Part shown: positions 1 through 38,035 of the stretch, piece after piece
Layout: every line of letters begins with the position of its first letter
How positions within the stretch are numbered: position 1 is the first letter of the stretch
Source: a virus
Length of the DNA stretch: 38,035 bases
Strand: one strand, 5' to 3'
Virus genome (UHGV): UHGV-0072754
Notes under the pieces: model-generated
Databases searched by the model: none
The model's input: the letters and a program-made list of their open reading frames with translations, nothing else
Told to the model about the DNA's origin: nothing
Position numbers and translations under genes: made by a program

Positions 1-148
1 CCAGCTTTTCCAGCTTGAGAATTTTTCTGTCTTTGGCTTCCAGCTCATCCAGCAGCGCCAGAACATCGCGAGTTTCCACGAACATATTCGGGTCGAAGTT
101 ATCGACAGCTTTAGCCGCGGCTGCTTTCAATTTGTCGATGTTGGTCAT
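1..148 (-). CDS. Hypothetical early protein, N-terminal 49 codons only (gene continues past window edge)
   Basis: ATG at 148-146 with AAGGAG 8 nt upstream; start overlaps stop of upstream gene (ATGA); translation MTNIDKLKAAAAKAVDNFDPNMFVETRDVLALLDELEAKDRKILKLEKL. Confidence 0.4.
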   Translation of the reverse strand, partial: MTNIDKLKAAAAKAVDNFDPNMFVETRDVLALLDELEAKDRKILKLEKL

Positions 149-375
149 TGGGCGGCTCCTTCTGCTTTCTTTTCGTCAACGCTCCAGGCTGTAGCCAGTG
201 CTCCAGTCACCTGCATAAACGAGTGTTTTACTTTCACCGAGAAGGTTTCTCCTGTTGGCGATACCGTTTCAATGGTGGTCAGTTCGCCGCCGCTATCAAA
301 ATCAGGGTAGAACTGCGTTACCAGGTTACTTTCGACAATCACCGATCCGTCTGGCGTGTGCATTTTAAGTTTCAT
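145..375 (-). CDS. Hypothetical early protein (76 aa)
   Basis: ORF in tightly coupled leftward operon; start overlaps stop of the 372..908 gene. Confidence 0.5.
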   Translation of the reverse strand: MKLKMHTPDGSVIVESNLVTQFYPDFDSGGELTTIETVSPTGETFSVKVKHSFMQVTGALATAWSVDEKKAEGAAQ

Positions 376-908
376 TGCTGCACTCCTTTGCGAAGCTCCT
401 TCAAAACAGCGCGCACAATTGCGTTACCGCGAGACACATATTCGAGGTGCCAAACGTCGCCGTCAGGCTCTGGCGGCTGCCCAGACCAAATAACGGTCTG
501 GAGCGTTGCATCATCAACGTTGTCGTAATCAGCCAACACAGTTGCAATTTGATAAGGTAATTGGCTACCTCTCAGAAACTCATCCACACCCTGCGCGCGC
601 ACTTCAGCCAGGAAAGCATCGGTTGCCGGGGTTTCTGGCTTGAAGTCGCTGGCACACCGCGGTTCGATGTCATCGCTTGTGTAAATAAAACAGTCATCTT
701 TGATGAATTTATTTAGCCCCGCATTCTCCGCAGCCAGCGCCGCAGCATCATTGCGAACCTTACGCAGTTCCAGAACAGCAACCTGAACTGCATAAGCGAA
801 CATAGCGGAAGGGCGGTTACAATCGGTCTCAGCATCGCGCTGCATGTTGACTGCAACAGTCATCAGTTCATCCAGTTGTTCGATGGTCATCGGTTTATTG
901 GCTTTCAT
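372..908 (-). CDS. Hypothetical early protein (179 aa; start at internal Met MKANKP of the track ORF)
   Basis: Track ORF 372..1049 trimmed to the ATG at 908, which overlaps the stop (895) of the upstream gene; no family recognised. Confidence 0.45.
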   Translation of the reverse strand: MKANKPMTIEQLDELMTVAVNMQRDAETDCNRPSAMFAYAVQVAVLELRKVRNDAAALAAENAGLNKFIKDDCFIYTSDDIEPRCASDFKPETPATDAFLAEVRAQGVDEFLRGSQLPYQIATVLADYDNVDDATLQTVIWSGQPPEPDGDVWHLEYVSRGNAIVRAVLKELRKGVQQ

Positions 909-1929
909 GATTCTTTTCCTGCTGCAGTTTGTGTTGCTTAACGAAGTGGGCCACAGCCTTTGACTGGCTAGCGGCAATGGTTTTGTCACCAATGTCCAGC
1001 CAAACGGTTTTTCCGCGATACAGTGAGGCCCGACCAATGTCTTTACCATCGAGCATCACATACAGAGTTCGTCCGCGAATTTCTGTGGTCGGGACTGGCT
1101 GTGACAAGCGATACGTTTCACGCGCTTCAGCAATGGCTTTGTGCTCGTCGATAATTGCCAGTGCTTCCGCCAGCGCCGCACCTTCAAGAGTGAAAACACC
1201 TTCATCACTGATTGCAGCCTGAGCCATAAGCTCAACGAAACGGCGCGCGTTCTTGATGCTCAGTTCGGGGGCGATAGAACTGCGGGTAACTTTCGATTTC
1301 CCTTGGGCAGCAGCGACTGCTTTGTCATGCTGGAGAACTTCACCCGCCTGTTCGCCATACTCGCGGACACGGTCCACAGCAACGTCAACAGATACTGCAC
1401 CGGATTTAACTTCCCTCTGCACGTCATGGTTTGCTGTGCTGAGGAGTAATAACTTCTCGACGGTGGCCACGGATTTATTAACCAGCTTTGCAATTTCGCT
1501 GGTGGTCTGGTTGAAGGCGTTATGCAGCTCCTGAATAACTGCAGCCTGCTCCATATCTGAGAGCGGCAGCTGGTTGTTACTGGTCATGATGCGCGCCAGA
1601 CGCTGAACATCGCTACCGTTGAACGGCATGATGTGGATGCGGTCAACTGGCTTGCCAGCTTCAGCGCAGCGCGCATAGCAGCGACGCCGACGGTGGCCTT
1701 CAACAACCCACACTCCACCTTCATCACGGGCGATAACCTCCAGCGGGGGAACGGAGCCACCGTTCATCAGGTAGTTGAACAAATCATCATCAGCCTGGCG
1801 GGTGCGTTCATCGTCTTCACGCTTGTTGAAACCTTCACGAACGTGGATATCTGAAAGAGCGATAAACATCCCGGTATCGGTGCGCTTAATTACACCGGCC
1901 TTGGTCATTTGCTTGAATGAGTTAGCCAT
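895..1929 (-). CDS. ParB-like nuclease domain protein (ParB/Srx N-terminal domain, 344 aa)
   Basis: N-terminal motif VVEGHRRRRCYARCAEAG typical of the ParB/sulfiredoxin fold (recalled signature, not searched); start overlaps stop of the 1929..2288 gene. Confidence 0.65.
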   Translation of the reverse strand: MANSFKQMTKAGVIKRTDTGMFIALSDIHVREGFNKREDDERTRQADDDLFNYLMNGGSVPPLEVIARDEGGVWVVEGHRRRRCYARCAEAGKPVDRIHIMPFNGSDVQRLARIMTSNNQLPLSDMEQAAVIQELHNAFNQTTSEIAKLVNKSVATVEKLLLLSTANHDVQREVKSGAVSVDVAVDRVREYGEQAGEVLQHDKAVAAAQGKSKVTRSSIAPELSIKNARRFVELMAQAAISDEGVFTLEGAALAEALAIIDEHKAIAEARETYRLSQPVPTTEIRGRTLYVMLDGKDIGRASLYRGKTVWLDIGDKTIAASQSKAVAHFVKQHKLQQEKNHESQ

Positions 1930-2288
1930 TAGAGAACAACCTCGTTATTCAGGGAAATGACGACACTAGGCAGTTCACGGAGTTCTCGCTGAGCTTCCAG
2001 CAGGTGCATGTTGGTAGGCGTTTTTGTGTAGCGCTCTTCGATACGGTCACACTCTTTGGCCCAGCTGGTGACATCCTCACGTAGCGTAGCGTTCTGCTCA
2101 GCCAGTTCCTTCCGCTGCGCCATCGCTTCACACAGCGCGACGCTGGTATAGTCAAGACGGTTAGCCAGTTCGTTAACCATCCAACCATAAGCGGCAGGAA
2201 GGAGAGGGGCGGCCTTGCGAGCTGCGTCAATAAGCTGCTCTCTGGTCATGCGTGGTTGTAACTCGGTGACGTTCTGTGTGTTCGTCAT
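1929..2288 (-). CDS. Hypothetical early protein (119 aa), first gene of leftward operon
   Basis: ATG at 2288-2286 preceded by GGAGAAAC; track ORF extends to 2432 only through a GTG with no SD. Confidence 0.55.
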   Translation of the reverse strand: MTNTQNVTELQPRMTREQLIDAARKAAPLLPAAYGWMVNELANRLDYTSVALCEAMAQRKELAEQNATLREDVTSWAKECDRIEERYTKTPTNMHLLEAQRELRELPSVVISLNNEVVL

Positions 2289-2884
2289 GGTTAGTTTCTC
2301 CGTGTTATAAGCGCTCTGCACAGCGCTGATTTTTGGTTGCACGAATCCCTCGCCTGATAGCGACAAAACATAAAGGGGGTTCGTTTTAGTAAGCACCCAA
2401 CCAGGGCACTTAGTGAAACGGGCGGCTGCCACCGCCAGTTAGCTTCTCCACAATTGGGAGCGCGTTCTCCTGAGTTGATCTAACGACTGAGGCCTCTCAA
2501 GGAACCGGCTGAACGCGCTTTCAGTTGTGAAAAGGGGCGGTCGACATTAAGGACATTCAAAACTGCCGACCGCCAAGACTACACACAGCATCTGGTACAG
2601 CTACGACGGTTTACACAACTGGAAGCGCACTCCGTTCGTTTACTTACCTGTCATCCACAACCGATAGTTGATGGAATGCGCTTTCATGTTATGTGCCGGG
2701 ATTCCACCGGCTCCCATCTGTTTTTTAAGCCACTCAGATATCGTCTGGGCTGTCACCTGATCGCCACGCTGGTGAAACGTCTCTGGCTGTCGTACACAAC
2801 TGGCTTGCACATTCCGGCTGCCCGCTGGATCGGGATACTGCCTAAGGAATCCCCAGACCGCTGCGGCACATGTGCCATATGCCG

Positions 2885-2945
2885 ATGACTAGAAGATAAT
2901 CATTAATTGCGAGTAACGCAAGTATTAAAATGCATATTACGCAAT
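2885..2945 (-). promoter_or_regulatory. Candidate leftward early promoter with operator-like palindromes (OL analogue)
   Basis: TTGCGAGTAACGCAA (2907-2921; perfect 5-bp inverted arms) and TACGCAA half-site at 2936-2942 share the motif of the cI-cro operators; on the minus strand TTGCGT-N17-TATCTT reads as -35/-10. Confidence 0.3.
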
Positions 2946-2953
2946 TTTGTGGA

Positions 2954-2985
2954 CAAAAAAAAACCTCACGTGAGGTCTTTTTTTC
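2954..2985. terminator. Bidirectional intrinsic terminator downstream of repressor gene
   Basis: A9 - perfect 14-bp palindrome ACCTCACGTGAGGT (2963-2976) - T-run. Confidence 0.7.
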
Positions 2986-2997
2986 CTGTAAATCTTG

Positions 2998-3693
2998 CTA
3001 GCCGTGCCGTTTAAAGGATTGCGACTGGCTTATTAAAACCTTTCCATAAATGTAGAATCTATGCTCGTTATCTTTTGTGATACTCCATTCCCGATATTTT
3101 GGATTGTCAGAGATAACAAGAAGCTGGTCAGGAATCATCTGGAGCCGTTTTACGTATATTTTTCCATCAAAACCAAACACATATATACCATCGCCATCAA
3201 ATTCATTTATGTTGACGTCAACAAAAATGAGGTCTCCTGGCTCGATGGTTGACGCCATACTGTCACCACGAACGTTAATAACTTTAACGCCAGAAGATGA
3301 CCTGCCTCCAAACATAGTTAATGCCTGATCATTGCTGTATTCAATAGCATGTATGACATCAATAACATCACTGCTCTGTATGTGTCCTGCTCCGGCGCTT
3401 GCGCTCACATCAAGTACCTCGACTCTATAAACATCACCAATGCTACGTGATGATGAATCACTTTCACTGTTTAAATATACAGTAGCCTCATTTTCTGCCG
3501 AGGTAAATAGGTCAGGGACTTTTACGCTTAAAGCGTGAGCAAGTCGGTTAAGTGTTTGTTCTGAAAACTGCTTTTGCTTGCCTGTTTCCAGGCGGGAAAT
3601 GTTGGCAGCATCAACCCCCACAGTTTCAGCAAGCTCTGCGATTTTCATGTTCTTCGCGAGGCGAAGTTGTCTGATGCGAGATCCTATATTCAT
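2998..3693 (-). CDS. CI-like prophage repressor, HTH N-domain plus S24 LexA-like autopeptidase C-domain (231 aa)
   Basis: HTH (IGSRIRQLRLAKNMKIAELAETVGVDAANISRLETGKQ); S24 motifs VRGDSMASTIEPGDLIFVD and GKIYVKRL (Ser/Lys dyad); AG in linker; start ATG 3693 with almost no SD (leaderless-type, as lambda cI from pRM). Confidence 0.8.
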   Translation of the reverse strand: MNIGSRIRQLRLAKNMKIAELAETVGVDAANISRLETGKQKQFSEQTLNRLAHALSVKVPDLFTSAENEATVYLNSESDSSSRSIGDVYRVEVLDVSASAGAGHIQSSDVIDVIHAIEYSNDQALTMFGGRSSSGVKVINVRGDSMASTIEPGDLIFVDVNINEFDGDGIYVFGFDGKIYVKRLQMIPDQLLVISDNPKYREWSITKDNEHRFYIYGKVLISQSQSFKRHG

Positions 3694-3790
3694 GCGTCCA
3701 TTACAAGTGTTTTTTGCGTGTCGTGCAAAGCAACTTGCGCAATTCGCCTGCATGGAATAACATGCGTAATACGCAAATAAAGGAGGCTTT
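3694..3790. promoter_or_regulatory. Immunity operator/promoter region (OR analogue) with divergent pRM-like and pR-like promoters
   Basis: Three operator-like sites: TTGCGTGTCGTGCAA (3714-3728), palindrome TTGCGCAA (3735-3742), perfect 13-bp palindrome TGCGTAATACGCA (3763-3775); plus strand TTGCGC-N17-TAACAT, minus strand TTGCAC-N17-TGTAAT. Confidence 0.6.
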
Positions 3791-4048
3791 ATGCAATCAC
3801 CGTTAAGAAAATTGCGTAAATCGCACGGTATGACCTTGTTGCATGTTGCAACAGGCGTACAGGTCGACCCGGCAACTTTAAGTCGCATTGAAAGATGTGA
3901 ACAGGTTCCATCAGTTGAACTGGCAGAACGTTTAGCCAAGTTCTTCAAAGGCGAGATCAGCGAATTACATATTTTATACCCGAGCCGCTACCAGGTTGCT
4001 GATGACGCATCGGGTAAAGGCAATCGTAATGCGAAAGCAGCCGTCTGA
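3791..4048 (+). CDS. Cro-like HTH regulator (85 aa)
   Basis: AAGGAGG SD then ATG; HTH-like LRKSHGMTLLHVATGVQVDPATLSRIER; divergent from repressor. Confidence 0.65.
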   Translation: MQSPLRKLRKSHGMTLLHVATGVQVDPATLSRIERCEQVPSVELAERLAKFFKGEISELHILYPSRYQVADDASGKGNRNAKAAV

Positions 4049-4070
4049 AAACTACCAAAGGAAAAACAAC

Positions 4071-4541
4071 ATGGTAGAGCCAAGCCTGAAAGAAGTAGTG
4101 AAAGCGATGTGCAAAGCGTACCCCGGAGGCCGTGAGGCTATGGCAGGTGCTCTTGGCATGTCAGTCACGCAGTTCAATAACAATCTGTACGAGAAGAACG
4201 GCTGCCGGTTCTTCGAGGTGAACGAGCTGGAAGCGATGGAGGACATTTCAAACACGTCTTTCCTGGCTGATTACTTCGCGCAACGTCGCGGCGCTCTCCT
4301 GGTGGAAGTTCCGCAACTTGAAGACCTCGATCGCGTTGACCTATTCACCCGTGCAATGAGAACTGCAGCAGCACGCGGTCAGGTTGATCAGATCATTCAG
4401 AAGGCGCTGGAAGATGGAGTGATTGAAGCGCATGAAGCGGAAGAAATTAACGAGTATCACCGCCGTCATCTGGCAGCGCGTGAAGAAGAAATCCGCGCGA
4501 TTGTCGCGCTGTTTAGCCGTAAGCAAAGCCAAAAAAAGTGA
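4071..4541 (+). CDS. cII-position regulatory protein (YdaT-like by position; family not verified)
   Basis: ATG 4071 with AAGGA SD; immediately downstream of cro-like gene; GC-rich hairpin GACGCCCG...CGGGCGTC follows the stop. Confidence 0.45.
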   Translation: MVEPSLKEVVKAMCKAYPGGREAMAGALGMSVTQFNNNLYEKNGCRFFEVNELEAMEDISNTSFLADYFAQRRGALLVEVPQLEDLDRVDLFTRAMRTAAARGQVDQIIQKALEDGVIEAHEAEEINEYHRRHLAAREEEIRAIVALFSRKQSQKK

Positions 4542-4602
4542 CGCCCGCGAGTGTGCAGCTCCGGGCGTCTTGGCGTGTCGTATTCAGTGGAGAAACTAAC
4601 GC

Positions 4603-4941
4603 ATGAACAGTTTAAACCGATTGAGACCAGCGAAGCAATTCAGATGCCTTCCGCTGGTGGGAAAAGATTCCCCGTTCGGCTATGTGGAGAGATTAAACGA
4701 CCAGGCTGATACGAACAACTACCAGCCTGAGAACGCGATGGTAGAGGCTTTTGCTCAGATGAACGAGAAGGGGCGCGAGGAATGGCTGAAGTTAACCGGC
4801 GATTCAAAGACCACTACGGCGTCCCGGTCCGTGTCATCAGATGGGAGCCACAGACCCGACGCGTTATATACCTTCGCGAAGGGTACGATCATGAGTGCTT
4901 CAGCCCTCTTGAGCAATTCCAGCGTAAATTTACAGAGTTAA
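4603..4941 (+). CDS. Hypothetical protein (112 aa); C-terminal half is overlapped by a better-looking ORF in the -1 frame (4782..4994)
   Basis: Strong SD GGAGAAAC before ATG 4603; Ser/Thr-rich low-complexity C-terminus while the overlapping 4782..4994 frame gives a more protein-like sequence (possible frameshift). Confidence 0.35.
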   Translation: MNSLNRLRPAKQFRCLPLVGKDSPFGYVERLNDQADTNNYQPENAMVEAFAQMNEKGREEWLKLTGDSKTTTASRSVSSDGSHRPDALYTFAKGTIMSASALLSNSSVNLQS

Positions 4942-4950
4942 AGGACGACC

Positions 4951-5877
4951 ATGAGCCTGTTGATGCCATCCCGGCCGATAGTGATAAACCCTGACCTTGC
5001 ATACAGCATTGGCCTGAACGAGGCCATTGCGTTGCAGCAGGTTAACTACTGGCTTAAAGAAACCACCTCCGGACTGGAGCGTGACGGCGTGCGCTGGATT
5101 TACAACACCAACGAGCAGTGGCTGGAGCAGTTCCCGTTCTGGTCTGAGTCTACGCTGAAGCGCACATTCACCCGCCTGAAGCAGCTCGGCGTGCTCAAAG
5201 TTGAGCAGCTGAACAAGTCTCAGCGCGACATGACGAACTACTACACGATCAACTACGAAAGCGAGCTTTTAGATGAGCTCAAAGTGACCAAATCGAAGAG
5301 TTCAAAATGCACTCTTCCATCAGGTCAAAATGAACCGATGGAAGAGGTCAAAGTGGAACGCTCCATCGGTTCAAAACGAACCGCTCTCATCAGGTCAAAT
5401 TGCACTGATGTTCTTACAGAGAATACAACAGAGAATACTACAGATATTAAAAACCCTATTTGTCCGGTTGCGCCGCAACCAGACGGTGATGTGTTGATCA
5501 CCGATCAGGCTAAACAGGTTTTAACCCATCTGAACCAGGTGACCAGTTCGCGTTATCAGGTTTCAACAACCTCGCTGCAAAATATTCGTGCCCGAATCGG
5601 GGAGGGCTACACCGTTGAAGAATTGTCGCTGGTGGTGGACTACTGCAACGCCAAGTGGAGCGAAGACCTGACGATGGCGACCTACCTTCGACCACAGACG
5701 CTTTTCCAGCCGTCCAAGTTCCCTGGCTACCTGAAGTCAGCGAACAGTTGGGCCAAAGCTGGGCGACCTCCTCGCGTAAACGGAGAGTGGGCCCGAGAGG
5801 ATGGGGTTTTCCGCTCCAGTTTCCAGAACACTGACTACAGCAAAGTCCCGGCAGGCTTCAGAGGAGCGAACTCATGA
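4951..5877 (+). CDS. Replication initiator, lambda O-like (308 aa)
   Basis: AAGGA SD; position after the cII-like gene; iteron array lies inside the linker-coding region as in lambda O; conserved-looking C-terminal domain. Confidence 0.7.
   Translation: MSLLMPSRPIVINPDLAYSIGLNEAIALQQVNYWLKETTSGLERDGVRWIYNTNEQWLEQFPFWSESTLKRTFTRLKQLGVLKVEQLNKSQRDMTNYYTINYESELLDELKVTKSKSSKCTLPSGQNEPMEEVKVERSIGSKRTALIRSNCTDVLTENTTENTTDIKNPICPVAPQPDGDVLITDQAKQVLTHLNQVTSSRYQVSTTSLQNIRARIGEGYTVEELSLVVDYCNAKWSEDLTMATYLRPQTLFQPSKFPGYLKSANSWAKAGRPPRVNGEWAREDGVFRSSFQNTDYSKVPAGFRGANS
5297..5462. repeat. Candidate replication origin: 4-5 iterons plus adjacent AT-rich segment inside the O-like gene
   Basis: Repeats of ~GGT(T)CAAAAYGMAC with inverted symmetry (CATCAGGTCAAAATGAACCGATG 5319-5341, GGTTCAAAACGAACC 5368-5382, CATCAGGTCAAATTGCACTGATG 5388-5410) followed by cagagaatacaacagagaatactacagatattaaaaa. 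Confidence 0.55.
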
Positions 5878-6368
5878 GCCTTCTGAAAGATATTCAAATT
5901 TTCATCGCTGAAAACCCTGGGTTAACTAACAAACAGATCGCAGCATCAATGCCTCAATACCGACTTCATGCTGTTCAGCGCGGTGTATGCCATCTGGTCA
6001 AATTGAATCGCGCAACACGGCAGCATAACGGTAAGTGCTACCAGTATTTTGCCAAAGCGCCGGGAGGTGACGTTAGCGAGGGGCGTTCTGCACTGAAAAT
6101 TAACCGGGCAGATACACCAGCTGTATCGGAACAGGAAGAAGCGCCGAATCCAGCTGTAACCAGGATGATGGATAAGGCTAAAGGCCTGTTTGAAAAAGGG
6201 CTCTACCAGCGTGCGGCCACAGTTTTGATGGATGCCTTCAATCGCTCAAAAGACGAAGAGCAGCGAATGAAGATACTCATTGAGCGCCAGCGTTGTCTGC
6301 GCATGTCCCCGAAAGTTAAAGCGCCAACTGATGCATGGTGTCTGGCAGGTCAGGGGAGGAATATCTAA
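5874..6368 (+). CDS. Hypothetical replication-module protein in the lambda P position (164 aa)
   Basis: ATGA overlap with the O-like gene; no helicase-loader motif recognised. Confidence 0.4.
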   Translation: MSLLKDIQIFIAENPGLTNKQIAASMPQYRLHAVQRGVCHLVKLNRATRQHNGKCYQYFAKAPGGDVSEGRSALKINRADTPAVSEQEEAPNPAVTRMMDKAKGLFEKGLYQRAATVLMDAFNRSKDEEQRMKILIERQRCLRMSPKVKAPTDAWCLAGQGRNI

Positions 6369-7027
6369 TGAAATACTCTCTGATTTACGCAGACCCAGCC
6401 TGGGAATACGGCAACACCGTCAGCAACGGCGCGGCTACTAATCACTACGGCACAATGAAGCTGGTCGACATGAAGCGTCTTCCGGTCTGGGACCTTGCTG
6501 CTGACGATGCTGTTTTGGCTATGTGGTTCACCGGCACGCATACCCGCGAAGCGATTGAACTGGCTGAAGCATGGGGCTTTAAGGTCCGCACTATGAAGGG
6601 ATTCACCTGGGTGAAGCTCAACCAGCTCGCAGAGCAGCACATCAACAAAGCACTTCAGGCTGGTGGAGTAGAGGACTTTTACGACTTCCTCGACCTGCTT
6701 AACGAGCAGACCCGCATGAACGGCGGAAACTACACCCGAGCCAATACAGAAGACCTGCTTATAGCCACCAGGGGGAATGGACTTGAACGCCAGTGCGCGA
6801 GCATCAAGCAGGTTATCTACAGCCCACTGGGCAAGCACAGCCAGAAGCCAGCAGAGGCGCGCTTCCGCCTGGAGAAGCTTTACGGTGACGTTCCGCGCAT
6901 CGAACTCTTCAGCCGCTGCGGTGCACCAGGATGGCACCACTGGGGTAATCAGAGTGAGTCCGCTGCAGTTGAGTTGATTCCTGGCGTTGCTGTTCCGGTG
7001 GCAGATAACCGGGAGCATGCAGCATGA
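6368..7027 (+). CDS. MT-A70 family DNA N6-adenine methyltransferase (219 aa)
   Basis: IYADPAWEY (DPPW-type catalytic motif) near the N-terminus, HSQKP later; GGAGG SD; TAATG overlap with upstream gene. Confidence 0.75.
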   Translation: MKYSLIYADPAWEYGNTVSNGAATNHYGTMKLVDMKRLPVWDLAADDAVLAMWFTGTHTREAIELAEAWGFKVRTMKGFTWVKLNQLAEQHINKALQAGGVEDFYDFLDLLNEQTRMNGGNYTRANTEDLLIATRGNGLERQCASIKQVIYSPLGKHSQKPAEARFRLEKLYGDVPRIELFSRCGAPGWHHWGNQSESAAVELIPGVAVPVADNREHAA

Positions 7028-7251
7028 AGAAGCTATCAACCGAGCAGGAGAACGCGGTTCGTGACGTTGCCCGTCAATGCTCCGATGCCATTAAGAAAGC
7101 CTTGAAGAAAAAGCCGAAGCCAAGCTGGAACGTCGTTGTACCTCCGATCCTGAAGGAGTACCACGAGAAGGTAAAACCGATGGGCGTAAGTCTGGTGATG
7201 TTCAACAGCGTAATCGGACGCCTGAACGGGCGCTATGGAGTGGAGTCATGA
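7024..7251 (+). CDS. Hypothetical small protein (75 aa)
   Basis: ATGA-coupled between the methylase and RusA genes. Confidence 0.5.
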   Translation: MKKLSTEQENAVRDVARQCSDAIKKALKKKPKPSWNVVVPPILKEYHEKVKPMGVSLVMFNSVIGRLNGRYGVES

Positions 7252-7658
7252 TGAAACTGGTTCTCCCGTTCCCACCGAGCGTAAACACCTACTGGCGAGC
7301 CCCCAATAAGGGGCCGTTGGCAGGACGCCATCTCATCAGTGCTGCTGGCCGCAAATATCAGAGCGCTGCTTGCGCTGCGATTATTGAACAATTACGCCGC
7401 CTGCCTAAACCAACCACAGCGCCAGCGGCGGTTGAGATCATTCTCTATCCACCAGATGCCCGCCGCCGCGATATCGACAATTACAACAAGGCGCTTTTTG
7501 ATGCACTGACACATGCAGGCATCTGGGAGGATGACAGTCAGGTTAAACGAATGCTGGTGGAGTGGGCACCGCAGGTACCTGGCGGGAAGGTTGAAATAAC
7601 GATCGCCAGCTATGTCGAAAATGGTAGGCAAAATAGCAATGCATTGGTACGCGCATGA
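7248..7658 (+). CDS. rusA: RusA-family Holliday junction resolvase
   Basis: PPSVNTYW ... DIDNYNKALFDALTHAGIWEDDSQV, characteristic RusA motifs; nin-region position. Confidence 0.85.
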   Translation: MMKLVLPFPPSVNTYWRAPNKGPLAGRHLISAAGRKYQSAACAAIIEQLRRLPKPTTAPAAVEIILYPPDARRRDIDNYNKALFDALTHAGIWEDDSQVKRMLVEWAPQVPGGKVEITIASYVENGRQNSNALVRA

Positions 7659-7728
7659 GTGTTAGATTAAAAAGTGTCAGCGAAGCGGGAGTGCAGACCC
7701 GCTCGCACTACAACAAGTGGAGAAACAT

Positions 7729-8523
7729 ATGAATCAGTTATTCGTAATTGATGGCGTTTCCGTACGCCGTGATTTTGATGGTCGTTACTGCCTGAATGAT
7801 TTGCATCGTGCGGCGGGAGGTGAAAAACGTCACCAGCCTTCCAACTGGTCCTGTCTTACCCAAACGCAAGAACTCATCGCTGAAATTTCGAGCGCTCCTG
7901 GAATTACAGGAGCGGCCCCGTTGGTCACCCTTACTGGTGGTGTTAACCAGGGGACATTCGTCTGCAAGGAGTTGGTTTATTCCTATGCAATGTGGATCAG
8001 CCCGAAATTTAACCTCAAAGTCATCAGAACGTTCGATGCCGTACAGAACCCTGCATCCAATGCGCCGACATCCGACAAAATTCAGGCTGGCGTGATCCTG
8101 CTTGAATCGGCGGCGAAAATGCTGAACCTCTCAAACTCTTCAAGGCTCGGTGCTTATCAAAAACTCCAGCAGGTAGCTGGTCTTCCAGATCTGATGCCGC
8201 ATTACGCGATCGATGCACCTGCCGGTGCGCAGGATGGGTCCAGCCGTCCCACACAATCACTCAGCGCTCTGCTTAAAGCAAAAAACATCCGCATCACCGC
8301 CAATCAGGTTTATCACATGATGTCCCGCTTTGGGATTGTGGAACAAAAAGAGCGAAACAGTCGGTCTGGAGTGAATGGTGTTAAAAAGTTCTGGTCACTT
8401 ACTGCCAAAGGCTGCATGTATGGCAAGAACATCACCAGTCCTGCGAACCCGCGAGAAACTCAGCCTCATTTCTTTGAGTCGAAGTTTGCGGAGCTTCTTA
8501 AAATAATCGACATCGTAGCCTGA
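7729..8523 (+). CDS. KilA-N domain protein with antirepressor-like C-terminal region (264 aa)
   Basis: N-terminal KilA-N signature (VRRDFDGRYCLNDLHRAAGG ... GTFVCKELVYSYAMWISPKF); GGAG SD before ATG 7729 (track start 7717 is GTG); hairpin GCGGG...CCCGC upstream. Confidence 0.75.
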   Translation: MNQLFVIDGVSVRRDFDGRYCLNDLHRAAGGEKRHQPSNWSCLTQTQELIAEISSAPGITGAAPLVTLTGGVNQGTFVCKELVYSYAMWISPKFNLKVIRTFDAVQNPASNAPTSDKIQAGVILLESAAKMLNLSNSSRLGAYQKLQQVAGLPDLMPHYAIDAPAGAQDGSSRPTQSLSALLKAKNIRITANQVYHMMSRFGIVEQKERNSRSGVNGVKKFWSLTAKGCMYGKNITSPANPRETQPHFFESKFAELLKIIDIVA

Positions 8524-8530
8524 GGTAACA

Positions 8531-9520
8531 GTGAGAGCATTACTGACACCTGAAGTTGCACCAATGTCCGGGGTGGTACTGTTTCGCCCCGGAAACGAAC
8601 TGCTGTGGTTGTTTCGCCGTGGCAGGGTGGTGATTGAAACGCCTTCCGAAGCAATCAAGCACCTGCCATCTGGACTGATTCCTGAAGCCCACCAGCCACT
8701 GACAGATGATGTCAGTGTGCAGGAGCTTTTCCTGAATGAGAGAGTTATTCAGCGTGCTGGTGGACTGAGTGGCCTTGATGCCTGGCTGGAACGTAAATTC
8801 GAATGTCAGTGGCCGCACAACGAATGGCACTCAAAGGACTTTACACTTCTACGCCACGCCCCCGGCAGCATTCGCCTGTGCTGGGGATGTGATAACCAAC
8901 TGCGTGAACAAACTACAGAAAGACTGGCAGGAATTGCCATGCAGAACCTGGTAAAATGGCTGCTCGAAAGGGTGAATATCATGCTGGGTTTCAGCGCTGA
9001 CCACACCCTGACGCTGCCGGAGTTTTGCTGGTGGATGATACGTAACGATCTGGCTGACCTGATTCCTGAATCAGTGGCTAGCCAGGCGCTCCGGATTAAG
9101 CCTGAATCGCACAGTTCAGTGATGCGTGAAAGCGACATTGTTCCGTCATTACCAGCAACTGAAATCCTCCAGGAGAAAGTTAAGAAGATAGTCTCGGTGA
9201 AGGTCGATCCTGAATCACCTGAATCTTTCATGCTGAGGCCAAAGCGCCGTCGCTGGGAGAACGACAAGTACACCCGCTGGGTGAAGTCGCAGCAGTGCAG
9301 TTGCTGCAATAACCCGGCAGACGACCCCCATCACCTGATTGGCCACGGGCAAGGTGGAATGGGTACCAAAGCGCATGACCTGTTTGTGATACCGCTGTGC
9401 AGAGCGCATCACGATGAGTTACACGCTGATCCTGTGGCATTTGAAGCGAAGCACGGCGACCAGTTAACGCTGTTGTTTCGGTTTTTAGATCGTGCGCTGG
9501 CAATCGGCGCACTGGCGTAA
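8531..9520 (+). CDS. DUF968-like nin-region protein with C-terminal Cys/His (HNH-like) motif (329 aa)
   Basis: GTG start with GAGG SD; C-terminus CSCCNNPADDPHHLIGHG...CRAHHDELH; recalled resemblance to DUF968 prophage proteins. Confidence 0.55.
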   Translation: MRALLTPEVAPMSGVVLFRPGNELLWLFRRGRVVIETPSEAIKHLPSGLIPEAHQPLTDDVSVQELFLNERVIQRAGGLSGLDAWLERKFECQWPHNEWHSKDFTLLRHAPGSIRLCWGCDNQLREQTTERLAGIAMQNLVKWLLERVNIMLGFSADHTLTLPEFCWWMIRNDLADLIPESVASQALRIKPESHSSVMRESDIVPSLPATEILQEKVKKIVSVKVDPESPESFMLRPKRRRWENDKYTRWVKSQQCSCCNNPADDPHHLIGHGQGGMGTKAHDLFVIPLCRAHHDELHADPVAFEAKHGDQLTLLFRFLDRALAIGALA

Positions 9521-9533
9521 GTGGAGACGCAGC

Positions 9534-10112
9534 ATGATCAATCCTTCAGAAGTTGGCAAATCGGGCGAGATGGTTCGCCTTCGCACTCTCGAAAGTATCT
9601 GGGTACAGGGTAAGCTCCGTATGTGGGGCCGCTGGTCTTATATCGGTGGTGGCTCTGGCGGAAACATGTTCAACCAGCTGCTGGCATCGGGGAAAATCAC
9701 CAAGACCGCTATCAACGATGCGCTGCGCCGCATGAAGAAATCCGGTATCACCAAACCCGAGCTGGAAGCGTACCTGCAAGAAATTCTCGACAGTAAAAAC
9801 AAAACTGGCCTGACGTTCTGCTCGGACGAAGAGGGGCTTAAGATTGACGGCGTTATTGCGGCAGTGCTGATGAACGAAGAATACCGTGGGCTGTATAGTG
9901 TGATTGTTGATCGTCATCGTCTGCGTAAAAGCAAACTCCAGATGGCTAAAGAGCTTAATTCAAAACACCCCGACTGGACCCTTATTACATGCCGTCGTCG
10001 TATTGATACATGGGTAAGTCTTGCAGAATCGATCATTTACGCACCACTTTGTGACGCGTTTGGCACAAATAGCGACAGATTTAAGTTGCATAGTGAGCAA
10101 GAAAGTGCTTAA
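9534..10112 (+). CDS. Late-gene antitermination protein Q
   Basis: GGAG SD before ATG 9534; motif LRMWGRWSYIGGG recalled from the phage antiterminator Q family; upstream of a terminator-rich leader and the lysis cassette. Confidence 0.7.
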   Translation: MINPSEVGKSGEMVRLRTLESIWVQGKLRMWGRWSYIGGGSGGNMFNQLLASGKITKTAINDALRRMKKSGITKPELEAYLQEILDSKNKTGLTFCSDEEGLKIDGVIAAVLMNEEYRGLYSVIVDRHRLRKSKLQMAKELNSKHPDWTLITCRRRIDTWVSLAESIIYAPLCDAFGTNSDRFKLHSEQESA

Positions 10113-10114
10113 AT
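10086..10114 (+). promoter_or_regulatory. Candidate late promoter (pR'-like) overlapping the Q stop
   Basis: TTGCAT-N17-TTAAAT; alternative weaker candidate TTGACC-N17-GTAACT at 10261-10289. Confidence 0.3.
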
Positions 10115-10164
10115 TGTGGTAGGCTCGGGACAGTAAAGCGTACTGAGCAACAAATCAAAACATA

Positions 10165-10195
10165 AACCCGCCACTGCTGCGGGTTTTTTATTTTA
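10165..10195 (+). terminator. Intrinsic terminator in late leader
   Basis: CCCGC-cactgct-GCGGG followed by TTTTTTATTTT. Confidence 0.65.
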
Positions 10196-10435
10196 AGGGC
10201 TGCCTCCGGGTGGCCTTTTTTGTTTCCCCTCGTTCTGAGAGGACTCATGGCGATGATGTATTGACCGCTAGAATGGATTAGTCGTAACTTATTATTGTGG
10301 TGAATCCTTTCTAAGCGAAAGGGCGTTCCAGTCAACTGCTATCTGCAGGTATGCGCGCGGCTTTGCTGACTTGGGTAGAGTCACCGGGAGGCACCCGGCA
10401 CCATGACAATAACAATACAGTTTCAAATTCCTTGA

Positions 10436-10467
10436 GAGCCTGCCGTAAAAAGCAGGCCTTTTTTTAT
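10436..10467 (+). terminator. Intrinsic terminator in late leader
   Basis: GCCTGC-cgtaaaaa-GCAGGC followed by CTTTTTTTAT. Confidence 0.65.
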
Positions 10468-10618
10468 GAATTTGCAAACTGCTGCTACGCTTGAAATGTG
10501 TGTTGAAGGTAATTGCCTGATGGTTCTCCTGAACCGTTGTGAACCAGCCCGATACTGTCTCACTCAGGTCAGTTAGCAAGACTCACGACTACCTACCTTA
10601 CTTACTAATAGTCACTCA

Positions 10619-10650
10619 TTAGCCCGCCTTCAAAAGCGGGCTTTTTTTAT
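10619..10650 (+). terminator. Intrinsic terminator 45 bp upstream of the holin gene
   Basis: AGCCCGC-cttcaaa-GCGGGCT followed by TTTTTTTAT. Confidence 0.65.
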
Positions 10651-10695
10651 TCCCCTCATCACTGAGAGGATTCACGGCAATAAGAGGGGGACTAG

Positions 10696-11091
10696 ATGTC
10701 CGATCCTGTTTCTGGCACGACAGTAGCGGCTGGTGGTCTGATGGGGGCCAGCATGTTCGGCCTGGCAACAGGCATAGACTACGGTGTGGTGTTTGGCGCA
10801 TTCGCTGGTGCCGTGTTCTACGTCGCTACGGCAGTTAATATCAGCCGCCTTAAGCTGGTGGGCTACTTCATCACCTCATTCATCTTCGGCGTTATCGGCG
10901 CTCCACTGCTTGGCTCTTACTTCTCCAAATGGACGGGGTATAGCGACAGGCCACTCGATGCGCTGGGCGCGGTAATCGTAGCCGCTATTGCTATTAAGCT
11001 GCTGACGTTCGTAAACAGTCAGGATTTGGGTAGCCTGTTTGGAATTCTCTCGCGTTTACGTGGTGGAGGGGCCAGCAATGGTAACAAGTGA
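10696..11091 (+). CDS. Holin-like membrane protein (131 aa)
   Basis: Several hydrophobic helices, Gly/Ala-rich; first gene of lysis cassette. Confidence 0.55.
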   Translation: MSDPVSGTTVAAGGLMGASMFGLATGIDYGVVFGAFAGAVFYVATAVNISRLKLVGYFITSFIFGVIGAPLLGSYFSKWTGYSDRPLDALGAVIVAAIAIKLLTFVNSQDLGSLFGILSRLRGGGASNGNK

Positions 11092-11359
11092 TCCGAGTGC
11101 GATGGCAAACGCAATTATCTCTGCTGTTATCGTTATTGCACTGATGTTCTACCAGCGCGGCGGGGCGAGACATCGCCCTCTGATATCGCTGATGGCTTAT
11201 TTCACGGTGCTGGTATACGCCAGCGTCCCGTTCCGTTACCTGTTCGGCTTGTACCATGAATCGCACTGGTTCGTGGTGCTGGTGAACGTCCTGATATGCG
11301 CCGCCGTTCTCTGGGCTCGGGGAAACGTAGCACGCCTGGTTGATGCACTGAGGCACTAA
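11078..11359 (+). CDS. Second small membrane protein of the lysis cassette (holin/antiholin candidate, 93 aa)
   Basis: ATG 11078 overlaps upstream stop; 2-3 predicted TM segments; immediately precedes endolysin. Confidence 0.5.
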   Translation: MVTSDPSAMANAIISAVIVIALMFYQRGGARHRPLISLMAYFTVLVYASVPFRYLFGLYHESHWFVVLVNVLICAAVLWARGNVARLVDALRH

Positions 11360-11985
11360 TGAACCAATCACAATTTCAAAAGGCGGCTGGGCTAAGCGCC
11401 GAGTTAGCTGCACGCTGGTTTCAGCCAGTGAGTGATGCGATGAAAGAGTTCGGCATTACGAAACCGGTAGACCAGGCAATGTTCATAGCTCAGGCAGGGC
11501 ATGAATCAGCAGGCTTCACTCTGCTGGTGGAGAGCTTCAACTACCGCATTGCAGCACTCGTGAATTTCATCCGTGCCGGACGTCTCACAGCAGACCAGGC
11601 AAATGCGCTTGGCCGCCGTCCTGAGGAACGAACATTACCGATTGAGCGCCAGCGAGCCATTGCTAACCTGGTATACAGCAAGCGAATGGGGAACAACGCT
11701 CCCGGTGACGGCTGGTTATACCGTGGGCGTGGACTTATCCAGATTACCGGACTCAATAACTACCGTGATTGCGGGAACGGCCTGAAGGTTGATTTGGTTA
11801 AGCAGCCTGAGCTGTTGGCCGAAGATGTTTATGCATCCAGAAGCGCGGCGTGGTTCTTCGCCACTAAGGGATGCCTGAAGTATTCCGGCGACCTGATGCA
11901 GGTGACGAAGATTATCAACGGCGGAACGAACGGACTGGAAGATCGTCGCGCTCGTTTCGGTCAGGCCAAAACGGTATTGGTGTGA
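11359..11985 (+). CDS. Endolysin, glycoside hydrolase family 19 (chitinase-like lysozyme)
   Basis: Motifs FIAQAGHESAGF, YRGRGLIQITGLNNY, YSGDLMQVTKIINGG typical of GH19 phage endolysins. Confidence 0.8.
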   Translation: MNQSQFQKAAGLSAELAARWFQPVSDAMKEFGITKPVDQAMFIAQAGHESAGFTLLVESFNYRIAALVNFIRAGRLTADQANALGRRPEERTLPIERQRAIANLVYSKRMGNNAPGDGWLYRGRGLIQITGLNNYRDCGNGLKVDLVKQPELLAEDVYASRSAAWFFATKGCLKYSGDLMQVTKIINGGTNGLEDRRARFGQAKTVLV

Positions 11986-11992
11986 GGTTGAT

Positions 11993-12268
11993 ATGGGATT
12001 AGAAACAATCGTCGGTATTGCTGCCCTGATAATGGCGGCTATCGCAGGTGCCTTTGGCATTGGTCACTCACGCGGCACCAGCAAAGCGGAAGCTAAAGCC
12101 GACCAACTGCGCACCGAAGAAAAGGCCGCAGCCACTGAAGCAGTAGCCGAACGCCGGGTAGAAGCAACGAAAGAGGCCAGCAATGTACAGCAGACTGTTA
12201 ACCGCATGCCTGATGACGATGTTGATCGCGAGCTGCGCACCACGTGGAAGCGTCCCGGTGGTGGTTGA
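11993..12268 (+). CDS. i-spanin (Rz-like)
   Basis: N-terminal TM helix then charged coiled-coil region; follows endolysin. Confidence 0.7.
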   Translation: MGLETIVGIAALIMAAIAGAFGIGHSRGTSKAEAKADQLRTEEKAAATEAVAERRVEATKEASNVQQTVNRMPDDDVDRELRTTWKRPGGG

Positions 12269-12419
12269 TACCGCCTGTGACTGGGTAAAGCCAATCTACC
12301 TGACCGATCACGACATCGACGTTATGGACCGCCAGACGAAGAAAGACATCCTGGCGCATAACAAAGCGTGGCAGGCGAACTGCCAGAAACCAATAGCAGT
12401 CACCATTCCAAAAGGATAA
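12183..12419 (+). CDS. o-spanin lipoprotein (Rz1-like), overlapping i-spanin in another frame
   Basis: Lipobox LIASC after signal peptide; gene starts inside the Rz-like gene in a different frame (classic Rz/Rz1 architecture). Confidence 0.7.
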   Translation: MYSRLLTACLMTMLIASCAPRGSVPVVVDTACDWVKPIYLTDHDIDVMDRQTKKDILAHNKAWQANCQKPIAVTIPKG

Positions 12420-12474
12420 GCATGACAGCAGGCATTCAATTATCGCCTATGATGATGCTCTTTTATTTAGTTGC

Positions 12475-12483
12475 TGATATAAT
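12475..12483 (+). promoter_or_regulatory. Extended -10 promoter (TGaTATAAT) for the AT-rich moron
   Basis: TGATATAAT 32 nt upstream of the moron start; strong AGGAGGG SD follows. Confidence 0.35.
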
Positions 12484-12514
12484 CCCCCCTAAATGATTTC
12501 AGGAGGGATCTGCG

Positions 12515-12823
12515 TTGTCCGCGATAAACCACATAAAAAACCCGTTAACGATTATCGGTATTTTTGCGGGGATAGTAGAGGTCTCTGCAAACCTCGTATT
12601 ACCTTTTCTTAATGATTCCCAGCAAAGTACATATCTTTGGTTTTTAATGTTTTTCCCGGCAGGGCTTGTAATAGTGTTTTTTTTGACGCTGAATTTTAAT
12701 CATGTTGCACTTTATGCTCCAAGCGATTATAGCAACGATAGAGGATTCATGCAGGCCAATGGTAAAATGATCGGTAATGATGTTCAGGATACTGATGCAA
12801 CACAAGGCTTTGAATTAACATGA
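12515..12823 (+). CDS. Small membrane protein, AT-rich moron gene 1 (102 aa, TTG start)
   Basis: TTG start 7 nt after AGGAGGG; two hydrophobic helices; markedly lower GC than flanking phage genes. Confidence 0.5.
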   Translation: MSAINHIKNPLTIIGIFAGIVEVSANLVLPFLNDSQQSTYLWFLMFFPAGLVIVFFLTLNFNHVALYAPSDYSNDRGFMQANGKMIGNDVQDTDATQGFELT

Positions 12824-13086
12824 ATAAATTCATCTCAAGCACTTTTAATAATACTATCGTCGAACTGGATGGCAACCATTACGAAAAGTGCGTTTTTGAA
12901 AATTGCGAAATTGTATATAAGGGGTTACAGCCTTTTAATTTAATTAATTGTAATTTTATTGCATGCAAATGGAAATTTGAAGGTGCAGCGTCAAACACAA
13001 TTAATTTTTTAAAGGTTATGTATAAAGATATGGGTGAGTTTGGAAAGAAAATGGTAGAAGCCACTTTCGAAAACATAAAAAAATAG
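12820..13086 (+). CDS. Small Cys-containing soluble protein, AT-rich moron gene 2 (88 aa)
   Basis: ATGA overlap with gene 1; repeated motifs resembling pentapeptide repeats (FENCEI, LINCNF, FIACKW); low GC. Confidence 0.5.
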   Translation: MNKFISSTFNNTIVELDGNHYEKCVFENCEIVYKGLQPFNLINCNFIACKWKFEGAASNTINFLKVMYKDMGEFGKKMVEATFENIKK

Positions 13087-13118
13087 TTTCATCCATTTAC
13101 TTTCAATTTATGAGATAT

Positions 13119-13145
13119 TGCCCTGCAATCGCGGGGCTTTTTTAT
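13119..13145 (+). terminator. Intrinsic terminator closing the moron
   Basis: CCCTGC-aatc-GCGGGG then CTTTTTTAT. Confidence 0.55.
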
Positions 13146-13256
13146 GCGCATCGCACGCGCACATCAAAGAAAGTCTTTCAGCTGTGAGCCTGGGCAAACC
13201 GTTAACTTTCGGCGGCCTTGCCGTGCGACAGGCTCACGTCTAAAAGGAAATAAATC

Positions 13257-13838
13257 ATGGGTCAGAAAATTATTACGTTGTCCGGCGCGGCGACGGATGT
13301 TCTGTATGCGCTGTTTTTCCGTGGCGCGCTTCAGTCTGGTGACCTGCCAGCTAAATCTGGTGCCGCTGAGCTTCGAGAGTTGGGATTCGCTGAAACACGC
13401 CATACCGCGACGGAGTATCAAAAGGAAAATTATTTCACCTTCCTGACTGCTGAAGGGCAGGAGTTTGCCATTAAGCATCTGGTAAATACGCGCTTTGGTG
13501 TGCCAGTGGGTAAGCAGTATTGCAGCGCAATCAAAATTGATGTTGAGCTGGACACGTCAGACGCACAAAAGGTTCTTGACGAATTGGACGACAAAATCCG
13601 AAACAACGATGCATTTAAGGCCATGAAAGACGGATGGCAGCTCGAAAAAAACGGAACGATGATTATTAATAACGGCCAGGTATTCATAAAAGATGCCTTC
13701 ATCGATCCCGAAATTAAGACCAGTGTGAAGCTATCCCCTGAAATGGAAAAAGCTATTTCTGATGCTGTGTCAGCCGAACTTAAAAAGAATCTTAAGCCCG
13801 GTGGCATAATCTGGGATTGCTTACGGCGTGGAATCTGA
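13257..13838 (+). CDS. Hypothetical protein (193 aa), first gene of glycosyltransferase module
   Basis: AAGGAAA SD; no family recognised. Confidence 0.55.
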   Translation: MGQKIITLSGAATDVLYALFFRGALQSGDLPAKSGAAELRELGFAETRHTATEYQKENYFTFLTAEGQEFAIKHLVNTRFGVPVGKQYCSAIKIDVELDTSDAQKVLDELDDKIRNNDAFKAMKDGWQLEKNGTMIINNGQVFIKDAFIDPEIKTSVKLSPEMEKAISDAVSAELKKNLKPGGIIWDCLRRGI

Positions 13839-13849
13839 AGGGAGATTTT

Positions 13850-15307
13850 ATGCAGGTCACTATTAATGGTGTCCCATACGCTCCCGCCAGCGTCGTTTCA
13901 TCACGGATCGGCATTGCAATTTCGACACATCAGCGCACAGACGTATTAAAACGAGCACTCGAACAGCACATGAAGCATCTTCCCGCCAGCGCGCTGGTGG
14001 TGGTGGTCGATGATGGTTCAAAACCTGCAGCTGTAGTTCCCCACGGCGTTCAGCTGCATCGACATGAAACATCACTCGGCATTGTTGCTTCGAAGAACAC
14101 TAGCCTGTCAGCCCTGATGGACGCCGGGTGTGAGCATCTCTTCCTGTGGGACGATGACGCCTGGCCCATCGCTGATAACTGGCACTTGCCTTACATTGAA
14201 TCACCCGAGCCACACCTGGCTTACCAGTTTCTCGATCTGGCTGGCCGCAATAAGTTGAATGACCTTTCGGTGCTTTACCGTGACGATCAGCATGTGGCGT
14301 ATACCGGGCAGCGCGGCGTGATGCTGTATTACCACCGCAGCGCCATCGAGAAGGTGGGCGGATTCGATCCGGTTTATGGTCGCGGCATGTACGAACATAG
14401 TGACCTCGCCCTGCGCATCCATAATGCTGGCCTGACGACATGGGCTTACGGTGATGTGGTCGGTTCAGAAAAGCTGATTCACTCTCTCGATGAGCATGAA
14501 GCAGTGGAGCGTTCGGTACCGAAACCAGACCGGCAGGCGCTGGTGGAACGTAACGTTAAAATCCACAACGAACGGCGCGATACCGGGTTTACTGGTTACG
14601 TTGAATACCGCCAGCAGCGCGACGTGGTTATCACTACGTTACTGACCAGCCAGCCTGACCCTCAGCGCGGCACAAAAATGACGGCCTCGCCTGACATGCT
14701 GAGTAAATGGGCGGCATCGCTGCGTAATTGTGGACGTATCGCGCTGGTGGATGAACTTCAGACGGCCCCGGCAGACGTTGAGCTGTACCGCGTCCCTGAC
14801 GTGAAGATGAATGTCTACTTTCGTCGCTGGTTGCACATCTGGCAGCACCTGCGAGAACACCCTGAATACCGGTTCGTCTGGTGTACCGATGGGACCGATG
14901 TCGAAATGCTTCGCGCACCGTGGGAAGAAATGCAGCCCGGTAATGTTTATGTCGGTTCAGAACCGAAGACATACGCCGACGCATGGGCAAAACAGAATCA
15001 TCCTGAGCGTATCTATCAGGAGTTCATTGAAGCGCACCGCAATAATGTGATGCTTAACGCTGGTCTGCTGGGTGGCACCCGCGCTGATGTAATGGCGTTC
15101 GCTCACGGCATCATCCGTCTTTACTACCGGATCGAGAGTTATCGTTTCTGGAAGAAAGAACAGGCTGGCGCCGCGGTGGGGGATATGATCGCTTTTGGCA
15201 TTGTCTCGCAGTCATTCGCTGACAGGCTGGTCACCGGCCCTCTGGTACATACCGTTTTCAAAACTGATGGTATCGGTAAGGAGGCCGCATGGTGGAAACA
15301 CAAGTGA
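13850..15307 (+). CDS. Glycosyltransferase, GT-A fold (family 2-like) N-domain plus unknown C-terminal domain (485 aa)
   Basis: GAAGGGAGA SD before ATG 13850; motifs VVVVDDGS, FLWDDDAWP (DXD-type), GGFDP...GMYEHSDL characteristic of GT2 enzymes. Confidence 0.65.
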   Translation: MQVTINGVPYAPASVVSSRIGIAISTHQRTDVLKRALEQHMKHLPASALVVVVDDGSKPAAVVPHGVQLHRHETSLGIVASKNTSLSALMDAGCEHLFLWDDDAWPIADNWHLPYIESPEPHLAYQFLDLAGRNKLNDLSVLYRDDQHVAYTGQRGVMLYYHRSAIEKVGGFDPVYGRGMYEHSDLALRIHNAGLTTWAYGDVVGSEKLIHSLDEHEAVERSVPKPDRQALVERNVKIHNERRDTGFTGYVEYRQQRDVVITTLLTSQPDPQRGTKMTASPDMLSKWAASLRNCGRIALVDELQTAPADVELYRVPDVKMNVYFRRWLHIWQHLREHPEYRFVWCTDGTDVEMLRAPWEEMQPGNVYVGSEPKTYADAWAKQNHPERIYQEFIEAHRNNVMLNAGLLGGTRADVMAFAHGIIRLYYRIESYRFWKKEQAGAAVGDMIAFGIVSQSFADRLVTGPLVHTVFKTDGIGKEAAWWKHK

Positions 15308-15879
15308 AGTTTATTGTGGTTGGCCATCACTCTCGCATAGGTCATGCGCAACGACTTGCCGCGCAGCTGGATGCTCATCTGCTTATTGATGACGGTAACC
15401 GCGGCGCGAACTGGAATCATCGGCGTGCGCTTGAGTGGGCAGCAGAGCAAACATGCCGGGTAGTGATGTTGGAAGACGACGCGATTCCTGTGCAGGGCTT
15501 CACCGATAAGGTAACTGAATGGCTGGTGCGCTTCCCTGACGACATGCTGAGCTTTTATCTCGGTACCGGCCGACCGCCGCAATATCAGAAAGAGATTGCC
15601 GGAATGCTGGTGGATGCGGATCGCGTCTGTGGTGACCACATCGTATTAAGCAAACTGATACACGGAGTATGTTACAGCCCTCCGCAGGGCAGGCTGGCGC
15701 GCATGCTTAACGCATGGAATAAAACGCTGGCAGCTGATTACGCCGTCGGTGAGGCATTCGGTGGCCGGGTGATTTATCCGTGTTACTCGCTGGTGGACCA
15801 CGCTGACCTCCAGACGGTTGAGCGTCACCCTGACAACGAGCCGAGGACAGAACGCCGCCGCGCATGGAGGCTGGCATGA
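15289..15879 (+). CDS. Hypothetical protein (196 aa), possibly nucleotide-sugar transferase-like
   Basis: AAGGAGG SD; overlaps the end of the GT gene; acidic motif VVMLEDDAIP; ATGA-coupled to HNH gene. Confidence 0.5.
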   Translation: MVETQVKFIVVGHHSRIGHAQRLAAQLDAHLLIDDGNRGANWNHRRALEWAAEQTCRVVMLEDDAIPVQGFTDKVTEWLVRFPDDMLSFYLGTGRPPQYQKEIAGMLVDADRVCGDHIVLSKLIHGVCYSPPQGRLARMLNAWNKTLAADYAVGEAFGGRVIYPCYSLVDHADLQTVERHPDNEPRTERRRAWRLA

Positions 15880-16217
15880 ACAAAGAGCCCCGCGTATATG
15901 GCAGCCGATGGGATAAGGCCCGTCTGCGTTTCCTGCAGCAGCACCCACTATGTGTGATGTGTGAGCAACAGGGGCGCATTACCCCAGCAACGGTGGTTGA
16001 CCATATCGAGCCCCACAAACTTAAAGATGCGCTTAAGTCAGGTAACCCTCTGGCCATATCGAAAGCACAGCACCTGTTCTGGAGTAAAGAGAACTGGCAG
16101 CCACTGTGCAAAGCGCATCATGACTCAACGAAACAGAGAATGGAGAAGAGCGGCGCGGTAATAGGCTGTGATGCCAACGGCTACCCGCTCGATCCTGCGT
16201 CTCACTGGAGCACGTAA
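15876..16217 (+). CDS. HNH endonuclease (packaging-associated)
   Basis: CVMCEQQGRITPATVVDHIEPH...CKAHH HNH motif; immediately upstream of terminase genes as in HK97-like cos phages. Confidence 0.8.
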   Translation: MNKEPRVYGSRWDKARLRFLQQHPLCVMCEQQGRITPATVVDHIEPHKLKDALKSGNPLAISKAQHLFWSKENWQPLCKAHHDSTKQRMEKSGAVIGCDANGYPLDPASHWST

Positions 16218-16420
16218 TGAAAGACCTCAGCATTGAATACCGCGATGGAAAATTCGTTCGCCTGGTGATTGATGGCGTGGAGATGAAGAACGTGACATCC
16301 ATTCAGTTCTCGCACGCTGTAGGGCAGGAGGTGCCGACAGTGACCGTCTCAGGGCATGTTGTCTCCGGGCGTGTGAAAGGCACTCAGAAACTCGAACAGG
16401 TAGACAAACATTCGGCATAG
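16217..16420 (+). CDS. Hypothetical small protein (67 aa)
   Basis: TAATG overlap with the HNH gene. Confidence 0.4.
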   Translation: MKDLSIEYRDGKFVRLVIDGVEMKNVTSIQFSHAVGQEVPTVTVSGHVVSGRVKGTQKLEQVDKHSA

Positions 16421-16602
16421 CGCGGCGGCGGCAAGTCGATTACCAATTATGTGAAATCATTTCAAATGCAACGATATCAAATGAGAATGAATCGCATCAG
16501 GGCAGGGGGGGATCAAATCTTCAAAACCTTTGCCCCAAATGACCGCCGCCAAAGTTTGATTTTAACGCTAACCCGATTTTTTTAGTTTTAAGGTGTTGAC
16601 AT
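16421..16602. other. Candidate cos / terminase recognition region
   Basis: Noncoding gap between HNH and TerS with GC-rich inverted elements (GCGCGGCGGCGGC at 16420-16432 and GACCGCCGCC at 16540-16549) and a G-run (CAGGGCAGGGGGGG). Confidence 0.25.
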
Positions 16603-17088
16603 ATGGCAGATAAACGAACCCGTTCCGACAGTTCGGCGGCAGCGGTTCAGGCCATGAAAAATGCAGCAGTGGACACCATCGATCCTCCGTCCCATGCAGG
16701 TTTGGAAAAAAAAGCCGAACCATTCTGGCATGACAATATCAGATCGAAAGCTCTGGACAGCTGGACCCCGGCCGACCTTCTGGCAGCTGTAGAGCTGGCA
16801 AATAACCAGCTCTATATAACGGTTTTACGTAAGGATTTACGCAAAGAAGAGCGAGCACGCGGAGAGGGCCGCGACGAAGGGCTTATCAAAGACCTACGCA
16901 AGCAGATTGTTGAGCTGCAGCGAACTATTCTGGCTCAGCGCCGTGACCTCCAGATCCATTCCCACGCAACCAACGGCGAAAGCCGCGACCAGAAGAAACG
17001 CAATCAGAATGATCGTGATGCACGAAATACCAAAAACGAGCATCAGGACCAGGATGACAACCTGATCGCCTTTCCCAAGCATGGATAA
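16603..17088 (+). CDS. Terminase small subunit (P27-family-like)
   Basis: Size, charged C-terminus, and position between HNH and large terminase. Confidence 0.65.
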   Translation: MADKRTRSDSSAAAVQAMKNAAVDTIDPPSHAGLEKKAEPFWHDNIRSKALDSWTPADLLAAVELANNQLYITVLRKDLRKEERARGEGRDEGLIKDLRKQIVELQRTILAQRRDLQIHSHATNGESRDQKKRNQNDRDARNTKNEHQDQDDNLIAFPKHG

Positions 17089-17094
17089 AAGACT

Positions 17095-18609
17095 ATGACG
17101 CGAGGTAAGCGTGTAATAGCGTTCATCGAGCGCTTTTGCATCGTGCCGGAAGGCAAGCTTATTGGCCAGCCCATGAGGCTGGACCCCTTTCAGAAAGAAT
17201 TCATCCTGGCGGTTTACGACAATCCAGCCGGAACGGATATGGCGATCCTCAGCATCGCCCGAAAAAATGGTAAGACTGGCCTAATTGCCGGAATTCTGCT
17301 GGCTCACCTGGTGGGTCCTGAAGCGGTGCAGAACACGCAGATTGTCAGCGGTGCACTCAGCCGGGAACAGGCGGCCATCGTTTTTAACCTCGCGGTGAAG
17401 ATGGTTAACCTGAACCCCAAGCTGCAGGAGATTGTGCACATTACGCCCAGCGGCAAAAAGCTGATCGGCCTGCCGTGTAACGTCGAATACAAGGCTTTAT
17501 CCGCAGAAGGAAAGACGACGCACGGACTTTCCCCCATTCTGGCCATTCTCGATGAAACCGGGCAGGTTAGGGGGCCGCAGGATGATTTTATCGATGCAAT
17601 AACTACCGCGCAGGGGGCGCATGAAAACCCGCTGCTGATTGTTATCAGTACGCAGGCAGCAAACGATGCTGACCTGCTGAGCATCTGGATTGATGATGCG
17701 GTCAAATCGAAAGATCCGCACATCGTGTGCCACGTTTATGAAGCGCCAAAAGACGCTGATATCAGTAAACGCGAGTCCTGGCTGGCTGCGAACCCGGCAC
17801 TGGGAACATTCAGGTCAGAAAAAGACATGGCGCGCCAGGCTGAGAAAGCTGGCCGAATGCCAAGCTTCGAAAACACCTTCCGAAACCTCAACCTCAATCA
17901 GCGCGTGTCTACCGTATCGCCGTTTATCTCCCGCAGCGTGTGGGAGCTTTGCGGAGAGATGCCGTTTAACACGCCGAGGAAGTGGTACGCGGGGCTGGAT
18001 CTGTCAGCCAGGAACGACTTAACGGCGCTGGTTATCGCTGGTGAAGCAGATGATGGTGTTTGGGATGTTTTCCCCTTCTTCTGGACACCGCAAAAAACCC
18101 TTGAAGAGCGAACCAAAACGGACCGCGCCCCCTATGACGTTTGGGTGAGAGAGGGGCTGCTGCGCACCACGCCAGGCGCTTCGGTGGATTACTCATTCGT
18201 CGTTGCGGATATCGCTGAAATTATCGGTGATTTCGACCTTACGTCGATGGCTTTTGACCGCTGGCGCATTGACCAGTTCAGGAAGGATGCCGATGCCATT
18301 GGGCTTAGCCTCCCGCTGGTCGAGTTCGGCCAGGGCTTTAAGGATATGGGGCCAGCTGTAGACACGCTGGAGTCTCTGATGCTTAACGGGCGTGTGAGGC
18401 ATGGCATGCACCCCGTATTAACGATGTGTGCTGTGAATGCGGTGGTGGTGAAAGATGCTGCTGGCAACCGCAAGCTCGATAAATCCAAAGCAACGGGCCG
18501 TATTGATGGCATGGTCGCAATGACAATGTCCGTTGGTGCTGCTAATGGGGAAGTTACCGAACAGGGTGGTGACTTCGACGACTTCATTTTCCGACCGCTG
18601 AGCATGTGA
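17095..18609 (+). CDS. Terminase large subunit
   Basis: Walker A-like ARKNGKTG; ATPase plus nuclease-sized protein (504 aa); followed by portal. Confidence 0.9.
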   Translation: MTRGKRVIAFIERFCIVPEGKLIGQPMRLDPFQKEFILAVYDNPAGTDMAILSIARKNGKTGLIAGILLAHLVGPEAVQNTQIVSGALSREQAAIVFNLAVKMVNLNPKLQEIVHITPSGKKLIGLPCNVEYKALSAEGKTTHGLSPILAILDETGQVRGPQDDFIDAITTAQGAHENPLLIVISTQAANDADLLSIWIDDAVKSKDPHIVCHVYEAPKDADISKRESWLAANPALGTFRSEKDMARQAEKAGRMPSFENTFRNLNLNQRVSTVSPFISRSVWELCGEMPFNTPRKWYAGLDLSARNDLTALVIAGEADDGVWDVFPFFWTPQKTLEERTKTDRAPYDVWVREGLLRTTPGASVDYSFVVADIAEIIGDFDLTSMAFDRWRIDQFRKDADAIGLSLPLVEFGQGFKDMGPAVDTLESLMLNGRVRHGMHPVLTMCAVNAVVVKDAAGNRKLDKSKATGRIDGMVAMTMSVGAANGEVTEQGGDFDDFIFRPLSM

Positions 18610-19883
18610 TGGAAGAACCTAAATACACGATTGACCTGCGAACCAATAACGGCTGGTGGGCAAGGCTGCAGTCCTGGTTTGTCGGCGGGCGTTTAGTCAC
18701 CCCAAATCAGGGCTCACAGACGGGGCCTGTTTCGGCCCACGGACACCTGGGCGATTCATCCATTAACGATGAACGGATACTGCAAATTTCGACTGTGTGG
18801 CGCTGCGTGAGTCTGATTTCAACGCTCACGGCATGCTTACCGCTTGATGTCTTCGAAACTGACCAGAATGACAACCGCAAAAAAGTGGGTTTGAGCAATC
18901 CGCTGGCGCGACTGCTGCGCTACTCACCGAATCAGTACATGACCGCCCAGGAATTCAGGGAGGCCATGACGATGCAGCTCTGTTTCTACGGTAACGCGTA
19001 TGCACTGGTGGACCGCAATAGCGCGGGTGACGTGATCAGCCTTCTCCCGCTTCAGTCTGCCAATATGGATGTGAAACTCGTCGGAAAAAAAGTGGTTTAT
19101 CGCTATCAACGCGACAGCGAATACGCCGACTTTTCGCAGAGAGAGATTTTTCACCTTAAAGGCTTCGGATTCACCGGGCTGGTCGGCCTGTCACCAATTG
19201 CTTTTGCCTGTAAATCGGCAGGTGTGGCAGTTGCGATGGAGGACCAGCAGCGAGATTTCTTTGCCAATGGCGCCAAGTCTCCGCAAATCCTCTCAACCGG
19301 CGAAAAAGTGCTAACTGAACAGCAGCGCTCGCAGGTCGAAGAGAACTTCAAAGAGATCGCCGGCGGTCCGGTTAAAAAACGCCTCTGGATTCTGGAAGCG
19401 GGCTTTTCCACATCGGCAATTGGCGTAACGCCACAGGATGCCGAAATGATGGCGTCCCGAAAATTTCAGGTAAGTGAACTGGCGCGATTCTTTGGCGTAC
19501 CGCCTCACCTTGTTGGCGACGTCGAGAAATCAACGAGCTGGGGATCGGGCATCGAGCAGCAGAATCTCGGCTTCCTGCAGTACACCTTGCAGCCCTATAT
19601 CTCCCGGTGGGAAAACAGCATTCAGCGGTGGCTTATTCCTGCTAAGGATGTTGGCCGCATTCATGCTGAGCACAACCTCGATGGCCTGCTGAGGGGCGAT
19701 TCTGCCTCCCGTGCCGCGTTCATGAAGGCAATGGGAGAGTCCGGCCTCCGTACCATCAACGAAATGCGCCGAACGGACAACATGCCGCCATTACCTGGTG
19801 GCGATGTGGCGATGCGACAGGCGCAGTATGTGCCAATTACCGACTTAGGAACCAACAAAGAGCCCCGTAATGACGGGGCTTAA
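18609..19883 (+). CDS. Portal protein (HK97 family)
   Basis: ATG overlaps TerL stop (TGATG); size and conserved portal core recalled from the HK97 family. Confidence 0.85.
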   Translation: MEEPKYTIDLRTNNGWWARLQSWFVGGRLVTPNQGSQTGPVSAHGHLGDSSINDERILQISTVWRCVSLISTLTACLPLDVFETDQNDNRKKVGLSNPLARLLRYSPNQYMTAQEFREAMTMQLCFYGNAYALVDRNSAGDVISLLPLQSANMDVKLVGKKVVYRYQRDSEYADFSQREIFHLKGFGFTGLVGLSPIAFACKSAGVAVAMEDQQRDFFANGAKSPQILSTGEKVLTEQQRSQVEENFKEIAGGPVKKRLWILEAGFSTSAIGVTPQDAEMMASRKFQVSELARFFGVPPHLVGDVEKSTSWGSGIEQQNLGFLQYTLQPYISRWENSIQRWLIPAKDVGRIHAEHNLDGLLRGDSASRAAFMKAMGESGLRTINEMRRTDNMPPLPGGDVAMRQAQYVPITDLGTNKEPRNDGA

Positions 19884-19900
19884 TTTTTATGGGGGCCGTG

Positions 19901-20578
19901 ATGCCTGAAATTGTAAAAACGCTGTCTTTCGACGAGACAGAAATCAAGTTCACCGGTGACGGGAAGCAGGGGATTTTCGAAGGCTATGCCTCAGTTTTCA
20001 ATAACACCGATTCCGATGGCGACATCATTCTGCCCGGGGCGTTTAAGAACGCACTGGTGAACCAGACCCGCAAAGTGGCGATGTTTTTCAACCACAAGAC
20101 GTGGGAGCTGCCGGTTGGTAAATGGGACAGCCTGGCCGAAGACGAAAAAGGCCTGTATGTGCGCGGTCAACTTACCCCAGGGCACAGCGGCGCCGCCGAC
20201 CTGAAAGCGGCAATGCAGCACGGTACGGTTGAGGGTATGTCGGTTGGCTTTTCCGTTGCGAAAGACGATTACACCATCATTCCAACAGGCCGCATTTTTA
20301 AGAATATCCAGGCTCTGCGCGAAATCAGCGTCTGCACTTTCCCCGCCAACGAACAGGCTGGCATCGCAGCCATGAAAAGTGTCGACGGCATTGAAACGAT
20401 TCGTGATGTGGAGAACTGGCTGAGGGATTCAGTCGGGCTCACCAAATCACAGGCAGTTGGGTTAATAGCCCGGTTTAAGTCAGCGATTCGGAGCGAGTCC
20501 GAGGGCGACGGAAACGAAGCACAAATCAACGCTCTGCTTCAGAGCATTAAATCTTTCCCTTCCAATTTAGGTAATTAA
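19901..20578 (+). CDS. Prohead protease (HK97 family)
   Basis: Follows portal; in-frame ATG at 19889 lacks an SD while 19901 follows GGGGG. Confidence 0.8.
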   Translation: MPEIVKTLSFDETEIKFTGDGKQGIFEGYASVFNNTDSDGDIILPGAFKNALVNQTRKVAMFFNHKTWELPVGKWDSLAEDEKGLYVRGQLTPGHSGAADLKAAMQHGTVEGMSVGFSVAKDDYTIIPTGRIFKNIQALREISVCTFPANEQAGIAAMKSVDGIETIRDVENWLRDSVGLTKSQAVGLIARFKSAIRSESEGDGNEAQINALLQSIKSFPSNLGN

Positions 20579-20580
20579 TT

Positions 20581-21738
20581 ATGTCTGAACTCGCTCTCAT
20601 TCAAAAAGCAATCGAAGAATCCCAGCAGAAAATGACCCAGCTGTTCGATGCGCAGAAAGCTGAAATCGAAAGCACGGGCCAGGTTTCAAAACAGCTGCAG
20701 TCCGACCTGGCAAAAGTACAGGAAGAACTGTCCAAATCCGGTACCCGCCTCTTCGATCTGGAACAGAAACTGGCTTCCGGTGCTGAAAATCCGGGTGAGA
20801 AGAAATCCTTCTCTGAACGTGCTGCTGAAGATCTCATCAAGTCATGGGACGGTAAACAGGGCACTTTCGACGCGAAGACGTTTAACAAGTCTCTCGGCAG
20901 TGACGCTGATTCTGCTGGCTCACTGATCCAGCCGATGCAGATCCCTGGCATCATCATGCCGGGCCTGCGCCGTCTGACTATTCGTGACCTGCTGGCTCAG
21001 GGCCGTATGACCAGTAACGCTCTCGAATACGTGCGTGAAGAGGTGTTTACCAATAACGCCGACGTAGTGGCAGAGAAGGCGCTTAAGCCAGCGTCGGATA
21101 TCACCTTCAGCAAACAGACCGCGAACGTAAAGACCATCGCGCACTGGGTGCAGGCATCACGTCAGGTGATGGACGATGCGCCAATGCTGCAGTCCTACGT
21201 TAACAACCGCCTCATGTACGGTCTGGCACTGAAGGAAGAAGGCCAGCTGCTGAACGGCGACGGCACCGGGGATAACCTAGAAGGTCTGAACAAAGTGGCA
21301 ACCGCCTACGACACCTCGCTGAATGCCACCGGCGACACCCGCGCTGACATTATCGCTCACGCCATTTATCAGGTGACCGAATCTGAGTTTAGCGCTTCCG
21401 GTATCGTCCTGAACCCGCGCGACTGGCACAACATTGCGCTGCTGAAAGACAATGAAGGCCGTTATATTTTCGGCGGCCCTCAGGCGTTTACCAGCAACAT
21501 CATGTGGGGGCTGCCAGTAGTTCCGACTAAGGCACAGGCCGCCGGTACCTTTACGGTGGGCGGTTTCGATATGGCCTCTCAGGTGTGGGATCGCATGGAT
21601 GCCACCGTGGAAGTCAGCCGAGAAGACCGCGATAACTTCGTGAAAAACATGCTGACCATCCTGTGCGAAGAGCGCCTGGCGCTGGCGCACTATCGCCCGA
21701 CGGCAATCATCAAGGGCAGTTTCTCTTCTGGCTCATGA
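20581..21738 (+). CDS. Major capsid protein (HK97 fold) with N-terminal delta/scaffold-like coiled coil
   Basis: Coiled-coil N-terminal ~100 aa then capsid-like domain; canonical position after the protease. Confidence 0.9.
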   Translation: MSELALIQKAIEESQQKMTQLFDAQKAEIESTGQVSKQLQSDLAKVQEELSKSGTRLFDLEQKLASGAENPGEKKSFSERAAEDLIKSWDGKQGTFDAKTFNKSLGSDADSAGSLIQPMQIPGIIMPGLRRLTIRDLLAQGRMTSNALEYVREEVFTNNADVVAEKALKPASDITFSKQTANVKTIAHWVQASRQVMDDAPMLQSYVNNRLMYGLALKEEGQLLNGDGTGDNLEGLNKVATAYDTSLNATGDTRADIIAHAIYQVTESEFSASGIVLNPRDWHNIALLKDNEGRYIFGGPQAFTSNIMWGLPVVPTKAQAAGTFTVGGFDMASQVWDRMDATVEVSREDRDNFVKNMLTILCEERLALAHYRPTAIIKGSFSSGS

Positions 21739-21771
21739 TGGAGGGGGCGGGGTGACCCGCCCTTTTAACTT

Positions 21772-22098
21772 ATGGCGATAGATGTTCTGGATGTAATTGG
21801 CCTCCGCCTGTTTAAGCAGCAGATTGAATTTGAGGAAGACGACAGGGACGAGCTGATCACCCTTTACGCGCAGGCTGCTTTTGATTACTGCATACGCTGG
21901 TGCGATGAACCAGCGTGGAAAGTTGCAGCTGATATTCCTGCAGCCGTTAAGGGCGCCGTTCTCCTTGTCTTTGCTGACATGTTTGAACACCGCACCGCGC
22001 AAAGCGAAGTACAGCTTTATGAGAACGCCGCAGCAGAACGCATGATGTTCATCCATCGCAACTGGCGCGGTAAATCTGAACCTGAGGAGGGCTCCTGA
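21772..22098 (+). CDS. Head-tail connector (gp6-like)
   Basis: 108 aa, first gene after capsid. Confidence 0.55.
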   Translation: MAIDVLDVIGLRLFKQQIEFEEDDRDELITLYAQAAFDYCIRWCDEPAWKVAADIPAAVKGAVLLVFADMFEHRTAQSEVQLYENAAAERMMFIHRNWRGKSEPEEGS

Positions 22099-22436
22099 TG
22101 GAACCTGGACGATTCAGGCACCGGGTAAAAATTCTCACCTTCACGACTTCGCGCGATCCCTCTGGCCAGCCGGTTGAATCGTGGACTGGTGGCAACCCGG
22201 TCCCGGCTGAGGTGAAGGGGATCAGCGGCAGAGAGCAGCTTTCAGGCGGCGCGGAAACGGCGCAGGCAACCATTCGCGTCTGGATGCGCTTCAGGGCAGA
22301 GCTGAACGCCTCTTCTCGTCTGGAAGTGCTCAGCGGACCGTATAAAGGTCAGGTGCTAAATATCATCGGTCCTCCTGTAGCAAATACGACTGGCACTCGC
22401 CTGGAAATTCTTTGCAAAACGGGAGCCGAAAAATGA
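22098..22436 (+). CDS. Head closure / head-tail joining protein
   Basis: 112 aa; HRVKI...IRVWMR...LEILC pattern recalled from this family; ATGA coupling. Confidence 0.65.
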   Translation: MEPGRFRHRVKILTFTTSRDPSGQPVESWTGGNPVPAEVKGISGREQLSGGAETAQATIRVWMRFRAELNASSRLEVLSGPYKGQVLNIIGPPVANTTGTRLEILCKTGAEK

Positions 22437-22882
22437 TTGAGACGAGCCTCGATTTTTCCGGGTTAAATGACATCGCAAAGGACCTGGAGGCGTTGAGTCG
22501 CGCTGAAAACAACAAGGTTCTGCGTGATGCCACGCGCGCCGGTGCTGAAGTGCTGAAGGAAGAAGTGATCGCTCGCGCGCCAGTGCGTACCGGGAAATTG
22601 AAAAAAAACGTGGTGGTGGTGACCCAAAAAAGCCGCCGCCGCGGGGAAATTTCTTCCGGTGTCCACATTCGTGGTGTCAACCCGCGTACCGGGAACAGCG
22701 ATAACACGATGAAGGCGAATAACCCGAGAAACGCCTTTTACTGGCGATTCGTCGAAATGGGTACTGTTAACATGCCGCCGCACCCGTTCATTCGTCCAGC
22801 GTTCGATGTTCGCCAGGAGCAGGCGACGGAGGTCGCGATCAGGCGCATGAACCAGGCCATTGACGAGGCATTAAGCAAATGA
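22433..22882 (+). CDS. Tail component (HK97 gp10-like)
   Basis: GGAG SD before ATG 22433; ATGA overlap; position. Confidence 0.6.
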   Translation: MIETSLDFSGLNDIAKDLEALSRAENNKVLRDATRAGAEVLKEEVIARAPVRTGKLKKNVVVVTQKSRRRGEISSGVHIRGVNPRTGNSDNTMKANNPRNAFYWRFVEMGTVNMPPHPFIRPAFDVRQEQATEVAIRRMNQAIDEALSK

Positions 22883-23226
22883 CGGAAGACGATCTCTATC
22901 CTCTGCTGGCGCCGCTGGCCGGAGGGCAGGTTTATCCCTACGTTGCGCCGCTCGGCAGTGACGGGAAGCCTTCAGTCTCTCCGCCCTGGGTAATTTTCTC
23001 GATTATTACCGACGTGGCCGCAGACGTTCTTTGCGGTCAGGCTGAATCTGCCGTTTCTGTGCAGGTTGATGTCTATTCCAGCACCATTACTGAAGCGCGC
23101 ACGATCAGGAATCTGGCGCTTGATGCCCTGCAGGTGCTGAAACCGGAAAGCATTGTGAAAACGCCAGGATATGAGCCTGATCTGCGTTATCACCGGGCGA
23201 CGCTCGAATTTCAGGTCACCGTCTGA
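22879..23226 (+). CDS. Tail terminator-like protein
   Basis: 115 aa; last gene before the major tail protein. Confidence 0.5.
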   Translation: MTEDDLYPLLAPLAGGQVYPYVAPLGSDGKPSVSPPWVIFSIITDVAADVLCGQAESAVSVQVDVYSSTITEARTIRNLALDALQVLKPESIVKTPGYEPDLRYHRATLEFQVTV

Positions 23227-23243
23227 CCAGACCTAAACCATCC

Positions 23244-23268
23244 CACCCGCTCAGGCGGGTTTTTTATT
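23244..23268 (+). terminator. Intrinsic terminator/attenuator before major tail gene
   Basis: ACCCGC-tcag-GCGGGT then TTTTTTATTT. Confidence 0.6.
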
Positions 23269-23281
23269 TCAGGAGACAGTT

Positions 23282-23725
23282 ATGTCCTCACTTTATGAAA
23301 AATCACAGGGCACGAAGATTCAGATCACTTCTGCCCCGGCAACGCCAGAAACGGTCGGTTCAGCAACCTATCTGGATTTGCAGTGCACCATTAAAGAGGT
23401 GCAGTTCACTGGCGGTCAGAAACAGGATATCGACGTCACAACCCTGTGTTCTACAGAGCAGGAGAATATCAACGGCCTGGGTGCGCAGTCAGAAATTTCA
23501 CTGTCGGGTAACTTCTACTCCAACCCGGCACAGGATGCCCTACGTGAGGCCTACGACAACGACACCACATACGGTTTCAAAATCATTTTCCCTTCCGGGA
23601 TCGGCTTCCAGTTCCTGGCTGAAGTTCGCCAGCACACCTGGTCATCAGGTACAAACAGCGTCGTGGCCGCCACATTCTCGCTGCGTCTGAAGGGCAAGCC
23701 CCAGAAAATTGATCCGGGTTCATAA
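23282..23725 (+). CDS. Major tail (tube) protein
   Basis: Strong SD CAGGAGACAGTT-ATG; follows an attenuator; position before tail chaperones. Confidence 0.65.
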   Translation: MSSLYEKSQGTKIQITSAPATPETVGSATYLDLQCTIKEVQFTGGQKQDIDVTTLCSTEQENINGLGAQSEISLSGNFYSNPAQDALREAYDNDTTYGFKIIFPSGIGFQFLAEVRQHTWSSGTNSVVAATFSLRLKGKPQKIDPGS

Positions 23726-23735
23726 GGAGTAACCG

Positions 23736-24119
23736 ATGAAATCCATTAAGAATCTTGCCCTGGCGAAGATGTCAGGTTTTCGTCATAAAACAGTCATTGT
23801 TCCCGAATGGAAAGGTGTCAAAGTTATTCTGCGTGAGCCCTCTGGTGAGGCCTGGTTACGCTGGCAGGAGGTCGTGAAATCGGGTACAGACGATGAAAAT
23901 GTGTCGGTATCGGAAAAGGCGCACCGTAATCTCTGCGCTGACGTGGTTCTCTTCATTGACGTTCTATGCGACACCGATAAGCAACCGGTATTTAGTGTCG
24001 ATGAGGAAGAACAAGTTCGTGAAATTTACGGGCCTGTTCACTCACGTCTGCTCAAACAAGCTCTGGACCTGATCAACAACGCGGACGAAGCGCGGGAAAA
24101 GTCTCAACCCCCGGCGTAA
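23736..24119 (+). CDS. Tail assembly chaperone (gpG-like)
   Basis: Position between major tail and tape measure genes; overlapped at its 3' end by an open -1 frame. Confidence 0.65.
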   Translation: MKSIKNLALAKMSGFRHKTVIVPEWKGVKVILREPSGEAWLRWQEVVKSGTDDENVSVSEKAHRNLCADVVLFIDVLCDTDKQPVFSVDEEEQVREIYGPVHSRLLKQALDLINNADEAREKSQPPA

Positions 24120-24406
24120 AGTTTCTGATGTCGCTTGCGCTCCGGATGGGGCGCACGCTCTCAGAGCTTCGGCAGAATATGACGGCAAGCGAGTTACTGA
24201 TGTGGATTGAGTTCGACAGGCAAAGCCCGGTTGGAGATATTCGCGGAGATATTCAGGCTGCCCAGATCGTCTCTGCCATCTACGGCTCACAGGGGGCAAA
24301 AGTACAACTGGACGATGCAATACTGCGCTGGGGTGAGGGCGAGCAATCAGAAACGAAAGACCCGTTTTCAGGACTTGAGGCCGCACTTACAGCTGCAACT
24401 CAGTGA
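24023..24406 (+). CDS. Tail assembly chaperone -1 frameshift extension (gpT-like; expressed as G-T fusion)
   Basis: -1 frame open from 24023 and overlapping the last ~95 nt of G; candidate slip site cGG GAA AAG at 24093-24101; first ATG at 24128. Confidence 0.55.
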   Translation, partial: NLRACSLTSAQTSSGPDQQRGRSAGKVSTPGVKFLMSLALRMGRTLSELRQNMTASELLMWIEFDRQSPVGDIRGDIQAAQIVSAIYGSQGAKVQLDDAILRWGEGEQSETKDPFSGLEAALTAATQ

Positions 24407-24462
24407 CTTTCATCCCGGAAGATATTAGGATTTATTCGACTAATACTTCTGGAGCTAATTTA

Positions 24463-24876
24463 ATGGAAAAAATACTTCTGGGTGCTGCGTTAATATTATT
24501 GGCTGGTTGCTCTACCCAACCTGTAAATACAGAACAAGCCTCTATTGTTCCCCCTGAGAGGGTTTGGGATAAGAAGATAACAAGTAAGTCTCCAGAAACC
24601 GGTGTTGTAATAGTTAAGCGAGACTCGGGATTTATTGGGAGTGCATGTCTTGCAAGTGTTTACTTAGATGGAAACCCGGTAGCTGATTTAAGCACAAGAG
24701 AAAAAGTTACACTGTATACAAAGCCAGGAAGACACATTTTAAGTGCAACTCCCCATGGGTGGTGTGCAGGAGGAATGGTTGAGGTGGGTGCAGATGTGGT
24801 TCTGGATAAAACATTAATTTATAGAATTGGTTATGGAGCTAATGGTGATTACAGGTTTTCACCAACAGCATTTTAA
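24463..24876 (+). CDS. Lipoprotein moron inside the tail operon (137 aa)
   Basis: Signal peptide with lipobox LLAGC; GGAG SD; low GC; own terminator downstream. Confidence 0.6.
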   Translation: MEKILLGAALILLAGCSTQPVNTEQASIVPPERVWDKKITSKSPETGVVIVKRDSGFIGSACLASVYLDGNPVADLSTREKVTLYTKPGRHILSATPHGWCAGGMVEVGADVVLDKTLIYRIGYGANGDYRFSPTAF

Positions 24877-24894
24877 CTATCTAAGTGAATAAGA

Positions 24895-24920
24895 AGCCCG
24901 CCTAATTGGCGGGTTTTTTA
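24895..24920 (+). terminator. Intrinsic terminator after lipoprotein moron
   Basis: GCCCGCC-taatt-GGCGGG then TTTTTTAAT. Confidence 0.6.
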
Positions 24921-24931
24921 ATGGGTGAAAT

Positions 24932-27900
24932 ATGGCTACGTTGCGCGAACTGATCATCAAGATATCCGCCAATTCACAGTCTTTCCAGACAGAGATTTCA
25001 CGCGCCTCGCGAATGGGGCAGGATTATTATCGGACTATGCAAAATGGTGGCCGTCAGGCCGCCGCTGCCGCGCGTGAAAGCGAAAGAGCGTTATCCGATC
25101 TGACTAACGGTTTTGCCTCTGCAGGAAGGGCTGCTGCTGCAGCTACGGCAGCATTTGCAACGGGCAAGCTTGTACAAATCGCCGATGAGTGGAATTCCGT
25201 AAACGCGCGCCTCAAGCAGGCATCATCCTCTGCTGATGATTTTGCTGCTTCCCAGCGTCAGTTAATGGAAATCAGTCAAAGAACAGGCACGGCGTTTTCC
25301 GATAACGCAAACCTTTTTTCACGCGCAGCTGCTTCAATGCGAGAATACGGGTATAGCTCTGACGAAGTTCTGAAAATTACAGAGGCTGTTTCAACCGGTC
25401 TTAAGCTTTCCGGGGCAAATACGCAGGAGGCAAGCTCGGTTATAACCCAATTCAGCCAGGCTCTGGCGCAAGGTGTTCTTCGCGGTGAAGAATTTAACGC
25501 GGTTAACGAAGCGGGTGATCGGGTAATCCGAGCTCTGGCCGCCGGAATGGGCGTGGCTCGAAAAGACCTGAAAAGTATGGCTGATCAGGGGCAACTTACT
25601 ATTGATAAGGTTGTTCCGGCGTTAATGAGCCAACTCGGTGCATTGCAGGGTGAATTTGCCAGCATGCCGCAAACCGTATCCGGGTCCCTACAAAAAGTAA
25701 CAAACTCATTCATGGCCTGGGTTGGTGGTGTCAATCAGGCTACTGGGGCTACCGATGCGTTGTCTGGTGGGCTGGACGGTATCGCACAGACGCTTGATTC
25801 TTTTACATCATCAGCAGTTAGCGGTGCTCTCAGTGAAGTTGCTGACAATATGTCCACCATAACAACAGTTGCTGGAGCGCTAGTTGGCGTTGGGTTAGCA
25901 AAATACCTCAGCGGAGTTGTAACCAGTGCCACGAGTGCAACAGGTGCGTTAATTTCAGCTGCGAAATCAGAGGTTGCTCTTGCAGTCGCGCAGGATAAAG
26001 CGGCGCAGTCTGCTGTTGCGGCTTCCAGGGCTGAAGTTTATCGGGCTCAGCAAGCAGTACAGAGTTCAAGAAGTGCAGATGTTCAGGCGGCTCAGCAAGA
26101 AAAAGTCGCGGCGGCTGAAGCAAAAGTCACTGCGGCCCATACCAGACTTACGACCGCTCTTGCCAGCGGTACAGCTACGGAAAAGGTGCGAGCCAGAACA
26201 GCACTTGAACGCGCGCAGGCAGGGCTGGTAGCAGCTAAAAATGCCGACGCTCAGGCTGTAGCTGAAAGGCGTCTGGCTGCCGCTCAGGCTGCTTTAAACC
26301 GTAACATCTCAAATCGTGTTTCGACCCAAAGTAATCTCAATAGTGTGACATCTGTCGGCACTCGGCTCATGAGTGGTGCCCTTGGACTTATTGGCGGCGT
26401 ACCGGGTTTGGTGATGCTCGGGGCAGGTGCCTGGTATGCGATGTATCAGAATCAGGAGCAGGCTCGGCGTTCTGCTCAGGAATATGCCAGTCAAATCGAC
26501 GAGATACGAGAAAAAACTTCCCGCATGTCTTTGTCTGAAACAGACGATAATAGGGGGAGGACTGTTGGTGCTCTGGTAGAGCAAAATCGTCTGATTAATG
26601 AGCAAGCCAAAAAGGTTGGTGAGCTGAAGACCCAGATCGATGATTTGAACGCATCGCGTGGAAAGCCGGGCATTAACAGCGAGAACGATGCAAATATACT
26701 GAGAGCGATAGCTATTGTTACTGATCAACTTGCTGTTGAAGAGGGAAAATTAAATGACATGCGAGATAAATCTCGCGGCATACAGCAGGCTCTCGAAGAA
26801 ATTGAACGGCGTCGTAATGATTTAATTCGCGAACAAGCCTGGCGACAGAATGCGGTATATCAGTCGATGATCATGATGAATGGTCAGCATACTGAATTTA
26901 ACCGCCTGTTGGGGCTAGGTAACCAACTTCTTATGGCGCGTCAGGGGCTGGCTAACGTCCCGCTCAGACTTCCACAGGCAGATCTTGACAAAAAGCAAAC
27001 CGATGCCCTCGAAAAGAGCCGTCGGGATCTGGAGTTGTCACGCCTGAAGGGTGAGGCCAAAGAACGTTTACGGTTGAGTTATGCCGCCGATGACCTGGGA
27101 TTAACCAGTGAACCGCAATTCCAGACAGCCCGTCAGGAGTTGATAAATAACGGTCTTATGGAATGGAAAAATAATGAGACCAACAAGCCCAGGGCAAAAG
27201 GTGGTAAAACCGAAGGCGAAAAAACAGAGGATGTTTATAAACGCCTTATAAAGCAGCAAAAAGAGCAGATCGCCTTGCAGGGTCAAAATACCGAACTGGC
27301 AAAACTGAAATACCAGGTTAGCCAGGGCGAACTGGCGACGTTGACAGCGTCCCAGAAGCAGACCCTTTTGCAGAATGCCGCGCTTATTGATCAGCAGAAA
27401 ATTCGTGAGCAACTGGCAGCATATGAAGCAAACCTTGCTGATGCCAACGCCAGCTCGCGTGCATCAAATCAAGCTGAGCTCACTGGATACGGGCAGGGGA
27501 GCCGTACGCGTGAGCGTATGCAGGAAATGCTGCGTATCAGGGAGGAATTTCAGCAGAAAAACGTTGACCTTCAGCGCCAGTATCAGTCCGGTGATATCTC
27601 TGAGGAACTGTATCGCCAGGAGCTGGCACTGAATAAACGTTATCTCGATGAACGCTTACGCGATCAGGCGGGTTTCTACGCTGCGTCTGATGCCCAAAGA
27701 AGTGACTGGGCTGCTGGGATGCGGGAGGGCTTTGCTAACTGGGTAGATACTGCTTCCGATTACGCCTCACAGTCAGCAGACCTGGTGAACAATACCATGT
27801 CTGGGCTGGTGGGGAATATTTCTGAAGCGCTGGCCGGTAACAAAGTTGACTGGGAGGACTGGTCAAAATCGGTACTGGCATCCATGCAGAAAATTATCCT

Positions 27901-28414
27901 TAACGCGATGATCGTCAATTCGCTGCAGTCTTCTATGGGCGGTGGTGGATTCCTGGGCGGATTGTTTGGCGGCTCTGCTGGTGGATCAACACCGTCAGGT
28001 TCTTACAACTCTGCGGCATCAGGTCTTCAGCTCAACGCTAAGGGGGGCGCTTACGCTTCCGCCAGCCTCAGTGCTTACAGTAACAGCATTGTCAGATCAC
28101 CGACATACTTTGCTTTTGCGAAAGGCGCTGGGCTGATGGGGGAGGCAGGCCCGGAAGCCATCATGCCGCTAACGCGATCTGCAGATGGTTCACTTGGCGT
28201 TCGGGTAACAGGAGCTCAAATGGCCCCAGGAGGCGGCGGAGAAATCCATATCACCCAGCATATCAATGTTTCTGGTAACGGTGACGCCGCGCTTAATCGT
28301 GCCATGCAGGAGGCCGCGCGTCAGGGAGCTGCCGATGGTGCTAAAAAAGCGCGTCAGGACATGCTGAGTGATTTTCAGACCAACGGTCAGGCCAGGAGGA
28401 TGCTTGGCGTTTAA
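24932..28414 (+). CDS. Tail tape measure protein (1160 aa)
   Basis: Very long, Ala/Gln-rich coiled-coil protein with Gly-rich C-terminal region; canonical position. Confidence 0.9.
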   Translation: MATLRELIIKISANSQSFQTEISRASRMGQDYYRTMQNGGRQAAAAARESERALSDLTNGFASAGRAAAAATAAFATGKLVQIADEWNSVNARLKQASSSADDFAASQRQLMEISQRTGTAFSDNANLFSRAAASMREYGYSSDEVLKITEAVSTGLKLSGANTQEASSVITQFSQALAQGVLRGEEFNAVNEAGDRVIRALAAGMGVARKDLKSMADQGQLTIDKVVPALMSQLGALQGEFASMPQTVSGSLQKVTNSFMAWVGGVNQATGATDALSGGLDGIAQTLDSFTSSAVSGALSEVADNMSTITTVAGALVGVGLAKYLSGVVTSATSATGALISAAKSEVALAVAQDKAAQSAVAASRAEVYRAQQAVQSSRSADVQAAQQEKVAAAEAKVTAAHTRLTTALASGTATEKVRARTALERAQAGLVAAKNADAQAVAERRLAAAQAALNRNISNRVSTQSNLNSVTSVGTRLMSGALGLIGGVPGLVMLGAGAWYAMYQNQEQARRSAQEYASQIDEIREKTSRMSLSETDDNRGRTVGALVEQNRLINEQAKKVGELKTQIDDLNASRGKPGINSENDANILRAIAIVTDQLAVEEGKLNDMRDKSRGIQQALEEIERRRNDLIREQAWRQNAVYQSMIMMNGQHTEFNRLLGLGNQLLMARQGLANVPLRLPQADLDKKQTDALEKSRRDLELSRLKGEAKERLRLSYAADDLGLTSEPQFQTARQELINNGLMEWKNNETNKPRAKGGKTEGEKTEDVYKRLIKQQKEQIALQGQNTELAKLKYQVSQGELATLTASQKQTLLQNAALIDQQKIREQLAAYEANLADANASSRASNQAELTGYGQGSRTRERMQEMLRIREEFQQKNVDLQRQYQSGDISEELYRQELALNKRYLDERLRDQAGFYAASDAQRSDWAAGMREGFANWVDTASDYASQSADLVNNTMSGLVGNISEALAGNKVDWEDWSKSVLASMQKIILNAMIVNSLQSSMGGGGFLGGLFGGSAGGSTPSGSYNSAASGLQLNAKGGAYASASLSAYSNSIVRSPTYFAFAKGAGLMGEAGPEAIMPLTRSADGSLGVRVTGAQMAPGGGGEIHITQHINVSGNGDAALNRAMQEAARQGAADGAKKARQDMLSDFQTNGQARRMLGV

Positions 28415-28421
28415 ATAAGGA

Positions 28422-29021
28422 GTGACTATGTCTGTGCTTGAATGGCCTGAAGATGTATGTCCGGCGTCGCTGACGTGGCGGCCGGAAAGTAACACAAAAA
28501 CATTTCGTTCCCCGTTTAATGGTGCATCACAGACCGTCCGTTTCCCCGGTACCCGCTGGATCTGTTCCCTGACGTTTAGCAACCTTACAGATGATAAATC
28601 CCGGCGCATTGATGCGCTGGTGGCCGATCTGGATGGTGAATATGGCAGGGTGAAGATCCGGGACTGGGGGAGGATAGGCAGGACGCCAGCCGGAAACCCG
28701 GTGGTTTCTGACGCGAACCAGACCGGTACGCAGCTCGGAAGTAAGGGCTGGACACCCGGCACACTGGTACTGCGCACCGGTGATTACTTTACCGTTAATG
28801 ACGAGCTGAAGATGGTCACCGCTGATGTGACCAGCACTGCTGCAGGAACTGCCGTTATTCCTTTTGCGCCTATGCTGCGCGCCTCTCCCCCGGCTAACGG
28901 AAAAATCGAAGTCGCTAAGCCATACGGCATTTTCAAGCTGAAGGATAACCAGCAGGGGGCAGGTAACCGCGTGCCGGGCATTTTTACCAGCTACACGCTG
29001 GAGTTTGAGGAGGCTTTCTGA
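28422..29021 (+). CDS. Minor tail protein (gpM-like region)
   Basis: First gene after tape measure; weak recalled resemblance to lambda M. Confidence 0.55.
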   Translation: MTMSVLEWPEDVCPASLTWRPESNTKTFRSPFNGASQTVRFPGTRWICSLTFSNLTDDKSRRIDALVADLDGEYGRVKIRDWGRIGRTPAGNPVVSDANQTGTQLGSKGWTPGTLVLRTGDYFTVNDELKMVTADVTSTAAGTAVIPFAPMLRASPPANGKIEVAKPYGIFKLKDNQQGAGNRVPGIFTSYTLEFEEAF

Positions 29022-29605
29022 TGCTGTATTCACCGTTTTCTGATTCGATGGTGGACTGGCTATCCCGCGACAGGGTTACCGCCGTGCTGGCGGCCAATGT
29101 CCAGTTTGAGTCCGGTACCGCCTACGTGCATTCCGGTACCGGCACGCTGGTGCTGGGTGGTTATGTCTATTACGGCATGGGGACAATGGGCGCCATCGAC
29201 GATGTAGGCGAAACCAACACAACAAGCCCGACGCAGCTCAGGATGACGCTATCCGGGCTGGATATGTCGCTGTTTGCCAAAACGCTCAATGAGCGCTGTG
29301 TGGGAAGGCCTGCAGAGCTGTATCTGGTGGCTATGGATGATAACGGCGTCGTTCAGGTGGCCGACCTTATTTTTAAGGGGCGGGTTTCCGGCACCGGGGC
29401 AACGGCGGGTGAAACGAATGCCCTGCAGTACACCGTCAGTAATATTTTTGAGGACTGGCAGCGACCGTTCCCGGACCGCTATTCCGACGAGTCACACCAG
29501 GCCACCCAGCCAGGCGACCGCATATTTCGTTACGTCGCGCAGATGGCAGAACGTTCAATTTACTGGGGCAGCAAAAAAGATGCGCCAGGGTTTACCTATT
29601 CGTGA
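29021..29605 (+). CDS. Minor tail / tip protein
   Basis: ATGA-coupled; position. Confidence 0.55.
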   Translation: MLYSPFSDSMVDWLSRDRVTAVLAANVQFESGTAYVHSGTGTLVLGGYVYYGMGTMGAIDDVGETNTTSPTQLRMTLSGLDMSLFAKTLNERCVGRPAELYLVAMDDNGVVQVADLIFKGRVSGTGATAGETNALQYTVSNIFEDWQRPFPDRYSDESHQATQPGDRIFRYVAQMAERSIYWGSKKDAPGFTYS

Positions 29606-29611
29606 GGAAGC

Positions 29612-30010
29612 ATGAAGCATCCAGACTGGCATAACAGATTAATCGCCGTGATAAGGGCCGCTGAAAAGCGGCCTTTTTTATGGGGCGAACATGACTGCTG
29701 CCTGTTTGCGGCAGACTGCGCGGAAGCGATGACCGGGGATAATTTCGCCGACGGCTGGCGCGGGACCTACGACAGCGAAACGGGCGCAAAAAAGGCGCTG
29801 CTGCGCGGCGGCGGCTCACTTGAAAAGGTGCTGGCTAAATACCTCGCTGAAGTGCCGGTGAAGATGGCTCAGCGCGGCGATATCGCGGTAGTGGAAAACG
29901 CGGGTACCCGCTGCGCCGGGGTAATTTACGGTGGTGCAGTGTGGGTACCGGGAGAAACGGGGCTGGTTTGCCTGCGAATTAAGCCCCTTAGTGCGTGGAG
30001 GGTTCGCTGA
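29612..30010 (+). CDS. Tail tip-associated protein, possible NlpC/P60-like peptidase
   Basis: WGEHDCCLFAADC resembles the catalytic Cys region of NlpC/P60-type tail proteins (tentative). Confidence 0.45.
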   Translation: MKHPDWHNRLIAVIRAAEKRPFLWGEHDCCLFAADCAEAMTGDNFADGWRGTYDSETGAKKALLRGGGSLEKVLAKYLAEVPVKMAQRGDIAVVENAGTRCAGVIYGGAVWVPGETGLVCLRIKPLSAWRVR

Positions 30011-32718
30011 TGCCTGCTGCAATCCCTATCATCGCGACGGTAGCCGCTGGCGCCGCGGCGGCCAATGGAGCCTACGCTATCGCAATGGCAATCACCATTG
30101 CCGCTCAGGTCGCCACACAGATGATGACGAAAAAGCCATCACTGGGGTCTTACCGCGACACTGCAGAACGGAAGCAGGTGCTGCGCGCGGCTGCCAGCCC
30201 TAAAACGGTTGTTTATGGCAGGACCGTATCTGCAGGCACTCTGTTTTTCGCTGAAGAACAGCCTGGCGAGCAGACTGATGGCGAATGGGTTCACCTTGCC
30301 ATTACCCTGGCGGGACACCCAATATCAGGCACGGGCACCATTTACCTGGGCGATGATGATATTGGCTCGTATGGCGAGAACGCCACGTATGAAGTGCATA
30401 TCGACCGCCAGACAGCAGACCCGTTTATGCTGGAAAATTGCCCGTCGTGGAAAGATGACATGATCGGCAAGGGGATTTCCTGGCTTCGTCTGTCACTGAA
30501 ATACAATGCTGAGAAATTCCCGTCCGGCATCCCGAACGTGAAGGTTGAGAAGACGGGCAGGAAAGTATACGACCCGCGCACAGGCCGCACGGAGTACAGC
30601 AACAATCTGGCGCTGTGCGTGCTCGACTATTACCGGAGTTACCTGAAAGTCGCTGATGCTGATATTAACTGGGATCAGTTTCAGGAGGCGGCCAACATCT
30701 GCGACGAGCTGGTGACTAACGGCGACGGCACGACGGAAAAACGTTACACGCTTAACGGGGAATTTGACCTTAGCGAAAATAAGGCGAGCATTCTTGAGGC
30801 GATGCTGACAGCTGGTGCAGCGGAGCCAACCTACATCGCCGGTAAACATGGCATCCTCGTTGGCGCGTATTACGGCCCCGCAACCGAAATTATCACCGAG
30901 AGTCAGCTGGCCGGCGATATCGAGATCATGCCTGAGGTGTCACAGTCAGAGCGCGTTAACACCATCAGCGGTACGTTTGTCGATCCTAAACAGACCTACT
31001 CTGAAGCCGATTTTCCCTCAGTATCTGTCAGCGAGTGGGTAACCGAAGACGGCGTGGAGATATCGCAGGATCTTAAGCTGCGTTTCGTTACGTCTGAATT
31101 TCAGGCTCAGCGTCTGTCGGACATCAAGCTCAAGCGGACCCGCATTTCCCGCACAATGAATCTCACACTTAACCTGAGCGGGTATCGTTACCGTCCAGGT
31201 ATGTACGTAAAAGTTAATTTCCCTTCTCTTGGGATCGTTAACGTTGAGATGCGCGTGACAGACTGGAAATTTGGCGTGCAGAACGGCGTGCAAATTACAC
31301 TGAAGCAGGAAACTGCTGACGTGTGGGGTGATGCCATCGGTAAGCCCATAGATCGCCCCGATTTTACCAATCTCCCGCTGGGTGGGGTGGCGCAGCCTCA
31401 GAATCTGAAGTACACCGTGGAGGAAATAGGTCAGGTGGTGCAGGGCGTTCTCTCATGGCAGAACATCGGGCAGTTTGTCTATAACCAGGTTGTCATTCGC
31501 AGGAATGGCCACCCGGTGCTCACAGCACAGGTTCCCGGCTCGTTCACGCGATTAACTGGCCTGCTGCAGGATACTTACACAGCCCACGTCACCGCCGTTA
31601 ATCAGATGGGGGCAGCTTCGCCAGAGGCATATCTTGAATTCAGCATTGAGGCACCGCCTCCGCCGTCAGGTGTCACTGTAGAGCAGGCATTTTTTGCCGT
31701 GATGCTTATTCCCCGCCTCGCAGCCGTGACAAACGTCTCCACCCAGTTCGATTTCTGGACGTCAGGTGAGCAGCAGCTTGCCAATACAGATACGGCGACC
31801 GTGGAGGCCGAAGCCACGCGCGCGGGTATTGGCACGACGTGGACAAGCCACAACCTGAAAAATGGACATACCTATTACTGGTATATCAGAACCATCAACG
31901 CGTTTGGTGCGTCTGCCTTCGTCGAGGTGGCCGCGCTGTGCCAGACCGAAACCGGTGAACTCATCGACATTATTGATGATGCCGTGCGTGACTCTGATGC
32001 TTTCAAAAATGTTTCTGAAGGCGTGGACACCAACCTCGAAGCAGCCATGCAGAATTCCCTGGCAAATCACGGAACGGTTGAACACCAGTATCAGCAGTAC
32101 GGGGAGGTGCGCGCTGATATCCTGGTTGTTAAAACAACGGTCGCAGAAGTGGATAAAGGCCTTGCAGACCTGTCTACCTATGTGCAGGCCCAGGTAGGGG
32201 ATTTGACCGCCGCTGTTAACCAGAAATTGACGGCAGAAGTAAACAGTGATGGAACGGGAAAGGCGTCCTATACGCTCAACCTTGGGATAGTCAGAAGTGG
32301 GGTGAAGTACAACACTGGTTTCGGGATGTCTATTGAGCCATCTGGCGGGTCTTACAAATCCACAGTGGTCTTTGCTGCTGACCAGTTTGGTATCTACTCG
32401 GGAAGCGATCCGGGAAATTACCAGGCTGCTTTTTTTGTCTATAACGGCCAGGTGTTCATCCGTGATGCCTTTATCCAGGACGGCAGCATTACTAACGCGA
32501 AGATTGGTAATTACATCCGCTCATCAAACTATGTGGCAGGTCCTGGTGGTGCCGGGTGGAATATTGATAAGGGCGGGAATTGTGAGCTGCACGGCGCGCT
32601 GTATGCCGCCAGCGGTAATTTTGCGTTCACCGGGAATGGCAATGGCGTCACCATTGACGGAAGGGGCGTAAGAATTGATCTCGGTGGCGGGAACCTGATT
32701 GTTCTTGGAGAGTGGTAA
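30010..32718 (+). CDS. Host specificity / central tail fibre protein, lambda J-like (902 aa)
   Basis: Recalled similarity to lambda J C-proximal region (HVTAVNQMGAASPEAYLEFSIEAPPPPS; VSTQFDFWTSGEQQ; GHTYYWYIRTINAFGASAFVEVAA); hydrophobic Gly/Ala-rich N-terminus. Confidence 0.8.
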   Translation: MPAAIPIIATVAAGAAAANGAYAIAMAITIAAQVATQMMTKKPSLGSYRDTAERKQVLRAAASPKTVVYGRTVSAGTLFFAEEQPGEQTDGEWVHLAITLAGHPISGTGTIYLGDDDIGSYGENATYEVHIDRQTADPFMLENCPSWKDDMIGKGISWLRLSLKYNAEKFPSGIPNVKVEKTGRKVYDPRTGRTEYSNNLALCVLDYYRSYLKVADADINWDQFQEAANICDELVTNGDGTTEKRYTLNGEFDLSENKASILEAMLTAGAAEPTYIAGKHGILVGAYYGPATEIITESQLAGDIEIMPEVSQSERVNTISGTFVDPKQTYSEADFPSVSVSEWVTEDGVEISQDLKLRFVTSEFQAQRLSDIKLKRTRISRTMNLTLNLSGYRYRPGMYVKVNFPSLGIVNVEMRVTDWKFGVQNGVQITLKQETADVWGDAIGKPIDRPDFTNLPLGGVAQPQNLKYTVEEIGQVVQGVLSWQNIGQFVYNQVVIRRNGHPVLTAQVPGSFTRLTGLLQDTYTAHVTAVNQMGAASPEAYLEFSIEAPPPPSGVTVEQAFFAVMLIPRLAAVTNVSTQFDFWTSGEQQLANTDTATVEAEATRAGIGTTWTSHNLKNGHTYYWYIRTINAFGASAFVEVAALCQTETGELIDIIDDAVRDSDAFKNVSEGVDTNLEAAMQNSLANHGTVEHQYQQYGEVRADILVVKTTVAEVDKGLADLSTYVQAQVGDLTAAVNQKLTAEVNSDGTGKASYTLNLGIVRSGVKYNTGFGMSIEPSGGSYKSTVVFAADQFGIYSGSDPGNYQAAFFVYNGQVFIRDAFIQDGSITNAKIGNYIRSSNYVAGPGGAGWNIDKGGNCELHGALYAASGNFAFTGNGNGVTIDGRGVRIDLGGGNLIVLGEW

Positions 32719-32720
32719 CA

Positions 32721-33674
32721 ATGCCAAAAGGATTACGTCTTACCTACGACGACGGTGGCCCGGCAATGGAAATAACTGCCGGGCTCCGCTGCCCTTCGTT
32801 TTGCCAGAATGTTGGCGATGCCGGATCGGGCAATCAGTTCACAATCAACCAGCGAGTAGATGGAAGTCAGATCGTCCTTATTCCGCGCAATACTGTCGAC
32901 AGGTTTTGGGTGGGCACCAACCTTATACCAACAATTGTTATGCTGGATAGTTTTACCGTAAACGGCAATACCATCACCATGAATAACTGGCGTAGTGATG
33001 GGCTGGGAAGCCCTCGAACGTTTGCATCATCAATCTGGCAAATTCTTCCAGCCTCGTCAGGGAGGGGACTACTGATCAAGGACAGTACTGATTTCCTCTC
33101 AATCACCGATGCCACGATGTCGGGATACTGCGTCTGGCGCGGTACCGTCACCTTCACAGGAAGCTGGGCTACCCCAACGACAAACATCTCCCGCGACCGC
33201 TATATGGTGTTCGCCAAATGGAGTGCTGATAACGTCACCATTGAATTCGACGGCTCGAATATTATTGCGACAATAGACCATGCTGGTCTCGATCAGGATG
33301 CGACAGTTACCATGCAGATCGCTATTTTTGCCAGTGGCGTAAGCCCGACCCCGGGAAGAGGCCTGAATATCATAAAGGGTGGTGTCTGCGTGTTCTCCAC
33401 CACGCGCCGGCCGTTTGTGTACCGGAACCAGACCTACGCGCCATCATGGGGAAATACCGATATCGGGGATAGCATGATACTGCTTGGCCGCTATGGCTAT
33501 AACAGCGAGGTTTACACTGGCTGGGACTATTTGAAATGGGCGGGCCTGATCCGCAGCGGCAATCTGGTACGCGCCGGGAGGGGAAGAAATGTCGCTTCGT
33601 GGACATCGAAATACAGCGTCGTAGGACGAAGGCTGACAAGTCTATCCATCCCCGTTATTGATGCAATTTACTGA
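32721..33674 (+). CDS. Tail tip-associated protein of unknown function (317 aa; possible separate receptor-binding module)
   Basis: GGAGAG SD, ATG 3 nt after the J-like stop; no family recognised. Confidence 0.45.
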   Translation: MPKGLRLTYDDGGPAMEITAGLRCPSFCQNVGDAGSGNQFTINQRVDGSQIVLIPRNTVDRFWVGTNLIPTIVMLDSFTVNGNTITMNNWRSDGLGSPRTFASSIWQILPASSGRGLLIKDSTDFLSITDATMSGYCVWRGTVTFTGSWATPTTNISRDRYMVFAKWSADNVTIEFDGSNIIATIDHAGLDQDATVTMQIAIFASGVSPTPGRGLNIIKGGVCVFSTTRRPFVYRNQTYAPSWGNTDIGDSMILLGRYGYNSEVYTGWDYLKWAGLIRSGNLVRAGRGRNVASWTSKYSVVGRRLTSLSIPVIDAIY

Positions 33675-33675
33675 C

Positions 33676-33700
33676 AACCCGCTCCGGCGGGTTTTTTATT
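33676..33700 (+). terminator. Intrinsic terminator before tail fibre gene
   Basis: AACCCGC-tccg-GCGGGTT then TTTTTATT. Confidence 0.6.
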
Positions 33701-33721
33701 ATCTGAATTCAGGAGTCCATT

Positions 33722-35056
33722 ATGTCGGCAGGAACCATTACCCTGACAAACGGGTCCGCTATTGTTGGCGGTGCCGGAACCTCATTCGCAACCGAACTCT
33801 CCGGAGGTGATTTCATTGTTTCGACTGTGGGCGGTGTGCCCTACACGCTGCCGGTGAAAACGGTCGACAATAATACCCAGGTGACGCTGGTCAGCAACTT
33901 CACCGGGCCAACACAATCCGGCGCTGCCTGGTCAGCCGTTCCCCGCGTTGCGCTGAACATGGTAACTGCTGCGCTGGTGGCACAAAGTGCAGAAGCGCTG
34001 CGTGGACTGAATTACGACAAAAAGAACTGGCAAAGTATTTTTTCTGGAAACGGCAATGTAACAGTGACTTTGCCGAATGGGACGAAATGGACGGGACCAG
34101 CATGGAATGGCATTGCCACTACTCTCTCAGGCAAGGCGGCAAAAGGTGCAAACGATGACATTACCTCGCTAAGCGGGCTGACTACAGCGCTAAGTATTTC
34201 ACAGGGAGGGACTGGTGATAAAACTGCCGCTGGCGCTCGCAAAAACCTCGGTCTGGGAACTTCTGCAACGAAAAACACAGGAACAACGAGCAATGATGTC
34301 ATGCAGCCAGGCATGTTTGGGCTTGGTCGTCCGGATGGGGCATTAATATTCAACACAACGAGCCAGGATGATCTTCTTGTTGGATTGACAGGGTATGGGC
34401 TTACGGTTCTTCGAAATAATGCACAGATACCAGAGCCATGGAATATATGGAACTATTCACCGACAATATTTGCCCGTGCAGGTGATACGTATAGCCTTTT
34501 TTCAATGCCTTTTCAGTCATCTGGAAAAGTACGTATTTTGGGTGGCGCTGCAGGATCAGGTTGGAATCACAGCAGGATATTATACGATGATAAAAACACA
34601 GTCGTGGATAGCAATGGCTTTATAAAGAAGGCATCCCCGGTCGTCAAAATCTTCACTGATGGTAAGTATGAAACTAACGACGAATCAGAAGGCGTCACGG
34701 TCACTCGTCTGGATGTCGGGCAATATCTTATTGAAGGCTGTAAAGCACTCAATTCAGACGCTGCATGGGGAGGTATCGACGGAGGGTTTGAGATTCCCAC
34801 AGACAGGAATAAGCAACCGCTTATATGGCTGGACTACGAGGTTAACGCAGATGGCTCTGTGCTGGTAAAAACCTATCACCGCGAACATCCTTCTGCGCCA
34901 GCATTTGCCAGGAATGAGCGTGATGGATTGGCAGATGGCGAGCCGGTTGACATCCCGGCTGACCAGTTCGTCAGCGTTCGTGTAGAAATGCCAGCTGACA
35001 GCATCTGGAATAAGAAACAAGCGGAAGAGGCTTTAAAGCAGGAACAGGGCTCGTAA
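33722..35056 (+). CDS. Side tail fibre protein (444 aa)
   Basis: Conserved fibre N-terminus MSAGTITLTNGSAIVGGAGTSFATELSGGDFIV; Gly/Thr-rich shaft; AT-richer distal part. Confidence 0.75.
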   Translation: MSAGTITLTNGSAIVGGAGTSFATELSGGDFIVSTVGGVPYTLPVKTVDNNTQVTLVSNFTGPTQSGAAWSAVPRVALNMVTAALVAQSAEALRGLNYDKKNWQSIFSGNGNVTVTLPNGTKWTGPAWNGIATTLSGKAAKGANDDITSLSGLTTALSISQGGTGDKTAAGARKNLGLGTSATKNTGTTSNDVMQPGMFGLGRPDGALIFNTTSQDDLLVGLTGYGLTVLRNNAQIPEPWNIWNYSPTIFARAGDTYSLFSMPFQSSGKVRILGGAAGSGWNHSRILYDDKNTVVDSNGFIKKASPVVKIFTDGKYETNDESEGVTVTRLDVGQYLIEGCKALNSDAAWGGIDGGFEIPTDRNKQPLIWLDYEVNADGSVLVKTYHREHPSAPAFARNERDGLADGEPVDIPADQFVSVRVEMPADSIWNKKQAEEALKQEQGS

Positions 35057-35096
35057 AAAAAACCGCCGCCATTTTTCGTAAGAATGAGCGGCGGTT
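35054..35096 (-). terminator. Terminator for the leftward DinI-like gene
   Basis: On minus strand: 8-bp stem ACCGCCGC/GCGGCGGT with 18-nt loop followed by U-run. Confidence 0.45.
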
Positions 35097-35150
35097 GATT
35101 GCTCAGAGTTCATGCCCAAACAAACGTAGGGAATATTACCTGAACAAGAT

Positions 35151-35417
35151 TTACAGGCCAACCTGGCGAACGGTCGGGAACTCAGAAACCAGCCACATAT
35201 CGGACTCTTCAAACATTTCCTCCAGCATGCGGTTCAGTTTTTCCCGATCGCTTTTGCTGGCATCGCTATTCAGGCCGTTTGCCTGCATCGGCTTCACCTT
35301 CACTTCGGCATCAGGGAAAATCTGGTGCACCCGCTTCTTCAACTCGGCCAGTATGATCTCTCTGGCCCCTTCGAGCCCCTCTACATTTCGCTTGTCATAA
35401 ACCAACTCAACGAACAT
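35151..35417 (-). CDS. DinI-like damage-inducible protein (88 aa)
   Basis: C-terminus EEMFEESDMWLVSE matches the DinI signature (E. coli DinI ends ...ETWESADDWFVSE); GGAGAG SD; LexA box in promoter. Confidence 0.75.
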   Translation of the reverse strand: MFVELVYDKRNVEGLEGAREIILAELKKRVHQIFPDAEVKVKPMQANGLNSDASKSDREKLNRMLEEMFEESDMWLVSEFPTVRQVGL

Positions 35418-35460
35418 CACTCTCCATCCTTGCTGACTTGATCTGGTGAAACAAAAATAC

Positions 35461-35480
35461 TACTGTATATGCATACAGTC
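35461..35480. promoter_or_regulatory. LexA box (SOS operator) between divergent genes
   Basis: TACTGTATATGCATACAGTC, perfect CTGT-N8-ACAG palindrome; on minus strand it sits in the spacer of TTGACT-N17-TATTTT. Confidence 0.75.
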
Positions 35481-35503
35481 AATAATCAAGTGAGGGTGCT
35501 GCT

Positions 35504-35743
35504 ATGCCTCGCCAATATGATATTCACGCAGCTTTTTTAGCCTCTATAGAACAGAATCCAAAGGGCTACCTTTGCCTAAAAACAAACAAATTCATCAATA
35601 ATTTGCGCGAGAAGAACTGGCATTTCAGCCAGGCAGACGCTAACGCATGGATTGAGAGATACCAGCCTGATTTTGCTGATAAGACGACGGATGGCAGTGA
35701 TAACCGTTACTGGATCTTGCGAAATATGGGGAGGGTATTCTGA
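35504..35743 (+). CDS. Hypothetical protein (79 aa), first gene of LexA-box-proximal operon
   Basis: GAGGG SD; 24 nt downstream of the LexA box; ATGA-coupled to next gene. Confidence 0.5.
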   Translation: MPRQYDIHAAFLASIEQNPKGYLCLKTNKFINNLREKNWHFSQADANAWIERYQPDFADKTTDGSDNRYWILRNMGRVF

Positions 35744-36063
35744 TGGGCTTTCCTTCACCAGCAATGGATTACCAGGAACAACGGTTAACCATCGATCTGT
35801 TATGCGGAATTGATGGAAACTGCAGGGTAATAGAAACGTCATGCGGTTGGGCTGTCATTAACGTTGCCATGAGGCCAGAGCAGGGAGATACGCTACTGGT
35901 AAGAATGGATAACAGGAACGAGTTTGCAAAGCTATACGGGGCGGCATTGATAACTGAAGATGGTGAAGCGATAGAAGGCGACGCGCTGGATGACGTGGAG
36001 GTTTTTGGCGTGCTAACGCATAGTCTTAACCGGGTTGGTAATGATGACTGCCCGGCAATTTAA
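35743..36063 (+). CDS. UmuD'-like protein lacking the Ser/Lys catalytic dyad (106 aa)
   Basis: N-terminus MGFPSPAMDYQEQR matches UmuD residues 25-38 (GFPSPAADYVEQR) and C-terminus DVEVFGVLTHSL matches DTLDVFGVVIHV; no GDSM motif. Confidence 0.55.
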   Translation: MGFPSPAMDYQEQRLTIDLLCGIDGNCRVIETSCGWAVINVAMRPEQGDTLLVRMDNRNEFAKLYGAALITEDGEAIEGDALDDVEVFGVLTHSLNRVGNDDCPAI

Positions 36064-36115
36064 AGCAGGGTTCAACCATCATTTCATCATCGTTTCGCCA
36101 TCATGGTTTACGGGA

Positions 36116-36146
36116 ACAAAAAACCAGCCTCTTACGGCTGGTTTTC
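36116..36146. terminator. Bidirectional-type terminator adjacent to tRNA-Pro fragment
   Basis: A-run, CCAGCC-tcttac-GGCTGG, T-run. Confidence 0.55.
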
Positions 36147-36156
36147 AAAGTGTTTT

Positions 36157-36205
36157 TGGTCGGCACGAGAGGATTTGAACCTCCGACCCCCGACACCCCA
36201 TGATG
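36157..36205 (-). other. tRNA-Pro(GGG) 3' fragment (~47 nt, anticodon loop to CCA); relic attachment-site candidate
   Basis: Minus-strand sequence TCATGGGGTGTCGGGGGTCGGAGGTTCAAATCCTCTCGTGCCGACCA matches the 3' part of E. coli proL as recalled; no 5' half present. Confidence 0.65.
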
Positions 36206-36211
36206 GTGACC

Positions 36212-36625
36212 TTACTTAACGTAAGTACCGCAAGTATTGCATTTATACTTACCGGCAAAACGAAATTGACCGTTTACTGCGCTCATTGAAGACATTTTCT
36301 TTTCTGAACTTTCATAGCATTTGGGACAAAAAGGGCCATTAGGCTTTCCTTCAATTTCATTAGCCCGCCAGTAAACTGCTTCACGGAAAACAAGCTCATC
36401 AGAAGCGTCCAGTTTTCCTTGCAATTCTGTAACCTTGCGCTTCAGTTCATACATCTCCAATTGCGTATCAGCCAATTCGATTTTTGCTTCTGATAAGGCG
36501 CTGTAAAGATCACTGATCTTTAACCTCATCTCGGCATCATTGTATGCTCCAGAGGCGTTTTTAATGTCTTTGGCTAAATCAAATGCGGTTTTCAGTGCGG
36601 TTAAACCTGTGACGATGTCTGCCAT
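36212..36625 (-). CDS. Hypothetical coiled-coil protein with C-terminal zinc-ribbon (137 aa)
   Basis: AAGAGGG SD; CPKC-x17-CNTC; low GC; sits between two tRNA fragments. Confidence 0.55.
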   Translation of the reverse strand: MADIVTGLTALKTAFDLAKDIKNASGAYNDAEMRLKISDLYSALSEAKIELADTQLEMYELKRKVTELQGKLDASDELVFREAVYWRANEIEGKPNGPFCPKCYESSEKKMSSMSAVNGQFRFAGKYKCNTCGTYVK

Positions 36626-36840
36626 AGTACCCTCTTATATTCAGAAAAATGATCTTCAAAACAACGAGTTTACATCCAGCGAAAGATTTTTTTTGTGAAT
36701 AAAATCAAACCAATTTCAGGCTCAACCATTCGCCATTGTGACTGTAGGATAACCGTAAACCATTGATTCAATTGATGTTAAAATTATGAATTAATGGCGA
36801 ACAATAAACATATGTATTTGATTTTTATAGAAAACACGCG

Positions 36841-36897
36841 TGATTTAAAATCCCTCGGCGTTCGCGCTGTGTGGGTTCAAGTCCCACTCCGGCTACC
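36841..36897 (+). other. tRNA-Leu(UAA) 3' fragment (57 nt); candidate prophage attR core
   Basis: GATTTAAAATCCCTCGGCGTTCGCGCTGTGTGGGTTCAAGTCCCACTCCGGCTACCA matches the leuZ-type tRNA-Leu 3' part from anticodon loop to CCA; upstream 30 nt are AT-rich non-tRNA sequence. Confidence 0.7.
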
Positions 36898-36937
36898 ATG
36901 GGAAACAAAGAATAATCAAAGCAATAAGCAGTGTCGT

Positions 36938-36962
36938 GAAACCACCGAAAGGTGGTTTTTTT
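36938..36962 (+). terminator. Intrinsic terminator of the host tRNA locus
   Basis: CCACC-gaaa-GGTGG then TTTTTTTT. Confidence 0.6.
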
Positions 36963-37200
36963 GTGCCTCTGGCTTAGCGCGAAGTGAGCGCATCTCATCG
37001 TCATCACGATCGTGCTGTGCCCGGAAATTTGCTGCCATACCAGAACGTTAAGCCTAACTCTCTAATATCAAGCCCGGAAAGCAGGGCGATTGTCAGCTAA
37101 CCTGCAACCAATCTTAAACAAATATTTCACTCGCCAGACACAGGTTGCCGCCGCTGATAAACTGGTTGGTATCCACCCTGGAGAGCGGAAGGTTATTGTC

Positions 37201-37878
37201 ATGCAATATGAAGAACAGCAGCTTATCAACGGCCTTTTCGAGCGTCTTAAACAGGCCGGACAACAAAACAGCAAACGTGATGCAGATGCAGAGCGTCAGA
37301 TCGCTGAATTTGTCAGACAGCAGCCTGCGGCCCCCTACTATATGGCGCAGTCGATTTTGATTCAGGAAACGGCGCTGAAACGTCTGCAGGCCCGGGTTCA
37401 GGAGCTTGAAAGCGAATTAGCCGCGCAAAAAAGCAAACCCTCGACGGGCGGCAGTTTCCTCGGCGGCCTGTTTGGTGGCGGGAAAAGTAACCCGCAGCCT
37501 GACAACAGCTGGAATGCCCAGCCGCAACAGCCACCGGCGCAGGATTACTCTCGGGCGCCAGCGCCAGCTACTCGCGGCGGCGGTTTTATGGCTGGCGCGC
37601 TCCAGACAGCCGCTGGCGTGGCCGGTGGCATCGCGCTTGCCGAGATGCTTACCAGCATGTTCCATCAGTCGCGGCCGGAAGAGATCGTGAACATCATCGA
37701 AGAACCGACAATGCCCGTCGGTGGTGGACCGTTTGTCGGTAATCAATACGGCGACGTTAATAACGTCTCTGACACCCGTTTCCTCAACCAGAACGATCCG
37801 TTCGGCAGTAATAACGACATCTGGCAGAACGACGATGTAGATGACGACTACAGCAATGACGACGACAGTTTTATTTAA
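37201..37878 (+). CDS. Host-side hypothetical protein, Gly-rich centre and Asp-rich C-terminus (225 aa from ATG 37201)
   Basis: Track ORF begins at TTG 37090; first ATG with plausible SD at 37201; GC content and codon use differ from the AT-rich islet. Confidence 0.45.
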   Translation: MQYEEQQLINGLFERLKQAGQQNSKRDADAERQIAEFVRQQPAAPYYMAQSILIQETALKRLQARVQELESELAAQKSKPSTGGSFLGGLFGGGKSNPQPDNSWNAQPQQPPAQDYSRAPAPATRGGGFMAGALQTAAGVAGGIALAEMLTSMFHQSRPEEIVNIIEEPTMPVGGGPFVGNQYGDVNNVSDTRFLNQNDPFGSNNDIWQNDDVDDDYSNDDDSFI

Positions 37879-38035
37879 CGACGTTATCGTGAAACTACCG
37901 AAATGAAGTGAACCCCGAAAGTTGGGTATCCAACGATTAGGGGTTTTGCGTTTCTGAATCAAAAAAACCTTTGAGGCTAAGCCTGAAGGCTCATAAATCA
38001 CATTCTTTTTACTATTTTTCTTACTAACAAACCTG

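Follow-up and report, generated by a model that had tools for sequence, protein, structure and literature searches.

The window, the 38,035-nucleotide stretch of viral DNA analyzed here (UHGV-0072754), carries in its early-left leader a structured RNA, termed X RNA, whose family is absent from catalogues. Comparison of sequences showed that X RNA is a real structure, its five helices and a pseudoknot being backed by compensatory changes. The family is new to Rfam, and it also sits unannotated in phage P1, in Shiga-toxin phages, and in roughly one in three complete E. coli genomes. The leader as a whole is very probably a minus-strand array of non-coding RNA elements located right after the repressor operators, in which X RNA comes first and is followed by tRNA-derived debris, the hairpins Y1 and Y2, the DicF-like element T1, and its truncated copy T2. 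The features are given below in the direction of leftward transcription.

2998..3684, minus strand: cI-like repressor gene, 228 amino acids, helix-turn-helix and S24 peptidase (Pfam Peptidase_S24, E=8e-21; HTH_3, E=5e-10); context, outside the leader
2946..2985, both strands: bidirectional intrinsic terminator made up of an A-run, the hairpin ACCTCACGTGAGGT (2963-2976), and a T-run (sequence, terminator scan)
2907..2944, no strand assigned: two OL-type operators, TTGCGAGTAACGCAA (2907-2921, perfect) and ATGCATATTACGCAA (2930-2944) (pattern search)
2893..2921, minus strand: putative PL promoter, -35 TTGCGT (2921-2916, within the operator), 17-nt spacer, -10 TATCTT (2898-2893), predicted start ~2886 (sequence)
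2731..2886, minus strand: X RNA (covariance model R1, 131.4 bits, E=9e-37)
2693..2752, minus strand: tRNA-like remnant R, in which the stem AUCUG/CAGAU closes a loop of 14 nt and is followed by the hairpin GCCGG-UGGAAUC-CCGGC (2711-2695), similar to a T arm; it stands in place of P5 of X RNA (sequence likeness)
2612..2694, minus strand: Y1, long imperfect hairpin (ACAUAAC.AUGAAAGCGCAUUCC ... GGAGUGCGCUUCCAGUUGUGU), -28.7 kcal/mol, z=-3.5, 0 of 200 shuffles as good; inverted repeat I3
2525..2596, minus strand: T1, DicF-like sRNA with its own terminator, 5' arm GCUGUGUGUAGUCUU, hairpin 2574-2536, tail CCUUUUCA (four U only) (model R2, 75.8 bits)
2446..2530, minus strand: Y2, second long hairpin and paralogue of Y1 (GAAAGCGCGUUC ... 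GAACGCGCUCCCAAUUGUGG), -28.6 kcal/mol, z=-2.2; repeats D1, I1, I2
2412..2440, minus strand: T2, short GC hairpin (2436-2421) followed by CGUUUCAC, -12.4 kcal/mol, z=-2.0
2286..2327, minus strand: translation start region, AGCGCT hairpin 2327-2310, GGAG 2301-2298, ATG 2288-2286 (sequence)
1929..2288, minus strand: first early-left protein gene, 119 amino acids, without a Pfam family; a ParB-like gene comes next (ORF list, Pfam)

X RNA comprises 156 nt, begins at the predicted start of the PL transcript (~+1), and matches R1 end to end (model positions 1-157). R1 is the covariance model that defines the family, with 44 sequences and 157 modelled positions. As evident from the cmsearch alignment, helices P1, P2, P3x, and P4 and the pseudoknot are all paired in the window copy. 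The elements assigned by R1 are as follows.

2884-2876 with 2872-2864, minus strand: helix P1
2860-2854 with 2824-2815, minus strand: helix P2, plus an inner hairpin
2815-2804, minus strand: junction strand GGAAUGUGCAAG
2804-2802 with 2765-2763, minus strand: helix P3x
2780-2777 with 2769-2766, minus strand: helix P4, loop UUCACCA
2774-2771 with 2757-2754, minus strand: pseudoknot, P4 loop to the 3' side

The P5 hairpin of the family, with its GAAGAGA loop, was missing from the window copy, in which four non-standard pairs (NC marks) fell in the stem; here and in at least nine other loci the P5 segment has been exchanged for a tRNA-like remnant. In the family alignment, 94.3% of the cells were paired compared with 31-43% when the partners were slid, and 16 pairs were changed on both sides among the 44 sequences. 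The covariation score was 0.259, as against 0.126 for shuffles, none of which (0 of 500) reached the observed value. The pseudoknot switched from C-G to A-U in one clade. The variation tracked base-pairing, not codons. Because the family was gathered by an exact 16-mer, part of the apparent invariance seen in the junction strand is an ascertainment artefact. The structure was revealed by comparative analysis only, folding of 2740-2892 alone being uninformative (z=-0.46). With the filters off, R1 found a single copy of X RNA in the window and none in the rightward operon; a second, weak match (2025-2139, 12 bits), which lies within the 119-aa gene and lacks P2, was taken as chance.

None of the X RNA copies examined had an Rfam match. 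The covariance models of Rfam 15 (riboswitches, C4, Y RNA, and others) returned no family in 2289-2953, only terminator-like STnc370 noise at 2928-3011, and 2400-2700 gave nothing. The whole window yielded a single match at gathering thresholds (STnc100 at 10268). X, Y, and T1 were unmatched at gathering as well as permissive thresholds in the window, in the leader alone, and in eight related loci. A full-text literature search (conserved strings, put-like RNAs, mEp390, P1 ban leader) retrieved no description of X RNA.

The family was shown to be widespread in temperate phages of Enterobacteriaceae. X RNA was present in at least 120 viral contigs and in 1833 of 5426 complete E. coli genomes, and it was found in phages P1, P7, and D6, in Stx2 phages, in mEp460, and, as one copy in the complete genome, in mEp390. 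Matches to a 19-mer in species-level genomes were all from Enterobacteriaceae, except for two MAG contigs labelled Bacillota/Oscillospiraceae. The K-12 prophages CPS-53 and Qin contained no X RNA. The P1 copy scored 131.5 bits and is unannotated in the 535-feature P1 record. Homologous stretches are labelled hypothetical proteins in SopranoGao, mEp390 (gp36), and P1-like plasmids.

An earlier note on this DNA had described the leader between the cI-like gene and the 119-aa gene as poor in ORFs. This description was borne out: ORFs of at least 75 aa covered 94.5% of the window, and 2433-2997 (565 bp) was the longest gap between them, the next longest in the whole window being 300 bp. As a caveat, a GTG-started 167-aa ORF (1929-2432) lengthens the 119-aa gene into the leader. 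RNA instead of protein had been suggested as a possibility for the leader, in agreement with the covariation-supported X RNA and with T1, the DicF-like sRNA/terminator, which supplies the sRNA that had been proposed as one option. The hairpins and palindromes named at that time were all found at their positions, but they were not the most informative features, and the key element at 2731-2886 went unmentioned. Taken as a whole, the earlier reading held for RNA rather than protein and for an sRNA-like element; small peptides were not supported, and antitermination is unproven.

The operator-like palindromes seen previously at 2907-2945 were recovered by a pattern search, in which TTGCGAGTAACGCAA matched TTGCG-N5-CGCAA perfectly and the copy at 2930-2944 had two mismatches. 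Over the whole window, sites with 0-1 mismatch occurred only at 2907, 3714, 3762, and 3812, all in the immunity region; sites with two mismatches occurred at chance frequency. The same half-sites were found between the cI-like and cro-like genes. The terminator at 2946-2985, which the earlier note did not mention, parts the repressor gene from the operators and ends the repressor transcript. The TGATTATCTT box was also present upstream of X RNA in three related loci (L013, L043, and L080). Because the PL-like promoter did not pass a consensus scan (7 of 12 matches), we infer it from the sequence only.

Over a length of 52 nt, remnant R matched Klebsiella phage SopranoGao with 100% identity, and it was ~89% identical to N4-like phages, where the R-like stretches sit among tRNA-like genes. 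Its fold was no better than shuffles. ARAGORN and the Rfam tRNA model detected no tRNA in the window, and ARAGORN detected no tmRNA either. In relatives, real tRNA-Arg or tRNA-Ile2 genes occupy the corresponding places, and the Y1 module lies directly 5' of a tRNA gene. The idea that the Y modules are tRNA-like minihelices ending in CCA was dropped, CCA not being conserved in relatives.

T1 contains the hairpin GGCGGTCG...CGACCGCC (2536-2573) reported earlier, which was more stable than all shuffles (-20.6 kcal/mol, z=-4.7, 0 of 200 as good). Model R2, made from 16 T1-type elements with DicF left out, found the genuine K-12 dicF end to end (positions 1-72) with 25.2 bits and E=0.003 (rough calibration). 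The pairwise score of T1 and DicF was 36, compared with 20.2 +/- 3.6 and a maximum of 35 in 1000 shuffles. The Rfam DicF model (RF00039, gathering threshold 48 bits) gave no match in 2400-2700 at E up to 10; with this model the K-12 dicF control scored 76.7 bits and the element of one relative 22 bits. These sequence comparisons are weak but consistent in pointing to a distant homology of T1 and dicF. The duplex energy of T1 with the E. coli ftsZ start region was no better than that of shuffles, and real DicF was likewise not separated from shuffles. The hairpin GGCGGCTGCCACCGCC at 2421-2436, also named earlier, was present as part of T2. Judged from a comparison with T1 of SPN1S-type loci, T2 appears to be a copy of the T1 stem (UGGCGGUGGCAG/CCGCC) that has lost its loop, and as a terminator it would be weak at best. 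No statistics were drawn from our home-made terminator finder because it was too permissive (149 sense versus 159 antisense matches).

Orthologues of the 119-aa gene come after X RNA in L013, L043, L068, L080, and L088. The ATG at 2288 was taken as the start because GGAG lies 9 nt upstream and the GTG falls inside a hairpin stem; the mEp390 record annotates the long, 167-aa GTG-started form. The hairpin of two AGCGCT hexamers that had been placed just before the start codon is indeed present (2310-2327, 21 nt before the ATG), but its fold was not significant (-9.6 kcal/mol, z=-1.9). On the plus strand, the AGCGCT hairpin together with GATTTTTGG scored as a terminator.

We propose that, once the repressor is off OL, PL would transcribe the entire array. 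Some polymerases would stop at T1 and leave a DicF-like 3' end, as at dicF in the Qin dicB operon, and the remaining ones would continue into the 119-aa and ParB-like genes, which would have no promoter of their own. Nascent X RNA would fold at the 5' end and act on its own elongation complex, helping it to cross ~450 nt of untranslated, terminator-containing RNA. This would be the same job as that of lambda nutL plus N and of HK022 putL; RNA-based antitermination is a hypothesis. The complete explanation, i.e. the RNA array, PL transcription with a partial stop at T1, and a cis role of X RNA, has a somewhat less than even chance of being right. That X RNA is a cis-acting element on the early-left transcription unit is a tentative assignment. 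It is rather doubtful that X RNA adds to HK022 put a second class of RNA element, without structural relation to put, for processive antitermination or an anti-Rho function; in that case the nascent RNA, alone or together with host Nus factors, would modify the RNA polymerase of E. coli.

A cis role is favoured by the location of X RNA at ~+1 of a PL-like promoter in the window. Prophages whose repressors belong to three or more unrelated types likewise have X RNA downstream of the repressor gene, at the place expected for the leftward early promoter; in a few of these, operator-flanked promoters could be read directly. Genes downstream of X RNA were co-oriented with it 59:1, and upstream genes were mostly divergent. 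In leaders with X RNA at repressor loci, hairpin terminators lie between X RNA and the first ORF. At epsilon15-type loci the Shine-Dalgarno sequence of the downstream gene begins at most ~15 nt from the last U-tract, too close for a promoter to fit in between. Among the genes checked (145-4941) no N-like protein was seen, and the first leftward genes had neither an N-like family nor an Arg-rich N terminus, a search of limited sensitivity for a small divergent N. The records of mEp390, mEp460, and Stx2a_1447 likewise annotate no N gene. With up to one mismatch, boxA (YGCUCUUWA) was absent from 2289-2900 (minus strand) and from 3700-5000 (plus strand) save for one chance-like intragenic site. 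For boxB, no 5-bp hairpin with a GNRA-like loop occurred in the leader. The mEp collection has been described as Nus-dependent (PMC11893012). A canonical boxA (GCUCUUUAA) directly follows X RNA in three relatives with an antisense gene inserted behind X RNA; as a general partner of X RNA, boxA was rejected, the canonical form occurring after it in only 3 of 95 distinct loci and the relaxed pattern being confounded by the Y stem.

Several observations argue against a cis role. X RNA is unlike put in sequence and structure, and its single copy, with none in the rightward operon, differs from both nut and put. In phage P1, X RNA lies 2.3 kb from Pban, between trnI and ban and ~95 nt before ban, and no terminator was seen from X RNA to the ban start. 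The Qin dicB operon and prophage L129 have a DicF-type terminator within the early operon and no X RNA; X RNA is thus not needed to pass a T1-type terminator. In addition, a same-strand tRNA gene flanks X RNA in 39 of 121 loci, as is typical of stable RNAs freed by processing, the window copy lacks P5, and the PL-like promoter reaches only the consensus score given above.

Another explanation, about as probable as a cis role, is that X RNA is a stable, trans-acting early RNA. RNase P, E, or III would release it from the PL transcript, or from its place between tRNAs, and it would bind a conserved host component as a decoy, sponge, or anti-SD-type regulator, for example, the leader being an operon of RNA genes. 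Consistent with this, tRNA-Arg(UCU) starts 50-110 nt after X RNA on the same strand in 23 loci, tRNA-Ile2/Met(CAU) ends ~15 nt before it on the same strand in 16 loci, P1 included, and X RNA adjoins tRNA genes in epsilon15-like phages. X RNA travels with other RNA genes (a DicF-like one here; a dicF-like region and tRNAs in P1) and, like a self-contained gene, turns up in phages of unrelated types and at differing places in their genomes. Its conservation among phages that do not share related proteins suggests a partner from the host, its inner P2 loop keeps a CCUU that is also found in the T1 loop, and operons without X RNA still have T1. However, X RNA has no directly following terminator or defined 3' end, it continues straight into mRNA in L068 and P1, and it is nearly always first after a repressor-controlled promoter, a place that a trans-acting gene does not need.

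It is improbable that X RNA is an RNA-stability or processing module, whose compact 5'-terminal fold would shield the downstream early mRNA, once transcription has started or an upstream tRNA has been processed, or direct cutting of the precursor. X RNA is found at the transcript start (in the window, L013, L043, and L080) or ~15 nt after a tRNA 3' end (P1 type), so that in either case the downstream RNA would begin with it, and it is always ahead of co-oriented genes. But known 5' stabilisers are simple hairpins, and an RNA of ~157 modelled positions that has a pseudoknot and keeps many unpaired bases conserved far exceeds what protection needs; moreover, 40-100 nt lie ahead of X RNA in many loci.

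Very improbable is a riboswitch-like sensor through which a metabolite or signal of the host would govern early-left expression. The multi-helix junction, the pseudoknot, the conserved junction nucleotides, and the 5' leader position upstream of terminators would suit such a sensor, and the mutually complementary conserved segments GCACAU (helix P1) and AUGUGC (junction) would permit alternative folds. No expression platform adjoins X RNA, however, the distance to the next terminator or start codon being 35 to >600 nt with varying content; X RNA is also found between tRNA genes, and the function of the downstream gene is not consistent.

A reading in which the leader encodes small proteins is largely refuted: a 56-aa ORF on the minus strand (2640-2810), a 41-aa ORF, and a 70-aa ORF on the plus strand exist, and the hypothetical proteins of relatives' records speak for them, but in most close relatives the 56-aa and 70-aa ORFs are interrupted by in-frame stops, other clades have them frameshifted, and they had no Pfam match, indels are not multiples of three, and variation follows pairing, so that the peptides of less than 60 aa considered in the earlier note are not supported.

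To our knowledge, HK022 put is the sole example of RNA-only control of transcription elongation in phages, and we know of no explanation for the expression of the early-left operon in lambdoid phages without an annotated N (SfV-like phages, mEp390/mEp460, and several Stx2 phages). At the place of nutL, such phages have X RNA, an RNA of 157 positions whose covariation is clear. If it belonged to an antitermination class, the early operons of lambdoid phages without an annotated N, Stx2 phages included, the P1 ban operon, and epsilon15-type cassettes would be read through untranslated, terminator-containing stretches by its means; whether the role is in cis or in trans, it would give a function to a phage RNA that is common and strongly conserved. 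Where records place a "hypothetical protein" across X RNA, several of these annotations are probably wrong, and DicF-type sRNAs appear to be commoner in prophage leaders than Rfam detects.

Among known systems, HK022 put allows terminators to be read through without a protein factor, in dependence on the zinc-binding domain of beta-prime. Like X RNA, it is a folded RNA with which the PL transcript begins, upstream of terminators, in a lambdoid phage for which an N gene is neither annotated nor found. The conservation of X RNA across phages with differing proteins would fit a host partner such as RNA polymerase, as for put. HK022 putL and putR are polymerase-utilisation RNAs (PMC9378689) of ~70 nt with two stems, whereas the model of X RNA spans 157 positions and includes five helices together with a pseudoknot. 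There are two copies of put, after PL and PR, but X RNA occurs once per genome (window, complete mEp390) and, unlike put, is also located far from promoters (P1) and between tRNA genes. An R1 search of the HK022 immunity region gave no match, and the put sequences, when read, had no likeness to X RNA; Rfam has no put model to serve as a control. The equation of X RNA with put was rejected, sequence and structural likeness being absent.

Lambda nutL with its N protein, considered here along with the boxB-boxA-boxC of the rrn leader, shares its position with X RNA as the first element after PL, in agreement with the earlier note, which had compared the leader with lambda nutL/N; an N-like gene, boxA, and boxB were not found there. 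In most family members, P5 is a boxB-like 5-bp stem with the purine loop GAAGAGA (lambda nutR: GAAGA), but the window copy is without P5, and the canonical boxA behind X RNA in three relatives only has no counterpart in the window leader. The P4 CI RNA and the P1 c4 antisense RNA (C4, RF01695) are small structured RNAs that are processed from a phage early-operon leader and control the same operon. C4 had no match in the leader, although Rfam detects C4 elsewhere in a related prophage, and no repeated targets complementary to an X RNA loop were seen.

T1 aligns with DicF (RF00039) over the full 53 nt and shares with it UUGGCGGU, CAGUUUU, and CCGCCC-UUUU. It differs in its loop sequence and in its U-tract of only four U, and it remains below any Rfam DicF score. 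DicF of the Qin dicB operon is, like T1, a hairpin terminator within a repressor-controlled early operon, upstream of protein genes; Qin is reportedly the precedent for dicF inside such an operon. The ban operon of P1, an early operon controlled by the C1 repressor, has a true X RNA together with a dicF-like region and tRNA genes, its leader running in the order Pban/Op72, dicF-like region, trnA, trnT, tci genes, trnI, and ban. There the dicF-like region and the three tRNA genes come first and X RNA last, whereas in the window X RNA is the first element.

The window belongs to a temperate, mosaic Enterobacteriaceae phage of the HK97/mEp390-like kind, and ORFs of at least 75 aa occupy 94.5% of it. 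As the earlier note had pointed out, the leader between the repressor gene and the 119-aa early-left gene is poor in ORFs: at positions 2433-2997, the window has its longest run free of ORFs ≥75 aa on either strand (the second largest, 16303-16602, measures 300 bp). All sequence features listed in that note were present. The region is laid out as follows.

2998-3684, minus strand: cI-like repressor gene (HTH and S24 peptidase), opposite cro-like and CII-like genes
[quoted passage not shown]
2930-2944: degenerate copy of the palindrome in the next line
2907-2921: perfect palindrome TTGCGAGTAACGCAA, left of the terminator
Start near 2886: putative PL-like promoter through the left operator (TTGCGT, 17 nt, TATCTT), read from the sequence
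2731-2886, minus strand: X, a 156-nt structured RNA
2693-2752: R, a tRNA-like remnant
2525-2596: T1, member of a hairpin-terminator family in which the 5' arm is conserved

Both palindromes are predicted operators, because the only other close matches in 38 kb (3714, 3762, and 3812) lie in or beside the cI-cro intergenic region. The promoter predicted to start near 2886 is weak by consensus.

By similarity searches, the leader proved to be mosaic. Positions 2754-2884 shared 75-91% identity with unannotated DNA of mEp390 and of epsilon15-like phages (Salmonella, Enterobacter, Klebsiella), and the alignment of this segment contained paired substitutions and indels whose lengths were not multiples of three. 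An exact 16-mer from it was present in at least 120 viral contigs (about 100 distinct sequences). A 19-mer occurred in 24 stretches of species-representative genomes, all from Enterobacteriaceae except two MAG contigs, which were probably mis-binned. The structure of X was derived by mutual information and inspection from alignment A2, comprising 44 sequences with <95% identity to each other.

Helix P1: 9-bp hairpin with a GCA triloop
Helix P2: long bent hairpin with a variable tip and a retained CCUU loop motif
Junction strand: GGAAUGUGCAAG, unpaired
Helix P3x: closes the junction holding a variable hairpin and P4
Helix P4: 4 bp, loop YUCACCA
Pseudoknot: CACC of the P4 loop with a downstream GGUG
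Helix P5: hairpin CCUCG-GAAGAGA-CGAGG

Across the 44 sequences, 94.3% of cells were paired, compared with 31-43% when partners were slid, and 16 pairs had changed on both sides. The covariation score was 0.259 versus 0.126 for shuffles, none of 500 shuffles scoring as high; these statistics derive from sequences related to one another, and the invariance of the exact word used for gathering them is partly by construction.

R1, the covariance model of X, located it at 2731-2886 (-) with 131 bits (E=9e-37) as a copy without P5; a second copy in the window was not found with filters off. One copy each was detected in the whole mEp390 genome and in phage P1, and none in the HK022 immunity region or in the Qin dicB region and the CPS-53 prophage of E. 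coli K-12. No Rfam family was matched by any X copy, and no description of X was found in Rfam 15 or by full-text searches of the literature; it may have been reported elsewhere. By blastn with a query from one clade, X was found in 1833 of 5426 complete E. coli genomes; 554 places were on plasmids, the two inspected being P1-like. The leader contains an uncatalogued, widespread structured RNA that heads a non-coding RNA array.

X occurs in three settings. In the first, it lies downstream of a repressor gene, of at least three unrelated types, in the leftward-promoter position; operator-flanked promoters were read directly in a few of these loci. Members include mEp460, phage cdtI, Stx2a and Stx2c phages, and the UTI89 prophage (repressor, X, yfdP/Q/R), none of which has an annotated N gene. 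In the second, phage P1 and relatives, X is located between trnI and ban; in phage P1 it is 2.3 kb away from Pban, the promoter under C1 control, and is unannotated among the 535 features of the record. In the third, epsilon15-like phages, it occupies the opposite strand between the genes for terminase and portal, in the order promoter, X, Y hairpin, tRNA-Arg(UCU), two terminators, and an accessory gene with its SD ~15 nt past the last U-tract. Genes 3' of X were co-oriented 59:1, those 5' were mostly divergent, and same-strand tRNA genes flanked X in 39 of 121 loci.

Several loci showed further features. In phage P1 (NC_005856, ~71200-71300), UUUUCUGGUGAUGAC, near the DicF 5' end UUUCUGGUGACG, directly follows X and precedes an upstream ORF of 14 codons, the stop codon of which overlaps with the start of ban (UAAUG). 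Hypothetical-protein ORFs annotated over X or its flanks (mEp390 gp36, which starts at the conserved AAUGUGC, SopranoGao_1, DL545_RS27270 of a P1-like plasmid, and mEp460 gp36/gp37) are probably annotation artefacts. In the E. coli E2348/69 prophage (L128, 3297-3409), a 113-nt RefSeq pseudogenic tRNA-Gly directly after X and Y combines normal acceptor, D, and T arms with a ~40-nt insertion in the anticodon/variable region. In L043, L080, and L088, ~35 nt after X, an inserted membrane-protein gene in antisense orientation separates X from the early genes, and the junction behind X carries a canonical rrn-type boxA (UGCUCUUUAACAA in L088). At least seven boxB-like hairpins (CCGG-GAAAGA-CCGG) occur before and after X in L039 (7130-8030) and L075 (4785-5690), two viral contigs with PL-like leaders, and one hairpin of this type in mEp390.

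Over a length of 52 nt, R showed 100% identity with Klebsiella phage SopranoGao; it also has a counterpart among tRNA-like genes of N4-like phages. In the N4-like Escherichia phage PBM-3 (L002, 654-928, minus), an 80-nt stretch annotated as tRNA-Cys resembles part of a tmRNA-like gene (weak permuted-tmRNA match, E=0.0026; tag-like frame ANDDVVLMAA*; tmRNA 3'-end match), where ARAGORN called nothing. Y1 and Y2 are paralogous long hairpins. In relatives a tRNA gene comes directly after a Y module, and the window array looks like a version that lost the tRNA. The 3' strand of the Y hairpin in L023, L007, L129, and others, GUGCUCUUUCCGUUGUG, contains the rrn boxA core UGCUCUUU, possibly just stem sequence; it reads UGCGCUUCC in the window.

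T1 aligned with whole E. coli DicF at a score of 36 (shuffles, 20.2 ± 3.6), and a model of 16 T1-type elements, DicF excluded, matched the actual dicF gene over its full length (E=0.003). Because the Rfam DicF model does not reach T1 and T1-ftsZ pairing could not be shown, T1 is called DicF-like and not a member of DicF. T2 looks like T1 with its loop deleted. An Rfam STnc100 sRNA match (58.4 bits; gathering score 47) lies at 10268-10469 (+), and weaker ones directly follow dicF in E. coli K-12 and fall within the phage P1 ban operon.

The earlier note had suggested that the leader may encode an RNA-based antitermination element, small peptides, or an sRNA; its observation was confirmed, and its interpretation was right in part only. 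The 56-aa minus-strand and 70-aa plus-strand ORFs carry stops or frameshifts in relatives and lack Pfam matches, which argues against peptides. Among its three named hairpins, that at 2536-2573 was clearly above chance (z=-4.7) and the other two were not clearly so. At 2310-2337 (+), the AGCGCT hairpin together with the GATTTTTGG after it has the score of an intrinsic terminator that would act on rightward (antisense) transcription.

Once the repressor is off OL, PL would transcribe the whole array; part of transcription would stop at T1, the U-tract of which is short, and the remainder would run on into the early genes. For X itself, the evidence is divided. Action in cis on transcription is a tentative reading: X stands first after repressor-controlled promoters in phages without annotated N gene, with terminators and long untranslated stretches 3' of it and, in three relatives, a canonical boxA directly behind it where an antisense gene is inserted, whereas the single copy per genome, the arrangement in phage P1, the tRNA neighbours, and T1-bearing operons without X speak against it. 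The mEp phage collection, reported to be Nus-dependent (PMC11893012), was counted in favour of this role. A processed trans-acting RNA is possible to about the same degree. Below both, a stability or processing element appears unlikely, and a riboswitch-like sensor highly improbable.

X resembles putL and nutL in position only and, by every testable criterion of membership, falls outside put and nut. DicF is the nearest known system to T1. The repressor-controlled Qin dicB operon, with dicF upstream of dicB, provides a precedent for the way in which the array would be transcribed; dicF processing data reportedly go back to Faubladier et al. in 1990. The window array as a whole resembles the RNA-rich leaders of both the phage P1 ban and the Qin dicB operons.

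Follow-up and report, generated by a model that had tools for sequence, protein, structure and literature searches.

The window analysed here, the 38,035-nucleotide virus genome UHGV-0072754, very probably carries a lambdoid prophage immunity switch, in which a repressor would act through clustered operators and RecA-stimulated self-cleavage and LexA would act in addition at a box inside the repressor gene. LexA most likely binds this box, a conserved SOS box in the part of the gene that encodes the repressor linker, as judged by codon-level comparison with related genes. All coordinates are positions in the window.

Repressor, predicted operators and early promoters

The repressor had been described in an earlier note as a LexA/cI-type S24 protein with a Ser-Lys dyad and an AG linker site, and all catalytic motifs of this type are intact. 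Its identities are 87% with Klebsiella prophage repressors, 72% with SfII cI, and 53% with Fels-1 FsoR. The features of the gene are as follows.

2998-3693, minus strand: repressor gene (ATG at 3693, stop at 2998; 231 aa; HTH_3 plus Peptidase_S24; FsoR/SfII-cI type)
3511-3687, minus strand: helix-turn-helix (HTH, Cro/C1-type) domain, aa 3-61; Pfam HTH_3 (PF01381)/HTH_31
3391-3396, minus strand: Ala100-Gly101 codons, predicted scissile bond; ASAGxG invariant in 12 homologues of 51-87% identity
3259-3261, minus strand: Ser145 codon (GDSM), predicted nucleophile; invariant, aligned with LexA Ser119 and UmuD GDSM
3148-3150, minus strand: Lys182 codon (VKRLQ), predicted general base; invariant, aligned with LexA Lys156 and UmuD KKL

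The N-terminal domain matches the N-terminal domains of 434 repressor, SinR, and P22 C2 in the PDB. Peptidase_S24 (PF00717) covers aa 97-219 (Pfam E = 8.6e-21; bit score 74, cut-off 23.3), and the PDB profile matches of this part include UmuD' and LexA chains. Residues 138-209 match residues 112-183 of the E. coli LexA chain (1jhf) with zero net gap, Ser145 falling on Ser119 and Lys182 on Lys156, and in the UmuD' alignment GDSM lies over GDSM and KRL over KKL. The linker sequence VSASAGAGH holds two Ala-Gly pairs. Since residue 102, in the second pair, varies among the 12 homologues while A98-S99-A100-G101-x-G103 is invariant, Ala100-Gly101 is the conserved pair, and it bears out the AG site of the earlier note. 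This pair falls within the S24 profile match and is the putative counterpart of LexA Ala84-Gly85. We infer self-cleavage from these motifs and from the 53%-identical FsoR, whose C-terminally tagged form yields cleavage products after mitomycin C (PMC3121763). FsoR is the sole relative with experimentally observed cleavage, and only 53% of its residues are shared with the repressor.

The Ala-Gly to Ser spacing is 35-38 residues in LexA, UmuD, and lambda cI. It is 45 residues in the repressor, a difference that we count against the self-cleavage reading.

The operator motif considered here is the 15-bp sequence TTGCG-N5-CGCAA. The sites, promoters, and genes around the repressor gene are listed below; mismatches are to this motif.

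2893-2921, minus strand: putative pL-like promoter; -35 TTGCGT (2921-2916), 17 nt, -10 TATCTT (2898-2893)
2907-2921: OL1, TTGCGAGTAACGCAA; 0 mismatches; over the pL -35 and spacer; invariant in the related loci L001 and L002
2930-2944: OL2, ATGCATATTACGCAA; 2 mismatches; relatives are nearer the consensus, e.g., GTGCGTAAAACGCAA
2953-2986: bidirectional intrinsic terminator after the repressor gene (terminator scan; RNA fold -18.3 kcal/mol, z = -4.4)
3700-3728, minus strand: putative pRM-like promoter; -35 TTGCAC (3728-3723), 17 nt, -10 TGTAAT (3705-3700)
3714-3728: O3, TTGCGTGTCGTGCAA; 1 mismatch; over the pRM -35 and spacer
3735-3763, plus strand: putative pR-like promoter, into cro; -35 TTGCGC (3735-3740), 17 nt, -10 TAACAT (3758-3763)
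3735-3749: O2, TTGCGCAATTCGCCT; 2 mismatches; left arm is the pR -35, right arm weak
3762-3776: O1, ATGCGTAATACGCAA; 1 mismatch; at the pR start region; includes the 13-bp palindrome
3763-3775: 13-bp palindrome TGCGTAATACGCA, inside O1
3791-4048, plus strand: cro-like gene, 85 aa, HTH_3 (Pfam)
3812-3826: O4, TTGCGTAAATCGCAC, operator-like; within the 5' end of cro
4071-4541, plus strand: cII-like gene (Phage_CP76 / YmfL type; PF06892, E = 2e-14; RefSeq names in relatives)

The five operator-like sites of the earlier note all exist with TTGCG/CGCAA arms; four are well conserved and the middle OR site, O2, is conserved in its left arm only. That list was incomplete, as the sixth conserved site, O4, had been missed. 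The 13-bp palindrome is also present, not over the best pR -10 as had been proposed, but overlapping its last base and covering the start region. O4 lies within coding sequence, which we counted against its operator reading.

Domain content, motif invariance, and the positions, conservation, and clustering of sites were established directly. The related set comprised 82 unique contexts (about 80 prophages), mostly close relatives. Among these, O3 has at most one mismatch in 81 contexts, with arms 98-100% conserved and spacer positions 40-92%, and O1 has at most two mismatches in all 82 and exactly one in 76. O4 has at most one mismatch in 74 of the 82, and its arms persist where the residues change (Leu/Met/Val, Ser/Ala) as well as at third positions of codons. 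Two OL sites, 22-23 bp apart, lie beyond the repressor terminator, again in 74 contexts. For O2, the left arm and the next CAA are 98-100% conserved and the right arm 63-84%, with up to 5 mismatches in relatives; its register is ambiguous, TTGCGCAA being itself an 8-bp palindrome. Because the right arm is unconserved, the "three sites at OR" may amount to two complete sites and one half-site or promoter element.

Across loci with 51-100% protein identity, each site keeps a constant distance from the repressor ATG, its arms being conserved and its spacer variable. Genomes that share about 80% identity over the immunity module as a whole share 94% at OR. The spacings are 21 and 27 bp at OR and 23 bp at OL, and OL lies about 830 bp from OR. 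In relatives with a different N-terminal domain (locus L014 and Fels-1), other repeats replace the TTGCG/CGCAA motif. Over the whole window, the number of motif matches is not above that in shuffled sequence, either at two or fewer mismatches (26 observed, 29.4 expected) or at one or fewer (4 observed, 2.6 expected). Their clustering is above chance: seven sites with at most two mismatches fall within 1 kb, as do all four with at most one, compared with maxima of 6 and 3, respectively, in 300 dinucleotide shuffles. Since the whole-window count is at chance, the argument for operators is carried entirely by clustering and conservation.

The promoters recur in relatives as well. The pR -10 is TAACAT, TAATAT, or TAAAAT at unchanged spacing, and the pR-like promoter of the window falls below the 9-of-12 threshold of the scan tool. 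At pRM, TnnAAT is fixed 6 nt before the ATG, without a Shine-Dalgarno (SD) sequence, in relatives down to 51% identity; with 6 nt between the end of the -10 and the ATG, the repressor mRNA probably lacks a leader. This reading of pRM follows the analogy with lambda pRM. The pL arrangement (TTGCGY, 17 nt, TATCNT) is found also in loci L001-L003, L005, and L006. A second operator cluster over the leftward early promoter is thus present, its distal site beginning at this conserved promoter, and homology to the Klebsiella/E. coli immunity module begins at about 2876, just beyond it. The divergent repressor and cro genes are followed by a cII-type gene downstream of cro, an order that is annotated likewise in SfII and RefSeq prophages. 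As read from the translations, DPATLSRIE in the recognition-helix region of the cro-like protein resembles DAANISRLE of the repressor. An Rfam scan of 2300-4300 returned nothing near threshold. We also considered and set aside an sRNA like svsR/co293, which lies at the 3' end of a cI gene (PMC12803456); no test tied such an sRNA to the repressor locus.

The -35 hexamers of pR, pRM, and pL each form the left arm of an operator site, so part of the site conservation could be promoter conservation. One may go further and regard the repeats as mainly promoter elements (-35 TTGCGC, TTGCGT, and TTGCAC) plus Cro sites, their palindromy being incidental. Such a reading would accommodate three of the six sites beginning exactly at a -35 hexamer, the chance-level motif count in the whole window, and the missing conserved second arm of O2. 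We nevertheless consider it very unlikely, given that O1, O4, and OL2 lie away from any -35 hexamer and yet keep both arms at a fixed 5-bp spacing, that arms are 95-100% conserved while spacers vary, and that the motif vanishes when the N-terminal domain changes. Altogether, the comparisons support the view that the TTGCG/CGCAA sites act like operators, with their fixed positions, conserved arms, and overlap with the predicted pR, pRM, and pL.

Under the operator reading, the HTH domain of the repressor presumably binds the 15-bp TTGCG-N5-CGCAA sites as a dimer. O3 would lie over the -35 and spacer of pRM (the repressor promoter), the weak O2 over those of pR, O1 at the pR start, O4 about 50 bp downstream inside cro, and the two OL sites over the leftward promoter. 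Since the sites lie over pR, pL, and pRM, bound repressor would silence both early promoters and hold down its own production; these sites probably serve the cro-like protein as well. Induction would proceed as in lambda, with activated RecA stimulating the S24 domain (Ser145/Lys182) to cut Ala100-Gly101, which would separate the DNA-binding from the dimerisation domain. Lambda-like cooperativity, also proposed in the earlier note, is only compatible with the site spacings. Binding, promoter assignments, cleavage, and all roles of the internal LexA box are our deductions.

A LexA box within the repressor gene

The earlier note had overlooked the LexA box within the repressor gene. It and a second box, far from the switch, are located as follows.

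3465-3484: internal LexA box, sense strand TACTGTATATTTAAACAGTG; linker codons 70-77 of the repressor gene
35461-35480: distal LexA box TACTGTATATGCATACAGTC, flanked by a DinI-like gene (35151-35420, minus strand) on one side and by plus-strand ORFs of 79 and 106 aa on the other

The internal box has 3 mismatches to the 20-mer consensus, a match that occurred in none of 100 shuffles, and it fits the CTGT-N8-ACAG palindrome with an AT-rich spacer, near TACTGTATATATATACAGTA. CTG-N10-CAG is kept in 127 of 129 unique related genes. Residue 70 of the repressor is hypervariable (2.0 bits), yet its codon ends in T in 71 of 72 genes. At residue 71, Thr is encoded by ACT without exception, and the Ala of one lineage by GCT. 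Residue 75 is confined to N, Y, H, and D, precisely the amino acids that NAC codons specify, and 69 of 70 genes use AGT for Ser76. The residues of the box spacer vary freely (Y/H/C/F, L/I/K). When the 73 conserved columns with four-fold or six-fold degeneracy were ranked by codon conservation over 22 cluster representatives (median top-codon share 0.45), codons of the box came 1st, 2nd, and 4th. By this codon evidence, the internal LexA box is kept by nucleotide-level selection. In the open-access literature we found no LexA ChIP or EMSA record at 3465-3484; neither an intragenic LexA box nor a short repressor isoform was found there, which, with open-access coverage only, is weak evidence.

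Besides the DinI-like protein, the distal module encodes a 79-aa member of PHROG 3893, whose function is unknown, and a UmuD'-like protein that lacks the catalytic serine. No Pfam family scores above the cut-off for the 79-aa ORF, all phage records call it "hypothetical", and the first 12 kb of Fels-1, where fsoA lies, contain no match to it. We considered the 79-aa and 106-aa ORFs as antirepressors and found no homology to support this. The earlier note had credited the prophage with two SOS inputs, repressor cleavage and the distal module. The LexA-type S24 repressor is the probable first, whereas for the second we found no link to the repressor switch and, in the family assignments, phage records, and Fels-1 region covered, no likeness to a known antirepressor. 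The internal LexA box is the better-supported second SOS connection.

A candidate nested gene and its alternatives

The sequence around the internal box contains two further elements.

3502-3507, minus strand: -35-like hexamer TTTACC of a candidate internal promoter, 17 nt upstream of the TACTGT arm of the LexA box
3406-3420, minus strand: candidate internal ribosome site; GAGGT (3420-3416), 7 nt, in-frame GTG of Val96 (3408-3406)

Phage umuD-like promoters (TTGATC, TTGATA, TTGCCA, or TTGCTA, 17 nt, TACTGT) have the same geometry, and 71 of 72 genes encode Phe63 of the repressor as TTT. Most of the family carries an in-frame GTG (Val88) with an SD sequence 32 nt downstream of the LexA box. Val88 is GTT in the window (3432-3430), so that the family-wide GTG is absent, and the GTG of Val96 takes its place; GAGGT-N7-GTG is the best internal in-frame SD and start of the repressor gene (-7.3 kcal/mol). 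Every member of the window's cluster has a GTG with SD at Val88 or Val96. Altogether, the LexA box, the promoter geometry, and the SD/GTG suggest an SOS-induced C-terminal isoform of the repressor.

The internal box is best read as repressing an umuD-type internal promoter. In the form we propose for the whole FsoR/SfII-cI family, this LexA-repressed promoter would drive a nested gene for a short isoform, containing the cleavage site and the S24 domain, that modifies the switch; we put this forward tentatively, as possible but short of likely. LexA cleavage would free the promoter in the linker, and the transcript would be translated from the GTG (Val88 in most of the family, Val96 in the window). 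The product would be UmuD-sized, with the cleavage site and the S24/dimerisation domain, and would act by pairing with the full-length protein or by competition for activated RecA. It would thus serve as a fast, LexA-gated modifier of the switch, either an antirepressor or a Hex-like protector.

Three other readings bear on the box. If it merely reflected a conserved linker peptide (T-V-x-x-N-S) or shared ancestry, without DNA-level function, its place in coding sequence and the relatedness of the compared sequences would be expected; the codon-level constraint at residues 70, 71, 75, and 76 amid freely varying spacer residues, together with the rank of the box codons among the 73 columns, makes this highly improbable. 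LexA might instead act on the box as a roadblock or modulator of repressor transcription from pRM/pRE until it is cleaved, and not at a promoter operator. The -35-like TTTACC is indeed weak (TTTACC-17-TACTGT matches only 7 of 12 consensus positions and is not called by the scan tool), and the window has no GTG at Val88. The roadblock model is disfavoured, and to our minds unlikely, because it predicts neither the 17-nt geometry, identical to that of real umuD-type promoters, nor the positionally fixed SD and GTG 32 nt past the box in most clusters. It might also be that a LexA-controlled antirepressor, as in Gifsy, 186, and N15, mainly inactivates the repressor, the S24 domain serving mostly in dimerisation. 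The prophage has two strong LexA boxes where none are expected in shuffles, operons of dinI and an antirepressor under LexA control are common in enterobacterial prophages (PMC3121763), and an ORF of unknown function (79 aa) follows the distal box. The gene could lie in that module or within the repressor gene. We find this distinctly unlikely: the invariance of all catalytic and cleavage-site residues throughout the family speaks for a functional protease, cleavage has been observed in the homologue FsoR, and a late fusion of Fels-1 can still be induced in a lexA3(Ind-) background, so that induction is independent of LexA cleavage (PMC3121763). In addition, the 79-aa ORF carries no antirepressor annotation and is unmatched in the first 12 kb of Fels-1.

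Several candidates near the box were discarded. An antisense promoter at the box has a good -10 (TATCAT) in only about 31 of 72 genes, judged by eye, and the window has CCTCAT. Small out-of-frame ORFs after the box (3405-3467 in the window, 20 aa; a 27-aa +1 ORF in Fels-1) are unconserved in length and presence. Stand-alone genes for the C-terminal domain with an upstream LexA box, at loci L167 and L211, are artefacts, as these loci begin inside the gene.

Related systems and significance

FsoR (STM0898), from the Salmonella prophage Fels-1, resembles the repressor in length (231 aa), in its HTH plus S24 domains, in its 53% identity over the full length, and in the motifs ASAG, GDSM, and VKRLQ. 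It has a LexA box at the same linker position (TACTGTAAATAAATACAGTG), which is unmentioned in the published work (PMC3121763), and 32 nt later AGGAG-N7-GTG. Unlike those of the window, the operators of Fels-1 are ATGT/ACAT-type repeats, not TTGCG/CGCAA. The cI of Shigella phage SfII and the repressor of the Stx2k phage phiSTEC1575 are 71-72% identical to the window's repressor and share its operator motif and OR/OL layout. Their LexA box lies at +209 (TACTGTATATAAAAACAGTA in SfII), and they differ in OL arms of TTGCA, versus TTGCG; both are annotated by similarity only, and we found no functional study of either repressor.

With the cI/OR/OL switch of lambda, the window shares the divergent repressor and cro genes, several operators over pR/pRM with a second set over pL, and the downstream cII, along with a probably leaderless repressor mRNA and an S24 repressor predicted to cleave itself when activated by RecA. 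The window differs from lambda in its N-terminal domain, which is of the 434/P22/SinR HTH_3 type, in its 15-bp sites with 5-bp arms, 21/27 bp apart, in the extra site in cro, and in having two OL sites only. Moreover, its OL and OR are about 0.8 kb apart, rex-like genes are absent from the interval, and its repressor gene holds a LexA box.

The candidate nested gene recalls umuDC-type promoters, where the TACTGT arm serves as -10 and the -35 hexamer lies 17 nt upstream. Box and GDSM codons are separated by 215-240 nt in phage umuD-like genes and by 226-229 nt in these repressors. At 136-144 aa, the predicted short product would match UmuD in size and would comprise a short arm, a cleavage site, and the S24 domain. 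Unlike umuDC, the candidate cassette is in frame inside a longer gene, starts with GTG, and has no polymerase V partner. LexA-controlled antirepressors give a prophage a second SOS input via LexA, not RecA (PMC3121763). Those of 186 (Tum), the Gifsy phages (GfoA/GftA), Fels-1 (FsoA), and N15 (AntC) are separate small genes whose products bind a non-cleavable repressor, whereas the candidate of the window is an in-frame C-terminal isoform of a predicted cleavable repressor, and the family assignments, phage records, and Fels-1 region covered showed no homology between them. Phage 434 encodes Hex at its repressor locus, in a gene that overlaps part of cI, and Hex modulates cleavage stimulated by RecA (PMC3564112). 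The Rpn_S proteins are C-terminal domains made on their own, by translation that starts within a longer gene (bioRxiv 10.1101/2023.05.02.539157). In contrast to the nested candidate, Hex is read out of frame from the pRM transcript, and LexA controls neither Hex nor Rpn_S.

The switch itself is of a routine lambdoid kind, and its value lies in an operator consensus, TTGCG-N5-CGCAA, for a common immunity group that spans Klebsiella, E. coli, Citrobacter, and Shigella prophages, including SfII and an Stx2k phage. Of greater interest is the internal LexA box. The induction of prophages is commonly ascribed either to RecA-stimulated repressor cleavage or to a LexA-controlled antirepressor. The nested isoform, if it exists, would unite both routes within one gene, and it would be common to the whole FsoR/SfII-cI enterobacterial family, including Fels-1 and Stx2k phages. 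In that case, Western blots of repressors tagged at the C terminus would need rereading, because an SOS-induced short isoform would resemble a cleavage product, and models of induction thresholds, spontaneous induction, and prophage cross-talk would change.

Candidate operators and promoters of the immunity region

The gene order repressor, cro-like gene, cII homologue is that of a lambdoid immunity region, and the switch itself is a further member of an already known type. Its features are the following.

3693 (ATG) to 2998 (stop), minus strand: repressor gene, 231 aa (ORF)
3791-4048, divergent from the repressor gene: cro-like gene, 85 aa, HTH_3 (Pfam)
4071-4541, after the cro-like gene: cII homologue, Phage_CP76/YmfL-type (Pfam)
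3735-3740 and 3758-3763: putative pR, -35 TTGCGC, 17 nt, -10 TAACAT
3728-3723 and 3705-3700: putative pRM, -35 TTGCAC, 17 nt, -10 TGTAAT
2921-2916 and 2898-2893: putative pL, -35 TTGCGT, 17 nt, -10 TATCTT
3762-3776 (O1), 3735-3749 (O2), 3714-3728 (O3), 2907-2921 (OL1) and 2930-2944 (OL2): operator-like 15-mers (TTGCG-N5-CGCAA)
3812-3826: O4, operator-like 15-mer TTGCGTAAATCGCAC within the 5'-most codons of cro, ~50 bp past O1

The module, from ~2876 to past 4600, is ~80% identical to Klebsiella prophages (e.g., phage 1 LV-2017) and to prophages of 19 complete E. coli genomes, and between genomes with ~80% overall module identity, that of OR reaches 94%. The motif is not enriched across the whole window; inside 1 kb, seven sites with ≤2 mismatches are found (at most 6 in any of 300 shuffles that preserve dinucleotides), as are all four sites with ≤1 mismatch (maximum of 3 in 300 such shuffles). 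Across 82 distinct regulatory contexts of relatives, the sites lie at constant distances from the repressor ATG, and their arms are 95-100% conserved, with spacer positions down to 40-70%. O3 has at most one mismatch in 81 of these contexts, and O1 exactly one in 76 and two in the remaining 6. After the repressor terminator, a strong bidirectional one that separates the gene from OL, 74/82 contexts carry two sites 22-23 bp apart, and the OL2 of relatives departs less from consensus than that of the window. Since the motif is retained in a Yersinia relative and replaced by other repeats in Fels-1 and in L014 (a Klebsiella relative whose N-terminal domain differs), it follows the DNA-binding domain.

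The five TTGCG/CGCAA operators proposed in the earlier note are all present, but of the middle OR site, O2, relatives conserve the left arm alone (TTGCGCAA, an 8-bp palindrome in its own right); O2 may be either a weak operator dependent on its neighbors or chiefly the pR -35. The same list overlooked a sixth site, O4, which is conserved in 74 of the 82 contexts, its arms surviving residue changes (Leu/Met/Val; Ser/Ala) and being kept also at third-codon positions. A weak operator-like 15-mer also occurs within the repressor gene at 3399-3413 (plus strand TTGCGCTCACATCAA, 2 mismatches), overlapping a candidate internal GTG at Val96. Synonymous variation is reduced there, for which an operator, a ribosome site, or linkage could be responsible.

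The -35 elements of pR, pRM, and pL each coincide with the left arm of an operator. In relatives, the pR -10 reads TAACAT, TAATAT, or TAAAAT, and pL is conserved as TTGCGY-17-TATCNT. Given a pR -10 at 3758-3763, the 13-bp palindrome that had been placed over this element lies instead at the pR start region. The distance from the end of the pRM -10 to the ATG is 6 nt in all relatives, with no Shine-Dalgarno (SD) sequence, which points to a leaderless repressor mRNA such as that of lambda cI.

The part similar to the Klebsiella and E. coli modules begins at ~2876, shortly after the putative pL start, which suggests a mosaic boundary at the pL promoter. The first transcribed bases of the leftward operon contain a perfect 12-bp palindrome (GGCACATGTGCC, 2865-2876), which is not palindromic in the related loci L001 or L002, and the first leftward ORFs (2753-2878 and 1929-2432) have no known function.

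Predicted repressor cleavage and the distal SOS module

Repressor residues 3-61 form a Cro/C1-type helix-turn-helix (HTH_3, HTH_31, and relatives in Pfam), and residues 97-219 match Peptidase_S24 (E = 8.6e-21, 74 bits against a cut-off of 23.3). In a profile of 12 homologues, query residues 138-209 match residues 112-183 of E. coli LexA (1jhf) at equal lengths, which places Ser145 (GDSM) on LexA Ser119 and Lys182 (VKRLQ) on LexA Lys156. In addition, a phmmer alignment of UmuD' with the repressor sets GDSM on GDSM and KRL on KKL. The motifs A98-S99-A100-G101-x-G103, G143-D-S-M146, and V181-K-R-L-Q185 are invariant among homologues of 51-87% identity. The window repressor has two Ala-Gly pairs (SASAGAG), and since residue 102 is variable, the candidate conserved bond is Ala100-Gly101. 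The Ser-Lys dyad and AG linker site noted earlier are both present and invariant. LexA and UmuD have the same Ser-to-Lys spacing, 37 residues, whereas the Ala-Gly-to-Ser spacing of the window repressor, 45 residues, is longer than the 35-38 of LexA, UmuD, and lambda cI.

Related repressors include Shigella phage SfII cI (72% identical), that of Stx2k phage phiSTEC1575 (71%), a Yersinia phage repressor (49-51% by tblastn and alignment), and at least 574 IMG/VR relatives. A further copy, with OR and 94% identical, lies on L010 (NZ_JBHSON010000232.1), a 1.4-kb contig labelled Actinomadura rugatobispora; this enterobacterial repressor is probably contamination of that assembly. FsoR of Salmonella prophage Fels-1 has the same length, 231 aa, and shares 53% identity with the window repressor from end to end. 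According to Lemire et al. (2011, PMC3121763), mitomycin C yields cleavage products from C-terminally tagged FsoR, and induction of a Fels-1 late-operon fusion persists when the host is lexA3(Ind-). No stronger support than this is available for RecA-type cleavage in the FsoR/SfII-cI family, and by homology to FsoR we infer the same for the window repressor. The earlier observation is correct and its interpretation mostly reasonable.

A scan with the SOS-box consensus gives two matches in the window and none in shuffles: one in a distal module and one, at 3465-3484, in the stretch of the repressor gene that encodes the linker. The distal module comprises the following.

35461-35480: LexA box, within the module 35151-36063
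Flanking the box, minus strand: DinI-like gene (PF06183)
Flanking the box, plus strand: 79-aa ORF, PHROG 3893 of unknown function
Next to the 79-aa ORF, plus strand: 106-aa UmuD'-like ORF

The 106-aa ORF aligns with UmuD from Gly25 on, starts with a GFPSPA motif just past the UmuD cleavage site, and lacks GDSM and hence the catalytic serine. The 79-aa ORF is labelled "hypothetical" in HK140, mEp390, HK225, and other phages, and the first 12 kb of Fels-1, which include the antirepressor gene fsoA, contain no match to it. LexA-controlled dinI-like cargo beside tail-fiber genes is known from other phages (PMC7556043). The module, which is SOS-regulated, might influence RecA; since no link to the switch was found, its proposed role as a second SOS input is not established. 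Beyond it, 36158-36205 (minus strand) resembles the 3' part of a tRNA, with acceptor end and T-arm (...GGTTCAAATCCTCTCGTGCCGACCA). No complete tRNA is predicted in the window by ARAGORN, and the stretch is probably an attachment-site remnant that marks the prophage end.

A LexA box inside the repressor gene

Of 129 unique related genes, 127 have the core CTG-N10-CAG of the intragenic box, among them those of SfII, the Stx2k phage, and Fels-1. Although the linker is hypervariable as protein, at about 2-2.8 bits per residue, the arms of the box are fixed as nucleotides: hypervariable codon 70 has T as third base in 71/72 genes, Thr71 is always ACT (GCT in one lineage with Ala), residue 75 is limited to N, Y, H, and D, the exact NAC codon set, and Ser76 is AGT in 69/70 genes, while residues in the spacer are free to change. 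Codon conservation was ranked over 73 conserved four-fold or six-fold degenerate columns from 22 cluster representatives, in which the top codon has a median share of 0.45; box codons take 1st, 2nd, and 4th place. From its sequence pattern, this conservation is attributable to selection on DNA, not peptide.

An IMG/VR search for a box followed 185-215 nt later by GDSM codons returned two classes, umuD-like genes (box 35-42 nt upstream of the ATG) and FsoR/SfII-cI-type repressors (box intragenic). The umuD-like promoters use the TACTGT arm as -10, with TTGATC, TTGATA, TTGCCA, or TTGCTA as -35 exactly 17 nt upstream; in the repressors, TTTACC (window, SfII) or TTTTCA (Fels-1) lies at exactly this distance, and the Phe63 codon is TTT in 71/72 genes. 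The candidate elements in the window are as follows.

3502-3507: -35-like hexamer TTTACC, upstream of the box
3420-3416 and 3408-3406: internal ribosome site, GAGGT, 7 nt, GTG of Val96 (-7.3 kcal/mol)

Exactly 32 nt after the box, 13 of 21 clusters, which are not independent, have an in-frame GTG, the Val of D-V-Y/F-R, preceded by GGAG/GAGG-type strings. The best internal in-frame SD and start of the gene falls ≤32 codons past the box in 19/21 clusters; under synonymous-codon randomization, it did so in 1-25% of trials per cluster. Val88 is encoded by GTG in 18 of 19 cluster representatives (20% for other Val codons) and ranks third of the 73 columns. The window is an exception, with GTT (3432-3430) and no preceding SD, but every member of its own cluster has GTG and SD at Val88 or Val96.

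Altogether, box, promoter geometry, and SD/GTG suggest a LexA-repressed internal promoter with in-frame restart. A simpler alternative is that LexA on the internal box acts as a roadblock to repressor transcription. The -35 of the internal promoter is a poor match, and by our criteria a clear SD and start is missing at both Val88 and Val96 in 32 of 127 genes; the promoter geometry and the fixed GTG are the features that speak for restart. The earlier note overlooked this predicted conserved LexA operator, its umuD-like promoter geometry, and the fixed in-frame GTG, and we found no description of a LexA box inside the repressor gene in the open-access literature searched.

The functional role of the box we infer as follows. 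Restart from the internal promoter would yield a product of 136-144 aa (136 aa in the window) that retains the cleavage site and the S24/dimerization domain, matching UmuD in size and layout. This product could not be essential for induction, since induction of Fels-1 occurs in lexA3. It could poison repressor dimers and so act as an antirepressor; alternatively, it could compete for activated RecA as a protector, for which 434 Hex is a precedent (PMC3564112).

Follow-up and report, generated by a model that had tools for sequence, protein, structure and literature searches.

A two-domain KilA-N protein and a recurrent TGCAG-loop hairpin in the early region of a lambdoid prophage

What is the role of a KilA-N domain protein that a lambdoid prophage encodes between its replication genes and its Q-like gene? 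We analyzed this locus in the 38,035-nucleotide viral genome UHGV-0072754 (hereafter the window), for which the original prediction had suggested either an antirepressor or a BstA-like abortive-infection protein. The family to which the protein belongs is among the commonest uncharacterized families in enterobacterial prophages and occurs in Shigella serotype-converting phages as well as in Stx2a and Stx2c toxin phages. The gene lies upstream of that for the Q antiterminator, which turns on the late genes, and in Stx phages these late genes include the toxin genes. The best explanation of the whole, to which we assign a probability of about one half, is that the gene encodes a modular phage regulator of the Ant/Roi/Rha/Bro class that acts in the lytic phase, rather than an abortive-infection protein expressed in the lysogen. 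The analysis also yields two leads: a confidently folded 150-residue module without a known relative, which shuffles among antirepressor-type N-domains, and a hairpin, recurrent in early transcripts, whose loop is invariant and whose stem covaries. Either the module or the hairpin could bear on the timing of induction in these prophages.

A common phage protein family in the nin region

We place the start codon at the ATG at 7729, which gives a product of 264 residues, because the homologs in the alignment all begin with MNQL, MSQL, or MNSL and because a GGAG sequence precedes this codon at 7720-7723. With its stop at 8523, the plus-strand reading frame of the original prediction is real. The features of the locus are collected in Table 1.

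Table 1. Features of the KilA-N locus and of the related hairpins in the window
Feature	Position	Strand	Details
Sister leader hairpin, leftward early operon	2310..2327	-	AGCGCT-GTGCAG-AGCGCT; hairpin scan
Sister leader hairpin	4540..4569	+	GACGCCCG-C-GAG / TGTGCAG / CTC-CGGGCGTC; -19.7 kcal/mol
RusA Holliday-junction resolvase gene	7248..7658	+	Pfam RusA, 1.1e-16
Leader hairpin, 22 nt 5' of start codon	7680..7706	+	GCGAAGCGGG-AGTGCAGA-CCCGCTCGC
Shine-Dalgarno GGAG in motif GTGGAGAAAC	7720..7723	+	conserved in homologous leaders
KilA-N domain protein CDS, PHROG family phrog_129	7729..8523	+	264 aa
KilA-N domain, residues 5-106, predicted DNA-binding module	7741..8046	+	Pfam PF04383
Hypervariable cassette in KilA-N domain, residues 29-70	7813..7938	+	homolog identity by segment
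Conserved C-terminal module, residues 111-264, no Pfam family	8059..8520	+	profile searches, AlphaFold2 model
DUF968/HNH nuclease gene	8531..9520	+	Pfam DUF968, 2e-80; phrog_96, 1.7e-153
TGCAG-loop hairpin in DUF968 HNH motif (codons P-L-C-R-A-H-H)	9384..9414	+	core CGCT-GTGCAG-AGCG at 9393-9406
Q-like gene	9534-10112	+	directly after DUF968/HNH in rightward run

The protein matches the phrog_129 profile over its full length (E = 4.9e-107; residues 1-257 on profile positions 2-267 of 273). A search of a protein collection returned 3275 homologs, and full-length tblastn matches were found in 75 phage records. The lambdoid relatives comprise SfV orf44 (NP_599076), the genes of SfII and SfIV, cdtI orf50, ST64B sb46, and genes of mEp460, Stx2a_WGPS2 (gp23), and Stx2c phages. 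Full-length identity to these relatives is 62-72% (≈65% for SfV orf44, SfII, SfIV, cdtI orf50, and the Stx2a and Stx2c phage genes), and they share both the two-domain build and the position between RusA and DUF968-Q. We see no essential difference between the window gene and this group, of which it is a member, although the variable KilA-N cassette of the window protein is unlike that of most of the listed phages. The database label "transcriptional regulator" carried by these relatives is an annotation only, and in the literature searched we found no functional study of the family or of the TGCAG hairpin described below. No near-identical DNA was present in the phage and Escherichia coli collections. 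The gene is thus a member of a very common, unstudied family of two-domain phage regulatory proteins.

The original prediction was right to assign the gene to the nin region, and we find it flanked by the replication genes on one side and the Q-like gene on the other. The rightward early operon runs in the order cro, CII-like, replication, PerC-like, MT-A70, RusA, KilA-N, DUF968, and Q-like, and the stretch composed of the MT-A70 methylase gene, a small ORF, RusA, KilA-N, DUF968/HNH, and the Q-like gene is a conserved lambdoid prophage run, with matching gene order in SfV, Stx2a_WGPS2, and two further loci (L005 and L007). A gene for a CI-type repressor is encoded on the minus strand at 2998-3690, 4 kb from the KilA-N gene, which lies within the rightward operon. 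Scanning 6900-10700 for sigma-70 consensus sites only, we found no plus-strand promoter-like site, and a scan of the same interval found no terminator-like site in the gap between RusA and KilA-N. One weak terminator-like site falls at 7751-7770, inside the 5' end of the KilA-N gene itself, and the sole clear terminators of the interval follow the Q-like gene. Since no promoter was found in 6900-10700 and no terminator before the gene, expression is likely to occur only through the rightward early operon.

A variable KilA-N domain joined to a conserved C-terminal module

The N-terminal KilA-N signature noted in the original prediction is borne out by a strong match to the Pfam model over residues 5-106 (E = 3e-23; 82.1 bits against a cutoff of 23.8; profile positions 3-105 of 107). 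In an AlphaFold2 model of the full-length protein, residues 1-10 have a block-mean pLDDT of 59, and the blocks that make up residues 11-100 have values of 73-89. Residues 29-70 of this domain are only 26-40% identical in most homologs, compared with 65-100% in the flanks, and the segment is swapped among otherwise near-identical proteins. In one homolog (P0012), for example, identity to the window protein is 100% over residues 1-28, 29% over residues 29-70, 78% over residues 71-110, and 93% over residues 111-264. On the basis of this pattern, the cassette is a candidate specificity determinant.

The remainder of the protein is a separate, highly conserved unit of ≈150 residues that is represented in 825 clusters and modeled with confidence by AlphaFold2 (pLDDT 91.7). 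It consists of a helical hairpin, an invariant loop (GLPDLMPxYAIDAP...DGSSRPT), a winged-helix-like unit, and a β-hairpin with the motif GKNxTSPxNPRETQP. No Pfam family matches residues ≈111-264 at E ≤ 1, a family-profile sequence search of the PDB returned noise only, and fold searches with the module gave nothing significant; the top BFVD matches, themselves nonsignificant, include entries named "antirepressor protein" (E = 0.05, TM 0.34). A further word-index search of proteins, this time using the final 115 residues, retrieved mostly gene fragments and added little.

The original prediction had seen in this region a resemblance to antirepressor C-domains. Neither ANT (PF03374) nor P22_AR_C nor ORF6C matches any of 51 diverse proteins carrying the module (E ≤ 0.001). 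Homology to ANT was rejected by profile-profile comparison, in which hhalign of the module profile against Roi-type ANT proteins gave an alignment confined to N-terminal Rha regions. What survives of the resemblance is architectural, namely the fusion of the module to N-domains that are shared with antirepressor C-domains. Among the 51 proteins, these N-domains are Rha in 17, KilA-N in 7, Bro-N in 7, ORF6N in 5, AntA in 2, and P22_AR_N in 1. The module has therefore been recombined with several N-terminal DNA-binding domains of the KilA-N/Bro-N/Rha/ORF6N/AntA shuffling network, whose modular phage regulators were reportedly described by Iyer, Koonin, and Aravind in 2002.

A BstA-like role would make the protein a prophage defense factor, produced in the lysogen, that senses the replication of foreign phage DNA and aborts the infection, with the hairpin region serving as a cis-acting self-immunity element. 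BstA is indeed of similar size and build, a prophage-encoded two-domain protein of 307 residues (≈300 in round terms) with a KilA-N-like N-domain (PMC8585504), and the window protein has a weak PADLOC match to the defense candidate PDC-S22 (9.9e-6). That match, however, is confined to the KilA-N core (residues 65-107), and BstA itself falls short of the Pfam KilA-N model that the window protein matches strongly. The remote-homology comparison with BstA that the original prediction had suggested was negative throughout: the PADLOC BstA model does not match the protein at E ≤ 1, although it scores BTP1 BstA, the positive control, at 1.9e-124; BLASTP against BstA gives E = 1; and hhalign returns a probability of 2.3%. 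The loci differ as well. The bstA gene of BTP1 is found next to cI, on its downstream side, and is equipped with a terminator of its own and strongly expressed in the lysogen (PMC8585504), whereas the window gene is located in the nin operon between RusA and DUF968. The aba self-immunity element is a 63-bp DNA segment that spans the start codon and has terminal CCCGCC direct repeats. No aba-like CCCGCC repeat occurs in 7640-7820, and without gaps the window matches aba at no more than 31/63 positions, at a site outside the KilA-N locus. The leader hairpin does not fit the part of a self-immunity element either, being common to the leaders of unrelated genes and present in mEp390, which has no KilA-N protein. 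Judged by sequence, the protein is no relative of the BstA defense protein. We consider a BstA-like function highly improbable, and excluding it removes a tempting misannotation.

Comparison with Roi, Ant, and other candidate functions

The gene occupies what may be called an Ant/Roi slot of the nin region, directly before DUF968 and Q. The gene for HK022 Roi (Rha plus ANT) likewise belongs to the nin region and has the replication genes on one side and Q on the other, although it lies directly upstream of rusA, whereas the window gene follows RusA. The Roi-type proteins of HK022 and phage Eeyore resemble the window protein in build, with a DNA-binding N-domain and a C-module in 240-265 residues, but there is no sequence similarity in either domain, and HK022 Roi matches Pfam ANT (9.7e-33) and Rha, neither of which the window protein matches. 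In Eeyore, the unrelated Rha/ANT (Roi-like) gene stands in the KilA-N slot itself, directly before DUF968, and shares with the window gene the TGCAG hairpin, the Shine-Dalgarno sequence, and the first four codons (MNQL). Because this Roi-like gene fills the same slot behind a shared leader, we take the window gene to encode a regulator of the Ant/Roi class that acts in the lytic phase. A 12.7-kb stretch of HK022 containing roi (28000-40751) has no TGCAG hairpin. Since the C-module is without detectable similarity to ANT, P22_AR_C, or solved structures, the analogy with Roi and Ant is one of architecture and position only.

A narrower possibility is that of a classical antirepressor, which would inactivate the CI-type repressor of its own or a co-resident prophage and thereby provide positive feedback or cross-induction. 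Repressor binding has been shown for P22 Ant (as cited in PMC3064807). The Ant protein of Phi24B, encoded in the nin region like the window protein, acts at induction, where it speeds activation of the late promoter; its deletion leaves 27-31% of wild-type pR' activity (PMC3064807). The Ant proteins of P22, P1, and Phi24B belong to the same domain-shuffling network, and in other phages the C-module of the window protein stands behind AntA or P22_AR_N, the N-domains of the P1 and P22 antirepressors. The module also occurs in proteins that their depositors name antirepressor, and the nonsignificant BFVD matches mentioned above point in the same direction. Both domains of these three Ant proteins are nevertheless unlike those of the window protein, and the module resembles no characterized repressor-binding domain in sequence, nor significantly in fold. 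Compared alone, the module is 70-90% conserved over phages of many genera, and the variable part of the protein is instead the DNA-binding-type KilA-N domain. The window repressor, moreover, is a LexA-like S24 protein capable of self-cleavage, so induction would not strictly need an antirepressor. Of the antirepressor branch of the original prediction, the modular build and the slot of Ant/Roi-type regulators hold, whereas a C-domain shared with a characterized antirepressor was not detected, and we regard the classical function as possible but doubtful.

In the reading that we prefer, that of a modular lytic-phase regulator, the KilA-N domain would bind DNA, and its 42-residue cassette, swapped between phages, probably sets the target specificity. 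The 150-residue C-module probably meets a conserved partner or aids oligomerization. Expression would most likely accompany the rightward early operon only, after induction or infection, and would not occur in the lysogen. We infer a role in lytic development, either as a site-specific DNA-binding regulator or as an enhancer of lytic commitment, of the kind shown for the slot-mates HK022 Roi and Phi24B Ant.

P1 KilA and staphylococcal phage Gp07 are host-perturbing proteins, and the KilA-N domain takes its name from the host-killing P1 KilA. A host-directed, kil-type protein that perturbs host growth or division during lytic development would suit the delayed-early position of the gene, and the conserved C-module could target a host protein conserved across Enterobacterales. 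The C-domain, however, is unlike KilA-C/ANT, and a hypervariable cassette is better suited to phage-specific than to host-specific recognition, which makes this role distinctly improbable.

The neighboring DUF968 gene suggests a further function, in which the KilA-N protein would be a targeting or regulatory partner of the DUF968 (Orf-like plus HNH) nuclease, the two forming a recombination/nuclease pair beside RusA. The DUF968 gene begins 7 nt after the KilA-N stop codon and is nearly always its neighbor in homologous loci: of 77 distinct loci, 68 have a P-L-C-R-x-H-H coding motif of the DUF968 HNH type 3' of the KilA-N gene. The pairing is kept in the distant phage Pm34. Two conserved TGCAG hairpins flank the gene pair, and a single-strand-specific nuclease function has been proposed for DUF968 (PMC4118853). 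DUF968 is nonetheless found without the KilA-N gene in mEp390, Tritos, and PPompW, and in Eeyore it is accompanied by the Roi-like gene instead. The C-module, for its part, occurs in other contexts in JBD68, APSE-2, Medea1, and SopranoGao. A dedicated partnership with DUF968 therefore appears unlikely, though less so than a kil-type role.

A TGCAG-loop hairpin recurring in early leaders

The GC hairpin that the original prediction had noted ahead of the gene proves to be conserved, with covarying stems. It can be written GCGA-(A)-GCGGG / A-GTGCAG-A / CCCGC-TCGC, with TGCAG at 7692-7696; it lies 21 nt beyond the RusA stop codon, and an A-run is found upstream at 7669-7673. The KilA-N leader folds with -20.8 kcal/mol, better than shuffled sequences (z = -2.78, 1/200). 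Of 60 distinct upstream sequences from IMG/VR, 49 contain the hairpin, as do all 16 independent genome loci. Across 29 distinct hairpins the loop is invariant (NTGCAG) and the stems covary, with 77.6% of cells paired compared with 48.2% in shuffles (0/500). Wobble pairs in the stems number 20 for G-T/T-G compared with 6 for A-C/C-A, which favors folding of the sense strand.

The sequence downstream of the stem is ACTACAACAAG; because no U-run follows, the hairpin is not a sense-direction terminator, and it is absent from the terminator scan list. Nor is this copy supported as the end of a sar-like antisense RNA, given that on the opposite strand 7 nt separate the stem from the T-run, that no minus-strand promoter was found nearby, and that the wobble bias is toward the sense strand. 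Rfam 15 has no match to the leader in 7560-7800 at E ≤ 10. The sole Rfam match in the window at the gathering score is STnc100 at 10268-10469, and this STnc100-like late leader RNA contains no complementary CUGCAC loop.

Two sister hairpins precede other early genes of the window. The copy at 4540-4569 lies between the CII-like gene and an ORF at 4603-4941 (phrog_1170), is followed by GGAGAAAC and the ATG at 4603, and is also found in SfV (L001:1200) and mEp390 (L133:29918). The minus-strand copy at 2310-2327 lies 21 nt 5' of the ATG at 2288, is likewise followed by GGAGAAAC, and has an identical copy in mEp390 at 27076(-). This GGAGAAAC core, located at 4589-4598 and at 2300-2291 (minus strand), is common to the KilA-N leader and these other hairpin leaders. 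In mEp390, a TGCAG hairpin also precedes xis. A further copy is embedded in the HNH coding motif of DUF968, where the choice among synonymous codons for Pro and Leu covaries with the residue that follows Arg. Among 20 distinct 21-mers of this motif, the 16 with TGC-AGR each form 3-4 of the 4 stem pairs, and the 4 TGT-CGN variants pair at 0-2 of the 4 positions.

The hairpin is thus an undescribed RNA-type element, conserved and found repeatedly in front of several early genes. For stems of at least 5, the window as a whole shows no enrichment of TGCAG hairpins relative to shuffles (4 observed, 3.25 expected), so the signal is one of positional conservation and not of density. A covariance model built from the hairpin (R1) held too little information to retrieve the other copies: known ones scored E = 0.94 and 5.7 or were missed, and direct hairpin scans performed better. 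We considered the KilA-N protein as the reader of the hairpins and rejected it, since mEp390 has the hairpins but no homolog of the protein. We likewise rejected the idea that the hairpin travels with the C-module in distant phages, as it is absent from JBD68, APSE-2, SopranoGao, and Medea1.

With an invariant loop, a short covarying stem, and sense-strand copies in both early operons, the element resembles the boxB-type nut hairpins of the N-antitermination systems of lambda, P22, and mEp021. The last of these has three nut sites, with nutR2 deep in the right operon, as is one of the TGCAG copies. The boxB loops are A-rich (GAAAA/GACAA), whereas the loop here is NUGCAG, and by eye we recognized neither a boxA nor, among the early ORFs, an arginine-rich protein of the N type. 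In further contrast to nut sites, one copy lies inside a coding motif, that of DUF968, and the leader copies are 21-33 nt from a start codon, so that translational control fits equally well. Under the preferred reading of the gene, the leader hairpin, as a cis element common to other early genes, probably ties its expression to a common regulator. A bolder and quite speculative proposal is that the UGCAG hairpins are recognition sites of an undescribed post-transcriptional system of a large set of lambdoid phages, SfV-like and Stx2-converting phages among them, with the KilA-N/Roi-slot genes among its targets and the KilA-N protein, through its undescribed C-module, a new type of lytic-commitment regulator. 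Such a system could take the form of nut-like antitermination with a new loop code or of a phage-wide operator acting on translation to set the timing of some early genes.

Unlike the copy ahead of the KilA-N gene, those at 4540-4569 and 2310-2327 do each resemble, when viewed on the opposite strand, a hairpin followed by a T-run.

The KilA-N gene and its setting in the nin region

The open reading frame that stops at 8523 has two possible starts, GTG 7717 and ATG 7729. In the alignment, all homologues of the KilA-N protein begin with MNQL, MSQL, or MNSL, and a GGAG lies upstream of ATG 7729 (7720–7723), so we place the start at ATG 7729 and retain the predicted 264-residue product. The N-terminal KilA-N signature is likewise borne out, as residues 5–106 match Pfam KilA-N with E=3e-23 (82 bits vs a cutoff of 23.8), the sole family matched when Pfam and NCBIfam were searched with this protein. 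Over its full length, the protein matches the profile phrog_129 (E=4.9e-107) and is 62–72% identical to the products of genes in SfV (orf44), SfII, SfIV, cdtI, ST64B, and mEp460 and to homologues in many Stx2a and Stx2c phages. Further full-length relatives reside in prophages of Atlantibacter, Citrobacter, Buttiauxella, Kluyvera, Phytobacter, Pantoea, Kosakonia, Leclercia, Enterobacter, Rosenbergiella, and Erwinia. A large protein collection holds 3275 homologues, for which the only name given is "KilA-N domain-containing protein," and our literature search found no functional study of any phrog_129-type KilA-N family member. The KilA-N gene is a typical representative of this family, which is uncharacterised though very common.

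The window is a lambdoid prophage, and the gene order from the cro-like ORF to the Q-like gene places the KilA-N gene in the nin region of the rightward early operon, with RusA before it and DUF968 and the Q-like gene after it, in agreement with the original prediction. The order methylase, small ORF, RusA, KilA-N, DUF968, Q is common to SfV, the Stx2a phage WGPS2, and metagenomic relatives. In a consensus scan of 6900–10700, plus-strand promoter-like sites were absent, as were terminator-like sites in the RusA–KilA-N gap. The scan's sole match near the gene is a weak terminator-like site in the gene's own 5' end (7751–7770, plus strand), a hairpin with a T-rich tail lying within the first 15 KilA-N codons (ATGGCGTTTCCGTACGCCGT GATTTTGATG), which may be either a chance occurrence or an attenuator. 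Elsewhere in the window, the STnc100 match lies among three terminator-like hairpins (10164–10218, 10438–10457, and 10621–10642) and is probably a late-promoter leader RNA. The prophage also encodes, within its early operon, a PerC-like ORF; PerC/Pch-like regulators control virulence genes of pathogenic E. coli.

Features of the window and TGCAG hairpins of related phages
Feature	Position	Strand	Remarks
ParB-like protein	895-1929	-	phrog_1033, 5.5e-87; leftward early operon
Sister leader hairpin	2310-2327	-	before leftward ORF starting 2288
LexA-like S24 repressor (cI)	2998-3690	-	
cro-like ORF	3791-4048		rightward early operon
CII-like gene	3996-4541		rightward early operon
Sister leader hairpin	4540-4569	+	before ORF 4603
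ORF without assigned function	4603-4941		rightward early operon
Replication gene	4951-5877		rightward early operon
PerC-like ORF	5874-6368	+	PerC-family transcriptional-activator domain, 22.6 bits, E=1.3e-4, exactly at the Pfam threshold
MT-A70 methylase	6335-7027		followed by small ORF
RusA	7248-7658		upstream of KilA-N gene
DUF968/HNH	8531-9520		downstream of KilA-N gene
Conserved TGCAG hairpin in DUF968	9384-9414 (core 9393-9406)	+	across HNH motif P-L-C-R-x-H-H
Q-like gene	9534-10112		followed by terminators and lysis genes
STnc100 sRNA match	10268-10469	+	Rfam, 58.4 bits, E=3.8e-10; just 3' of Q-like gene
mEp390 (L133) hairpin	22929	-	before xis
mEp390 (L133) hairpin	27076	-	before gp035
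mEp390 (L133) hairpin	29918	+	before gp041
mEp390 (L133) hairpin	32836	+	in DUF968
SfV (L001) hairpins	1200, 4969, 6685		

Comparison with BstA and a candidate lytic role

The original prediction also offered the gene as a BstA-like abortive-infection candidate that might hold a self-immunity DNA segment in its locus, and it proposed a remote-homology comparison with BstA. BstA of Salmonella prophage BTP1 (L003:28115-29035, minus strand) matches the PADLOC BstA model at 1.9e-124. The same model gives no match to the window protein at E≤1, BLASTP of this protein against BstA yields E=1, and hhalign assigns a probability of 2.3% to the family profile against BstA; the only PADLOC match, PDC-S22 (9.9e-6), covers the KilA-N core alone. 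The bstA gene lies directly 3' of cI, has its own terminator, and is strongly expressed in the lysogen (PMC8585504), whereas the KilA-N gene lies 4 kb from cI within an operon. The BstA self-immunity element, aba, is a 63-bp DNA segment with CCCGCC direct repeats at its termini (PMC8585504); no aba-type CCCGCC repeat flanks the KilA-N start codon, and across the whole window aba reaches at best 31/63 in an ungapped match. With profile, BLASTP, hhalign, locus, and aba all against it, we reject the identification of the KilA-N protein as BstA.

HK022 Roi (Rha plus ANT) is encoded in the nin region, directly 5' of rusA and Q. A Roi-like Rha/ANT gene in phage Eeyore (L093, 1764–3562) occupies the slot between RusA (or methylase) and DUF968, directly 5' of the latter; we found no sequence kinship between this gene and the window protein, but its hairpin, SD, and first four codons (MNQL) match the window leader. 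In mEp390 (L092/L133, 31583–32958), the slot is empty, and RusA is followed directly by a DUF968 94.5% identical to that of the window. The slot recombination joint falls within the shared leader and first four codons. Because the slot holds a Roi-like gene in one phage and is empty in the other, we regard it as an exchangeable position for Ant/Roi-type genes. The Stx phage Phi24B has a nin-region Ant 5' of Roi and Q that speeds late-promoter activation upon induction (PMC3430580, PMC3064807), and 27–31% of wild-type late-promoter activity remains after its deletion (PMC3064807). Given the exchangeable slot and this precedent, the KilA-N gene most likely acts as a lytic-phase regulator, a reading based on architecture, position, and analogy rather than on homology to a tested protein. 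Of the antirepressor reading in the original prediction, only a shared class and slot survive, not homology.

Modular organization of the KilA-N protein

Among homologues, residues ≈111–264 (the C-module) are better conserved than the KilA-N domain, and this module as sole query retrieves 825 clusters at E≤0.001. Its N-terminal partners in 51 diverse proteins include Rha (17), KilA-N (7), Bro-N (7), ORF6N (5), AntA (2), and P22_AR_N (1), which are N-domains of known antirepressor-type C-domains too. As the partner set is the same, the C-module resembles an antirepressor C-domain in architecture, and the proposed C-terminal likeness holds in this respect only, although Pfam and NCBIfam provide no match beyond KilA-N. 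The C-terminal half is an independent, undescribed shuffling module, recognized here for the first time. Inside the KilA-N domain, residues 29–70 (window 7813–7938) form a mosaic hypervariable cassette that is replaced wholesale between proteins otherwise 80–100% identical; the homologue P0012, for example, shares 100% identity with the window protein over residues 1–28, 29% over 29–70, 78% over 71–110, and 93% over 111–264. From these alignments, we infer that the cassette would set specificity and the C-module would carry a constant function.

Hairpins with TGCAG loops

The GC hairpin predicted before the gene is confirmed at 7680–7706, within the gap that follows the RusA stop (7659–7728), and the leader fold is more stable than its shuffles (z=-2.78). 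Of 60 distinct upstream sequences in IMG/VR relatives, 49 place a hairpin with an NTGCAG loop before the gene, on stems that include AGCGGG/CCCGCT, GGGA/TCCC, GGGC/GCCC, CGGGG/CCCCG, GGCGG/CCGCC, CAGCGT/ACGCTG, and TCAC/GTGA, among others, and some lineages have two. Across 29 distinct hairpins, picked for TGCAG within the loop, 77.6% of cells are paired vs 48.2% in shuffles (0/500), double changes occur at all six stem pairs, and pairing falls to ≤54% when the partner columns are slid. An independent check used 16 full-length relatives from different genera, collected later than the covariation set; each of the 16 carries a hairpin with TGCAG in its loop, and additional stem variants occur among them. 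Sense-strand folding is favored because G-T/T-G wobble cells outnumber A-C/C-A cells (20 vs 6). An Rfam search with the leader hairpin matched no family, and these conserved UGCAG-loop leader hairpins are new.

In both early operons, the sense strand carries hairpins with an invariant NTGCAG loop. The sister leaders repeat the arrangement of the KilA-N leader, with an A-rich flank first, then the hairpin, GGAGAAAC, and ATG, and the leader TGCAG hairpins are followed at 21–33 nt by a start codon that has a GGAGAAAC-type SD. In the DUF968 HNH motif, synonymous choices at Pro and Leu vary in step with the residue that follows Arg. TGC-AGR is present in 16 of 20 distinct 21-mers, each with 3–4 of four pairs, whereas the TGT-CGN variants (4/20) pair at merely 0–2 of four positions; the Arg is a rare AGR codon wherever the flanking codons can pair (16/20 distinct variants). 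Since AGR tracks pairing and TGT-CGN occurs without it, selection acts on structure in addition to coding.

Such hairpins occur in the complete mEp390 genome, which lacks homologues of both the KilA-N protein and the C-module, so we reject both this protein as reader of the hairpins and the hairpin as its self-immunity element. The pattern resembles boxB-type nut sites, and mEp021 offers a precedent for three such sites (PMC11893012), but NTGCAG is unlike the loops of known boxB elements, and no boxA or N-like protein was recognized by eye in the window early region. A shared translational operator would resemble the pattern equally well. The TGCAG hairpins possibly constitute an undescribed cis-regulatory RNA system. 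A third stable TGCAG hairpin, at 9289–9307 (plus strand; GCAGCAG-TGCAG-TTGCTGC, -15.2 kcal/mol), spans the first Cys cluster of the DUF968 zinc finger; few relatives have it, and mEp390 has it in a weaker form.

Follow-up and report, generated by a model that had tools for sequence, protein, structure and literature searches.

A YdfU/DUF968-family HNH protein encoded between RusA and Q in a lambdoid phage genome

What is the role of a gene that stands directly ahead of a Q-like antiterminator gene and whose product ends in a cluster of cysteines and histidines resembling an HNH nuclease? We addressed this question for the open reading frame at positions 8531-9520 (plus strand) of the viral genome UHGV-0072754, a stretch of 38,035 nucleotides that is referred to here as the window. 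A first-pass annotation, made from the letters of the DNA, had described the product as a DUF968-like protein with a C-terminal HNH-like cluster next to Q, and had compared it to the nin-region nucleases of the NinG/Rap type. The description is correct but already known, the gene being an ordinary, already annotated member of the widespread prophage DUF968/YdfU family.

The reading frame comprises 329 codons, begins with GTG and ends with TAA at 9518-9520, as given by the ORF listing and its translation. A Shine-Dalgarno sequence can be read from the DNA five bases ahead of the GTG:

8522-8525, plus strand: Shine-Dalgarno sequence GAGG, within which the stop of the preceding KilA-N gene (8523) falls

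The start at 8531 is supported by the N-terminus MRALLTPE, which is near-invariant across 41 homologues, and by gp45 of phage mEp390, which has the same GTG start. The reading frame, its GTG and its good Shine-Dalgarno sequence therefore stand as first annotated, and so does the C-terminal Cys/His cluster, since the strings quoted for it, CSCCNNPADDPHHLIGHG (residues 256-273) and CRAHHDELH (residues 290-298), are present in the translation exactly as given. The GC content across the gene is unremarkable, and no tRNA genes were found in the window.

Profile searches left no doubt about the label "DUF968-like". The Pfam family DUF968 (PF06147) matched with 269.3 bits (E 2e-80) against a gathering threshold of 27.8 bits, residues 160-326 covering profile positions 2-171 of 171, and PHROG 96, "HNH endonuclease", matched over the full length (E 1.7e-153). 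YdfU of the E. coli K-12 Qin prophage, the founding member, is 50% identical (BLASTP, residues 1-329 against 1-349, E 6e-129), and this full-length collinearity includes the N-terminal region that lies outside the Pfam model. Public data already hold proteins that are 95-97% identical, the named ones as "DUF968 domain-containing protein". Among representatives of 50%-identity clusters, searched exhaustively with HMMER, 2161 were relatives at E <= 1e-3, the full-length ones reaching down to ~25% identity, while tblastn placed the family in 266 phage genome records, among them Stx-converting, Klebsiella, Salmonella, Shigella, Pantoea, Edwardsiella and Vibrio phages as well as phage P1. The protein matched none of the NCBIfam profiles and none of the PADLOC defence models, and searches of PDB sequences (phmmer and hmmsearch) gave only marginal matches to YbcO and IscB.

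In the classification of Jablonska et al. 2017 (PMC5714182), DUF968 and DUF1364/YbcO (PDB 3G27) form group 7 of the His-Me finger superfamily; the same paper recorded RusA, Q and antirepressor genes as neighbours of DUF968 and already reached a hypothesis of the recombination/replication type for this group. Full-text literature searches on DUF968 and on ydfU turned up no work on the function of the enterobacterial proteins. In databases, the N-terminal part of DUF968 also occurs joined to portal, tail-tip J, tail-fibre or glycine-rich domains (P0121, P0123, P0132, P0158 and P0159). These "fusions" were dismissed as functional hints, being likely assembly chimeras. Three E. coli entries of 406-526 aa (P0001, P0005 and P0022) contain two DUF968 stretches, which indicates internal duplication.

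The window belongs to an HK97-like lambdoid (pro)phage of Enterobacteriaceae. The gene order around DUF968 is MT-A70 methyltransferase, RusA, KilA-N, DUF968, Q-like gene, terminator-like hairpins, and holin and lysis genes; a further HNH gene lies downstream:

6335-7027: MT-A70-type DNA methyltransferase in the early operon (Pfam E 1.4e-24; PADLOC MTase_II E 1.7e-52)
7248-7658, plus strand: RusA Holliday-junction resolvase (Pfam RusA E 1.1e-16)
7717-8523, plus strand: KilA-N antirepressor-like gene, inserted between RusA and DUF968 (Pfam KilA-N E 3.1e-23; PHROG 129)
9535-10112, plus strand: Q-like antiterminator, DUF1133 type (Pfam DUF1133 E 6.5e-92, Phage_antitermQ E 5e-7; PHROG 753)
10164-10186: terminator-like hairpin, present on both strands
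10195-10218: terminator-like hairpin
10438-10457: terminator-like hairpin
10621-10642: terminator-like hairpin
15864-16217: separate small HNH gene of 117 aa (Pfam HNH), just upstream of the terminase genes

With matches to DUF1133, Phage_antitermQ and PHROG 753 ("anti-termination protein Q-like"), the downstream gene is indeed the Q neighbour that had been claimed. Its start is probably the ATG at 9535, 14 nt past the DUF968 stop, with GGAG ahead of it at 9523-9526; the ORF finder had begun it at a GTG at 9492, and the Pfam match begins at residue 15 of that longer ORF. The four hairpins lie in the Q-holin intergenic region (10113-10695, ~580 nt), which is presumably the late promoter and tR' region; a scan of 7000-10800 returned 10 terminator-like sites, against 3.8 expected. 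In relatives, the Q-holin interval contains a reverse-strand gene of 222-339 aa that is absent from the window. At the other end of the segment, the MT-A70 gene overlaps an upstream PerC-like ORF (5874-6368) by 34 nt, and a Klebsiella relative has a Dam-type (MethyltransfD12) methylase in its position. Further downstream, at 13817-15307, there is a 496-aa ORF with a TTG start, for which no Pfam match was obtained at E <= 1e-3; related phages carry the annotation "glycosyltransferase" for the homologous region.

We quantified the gene order in 80 IMG/VR loci, a sample made up solely of relatives that are 64-97% identical. RusA lies upstream of DUF968 in 75 of the 77 loci with enough flank, and in 78 of 78 the next gene downstream is a Q gene, at a distance of 0-26 nt (146 nt in one locus). 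The Q genes belong to three families, namely the QuuD/82 type (27 loci), the lambda/YdfT type (31) and the DUF1133 type (20), so that a mosaic junction coincides exactly with the stop codon of DUF968. Between RusA and DUF968, the variable slot is occupied by KilA-N in 48 of 77 loci and by an unrelated pRha/ANT antirepressor in 20, and is empty in 8; in P0089 the KilA-N N-terminus is fused in frame to DUF968. No homologues of NinB, NinG, NinH, YbcO, YbcN or Ref were present within 6 kb on either side in the 80 loci. The same gene order is found in Klebsiella and Salmonella prophages, mEp390 and Qin. The DUF968 gene is thus the last gene of the early operon and is stably paired with RusA, in phages that do not have the lambda NinB/NinG pair.

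Gp45 of mEp390 (YP_007112462, RefSeq "HNH endonuclease") is 94.5% identical to the window protein, its gene 90% identical in nucleotides, and it likewise lies between RusA and Q; however, mEp390 lacks a KilA-N gene in the RusA-gp45 interval and has a Q of the QuuD/82 rather than the DUF1133 type. YdfU shares with the window protein the three-part architecture, the Cys/His motifs and the position directly upstream of a Q-type gene, ydfT, but has a 20-residue insertion in the linker, and upstream of it the Qin locus has other cargo, RusA having been lost.

The protein itself divides as follows:

8531-8692, plus strand: N-terminal segment, residues 1-54, poorly modelled (AF2 pLDDT 41-48)
8693-9100, plus strand: compact family-specific domain, residues 55-190
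9110-9253, plus strand: linker, residues 194-241, predicted disordered (AF2 pLDDT <50)
9260-9517, plus strand: HNH / His-Me finger nuclease domain, residues 244-329

The C-terminal domain carries the pattern C256-x2-C259-x8-H268 ... H282-D283 ... C290-x2-H293-H294-x3-H298, in which C256, C259, C290 and H293 (Cys in relatives) are the zinc ligands and H268, H282/D283, H294 and H298 the catalytic set. Across 42 close homologues C256, C259, H268, H282, D283, C290, H294 and H298 are invariant, and 31 of 40 diverse full-length sequences (representatives of 50%-identity clusters) retain H-D-H-H. Position 293 is Cys in 15 and His in 13 of the 40, an alternation expected for a zinc ligand. An AlphaFold2 model computed from 42 sequences reached block-mean pLDDT values of 74-91 over most of residues 244-329, with a lower value (49) in block 271-280. 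The metal-binding, nuclease-like (HNH) fold suggested earlier by the Cys/His cluster was recovered as a predicted beta-beta-alpha-metal fold with a complete set of zinc and catalytic residues, including the general-base histidine and the metal-binding residue that mark the His-Me finger/HNH superfamily. Because these residues are invariant in close homologues and H-D-H-H is so widely kept, the domain looks catalytically competent. A Foldseek search of the PDB with this domain gave no significant match. By hhalign, its nearest relatives were Gp16 of the S. aureus phage phiNM1 (94%, E 9.5e-8) and YbcO (83%), with Ref of phage P1 at 81%.

Individual representatives depart from this picture in two directions. 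Seven of the 40 (including P0166, P0190, P0205, P0221 and P0253) have lost the C-terminal zinc ligands and kept H-D-H-H; in them position 259 is T, N or S, and positions 290 and 293 are not Cys/His. Conversely, P0181, P0202 and P0269 have kept the zinc sites and lost the catalytic histidines. The family is thus split into forms without zinc ligands that look active and forms with bound zinc that look inactive.

Upstream of the linker, residues 1-54 contain two short predicted strands and the conserved residues G14 and G48. Residues 55-190 were modelled with a pLDDT of ~90 in the full AF2 model and, when modelled as a separate domain, with a pLDDT of 89.4 and a pTM of 0.82; the model consists of a beta-hairpin (104-109, 112-117) followed by a helix (118-124). 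Here, a putative second zinc site is formed by C92, H100 (Cys in relatives), C117 and C120 (His in relatives). Cys stands at 92 in 39 of 40 sequences and at 117 in the same number; at position 100, 20 sequences have Cys and 18 His, at position 120, 27 have His and 12 Cys, and the combinations at 92/100/117/120 are CCCH (20 sequences), CHCC (11) and CHCH (7). D121, directly after C120, is retained by 36 of the 40 sequences. With one pair of ligands ahead of strand 1 and the other where strand 2 meets the helix, the site has the layout of zinc-containing HNH domains, and the best structural neighbours of residues 55-190 were HNH domains, although the matches were weak. At 109 and 125, where the catalytic histidines would fall, there is no conservation. 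When the N-terminal and C-terminal domains were compared with hhalign, internal duplication was not significant (probability <1% at both alignment depths); the best-scoring register sets C117/C120/D121 on C290/H293/H294. The reading of this domain as a degenerate HNH accordingly draws on fold and ligand pattern only, and on these grounds we consider it rather probable that residues 55-190 are a degenerate, non-catalytic HNH-like zinc module.

The linker is conserved in its C-terminal half, where the motif VDPExPxxFMxRPK(RRRW) is found. VDPExPxxFMxRPK is as conserved as the nuclease domain, P237 and K238 being present in 93-95% of relatives (40 representatives of 50%-identity clusters). An Orf/NinB-like N-terminus, as published for Gram-positive relatives, was considered for the window protein and rejected, there being no similarity to NinB; those "DUF968" proteins are Orf-like domains fused to an HNH domain (Curtis et al. 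2014, PMC4118853).

Which characterised protein does the window protein resemble most? The C-terminal HNH of phiNM1 Gp16 (Pfam HNHc_6) is homologous, and its residues C145xxC148, H157, C181xxH184, H185 and H189 have identical spacing (CxxC-x8-H ... CxxHH-x3-H); Gp16 also scores above the DUF968 cutoff of 27.8 bits, with 29.1 bits. Both proteins are encoded by early genes among replication and recombination genes, and the phiNM1 early region encodes RusA as well. They differ at the N-terminus, which in Gp16 is NinB/Orf-like, whereas the window protein has no NinB similarity there and instead has the second zinc site. HNHc_6 (PF16784, the family of Gp16 and phiETA Orf20) gave a borderline match: the whole window protein scored 23.9 bits and its C-terminal fragment 26.7, against a threshold of 26.6, and only profile positions 123-175 of 204 were covered; the NinB/Orf-like N-terminal domain of the HNHc_6 type is absent. 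Gp16 is a nickase that binds RecA, is stimulated by it and promotes phage replication (NAR 2026, PMC12817073). Mutation of the residue equivalent to H268 did not relieve its toxicity (PMC12817073), which suggests that the chemistry of this branch is not fully canonical.

P1 Ref (PDB 3PLW), of 186 aa, is the nearest solved structure. Its HNH nuclease activity depends on RecA, and its core is preceded by a basic, disordered segment that binds DNA (PMC4330346); the linker of the window protein is likewise predicted to be disordered and ends in a basic motif. Ref has no folded N-terminal domain, however, its genomic context in P1 is different, and the N-terminal part of the window protein is unrelated to the Ref N-terminus. 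Membership in the Ref family RecA_dep_nuc (PF16786) was considered and set aside on the Pfam threshold: the C-terminal domain alone scored 16.9 bits (E 0.0073) against 26.9, Ref itself scoring 172.7. YbcO of DLP12 and phage 82 (PDB 3G27; PF07102, formerly DUF1364) is a stand-alone domain of 96 aa without the first CxxC, the N-terminal domain or the linker.

The comparison with lambda NinG/Rap (PF05766) fared less well. NinG/Rap likewise belongs to the His-Me finger superfamily and is encoded in the nin region upstream of Q, but it falls in His-Me group 24 and DUF968 in group 7. The window protein has no Pfam match to the NinG/Rap family, hhalign gave 5.8% over 13 residues around the CxxC, and NinG and DUF968 never occurred together in the 80 loci. 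Of the earlier reading as a NinG/Rap-like HNH nuclease of the nin region, then, the HNH domain stands and the NinG/Rap family does not.

P1 also encodes a full-length homologue of the window protein, PdcB (NC_005856, 88859-89902; 27% identity, E 4e-37), in addition to the related stand-alone HNH protein Ref. The pdcB gene lies directly upstream of the late activator gene lpa, much as YdfU-type genes lie before Q, and was nonessential in published screens. In PdcB both zinc sites are kept, but H268, H294 and H298 are replaced by Y, Q and E, so that, to judge from its residues, it is probably catalytically dead. Without these histidines, at least some members of the family would act without catalysis.

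Computation establishes the gene, its family membership, its fold, its conserved residues and its synteny; activity, substrate and any dependence on RecA we infer. By a modest margin over even odds, we take the protein to be an accessory metal-dependent DNA nickase or nuclease that acts on recombination or replication intermediates alongside RusA. The YdfU-type protein would be made in the early-right ("nin") operon, just before Q. Its residues 55-190, a putative zinc-binding, HNH-like module without catalytic residues, may recognise a DNA structure or a partner, and the flexible linker (194-241), ending in the conserved basic motif RPKRRRW, would lead to the zinc-stabilised HNH domain (244-329), which is expected to nick or cut DNA in a reaction dependent on divalent metal. 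H268 would serve as the general base, and H298 with H294 and D283 would hold the catalytic metal. The likely substrates are intermediates of recombination or replication, possibly RecA-bound DNA or D-loops, rather than a specific sequence, and the protein would have an accessory function alongside RusA, the resolvase encoded nearby, while phage DNA is replicated and recombined. Guidance by RecA is a specific possibility suggested by Ref and Gp16, and a rather unlikely one; RecA dependence cannot be transferred to the window protein, because its match to Ref is below threshold and its N-terminal part is unrelated to the N-termini of Ref and Gp16. The linkage to RusA, for its part, may reflect only the module structure of lambdoid phages.

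Several other roles were weighed against the accessory nuclease. The characterised protein closest in sequence, Gp16, is inhibitory to host growth, causes nucleoid condensation and suppresses replication in the host (PMC12817073), and Ref is described in PMC4713147 as enhancing ciprofloxacin lethality in lysogens; since the HNH site of the window protein is intact, it might similarly act early to favour the phage, by damaging or condensing the DNA of the host or by attacking competing mobile elements, and not as a helper in recombination. We consider this unlikely: PADLOC yields no defence match, the linkage is tightly to RusA and not to defence or anti-defence islands, and the apparently intact gene of cryptic prophages, Qin for example, speaks against strong toxicity. 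Still less probable is a free-standing, selfish HNH gene of the homing type that inserted between rusA and Q and spreads by cutting genomes without it. HNH genes are common mobile elements in phages, rusA occurs near Q without DUF968 in some lambdoid prophages (e.g. rusA-ylcG-quuD in DLP12), and the three Q families point to a recombination hot spot at the 3' end of DUF968. Known HNH homing enzymes, however, combine an N-terminal HNH with NUMOD or HTH modules, none of which was detected here; divergence to 25-30% identity with length and position kept looks like vertical maintenance, and catalytically dead full-length members such as P1 PdcB persist.

A further candidate role is that of a non-catalytic zinc-finger factor, a DNA- or protein-binding protein, for example a regulator of late expression, in which the HNH fold is only a scaffold. 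PdcB, P0181, P0202 and P0269 have lost the catalytic histidines and kept both zinc sites, the gene always directly precedes a late regulator (Q in 78 of 78 loci, lpa in P1), zinc-finger residues matter more than the catalytic histidines for the Gp16 phenotype (PMC12817073), and one family member has been annotated as a transcriptional regulator (PMC5714182). On the other hand, the full H-D-H-H set in the window protein and in 31 of 40 representatives implies selection for catalysis, and any last gene of the nin region will adjoin Q, so that we regard this role, like homing, as improbable. A packaging role at cos, in which the protein would assist terminase like HK97 gp74, is effectively refuted. 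The window phage is HK97-like, and in phages of this kind terminase requires a partner HNH protein (cited as background in PMC12817073), but the 117-aa HNH protein encoded at 15864-16217 beside the terminase genes is the expected packaging HNH of the gp74 type and is distinct from the DUF968 protein; moreover, the DUF968 gene lies ~7 kb away in the early operon, and the family also occurs in phages with other packaging types, e.g. P1 and Stx phages.

With the accessory nickase or nuclease as the preferred reading, the present analysis makes modest additions to what was known, namely Ref as the nearest solved structure, the homology to Gp16, a probable second, degenerate HNH-like zinc module and a quantified RusA-DUF968-Q synteny. 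Annotation as a YdfU/DUF968 HNH-family protein is secure, and the label NinG should go. The direct value of this is small; the family is very common and yet still carries a y-gene name. A bolder and doubtful proposal is that these proteins are tandem pseudo-HNH/HNH enzymes, in which the dead, zinc-bound N-terminal domain, together with the linker motif, would bring the active C-terminal HNH onto RecA-bound or branched DNA, forming with RusA a two-enzyme module that replaces lambda NinB/NinG. If this were true, many enterobacterial prophages would carry a module that combines nicking of D-loops or branches with junction resolution. A concrete lead for the YdfU-type proteins comes from P1 Ref and phiNM1 Gp16, two related HNH proteins that act together with RecA.

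Follow-up and report, generated by a model that had tools for sequence, protein, structure and literature searches.

The 38,035-nt stretch of viral DNA analysed here (hereafter the window) belongs to an HK97-like prophage that carries an AT-rich, self-contained two-gene insert behind its lysis genes. The product of the first gene (gene A) appears to be a membrane module of two helices that forms the N-terminus in a very large family of bacterial and phage proteins, without a name and newly recognised here, and together with the product of the second gene (gene B) it would make up a split protein with a membrane anchor and a cytoplasmic domain. The original prediction had described the pair as an autonomous moron and recognised neither protein; on the sequence comparisons given below, A and B are instead most readily seen as halves of one protein type, a point which that prediction missed. 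It is well supported that the cassette is a mobile, self-contained moron and that its two genes encode one protein type in split form. The features of the locus are collected in Table 1.

Table 1. Features of the two-gene cassette and its left flank, in window coordinates
Feature	Position	Strand	Remarks
Rz	11993-12268		upstream of cassette; Pfam, PHROG
Rz1	12183-12419		upstream of cassette; Pfam, PHROG
Cargo-replacing segment	12390..13138	+	alignment against mEp390 and SaltyDalty backbones
Inverted repeat, two-helix	12420..12458	+	left cassette end; 3' arm overlaps -35 region
Sigma-70-type promoter (predicted)	12455..12483	+	extended -10, conservation
-35 ATGCTC, weak	12455-12460	+	17-nt spacer to -10
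Extended -10 TGATATAAT	12475-12483	+
Anti-SD:SD hairpin UCCCCCCU ... AGGAGGGA	12483..12508	+	starts at last -10 base
SD AGGAGGG	12501-12507	+	7 nt before TTG start at 12515
Gene A	12515-12823	+	102 aa, TTG start
Gene B	12820-13086	+	88 aa; ATGA overlap with A at 12820-12823
Intrinsic terminator GCCCTGCAATCGCGGGGC + T6	13120-13143	+	7-bp GC-rich stem, 4-nt loop

Positions 12420-13143 have a GC content of 35.6%, compared to 54.6% in the lysis genes to their left and 53.5% in the right flank, and in all the related loci listed the cassette is likewise lower in GC than its flanks. The closest phages, mEp390 and SaltyDalty, have the same flanks, but from about 12389 to about 13139 their small genes are different ones. 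In the alignment, the match to these two phages is lost within the final codons of Rz1 (about 12389) and returns with the terminator T-run (about 13139); the T-run and all sequence rightward of it are common to other phages, and the terminator stem is part of the island. Both the deviant base composition of the island relative to the surrounding genome and its presence or replacement among related phages at identical junctions are as expected for a moron. The predicted elements (low-GC island, promoter, strong SD with TTG start, ATGA-coupled genes and terminator) were all found at or near the places assigned to them. Four observations given below speak against their being chance features: the low dN/dS of both ORFs, the invariant leader bases, the terminators with differing stems, and the folds predicted for A and B. 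The view of a promoter-to-terminator, low-GC unit in the slot behind Rz and Rz1 was borne out by the other cargo of mEp390 and SaltyDalty and by the occurrence of the cassette behind unrelated lysis genes elsewhere. Upstream, Pfam and PHROG identify two holins (strong matches to Phage_holin_8 and Phage_holin_3_7), a GH19 endolysin, Rz and Rz1. The cassette is bordered by spanins on one side, and by a 193-aa unknown protein and glycosyltransferases on the other. Pfam, PHROG and homologue searches gave no sign that either gene derives from a fragment of a known lysis or tail gene, the origin that had been named as speaking against a moron.

Lambda bor and lom and the superinfection-exclusion moron gp15 of HK97 are lambdoid morons. 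Like them, the cassette is an extra unit of the late operon with its own promoter and terminator, a deviant GC content, a place in a slot of variable cargo and a membrane product. Unlike them, it has two coupled genes instead of one, matches no known family of moron products and adds a conserved inverted repeat and an SD-masking hairpin.

The same cassette (96.5% identity) is present in 35 E. coli genomes, where it follows a different holin and endolysin and precedes the terminase. In IMG/VR contigs, the upstream neighbors are mostly spanins or endolysins of several PHROGs, and the downstream neighbor is an HNH or small terminase gene. Overall, several unrelated spanin and endolysin families accompany the cassette, which is also found in clinical E. 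coli and in Klebsiella-type prophages. Its usual phage slot is that between spanins and HNH/terminase, and non-phage chromosomal sites are occupied as well; at one of these (L160), an A-B pair lies between a histidine kinase and its sigma-54 regulator. The inverted repeat, promoter, SD hairpin, A, B and terminator travel together between phages.

The model of A shows a two-helix hairpin (helices 10-31 and 34-61, pLDDT of about 90) followed by a disordered tail of 40 residues, and A is predicted to be a membrane hairpin of N-in/C-in topology. The family to which A is assigned is defined here by an N-terminal 2TM module, which carries no name, with the motifs NPLT..IFAG..E.. and LYAPSD[YF]. Residues N9, P10, L11, F17, E22, F47, P48, L51, F55, F56 and L59 are invariant, as are L66, Y67, P69, S70 and D71 in a second block, where gene A reads L66-Y-A-P-S-D71. 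A is 40-97% identical to family members and has the N-terminal two-helix hairpin with the invariant motifs; a C-terminal cytoplasmic domain is absent from its own chain. At least 2,730 protein clusters make up the family, and each of the 150 best representatives of the 2,730 clusters has the module at its N-terminus. Its distribution is patchy across many phyla (including Patescibacteria and Planctomycetota, as well as marine and soil MAGs). Most members are single proteins of 260-320 aa with variable cytoplasmic C-terminal domains, and in 103 of 151 loci the module is the N-terminal part of an ORF 150-371 aa long (mostly 190-370); we call these ORFs long forms. They are stand-alone genes, for which a search for a conserved partner gene found none, and they fall into at least 16 unrelated C-terminal clusters, including wHTH, TPR and a dominant helix..FDG..E[VI]K domain. 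Read by eye, the dominant domain may be PD-(D/E)xK/nuclease-like, an assignment for which PDB and Pfam gave no supporting match.

Gene A matches phrog_26238 (E = 8.5e-26) over positions 6-85 of a 303-position profile, and gene B matches phrog_26297 (E = 3.6e-33). No significant family was found for A or B in Pfam or NCBIfam, neither matches any family of PADLOC-DB v2.0.0 at E <= 1, and a literature search returned nothing on these proteins. The A family as a whole is named by no Pfam, NCBIfam, PHROG-function or PADLOC model, and the same libraries (for PHROG, its functional categories) gave nothing significant for 99 long forms and 50 representatives. PDB sequence searches with the A family and with the dominant long form yielded chance matches only.

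For B, the model is a three-coil beta-solenoid with two C-terminal helices forming a helical hairpin (pLDDT 97). Conservation is highest in the C-terminal NTxxFL..MG.FG..MVE.TFENIKK stretch. The original description of a two-TM protein next to a Cys-containing protein of pentapeptide-like repeats stands as far as the modelled hairpin of A and solenoid of B are concerned; the conserved Cys of B, in contrast, occupy repeat positions of the modelled solenoid and are probably just structural, not a metal or redox motif. Membership in the pentapeptide-repeat families (PF00805/PF13599) was rejected (Pentapeptide_4, 15.5 bits versus a cut-off of 38), and so was Qnr (NF033086; 14.2 bits versus 240). 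B differs from Qnr, MfpA and AlbG/McbG in its three coils plus helical hairpin, in its length of 88 aa as opposed to about 180-220 aa, and in being tied to a membrane partner. With about 10 acidic and about 11 basic residues counted from its sequence, it does not appear to be an acidic DNA mimic.

The evidence for a split protein comes from three kinds of loci. In 44 of them, at identities down to 30%, a short A is followed by a B homologue at -3, 0 or -9 nt, and L160 is a further such locus (about 45 in all). In one metagenomic viral contig (L150), both HMMs match in one frame, with A covering residues 1-104 and B residues 103-187; this is the single A-B fusion seen, it may stem from a frameshift error, and the close relatives retrieved with the fused protein were split pairs only. 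Finally, B occurs with other membrane segments, being fused to a non-A segment in P0132 and following a different 2TM protein in L161. It is because of these pairs, the fusion and the alternative membrane segments that we regard A and B as a split protein. Distant B homologues also occur alone, with no membrane partner nearby. A would insert in the inner membrane in the N-in/C-in orientation as the constant module of the family, and B would be the variable cytoplasmic domain in the form of a subunit of its own, with translation coupled to that of A, which presumably docks on the cytoplasmic tail of A or on its LYAPSDY motif.

The leader of the cassette is conserved in several respects. The claim that the cassette has its own promoter is supported by an extended -10 whose key bases are conserved in 17 leaders, but a simple -35/-10 scan did not call it because its -35 (ATGCTC) is poor; the promoter is therefore a prediction resting on the extended -10 and on conservation. 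In 17 diverged leaders, the start codon does not vary; the other invariant upstream bases are the GG of the SD, T1 and A2 of the -10 (with T6 nearly so) and the TG of the -35. Where a clade has a good -35 (ATGACA), its -10 is poorer and lacks TGn, and the reverse is also true. Transcription is predicted to start about 7 nt past the -10 box (about 12489-12491), at the 3' edge of the anti-SD arm. Leader hairpins were judged by per-sequence folding, which places an SD-masking hairpin in one register in 12 of 12 distinct leaders, its anti-SD arm adjoining the -10 box. In 8 of the 12, at most 6 of 200 shuffles match it, whereas the stability of the copy in the window does not exceed that of shuffles (z = -0.97). 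RNAalifold predicted no structure on the MAFFT leader alignment, in which the hairpins are misaligned. For the inverted repeat, 92.7% of cells are paired across the 17 leaders and 8 of the 13 pairs change on both sides; none of 500 shuffles reaches the observed value, and slid controls stay at or below 50%. The window's own copy has 3 mismatches. This repeat could be an operator or an RNA hairpin. Both the conserved SD-masking hairpin and the inverted repeat upstream of it had been missed in the first reading. At the other end, 28 of 37 distinct cassettes have a terminator-like hairpin with a T-run after B, with differing stem sequences. In Rfam, neither the leader nor the inverted repeat nor the conserved element downstream matched a family.

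Judging from this conserved anatomy, the cassette would be transcribed from its own extended -10 promoter to its own terminator, and with these two elements it could be made in a lysogen. Since the anti-SD arm abuts the -10 box, transcripts from this promoter should lack the arm and would be translated. Late read-through into the cassette is also expected, because there is no intrinsic terminator on the + strand between Rz1 and gene A, and in such lysis-operon transcripts, which contain the arm, the SD would be masked. Translational control by alternative transcript 5' ends operates in gene e (lysozyme) and soc of T4. The likeness lies in a stem that sequesters the SD in transcripts from upstream promoters and is absent or truncated in those from a promoter within or at the stem; for the cassette, this arrangement is predicted from geometry only, and its polarity would favor lysogenic over late expression. 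With its promoter adjoining a stem that masks the SD and an inverted repeat that covaries and overlies the -35, the leader would represent a compact and conserved form of moron regulation, which could explain how morons are silent in late read-through RNA yet expressed in lysogens.

Regarding function, we tentatively favor, as a real possibility though not a probability, a sensor-effector that is expressed in the lysogen and brings about phage exclusion or abortive infection. A and B would together form a membrane-anchored system shielding the lysogen from other phages, in which B, or the variable C-terminal domain of other members, would detect a protein or nucleic acid of phage origin at the membrane's inner face. 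In response, the A hairpin with its invariant intramembrane Glu might oligomerise and cause an ion leak (abortive infection), or it might block genome entry (superinfection exclusion). The combination of a constant membrane module, variable cytoplasmic domains and a patchy distribution resembles a defence signature and gives this reading indirect support. A precedent is lambda RexAB, a prophage-expressed membrane channel and cytoplasmic sensor that bring about abortive infection; RexB has four TM helices, and Rex is located in the immunity region. The logic proposed for A and B is similar, in that the lysogen would make a small membrane subunit together with a soluble partner and use them against other phages. 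However, A has two TM helices, the cassette follows the lysis genes, and the sensor and membrane module of the family are usually on one chain. Membership in Rex was rejected, as Pfam RexA and RexB gave no match.

The genomic neighbors of the long forms were also considered. Most are ordinary housekeeping genes. Of the 136 nearest, about 9-12 have matches (E from 1e-16 to 0) to proteins of BREX, Septu/PARIS, MADS, Type I R-M or CBASS, while about 1.5% of bacterial genes are predicted to be in anti-phage systems, a figure quoted by a 2026 review (PMC13434031). These raw counts suggest a modest excess of defence genes beside the long forms, which, like the stand-alone nature of these genes, is further indirect support for the defence reading. 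Three systems covered by that review deserve comparison. HalA, the effector of Hailong, is summarised there as a DNA-gated tetrameric ion channel (PMC13434031, citing Tan et al. 2025). Its likeness here is of a generic pentapeptide/solenoid kind, and Hailong was rejected because the score is far below the NCBIfam HalA-family cut-off of 250 bits and A has no HalA match; there is also no nucleotidyltransferase nearby to serve as HalB. Rip1 is prophage-encoded in the late region beside terminase genes, with related genes mostly in prophages, and SNIPE, a nuclease anchored in the membrane, acts at DNA entry (both PMC13434031). Compared by description only, both combine a membrane or pore-forming element with a recognition or effector domain, as the A family does, and by analogy SNIPE would resemble the dominant long form if the FDG..EVK domain is a nuclease. 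The architectures differ, Rip1 having an amphipathic helix and SNIPE one TM, a DUF and a nuclease.

A more specific version of the preferred reading is speculative, and we consider it rather doubtful. In it, the A hairpin would be the constant effector, an ion-conducting or membrane-disrupting oligomer built on its invariant intramembrane Glu, of a very large, undescribed class of single-chain membrane immune sensors (at least 2,730 clusters in many bacterial phyla and their phages), with swappable cytoplasmic domains (nuclease-like, wHTH, TPR, beta-solenoid) setting what is sensed. The window would then hold a phage-borne two-subunit version, whose leader limits translation to lysogen transcripts from its own promoter. 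If the sensor-effector reading is true, an easily cloned 570-bp cassette makes a family with thousands of members, which databases do not name, accessible to experiment, one conserved hairpin with many cytoplasmic domains extends the list of membrane-acting phage-defence effectors, and the natural domain-swap variants help to work out what members sense. If it is wrong, the split and fused forms still provide a firm structural annotation for PHROGs 26238 and 26297 of unknown function.

Other functions were weighed against the sensor-effector reading. The cassette could alter the host envelope in the manner of lambda Bor, conferring tolerance of stress, serum or antimicrobials unrelated to phages. 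We consider this unlikely: the slot, the moron anatomy and the membrane product are as for bor-type genes, and clinical E. coli and Klebsiella-type prophages carry the cassette, but the spread of the family over many phyla and environments argues against a trait specific to a host niche. In addition, the variable domains (wHTH and others) are cytoplasmic and indicate an intracellular ligand, and A and B, unlike Bor, have no signal peptide or lipobox.

A role late in infection, with A as a holin-, antiholin- or pinholin-like protein and B as its cytoplasmic regulator tuning lysis timing, is decidedly unlikely. The small size of A, its two TM helices and its hydrophilic tail would suit such a role, as would the expected late read-through and the position immediately after Rz/Rz1 here and after spanins or endolysins in many phage contigs. 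But the lysis set is already complete, the closest phages share these lysis genes yet lack A and B, and the cassette pairs with several unrelated spanin and endolysin families, while A-B pairs and thousands of single-chain relatives reside at non-phage chromosomal sites. Furthermore, A has no holin match in Pfam or PHROG, and the cassette has a promoter and terminator of its own and an SD mask that would damp translation of read-through RNA.

Also highly unlikely is an addiction module in which A is a membrane-depolarising toxin, B its antitoxin, and the prophage is stabilised. Two small, tightly coupled genes, a membrane hairpin with an intramembrane acidic residue, and a mobile, patchily distributed cassette are all compatible with it. 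A separable, labile antitoxin, however, fits poorly with a family in which most members are one chain and with the fused L150 protein; moreover, the C-terminal domains are highly diverse and of binding type rather than one antitoxin family, and B homologues exist without A.

It is barely credible that the cassette is a decaying remnant, a former single gene that a frameshift has disrupted, leaving two ORFs without function. Most relatives do consist of one chain, and the ORFs, which lie in different frames, share 4 nt. But the split persists with the same type of junction (ATGA or TAATG) in about 45 loci at 30% to 100% identity, B has a conserved start of its own, and the dN/dS values of 0.03-0.18 for A and 0.04-0.28 for B, well below 1, contradict a pseudogene and place both ORFs under purifying selection.

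The two proteins of the island, a membrane protein (A) and its soluble partner (B), belong together as the split form of a protein family that is very large, lacks annotation and is built on a two-transmembrane (2TM) module, and this is the main addition made here. A word-indexed search returned more than 100 homologs of A, spread over Enterobacterales, Vibrio, Aeromonas, Pseudomonas and Marinobacter. When 1.84 billion representatives were searched with a profile, 2,730 clusters reached E ≤1e-3 (1,675 of them ≤1e-10), and pattern scans found 220 relatives among species-representative genomes plus 69 in IMG/VR contigs. The 220 come from Proteobacteria, Bacteroidota, Planctomycetota, Verrucomicrobiota, Acidobacteriota, Bacillota, Chloroflexota and Patescibacteria. 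Family members are typically 260-320 aa long, and in all but one of the best 150 matches the module lies at the N-terminus, with the match beginning no later than about residue 25. Its conserved core comprises ~75 residues, with N9, P10, L11, F17, E22, F47, P48, L51, F55, F56, L59, L66, Y67, P69, S70 and D71 invariant. The two membrane helices of the original prediction appear in the AlphaFold model of A at residues 10-31 and 34-61 (pLDDT ~90), and its tail is disordered; the short uncharged inter-helix loop and the cytoplasmic nature of attached domains such as wHTH suggest an N-in/C-in topology. No model in Pfam, NCBIfam or PADLOC covers the module, and PHROG 26238, which does, carries no function assignment.

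The module is the constant membrane part of this huge family, and the C-terminal domains vary. At 103 of 151 loci an ORF of 150-371 aa begins with it (long forms), and the sequences 3' of the LYAPSD[YF] motif fall into at least 16 BLAST clusters. The biggest of these, with 53 loci, shows the pattern helix..FDG..E[VI]K, which to the eye resembles a PD-(D/E)xK nuclease core; Pfam and PDB searches returned nothing confirming this reading. Other clusters are wHTH (MarR, IclR and TrmB matches) or TPR. A search for a recurrent partner gene of the long forms found none, and their nearest neighbours are mostly ordinary genes. Strong defence-protein matches account for ~9-12 of 136 nearest neighbours (BrxC, PtuA/AriA-type ATPases, mad3/mad8, a Type I specificity subunit and a CBASS 2TM effector), a share that in a raw comparison looks higher than the ~1.5% that PMC13434031 quotes as the defence-system share of genes. 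Split variants with partners other than B were also seen: in Kaiserbacteria (L080, 3986-4817) the 111-aa module overlaps an unrelated ORF of 176 aa, and in Nitrosomonas (L033, L036 and L039, ~3965-4660) a 64-aa ORF comes after a module of 153-161 aa.

Wherever a short A (95-123 aa) has enough sequence after it, an ORF of ~88-107 aa comes next at -3, 0 or -9 nt, and in 44 loci, Pseudomonas and Steroidobacter genomes included, this ORF is a B homolog (30-100% identity). The first search for B relatives gave only six because of the word index, and the profile search gave 42. B is tightly linked to A, and it is recurrently linked to membrane segments. In one IMG/VR contig (L150), residues 1-104 of a single 194-aa ORF match the A profile and residues 103-187 the B profile; this fusion was seen only once, and searching for close relatives of the protein gave only split pairs. 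In seven contigs (P0132) B is joined on one chain to another N-terminal membrane segment, from outside the A family, and at L161 (24-735) it directly follows, on the 3' side, a 140-aa protein that has two hydrophobic segments and is likewise outside that family. Two distant homologs (P0133 and P0142) are solitary chromosomal genes. B is one of the family's C-terminal-type domains, produced as a separate chain. Its AlphaFold model, from 40 sequences (pLDDT 97), has nine short strands making three solenoid coils, with conserved Cys and Phe at the repeat positions, followed by helices 55-70 and 72-87. This C-terminal helical hairpin is the most conserved part of B and therefore a candidate docking surface. 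Sequence similarity to AlbG is weak (E = 0.003); for HalA E is 0.16, with the NCBIfam HalA model scoring 18.3 bits against a cut-off of 250, and Pfam Pentapeptide_4 scores 15.5 bits against a cut-off of 38. A Qnr-/MfpA-type DNA mimic was ruled out for B, since basic residues counted from its sequence are about as many as acidic ones.

Features of the lysis region, the island and the second cargo block (plus strand for genes A and B)
Feature	Position	Remarks
Holin	10696-11091	Phage_holin_8, E = 5e-39
Second holin	11039-11359	Phage_holin_3_7, E = 8e-20
Endolysin, GH19-type	11359-11985	
Rz	11993-12268	phrog_1026
Rz1	12183-12419	phrog_1275
Extended -10	12475-12483	TGATATAAT
SD	12501-12507	AGGAGGG
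Start codon of gene A	12515	TTG
Gene A	12515-12823	102 aa
Gene B	12820-13086	88 aa, ATGA overlap with A
Terminator	13120-13143	GC-rich hairpin + T6
193-aa protein, no known function	within 13257-15879	phrog_16910/17079
Glycosyltransferase, 496 aa	within 13257-15879	phrog_1579, E = 9e-254
196-aa ORF	within 13257-15879	mEp390 equivalent annotated glucosyltransferase

The window is an HK97-like lambdoid (pro)phage; Escherichia phage SaltyDalty gives a 92% match over 10164-24407, and mEp390, ENT39118, ECP1 and HK97 likewise match large portions. The lysis cassette 5' of the island is complete according to Pfam and PHROG matches. Shortly 5' of the first holin, where a late-operon leader RNA might be expected, there is a match to Rfam STnc100 (RF02076) at 10268-10469 (58.4 bits against a gathering score of 47). 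Each island element listed in the original prediction was found in the sequence, and the low GC is evident, with 35.6% over 12420-13143 against 54.6% to the left and 53.5% to the right. In the alignment with mEp390 and SaltyDalty, the closest phages, identity ends within the final Rz1 codons (~12389) and restarts at the terminator T-run (~13139); between these points mEp390 carries gp53 and SaltyDalty two small ORFs.

The island is present at ~96.5% identity in 35 of 5,426 complete E. coli genomes, and a megablast-level search of deposited phage genomes found none with it. In the one E. coli genome examined, the block in common with the window is 12038-13250, with a different holin and a peptidoglycan-binding endolysin on its 5' side and terminase directly 3'. 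In another observation, IS1A is inserted into the island of E. coli strain EC5 (H21, NZ_CP060969.1 2000655-2002230; L001-type prophages). In phage contigs, spanins or endolysins most often fill the two nearest upstream positions, and the spanins are spread over several PHROGs (214, 13, 1026, 2466 and 1275). Nearest downstream are HNH endonucleases or small terminase subunits, which indicates that the cassette's usual home is the slot separating the lysis and packaging modules, whatever the lysis gene type. The A-B pair is found outside phage surroundings as well: on a 1-Mb contig (L160) it lies between a histidine kinase and its sigma-54 response regulator, and in Pseudomonas sp. R28 (L009, 1814-3944) it adjoins a C-5 cytosine DNA methylase and a protein of 370 aa whose HEPN_AbiU2 match (E = 6e-4) is below threshold. 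The surroundings of this second locus may be a defence or mobile context. Both genes are real, with pairwise dN/dS of 0.03-0.18 for A and 0.04-0.28 for B among eight equal-length cassettes, counting only pairs with unsaturated dS. The unit is a mobile, low-GC cassette that holds two genes under selection, and its predicted promoter and terminator, its SD and its leader structures are conserved. The structural half of the moron proposal (a movable low-GC unit running from promoter to terminator) is supported, and its functional half is a hypothesis.

The leader of the cassette is conserved and unusual. The poor -35 (ATGCTC) kept the site from being called in a consensus promoter scan, and the promoter call is therefore based on the extended -10 and comparative evidence. 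Across 17 leaders, whose encoded proteins diverge up to ~45%, T1 and A2 of the -10 hexamer are invariant and T6 nearly so, and the opening ATG of the -35 hexamer, the SD GG and the start codon are invariant. Where a clade's -35 is near consensus (ATGACA), its -10 is weaker (TAATAT or TAACAT) and lacks TGn, whereas the window's clade combines a poor -35 with a perfect extended -10, which is the compensation expected if the promoter is functional. Directly 3' of the -10 box, folding gave a hairpin pairing a C/U-rich arm with the SD in 12 of 12 distinct leaders; in 8 of them at most 6 of 200 shuffles match it, and the window's own hairpin (-8.8 kcal/mol) is not separable from shuffles taken alone. 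Predicted to lie ~7 nt past the -10 box, at 12489-12491, the sigma-70 start would coincide with the anti-SD arm's 3' edge, so transcripts from the cassette's own promoter should have the SD free, and late read-through transcripts would keep the arm, with the SD masked. T4 gene e uses the same logic of SD masking by transcript origin. A two-helix inverted repeat (12420-12458) overlaps the -35 and may act either as an operator palindrome or as an RNA hairpin. Over the 17 leaders it is 92.7% paired, with both sides changed at 8 of 13 pairs; 0 of 500 shuffles equal it and slid controls reach ≤50%. B is followed by a hairpin and T-run in 28 of 37 distinct cassettes, with differing stem sequences.

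We favour a sensor-effector acting against other phages, because the variable domains are mostly of binding type, the genes are solitary, patchy and mobile, and some lie beside defence genes. The A-B unit would be expressed in lysogens and B would dock on A; the variable cytoplasmic domain would sense, and the conserved hairpin with its intramembrane Glu would act, leading either to an ion leak (Abi) or to a block of DNA entry (Sie). The recent membrane-associated defence proteins HalA, Rip1, SNIPE and Kiwa indicate that such designs exist (PMC13434031), and none is related to the A/B family by any test run. Testing this hypothesis would cost little, and the family is a large one. Less probably, the cassette has a Bor-like function in host physiology. 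An accessory role in lysis timing is weakened by the already complete lysis cassette, the absence of A and B from sister phages, the combination of the cassette with unrelated lysis genes and the non-phage occurrences of A-B. A toxin-antitoxin pair fits poorly with relatives that are single-chain proteins. A broken pseudogene is contradicted by selection on both ORFs and by conservation of the split itself.

Directly 3' of the island terminator lies a ~110-nt non-coding element (13139-13250) with a long stem, GTGAGCCTG...CAGGCTCAC (MFE -39.3 kcal/mol, z = -2.06), which had no match in an Rfam search. Copies with 93-100% identity precede different genes in otherwise unrelated phages (HK639, mEp213, mEp043, mEp237, mEp390, Fostie and Aeromonas phage AsXd-1). 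The HK639 copy is 3' of the major-tail-gene terminator, and shortly 3' of it, between tail genes, is HK639_13, a 226-aa gene of no known function. In the window, a second cargo block (13257-15879) lies between the lysis and packaging genes.

Follow-up and report, generated by a model that had tools for sequence, protein, structure and literature searches.

The late operon of the virus genome examined here (UHGV-0072754; the stretch analyzed, 38,035 nucleotides in full, is referred to as the window) contains a noncoding gap directly in front of the small terminase gene, and the question raised by this locus is what that gap is for. An earlier note, made from the sequence alone, had proposed that it carries a candidate cos site. 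This proposal is supported by the genome termini of HK97, HK022, and HK75, by the cohesive end, by the TerS site, and by near-identical proteins, and the gap almost certainly carries a cos site, that of a Hendrixvirinae (HK97-like) temperate phage with prophage gene order. Judged by its sequence, the cos in the gap is one already known, that of HK97, with 94 to 97% identity across the gap and 100% identity across the mapped elements.

The noncoding gap and its neighboring genes

The gap, which extends from the stop codon of a 67-amino-acid (67-aa) ORF to the ATG of terS at 16603, is exactly 182 bp long, and the ORF boundaries (16420/16603) bore out the length and noncoding character given in the earlier note. 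No other gap in the late operon exceeds 55 bp, which makes this one by far the largest, and its 3' end contains the terS ribosome-binding site, AAGGTG (16590-16595). The gap is not uniformly GC-rich; its GC content is 0.43, compared with 0.52 for the window, and two parts, 16451-16504 (GC content of 0.37) and 16554-16602 (0.31), are AT-rich. The G-run that had been noticed is real, consisting of seven G residues that form the sole G or C run of at least 7 nt in the 38-kb window, and it proved to be a conserved feature of variable length. The hexamer CAAATG is underrepresented in the window (15 copies versus approximately 33 expected), and, as a post hoc observation, 3 of the 15 copies fall within the 79 bp at 16463-16541, 5' of the cut. 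The sole copy inside the strongly conserved core is at 16536.

The gap had also been described as containing GC-rich inverted elements. A perfect 8-nt inverted repeat does exist, formed by GGCGGCGG (16424-16431) and CCGCCGCC (16543-16550), but it is at chance level, as 317 of 1,000 shuffles of 16380-16650 yielded a perfect repeat of at least that length. The left arm is missing in Fostie, LAU1, ENT39118, LMessi, and SaltyDalty, in which the rest of the site is retained, and the right arm is the cohesive end itself. When the gap was folded as single-stranded DNA, a z score of 0.33 was obtained. Inverted repeats were ruled out as a functional signal by the shuffles, the unconserved left arm, and the fold. 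No two-fold symmetry about the nicks, in the style of lambda cosN, was seen by eye in ATGACCGCCG/CCAAAGTTTG.

The order of genes matches that of the HK97-type cos module, namely, HNH, small ORF, cos, terS, terL, and portal (Table 1), with ORFs in the protease and capsid positions 3' of the portal gene. The cos site had been placed between the HNH endonuclease and small terminase genes; the terS side of this location stands, whereas on the other side the nearest gene is the 67-aa ORF, with the HNH gene beyond it. The HNH ORF has an alternative start at 15864, and its product belongs to the gp74 type, an accessory nuclease for cos cleavage. It differs from HK97 gp74 by two substitutions in the first 101 residues, and its C-terminal tail is unlike that of HK97 gp74 because the HK97 record is frameshifted. 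Comparison of the HK97 tail (locus L002, 1810-1872) with window 16170-16217 revealed that its last 12 to 18 residues differ from those of most relatives too; CDAN is followed by ATRSILRL... in HK97 and by GYPLDPASHWST in the window. In other phages, the HNH stop codon overlaps the start of the 67-aa ORF (ATGA). This ORF is present but unannotated in HK97 and is annotated as a hypothetical protein in HK75, mEpX1, ECP1, and mEp506.

TerS and TerL are 98.1 and 99.4% identical to HK97 gp1 and gp2, respectively. Every listed DNA-contact residue of HK97 TerS is retained in TerS of the window, which carries K4, R5, R7, S8, D9, K100, R107, R114, E126, S127, and R128.

Several observations were made outside the packaging genes. 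Two glycosyltransferase genes without a Pfam match (13817-15307, PHROG 1579; 15289-15879, PHROG 854) occupy a moron-like position, with the lysis region on one side and the HNH gene on the other. Near-identical 24-nt copies of ACCCGCTC(A/C)GGCGGGTTTTTTATT at 23245-23268 and 33677-33700, and also at 10169-10192, follow tail-region genes and resemble intrinsic terminator hairpins. An integrase gene was not found in the window; at its right end (37090-37878), a DUF2076 protein, a member of a conserved bacterial family, is encoded. The window probably represents a prophage truncated on the left and flanked by host DNA on the right.

TABLE 1 Features of the cos region and adjacent genes, in window coordinates; signed numbers are relative to the predicted cut
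Feature	Position	Strand	Remarks
HNH endonuclease gene (HK97 gp74 homologue)	15876-16217	+	Pfam PF01844; PHROG 2323, E = 3.6e-52
Conserved 67-aa ORF, between HNH gene and cos	16217-16420	+	PHROG 10282, full length, E = 5.6e-41
Noncoding gap	16421-16602	.	Contains the predicted cos
Conserved block	16451-16602	+	All 14 aligned relatives; approximately -103 to +49 from the cut
Cos core (-49 to +36)	16505-16589	+	Also carried by terminase-less islands
G-run (-49 to -43)	16505-16511	+	Length of 4 to 11 in 71 distinct sequences, 13 in HK75
AAATCTTCA (-39 to -31)	16515-16523	+	99 to 100% invariant
Predicted cohesive end CGCCGCCAAA (10-nt 3' overhang)	16544-16553	+	Equals the right ends of HK97, HK022, and HK75
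Minimal TerS site CTAACCCGATTTTTT (+15 to +29)	16568-16582	+	Identical to HK97 positions 15 to 29
TerS gene	16603-17088	+	161 aa; PHROG 5601; 158/161 identical to HK97 gp1
TerL gene	17095-18609	+	Pfam TerL_ATPase and TerL_nuclease; 501/504 identical to HK97 gp2
Portal gene	18606-19883	+	Pfam Phage_portal, E = 3.4e-93

Predicted cut site and TerS binding site

Using 15864-17200 as a megablast query, 39 phage records with 88 to 95% identity were identified, nearly all of them Hendrixvirinae, and these included HK97, HK022, HK75, HK106, mEpX1, ECP1, and Fostie. The GenBank genomes of HK97, HK022, and HK75 are deposited as linear virion DNA, and in all three the last base of the record corresponds to window 16553 (query base 690) and base 1 to 16554. 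When the joined ends of HK97 were compared with the window, one substitution was found at the junction (A to T at +7), with 16535-16559 otherwise identical. The same change is common to Fostie, SaltyDalty, and LMessi and lies outside the minimal TerS site. The last 10 nt of HK75 are annotated as "cos site" and are identical to the 10 nt of the window that end at 16553. The 25-nt cos core has a single occurrence in the window, against a chance expectation of 0.

From these matches we infer nicks at 16553/16554 on the top strand and 16543/16544 on the bottom strand. The genome ends of HK97 carry 10-nt 3' overhangs (PMC9410871, PMC11331095), and cleavage takes place between -1 and +1 (PMC11331095). 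The overhang is given as 10 nt in a figure legend of PMC9410871 and as 12 nt in its discussion, where it was apparently swapped with the lambda value; the 10-nt figure is consistent with PMC11331095 and with the HK75 annotation. HK106 transferred a plasmid that bears the HK106 cos (PMC11364771), and HK106 is 95.7% identical to the window in this region. By the same comparisons, the copy of cos in the window would be expected to be cleaved in vivo. For a headful (pac) mechanism, the findings run the other way, as TerL shares 99.4% identity with the HK97 terminase, which is of the cos type, and relatives are deposited with fixed ends at this position.

The records of two relatives are atypical at the cut. 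In that of HK633 (JQ086377.1), the last base is equivalent to 16543 and the sequence resumes with ACT plus GTTTGAATTT, so that the 10-nt cohesive end is absent, which would fit removal of the 3' overhang in library end repair (blunt-ending). In LMessi (PP925823.1), cos is rearranged at the equivalent of 16540-16565, where ...AAATG is followed by the left end in reverse complement, then by TTTGGCGGCG, which is the cohesive end in reverse complement, and then by ATTTTAACGC. The rearrangement looks like an assembly artifact at physical genome ends and, if so, would indirectly fit genome ends at the cos position.

The minimal TerS site of HK97 was mapped to +15 to +29 by electrophoretic mobility shift assay (EMSA) and cryo-electron microscopy (cryoEM), with Arg7 contacting T16 and Arg128 contacting the G of C:G pair 21, and the A-tract at 24 to 29 is essential (PMC11331095). 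As these landmarks (T16, C:G 21, and A:T 24 to 29) match numbering from base 1 of the HK97 record, +1 was assigned to window 16554. Accordingly numbered, T16 is found at 16569, C:G 21 at 16574, and the A-tract (24 to 29) at 16577-16582, and the site as a whole is present in one copy in the window with 0 mismatches relative to HK97. HK97 TerS brings the packaging motor to a stall at cos, where gp74 induces cleavage (PMC9410871).

If the mechanism of HK97 is carried over to the element in the window, packaging would start late in infection from a genome present as a concatemer. A TerS nonamer would bind the 15-bp site, with Arg128 reading C:G at 16574, Arg7 reading T at 16569, and the T/A-tract being read via DNA shape. 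TerL, with help from the gp74-type HNH protein encoded upstream, would then nick each strand once, cutting the top one after 16553 and, 10 bp away, the bottom one after the complement of 16544, the outcome being 10-nt 3' cohesive ends with CGCCGCCAAA on the top strand. Packaging would proceed to the right, taking in terS, terL, and then the head and tail genes, and would halt at the next cos, where bound TerS would stall the motor and trigger the cut.

A different reading is that this is a dead cos, left over in a defective prophage and no longer subject to cutting or packaging, in keeping with the integrase gene that was not found in the window and the bacterial DUF2076 gene at its right end. 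However, the HNH, TerS, TerL, portal, protease, and capsid ORFs are all intact, and the TerS contact residues, like the cos core and the TerS site, are identical to those of functional HK97, where decay should have brought changes. We consider a dead remnant improbable and a cos site of a functional type the preferred reading.

Conservation across relatives and a possible second element

To examine conservation, 14 Hendrixvirinae relatives were aligned using MAFFT, and a conserved block reaching from 16451 to the start of terS was found in all of them. Fostie, LAU1, ENT39118, LMessi, and SaltyDalty are completely different 5' of 16451, where the small ORF continues in a longer form. A 19-mer from the cos core was also scanned through IMG/VR and GTDB genomes, yielding 103 usable loci. 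A TerS homologue starts at approximately +50 in 91 of these loci, and the HNH gene lies approximately 680 bp upstream in most. In a scan of genome contigs with the 19-mer, 28 matches were found, mostly in nonenterobacterial taxa, with flanks only 10 to 45% identical downstream of the cut; matching flanks were found only in Pantoea and two Enterobacter cases.

Conservation per position was determined from 71 distinct sequences spanning -60 to +49. Positions +12 to +29 were conserved at 96 to 100%, with +15 to +28 at 100%, and these comparative data lend independent support to the TerS site mapped by experiment. Positions -49 to -31, upstream of the cut, were conserved at 87 to 100%, a range that excludes the bases fixed by the 19-mer search. 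Among the same sequences, the length of the T-run varied from 5 to 8. In the Klebsiella phage ST13-OXA48phi12.2 (phi12.2) and the Serratia phage OS31, the gene order is the same but the TerS gene is shorter (465 versus 486 bp). Both retain the upstream half of cos and AATGACC, with AAATCTTCA largely retained (AAA..TTCA), while the sequence downstream of the cut is divergent. This pattern suggests that the downstream half may covary with TerS and that the upstream half may be read by more conserved cutting machinery.

The pattern of conservation also bears on whether the gap is an ordinary regulatory intergenic region of the head operon (promoter, terminator, or small RNA) with no packaging role. 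A minus-strand "promoter" is annotated by consensus match at approximately the equivalent of 16439-16465 in the records of HK544, HK106, HK446, mEpX2, and mEp234, and the gap does end in the ribosome-binding site of terS. However, a consensus scan of both strands of 15800-17200 returned 0 promoter-like and 0 terminator-like sites, a search of Rfam gave no match at an E value of 1 or lower, the fold z score was 0.33, and the most conserved blocks fall at the mapped cleavage and TerS sites rather than at the annotated promoter. A purely regulatory role is very unlikely. It is harder still to credit that the gap encodes a small protein, either a 44-aa ORF with a GTG start that is present at 16451-16585 or the 30- to 35-aa ORFs called in relatives (automatic pipelines annotate short hypothetical proteins in Fostie, SaltyDalty, and LMessi), because the length of the G-run changes by numbers not divisible by three (4 to 11, and 13 in HK75) and its indels break the frame between close relatives; the 44-aa ORF has no Pfam match, and the curated records of HK97, HK022, HK75, HK633, and mEpX1 call no gene in the gap. 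Small ORFs called by pipelines across cos are best regarded as spurious.

With the gap read as a cos site, the G-run and AAATCTTCA (together 16505-16523) could form a second recognition element for TerL and/or the HNH protein, for example, a cosQ-like signal for the end of packaging; we regard this as a tentative proposal, somewhat short of probable. The block is conserved as strongly as the TerS site and is retained both in terminase-less islands that keep just -49 to +36 and in the two phages of Klebsiella and Serratia, where the downstream half and TerS have diverged together. It occupies what we take to be the place of cosQ in lambda. No description of a role for -49 to -31 in HK97 cos cleavage was found in the literature examined, and in flagging this block the comparative data go beyond the published accounts examined.

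The predicted bottom-strand nick, 5'-GCG/GTC-3' (slash, nick), has the CG/GT core and nick position of the site of the phage Gamma HNH nickase, given as YCG/GT (PMC4027164). The shared core would fit an HNH protein cutting the bottom strand. For gp74 itself, the activity has been described as nonspecific, with nicking specificity not determined (PMC3592412).

Copies of the cos core of 85 to 89 bp, reaching from the G-run to +36 (window 16501-16589), were observed in islands of approximately 10 kb. Matches of 89 bp were found in islands of E. coli ZF34 (NZ_CP047461.1; locus L018, 9001-9089), ZF31, and CUWW06, and the cos core is also present in Pantoea sp. 1.19 and in a 67-kb contig from IMG/VR. 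The islands lie beside tRNA-Thr and encode an integrase, an HTH regulator, an Icd-like protein, a P4-family primase, and SSB, without terminase or capsid genes. In the island copies of cos, +3 to +11 differ, and the TerS site is intact. This suggests that small integrase/primase islands are phage satellites borrowing an HK97-type cos, and no description of cos-core satellite islands was found in the literature searched.

The cos of the window is, as a finding, of low significance, being a further copy of one of the best-characterized phage packaging sites. Its use lies in annotation, where the element can be recorded as a cos-type HK97-like prophage with predicted virion ends at 16543/16553.

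Comparison with known packaging systems

Among HNH-dependent cos systems of Gram-positive bacteria, the phi12/SaPIbov5 type shares with this locus an HNH gene that adjoins cos and the terminase genes, and satellites are reported to carry a copy of the helper cos (Quiles-Puchalt 2014; PMC5052747). It differs in host range, and no sequence similarity to it was found in a comparison in outline.

The likeness to lambda cos (cosQ-cosN-cosB) is one of layout and use. The TerS site lies downstream of a staggered nick and just 5' of the terminase genes, and cos serves in the initiation as well as the termination of packaging from concatemers. Lambda, with its 12-nt 5' overhangs and IHF, is not known to use an HNH protein. 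TerL of the window matches PF03354 and PF20441, which presumably are not the family of lambda gpA. Neither a Nu1/gpA-like terminase nor IHF sites in a cosB were found here; the IHF consensus WATCAANNNNTTR had no match in the gap, and its only match in the window is at 36756. The overhang predicted for this site is 10 nt and 3', in contrast to the 12-nt 5' overhangs of lambda, where IHF is used (PMC13595911), and HK97 TerS is unrelated to lambda TerS (PMC6739421).

Compared with HK97, the window has the single substitution at +7, a G-run of 7 rather than 9, and a few changes in the poorly conserved stretch at 16421-16480. Relative to cos sites of the HK97 type, the whole gap is 94 to 97% identical and TerS and TerL are 98 to 99% identical, and the cohesive end CGCCGCCAAA and the TerS site at +15 to +29 are identical to those of HK97 as well as HK022, HK75, HK106, and other Hendrixvirinae.

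What the first reader, a model, noticed from the sequence alone, without database searches (positions are those of the whole stretch)
24407..24920. Lipoprotein moron inserted between the tail chaperone (G/GT) and tape measure genes
Seen in sequence: a low-GC gene encoding a 137-aa protein with signal peptide and lipobox (LLAGC), GGAG SD, and its own intrinsic terminator directly before the tape measure gene. Established knowledge: phage lipoproteins such as T5 Llp and phi80/N15 Cor block the cognate receptor and give superinfection exclusion. Inference: this position inside the tail operon is unusual for a moron and fits a receptor-masking or envelope-modifying function.
Basis: partly seen in the sequence, partly recalled or inferred. 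Interest (0 to 1): 0.55.

Follow-up and report, generated by a model that had tools for sequence, protein, structure and literature searches.

The report
Lipoprotein moron in HK97 gene-15 slot
A temperate Enterobacter phage carries an imported gene for an exported, lipid-anchored protein at the tail-operon site where extra phage genes ("morons") were first described; the gene is real and conserved, its function is untested, and it does not track the phage's receptor-binding genes.

Summary
Window 24407-24920 is a low-GC cassette with a GGAG ribosome-binding site, a 137-codon lipoprotein gene (24463-24876) and a strong intrinsic terminator. It sits between tail chaperone gene T and the tape measure gene of an HK97-like temperate prophage of Enterobacter.

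The position is not unusual. It is the HK97 gene-15 slot, where the word "moron" was first applied. In 80 related viral contigs the slot is never empty, and 79 of the 80 cargos are membrane or lipoproteins.

The protein belongs to a large uncharacterised family (phrog_890, distantly related to DUF2846). Members sit at several classic moron sites: T-TMP, K-I, after TMP, after cI, and between Q and the lysis genes. The predicted fold is a generic transthyretin-like beta-sandwich. There is no sequence similarity to Cor, Llp or HK97 gp15.

The 100%-identical protein occurs in prophages with two unrelated tail-tip modules. In the K-I subfamily it tracks the backbone, not the J C-terminus. This argues against Cor/Llp-style masking of the phage's own receptor.

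The best guess is a periplasm-facing outer-membrane lipoprotein, expressed from the prophage, that alters the envelope. Receptor-independent superinfection exclusion is the likeliest role, and it is unproven. I rate it a new member of a known kind, of moderate interest.

The parts
23736..24119 (+). Tail assembly chaperone G (backbone gene, left neighbour)
   Evidence: PF06222 Phage_TAC_1 at E 2.3e-58; phrog_344 and phrog_14766.
24128..24406 (+). Tail assembly protein T ORF, in the -1 frame relative to G (G/GT arrangement). Its stop codon is the left boundary of the cassette.
   Evidence: PF06223 Phage_tail_T at E 4.8e-20. The HK97 homologue is annotated as a -1 frameshift product. Homology with HK97 and LAU1 ends at this stop codon.
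24407..24462 (+). 56-nt AT-rich leader of the cassette, with the GGAG Shine-Dalgarno at 24451-24454. No convincing sigma-70 promoter.
   Evidence: Read directly from the sequence. The promoter scan finds nothing in the cassette. The leader is conserved only among close relatives carrying the same cargo.
24463..24507 (+). Signal peptide (residues 1-15), ending in the lipobox L-A-G before Cys16
   Evidence: The PROSITE-type lipobox pattern is met. It is conserved in 92 of 99 family members.
24463..24876 (+). Lipoprotein gene, 137 aa precursor and 122 aa mature. Member of the phrog_890 / DUF2846-related family.
   Evidence: phrog_890 at E 5.3e-44 over the full length. DUF2846 at 16.2 bits, below the 34.3-bit cut-off. 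AF2 pLDDT 90.5, eight-strand beta-sandwich. dN/dS 0.05-0.14. Invariant residues C16, K52-R53-D54, C62 and C101; C-terminus xTAF.
24897..24919 (+). Intrinsic terminator (6-bp GC stem, 5-nt loop, T6) that closes the cassette
   Evidence: -20.5 kcal/mol, z -4.4. Equivalent hairpins close the unrelated cargos of HK97 and LAU1. It is absent from the empty slot of HK022.
24932..28414 (+). Tape measure protein gene (backbone gene, right neighbour)
   Evidence: PF06120 at E 1e-80, PF20155 at E 8e-58, PF09718 at E 5e-17.
9492..10112 (+). Q-type late antiterminator. It is relevant because Q-modified polymerase would read through the cassette terminator.
   Evidence: PF06576 DUF1133 at E 6.5e-92; PF06530 Phage_antitermQ at E 5e-7.

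Best explanation
What it is (well supported). The feature is a horizontally acquired moron cassette of about 0.51 kb. It consists of an AT-rich leader with a Shine-Dalgarno site, a 137-codon ORF and an intrinsic terminator. It occupies the 'gene 15' slot between tail-chaperone gene T and the tape measure gene of an HK97-like (Hendrixvirinae-type) temperate prophage of the Enterobacter cloacae complex.

The product has a Sec signal peptide and a lipobox. [quoted passage not shown] There a short linker would hold a 100-residue transthyretin-like beta-sandwich in the periplasm, probably with a C62-C101 disulfide.

It belongs to a large, uncharacterised family of phage and bacterial lipoproteins (phrog_890, distantly related to DUF2846). 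This family moves between the classic moron sites of many temperate phages.

How it most likely works (inferred). In the lysogen it would be transcribed by unmodified polymerase, and the terminator would keep that transcription out of the tape measure gene. In lytic growth, Q-antiterminated late transcripts would read through. In the envelope it would act on a conserved periplasmic or outer-membrane component or step, not on the phage's own surface receptor. The likeliest benefit is superinfection exclusion at a post-adsorption stage. That would be analogous in purpose, not in sequence or location, to the HK97 gp15 protein it replaces.
For: Cassette and moron identity:
- Boundaries, GC and GC3 deviation, and the terminator are shown.
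- HK97 gp15, annotated 'moron product' with a terminator, is in the same slot.
- HK022 has an empty slot.
- PMC3594210 names this slot as the first moron and reports gp15 as a prophage-expressed exclusion protein acting after adsorption.
- The slot is a hotspot for envelope proteins. It holds a YebO-family protein, a zinc-ribbon membrane protein, or a minus-strand tail-anchored protein in E. coli prophages. LAU1 has an unannotated 121-aa lipoprotein there. Among 80 IMG/VR loci the slot is never empty, and 79 cargos have a TM segment, signal peptide or lipobox.

Lipoprotein status:
- The lipobox rule is met, Cys is invariant, +2 is never Asp, and 89 of 92 members have exactly two further Cys.

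Fold:

Family size:
- There are 1763 50%-identity clusters at E <= 1e-3.

Genomic contexts that point to expression in lysogens:
- The gene lies 15-27 nt downstream of the cI-like repressor, on the same strand, in Vibrio H20-like phages and a V. vulnificus prophage.
- It lies between Q and the holin gene in Yersinia.
- It is a stand-alone unit on Klebsiella phage-plasmids.
- It lies after TMP in HK639.
- It lies between K and I in mEp390, in Pseudomonas phages, and in 43 of 79 IMG/VR loci.
- The same T-TMP slot is used with a different chaperone and TMP in Franconibacter.

Independence from the receptor-binding module:
- The identical protein occurs with two unrelated tail-tip modules.
- In the K-I subfamily, identity correlates with the J N-terminus (rho 0.75) and only weakly with the J C-terminus (rho 0.19). 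Some pairs have 98-100% identical lipoproteins and 29-39% identical J C-termini.
- One prophage carries two paralogues, one in each slot.

Other support:
- The window encodes a CI-like repressor and a Q antiterminator.
- Lipoproteins encoded inside structural gene clusters of other temperate coliphages have been shown to exclude phages (PMC11893012).
- Purifying selection is strong, with dN/dS 0.05-0.14.
Against: - No promoter was found in the 56-nt leader. The only sigma-70-like match nearby lies inside gene T and is no better than chance (1 found against 2.9 expected). Expression from the repressed prophage is therefore not shown for this locus.
- No member of the family has an experimentally known function. 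The literature searches returned nothing. The family is absent from PADLOC.
- The fold is generic and gives no functional lead.
- Some members are chromosomal with no phage context, for example in Nitrospira. The family spans very distant hosts. Both facts fit a general envelope function at least as well as an anti-phage one.
- The receptor-independence argument for the K-I subfamily rests on paralogues about 38-50% identical to the window protein, and on redundant metagenomic contigs.
- Lipidation, sorting and the disulfide are inferred from sequence rules only.
Confidence: 0.45

Rival explanations
1. Cor/Llp-type receptor masking. The outer-membrane lipoprotein binds the periplasmic face of the phage's own outer-membrane receptor. 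This blocks adsorption of this phage and of others that use the same receptor.
For: - Phage lipoproteins of this general type exist and face the periplasm. Llp binds the FhuA plug and has one disulfide (PMC9586334). Cor does the same job in T1, phi80 and N15 (PMC3594210).
- mEpimmI Lpp proteins encoded in the structural cluster exclude phages that use OmpA or LamB (PMC11893012).
- The window protein is a predicted outer-membrane lipoprotein with two conserved Cys.
- Many family members sit two genes upstream of J.
Against: - tblastn at E <= 10 finds no T5, T1, phi80, N15, HK022 or mEp021 record.
- The mature protein is 122 aa, against about 60 aa for Llp.
- The 100%-identical protein occurs with two unrelated tail-tip and fibre modules.
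- K-I-slot relatives keep 98-100% identity while the J C-termini drop to 29-39%.
- The family has invariant motifs across Vibrio, Pseudomonas, Ralstonia, Enterobacteriaceae and Nitrospira. That is hard to reconcile with binding one variable receptor.
Confidence: 0.15
2. Lysogenic-conversion factor unrelated to phage defence. The envelope lipoprotein improves host fitness, for example through serum or stress resistance, adhesion, or protection from toxins or envelope-damaging enzymes, as Bor and Lom do for lambda lysogens.
For: - Morons often encode such factors (PMC3594210).
- The family is very broad: 1763 clusters, with chromosomal non-phage copies and copies on 425 plasmids.
- It is independent of the receptor-binding module.
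Against: - The family shows a strong preference for tail-gene slots and for the position after cI. At least 54 of 79 IMG/VR loci are inside tail operons.
- The only characterised occupant of this slot is an exclusion protein.
- One prophage carries two diverged paralogues. That fits targets with different specificities better than a single housekeeping role.
- There are no data either way on host phenotypes.
Confidence: 0.2
3. Lytic-cycle function only. The gene is expressed with the late tail operon. It changes the envelope of the dying cell, for example so that progeny are not lost on debris (the second role proposed for Llp and Cor), or it assists lysis.
For: - The gene is co-oriented inside the late operon, and no promoter of its own was found.
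- Q-modified polymerase would transcribe it.
- BASEL authors describe Cor and Llp as preventing adsorption of offspring to debris (PMC11990801).
Against: - A strong terminator immediately before an essential late gene is pointless for late-only transcription. It is absent from the empty slot.
- Relatives sit directly behind cI or as stand-alone units.
- A separate lysis cassette with holin, endolysin and an Rz-like spanin exists at 10696-12268.
Confidence: 0.1
4. Tail structural or assembly component.
For: The only evidence is its position between the tail chaperone and the tape measure gene.
Against: - A Sec/Lsp-exported lipoprotein leaves the cytoplasm, where tails are assembled.
- The slot is empty in HK022 and holds unrelated cargos in close relatives with the same flanking genes.
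- Composition is deviant.
- Family members occur far from tail genes.
Confidence: 0.02

Closest known systems
HK97 gp15 moron (YebO family, PF13974)
   Same: - It occupies exactly the same slot between T and the tape measure gene in a closely related backbone, with flanks about 87% identical.
- It is a small envelope protein.
- Its cassette is closed by a similar terminator.
- It is documented as prophage-expressed and as excluding phages after adsorption (PMC3594210).
   Different: - The sequence and architecture are unrelated. gp15 is a 62-aa single-pass inner-membrane protein. The window protein is a 122-aa lipid-anchored beta-sandwich predicted for the outer membrane.
- There is no blastp or Pfam similarity.
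- The function of the window protein is untested.
Cor (T1, phi80, N15, HK022) and Llp (T5) superinfection-exclusion lipoproteins
   Same: - They are phage-encoded, lipobox-bearing small proteins with conserved Cys.
- Llp is shown to face the periplasm from the outer membrane (PMC9586334).
- They are encoded among tail genes.
   Different: - There is no detectable sequence similarity.
- The window protein is about twice the size and has a different predicted fold class.
- Cor and Llp genes lie next to the receptor-binding protein and are tied to FhuA. The window protein lies next to the tape measure gene and is found unchanged with unrelated tail tips.
mEpimmI Lpp021 / Lpp010 exclusion lipoproteins
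   Same: They are lipoproteins encoded within the structural gene cluster of temperate coliphages, and they have been shown experimentally to exclude phages (PMC11893012).
   Different: - They are unrelated in sequence. mEp021 gp81 is 72 aa and lies downstream of J.
- Their exclusion spectrum follows the receptor used (OmpA or LamB).
phrog_890 'lipoprotein' / Pfam DUF2846
   Same: - The window protein matches phrog_890 over its full length.
- Nineteen of 99 relatives touch DUF2846 at E < 0.01.
- Members include HK639 gp16, the Vibrio H20 'putative lipoprotein' and mEp390 gp17.
   Different: - These are annotation families with no known function.
- The window protein itself scores below the DUF2846 gathering threshold, 16.2 against 34.3 bits.
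Lambda Bor / Lom type lysogenic-conversion envelope proteins
   Same: They are moron-encoded outer-membrane proteins expressed from prophages (PMC3594210).
   Different: - There is no sequence relationship.
- Bor lies in the lysis region and Lom is a beta-barrel located after J.
- A host-fitness phenotype has not been tested here.

Membership tests
Moron (sense of Juhala et al. 2000 / Cumby et al. 2012) | Extra DNA between two genes that are adjacent in related phages | tested here: met
   In HK022, T and TMP are 19 nt apart. HK97, LAU1 and the window share flanks but carry unrelated inserts.
Moron (sense of Juhala et al. 2000 / Cumby et al. 2012) | Base composition differs from the surrounding genes | tested here: met
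   GC 0.405 against 0.517; GC3 0.26 against 0.48-0.51.
Moron (sense of Juhala et al. 2000 / Cumby et al. 2012) | Own transcription terminator | tested here: met
   Hairpin at 24897-24913 plus T6; -20.5 kcal/mol, z -4.4.
Moron (sense of Juhala et al. 2000 / Cumby et al. 2012) | Own promoter | tested here: inconclusive
   There is no sigma-70 consensus match in the 56-nt leader. The only nearby match (24213-24241, 9 of 12) lies inside gene T and is within chance expectation.
Moron (sense of Juhala et al. 2000 / Cumby et al. 2012) | Expression from the repressed prophage | not testable with these tools
   This needs RNA or protein data from a lysogen. The only indirect support is that relatives lie directly behind cI.
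Bacterial lipoprotein (PROSITE PS51257-type signal) | Positively charged n-region, hydrophobic h-region, and lipobox [LVI][ASTVI][GAS]C with Cys at positions 15-35 | tested here: met
   MEKILLGAALILLAGC with Cys16. The pattern is met in 92 of 99 relatives.
Bacterial lipoprotein (PROSITE PS51257-type signal) | Actual acylation, Lsp cleavage, and outer-membrane sorting | not testable with these tools
   Sorting is inferred from Ser at +2, which is never Asp in the family.
phrog_890 (phage 'lipoprotein') | Significant full-length match to the family HMM | tested here: met
   E 5.3e-44; residues 1-137 align to profile positions 1-136 of 136.
Pfam DUF2846 (PF11008) | Score at or above the gathering threshold (34.3 bits) | tested here: not met
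   16.2 bits, E 0.011. Nineteen of 99 relatives hit at E < 0.01. The relationship is distant at most.
Cor / Llp exclusion lipoproteins | Sequence homology to Cor or Llp | tested here: not met
   tblastn of the protein against 50,697 phage records at E <= 10 returns no T5, T1, phi80, N15 or HK022 record. HK022 is in the collection.
Cor / Llp exclusion lipoproteins | Gene adjacent to, and co-inherited with, the receptor-binding protein gene | tested here: not met
   The gene is adjacent to the tape measure gene. The identical protein occurs with two unrelated tip modules. The K-I subfamily does not track the J C-terminus.
Cor / Llp exclusion lipoproteins | Blocks adsorption by binding an outer-membrane receptor | not testable with these tools
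   This needs adsorption and binding assays.
HK97 gp15 / YebO family (PF13974) | Sequence match to YebO, and a single-pass inner-membrane topology | tested here: not met
   There is no Pfam hit and no blastp hit to HK97 gp15 or to the L115 YebO protein. The topology is different: a lipoprotein with no TM helix in the mature part.
o-spanin (Rz1-type lipoprotein) | Located in the lysis cassette, embedded in or adjacent to an i-spanin gene; a short proline-rich mature part | tested here: not met
   The lysis cassette, with an Rz-like spanin, is at 10696-12268. The window protein is a 122-aa beta-sandwich located 12 kb away.
TssJ (T6SS outer-membrane lipoprotein) | Homology to TssJ, and a T6SS gene context | tested here: not met

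The most novel reading that the evidence does not exclude
The phrog_890 / DUF2846-like lipoproteins may be a large, unrecognised class of prophage-encoded envelope defence proteins. On this reading they block superinfection at a conserved periplasmic step, independent of which surface receptor the incoming phage uses. Candidate steps are passage of the tail tip or tape measure through the periplasm and peptidoglycan, or inhibition of a tail-associated NlpC/P60-type hydrolase. This would explain three observations: they hop between moron slots in siphoviruses, P2-like phages and phage-plasmids from Vibrio to Pseudomonas; the same protein serves phages with different tail tips; and some prophages keep two diverged paralogues.
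Probability: 0.25. Interest if true: 0.65.

Novelty: new member of a known kind. Interest (0 to 1): 0.38.

Why it matters
The locus itself is an ordinary example of a well-known phenomenon: a moron in the HK97 gene-15 slot.

The family it belongs to is more notable. It is abundant, with 1763 clusters at 50% identity, hundreds of phage-plasmids, and many Enterobacter and Salmonella prophages. It is under strong purifying selection. It recurs at the sites where temperate phages keep genes expressed in lysogens. It has no known function.

A demonstrated role in receptor-independent exclusion would add a new mechanism to prophage-mediated defence. It would also affect the choice of therapeutic phages against lysogens of the Enterobacter cloacae complex, Klebsiella and Salmonella.

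The survey of the T-TMP slot gives a practical rule. In 79 of 80 loci the cargo is an envelope protein, from at least six unrelated families. This slot, and the K-I slot, are good places to look for new envelope-acting prophage factors.

Tried and rejected
- NCBIfam and PADLOC scans of the protein gave no hits.
- A profile search of 99 relatives against all PDB sequences gave no hit at E <= 1.
- Literature searches for DUF2846 and for H20-like phage lipoproteins gave no functional data. The one structure once labelled DUF2846 (Bd1399) was reassigned to DUF4360 by its authors.
- A search for a promoter in the leader, by consensus scan and by aligning nine relatives, found nothing convincing.
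- A megablast of the cassette against 5426 complete E. coli genomes found no copy of this cargo. It found only the flanks with other cargos.
- I considered and rejected an o-spanin, because a separate lysis cassette exists.
- I considered and rejected a virion component, because the protein is exported and the slot is dispensable.
- I considered and rejected a chance ORF, because of the homologues and the low dN/dS.
- I could not check the C62-C101 distance, because the model coordinates are not exposed. The disulfide is an inference from invariance.
- The conserved C-terminal xTAF does not fit an OMP beta-signal pattern and remains unexplained.
Full report
**1. The observation**

The region reads as the first-stage reader described it.
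- An ATG at 24463 is preceded by GGAG (24451-24454) at a spacing of 8 nt. It opens a 137-codon frame that ends at TAA 24874-24876.
- The N-terminus, MEKILLGAALILLAGC|STQ, has a charged n-region, a hydrophobic core and an L-A-G-C lipobox with Cys16.
- Twenty nucleotides after the stop there is a 6-bp G+C stem (24897-24902 pairing with 24908-24913), a 5-nt loop and six T residues. It folds at -20.5 kcal/mol, with z = -4.4 against shuffles.
- The tape measure ATG follows at 24932.
- GC is 0.405 for 24407-24920, against 0.517 for the window and for both neighbouring genes. Third-position GC is 0.26 against 0.48-0.51. Only 2.8% of equally long windows are as AT-rich.
- The neighbours are the tail chaperone G (PF06222), T (PF06223, in the -1 frame) and an HK97-type tape measure protein.
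- The ORF is a real gene. It matches phrog_890 ('lipoprotein') end to end at E 5e-44. It has many homologues. Its dN/dS against relatives is 0.05-0.14.

**2. Where the window comes from**

- The exact protein is recorded in 27 blocks of public assemblies, always between T and the tape measure gene. The named sources are Enterobacter roggenkampii and E. asburiae. The 90% cluster also holds a Salmonella variant seen on 811 contigs.
- The flanks are about 87% identical to HK97 and its relatives.
- The window also encodes a CI-like repressor, a Q-type antiterminator, a lysis cassette with its own Rz-like spanin, and HK97-type head genes. It is therefore an HK97-like temperate phage or prophage.

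**3. The position is the archetypal moron site, not an unusual one**

- In HK97 the same interval holds gene 15, annotated 'moron product', followed by a terminator.
[quoted passage not shown] - A three-way alignment shows that window, HK97 and LAU1 are co-linear up to the T stop codon and again from the terminator T-run. Between those points the sequence is unrelated.
- HK022 shows the empty state, with 19 nt between T and the tape measure gene and no terminator. The terminator therefore belongs to the cassette.
- E. coli prophages hold a YebO-family protein, a zinc-ribbon membrane protein or a minus-strand tail-anchored protein in this slot.
- LAU1 holds a 121-aa lipoprotein, of which the record annotates only the last 55 codons.
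- I surveyed 80 IMG/VR loci whose T protein is at least 90% identical to the window's. The interval is never empty (288-1630 nt). The cargos are listed below.

| Cargo in the T-TMP slot | Loci |
|---|---|
| Two-TM zinc-ribbon protein | 28 |
| gp15 / YebO | 13 |
| Lipoprotein or secreted protein, four unrelated types | 38 |
| IS5-like transposase | 1 |

- In total, 79 of the 80 cargos are envelope proteins.

**4. The protein and its family**

- A profile search of 1.84 billion representatives found 1763 clusters at E <= 1e-3 and 1039 at E <= 1e-10. Nearly all are stand-alone proteins of 130-145 aa.
- Across 99 aligned relatives the invariant residues are the lipid Cys, K52-R53-D54, C62 and C101.
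- 92 of the 99 pass the lipobox rule. Residue +2 is Ala or Ser and never Asp. 89 of 92 have exactly two further Cys. All end in x-T/A-A/V-F.
- AlphaFold2 with this alignment gives a confident model (pLDDT 90.5). It shows a signal helix, a linker, and an eight-strand beta-sandwich.
- No solved structure is related by sequence.
- The Pfam relation to DUF2846 is sub-threshold for the window protein, at 16.2 against 34.3 bits. It is seen in 19 of 99 relatives.
- DUF2846 has no known function.
- The family is not in PADLOC or NCBIfam.

**5. Where the family sits**

| Position | Example |
|---|---|
| Same T-TMP slot | Enterobacteriaceae prophages, 91% identical |
| Same T-TMP slot, different chaperone family, 832-aa TMP | Franconibacter |
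| Directly after the tape measure gene | HK639 |
| Between lambda K-like and I-like genes | mEp390, Pseudomonas phages |
| After gene D | P2-like phages |
| Between Q and the holin | Yersinia prophage |
| 15-27 nt behind the cI-like repressor, same strand | Vibrio H20-like phages, V. vulnificus prophage |
| Stand-alone unit | 425 plasmids, mostly ~110-kb phage-plasmids |
| Non-phage chromosomal context | Nitrospira |

- Among 80 IMG/VR loci that encode a relative, the upstream neighbour is K-like in 43, a tail chaperone in 11 and KilA-N in 5. The downstream neighbour is a tape measure protein in 10 and J in 12-14.
- These are the standard places for genes that temperate phages express in the lysogen. 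The position behind cI is the strongest indirect evidence for lysogenic expression.

**6. A test of the receptor-masking idea**

If the lipoprotein masked the phage's own receptor, as Cor and Llp do, it should travel with the receptor-binding module. It does not.
- I retrieved 10 kb on each side of the exact window protein. This gave five prophages with the window's tip module: distal tail protein, a 194-aa protein, DUF6950, a 900-930-aa J, DUF6453 and a fibre.
- It also gave five prophages with a lambda/HK97-type module: M, L, K, a moron, I, and a 1057-1265-aa J. Some of these also have a different head module.
- In 23 K-I-slot loci with a complete J, lipoprotein identity follows the J N-terminal 600 residues (Spearman 0.75). 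It barely follows the C-terminal 250 residues (0.19).
- Many pairs have 98-100% identical lipoproteins but 29-39% identical J C-termini.
- There are two caveats. The contigs are redundant, and the subfamily is only about 38-50% identical to the window protein.
- The K-I slot of the lambda-type prophages holds a diverged paralogue of the same family (L113, 38% identical), an unrelated 110-aa lipoprotein (L111, L117) or a YebO/gp15-like protein (L115). The two tail-operon slots therefore exchange the same cargo families, and one prophage can keep two paralogues.
- tblastn at E <= 10 against 50,697 phage records finds no T5, T1, phi80, N15, HK022 or mEp021 record. There is thus no sequence link to Llp, Cor or the experimentally tested mEpimmI Lpp proteins (PMC11893012; PMC9586334).

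**7. The mechanism I commit to**

Shown:
- It is a moron cassette in the gene-15 slot.
- It encodes a conserved protein that carries a lipobox.

Inferred from context:
- In the lysogen it is transcribed by unmodified polymerase and stopped at the terminator.
- In lytic growth, Q-modified polymerase reads through it.
- Its function is an envelope change that benefits the lysogen. The likeliest is superinfection exclusion at a step after adsorption and independent of the phage's own receptor.

My confidence is about 0.9 that it is an exported moron lipoprotein of this family. It is about 0.35-0.4 that it acts in phage exclusion, and about 0.15 that it masks a specific receptor. The single score of 0.45 reflects the combined statement.

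Weak points:
- No promoter was found.
- No member of the family has been studied.
- A general envelope role would explain the breadth of the family equally well.

**8. Comparison and novelty**

- The element works like HK97 gene 15 in genomic logic. In protein type it may work like Cor, Llp or Lpp. It is a member of none of these families.
- It is a member of phrog_890, an annotation-only family.
- I rate it a new member of a known kind: a moron-encoded envelope lipoprotein.
- The locus alone would not surprise a specialist.
- Three things are moderately interesting: the size and mobility of the family, its independence from the receptor-binding module, and the near-exclusive use of this slot for envelope proteins. 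The first two give a testable lead.

Noticed in passing
L122-L201 (IMG/VR loci with T >= 90% identical to window 24128-24406): The T-to-tape-measure interval is never empty in 80 loci. In 79 it carries a membrane, secreted or lipoprotein gene from at least six unrelated families. One locus (L129) carries an IS5-like transposase.
   Followed up: partly
L003 2209-2574 (Enterobacter phage LAU1, MN688132.1): The slot holds a 121-aa lipoprotein ORF (MVKILILIIFLIAGC...). The GenBank record annotates only its last 55 codons, as 'hypothetical protein'.
   Followed up: yes
L113 15805-16215; L111 and L117 15811-16143; L115 15814-16038: These prophages carry the identical window lipoprotein, and the second tail-operon slot (between K and I) holds other cargo. 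In L113 it is a 38%-identical paralogue of the same family. In L111 and L117 it is an unrelated 110-aa lipoprotein. In L115 it is a YebO/gp15-like protein. The two slots therefore exchange the same cargo families.
   Followed up: partly
window 24463-24876 and alignment A3: All 99 relatives end in x-T/A-A/V-Phe-COOH, and K52-R53-D54 is invariant. Neither motif matches anything I could name. The C-terminus does not fit an OMP beta-signal.
   Followed up: no
window 13817-15307 (+): A 496-aa glycosyltransferase (phrog_1579, category moron/AMG, E 9e-254) lies between the lysis cassette and the terminase genes. It is a candidate for O-antigen or surface modification by the prophage.
   Followed up: no
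window 12271-13440 and 36071-37170: Two further low-GC islands (<= 0.43) carry ORFs of unknown function: 12515-12823 (+, phrog_26238) and 36212-36625 (-, 137 aa, phrog_1244, no Pfam hit). Both lie at typical moron positions, after the lysis genes and after the tail fibre.
   Followed up: no
window 29612-30010 (+): The DUF6950 protein in the tail-tip module carries a WGEHDCCLF motif. This resembles the NlpC/P60 catalytic motif seen in the K-like neighbours of other family members (consensus). It may be the K-equivalent of this tip type. This rests on reading the sequence only.
   Followed up: no
L104 37053-37469 (phage mEp021, minus strand): The unrelated coliphage mEp021 also has an extra gene between its tail chaperone region and its tape measure gene. 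It is on the opposite strand and encodes a 138-aa protein with a signal peptide.
   Followed up: no
L121 4444-4881 (Klebsiella plasmid pHKU57_2) and 425 PLSDB records: A 40%-identical family member is widespread on ~110-kb non-mobilizable Klebsiella and E. coli plasmids, probably phage-plasmids. There it is a stand-alone gene divergent from a transcriptional regulator.
   Followed up: partly
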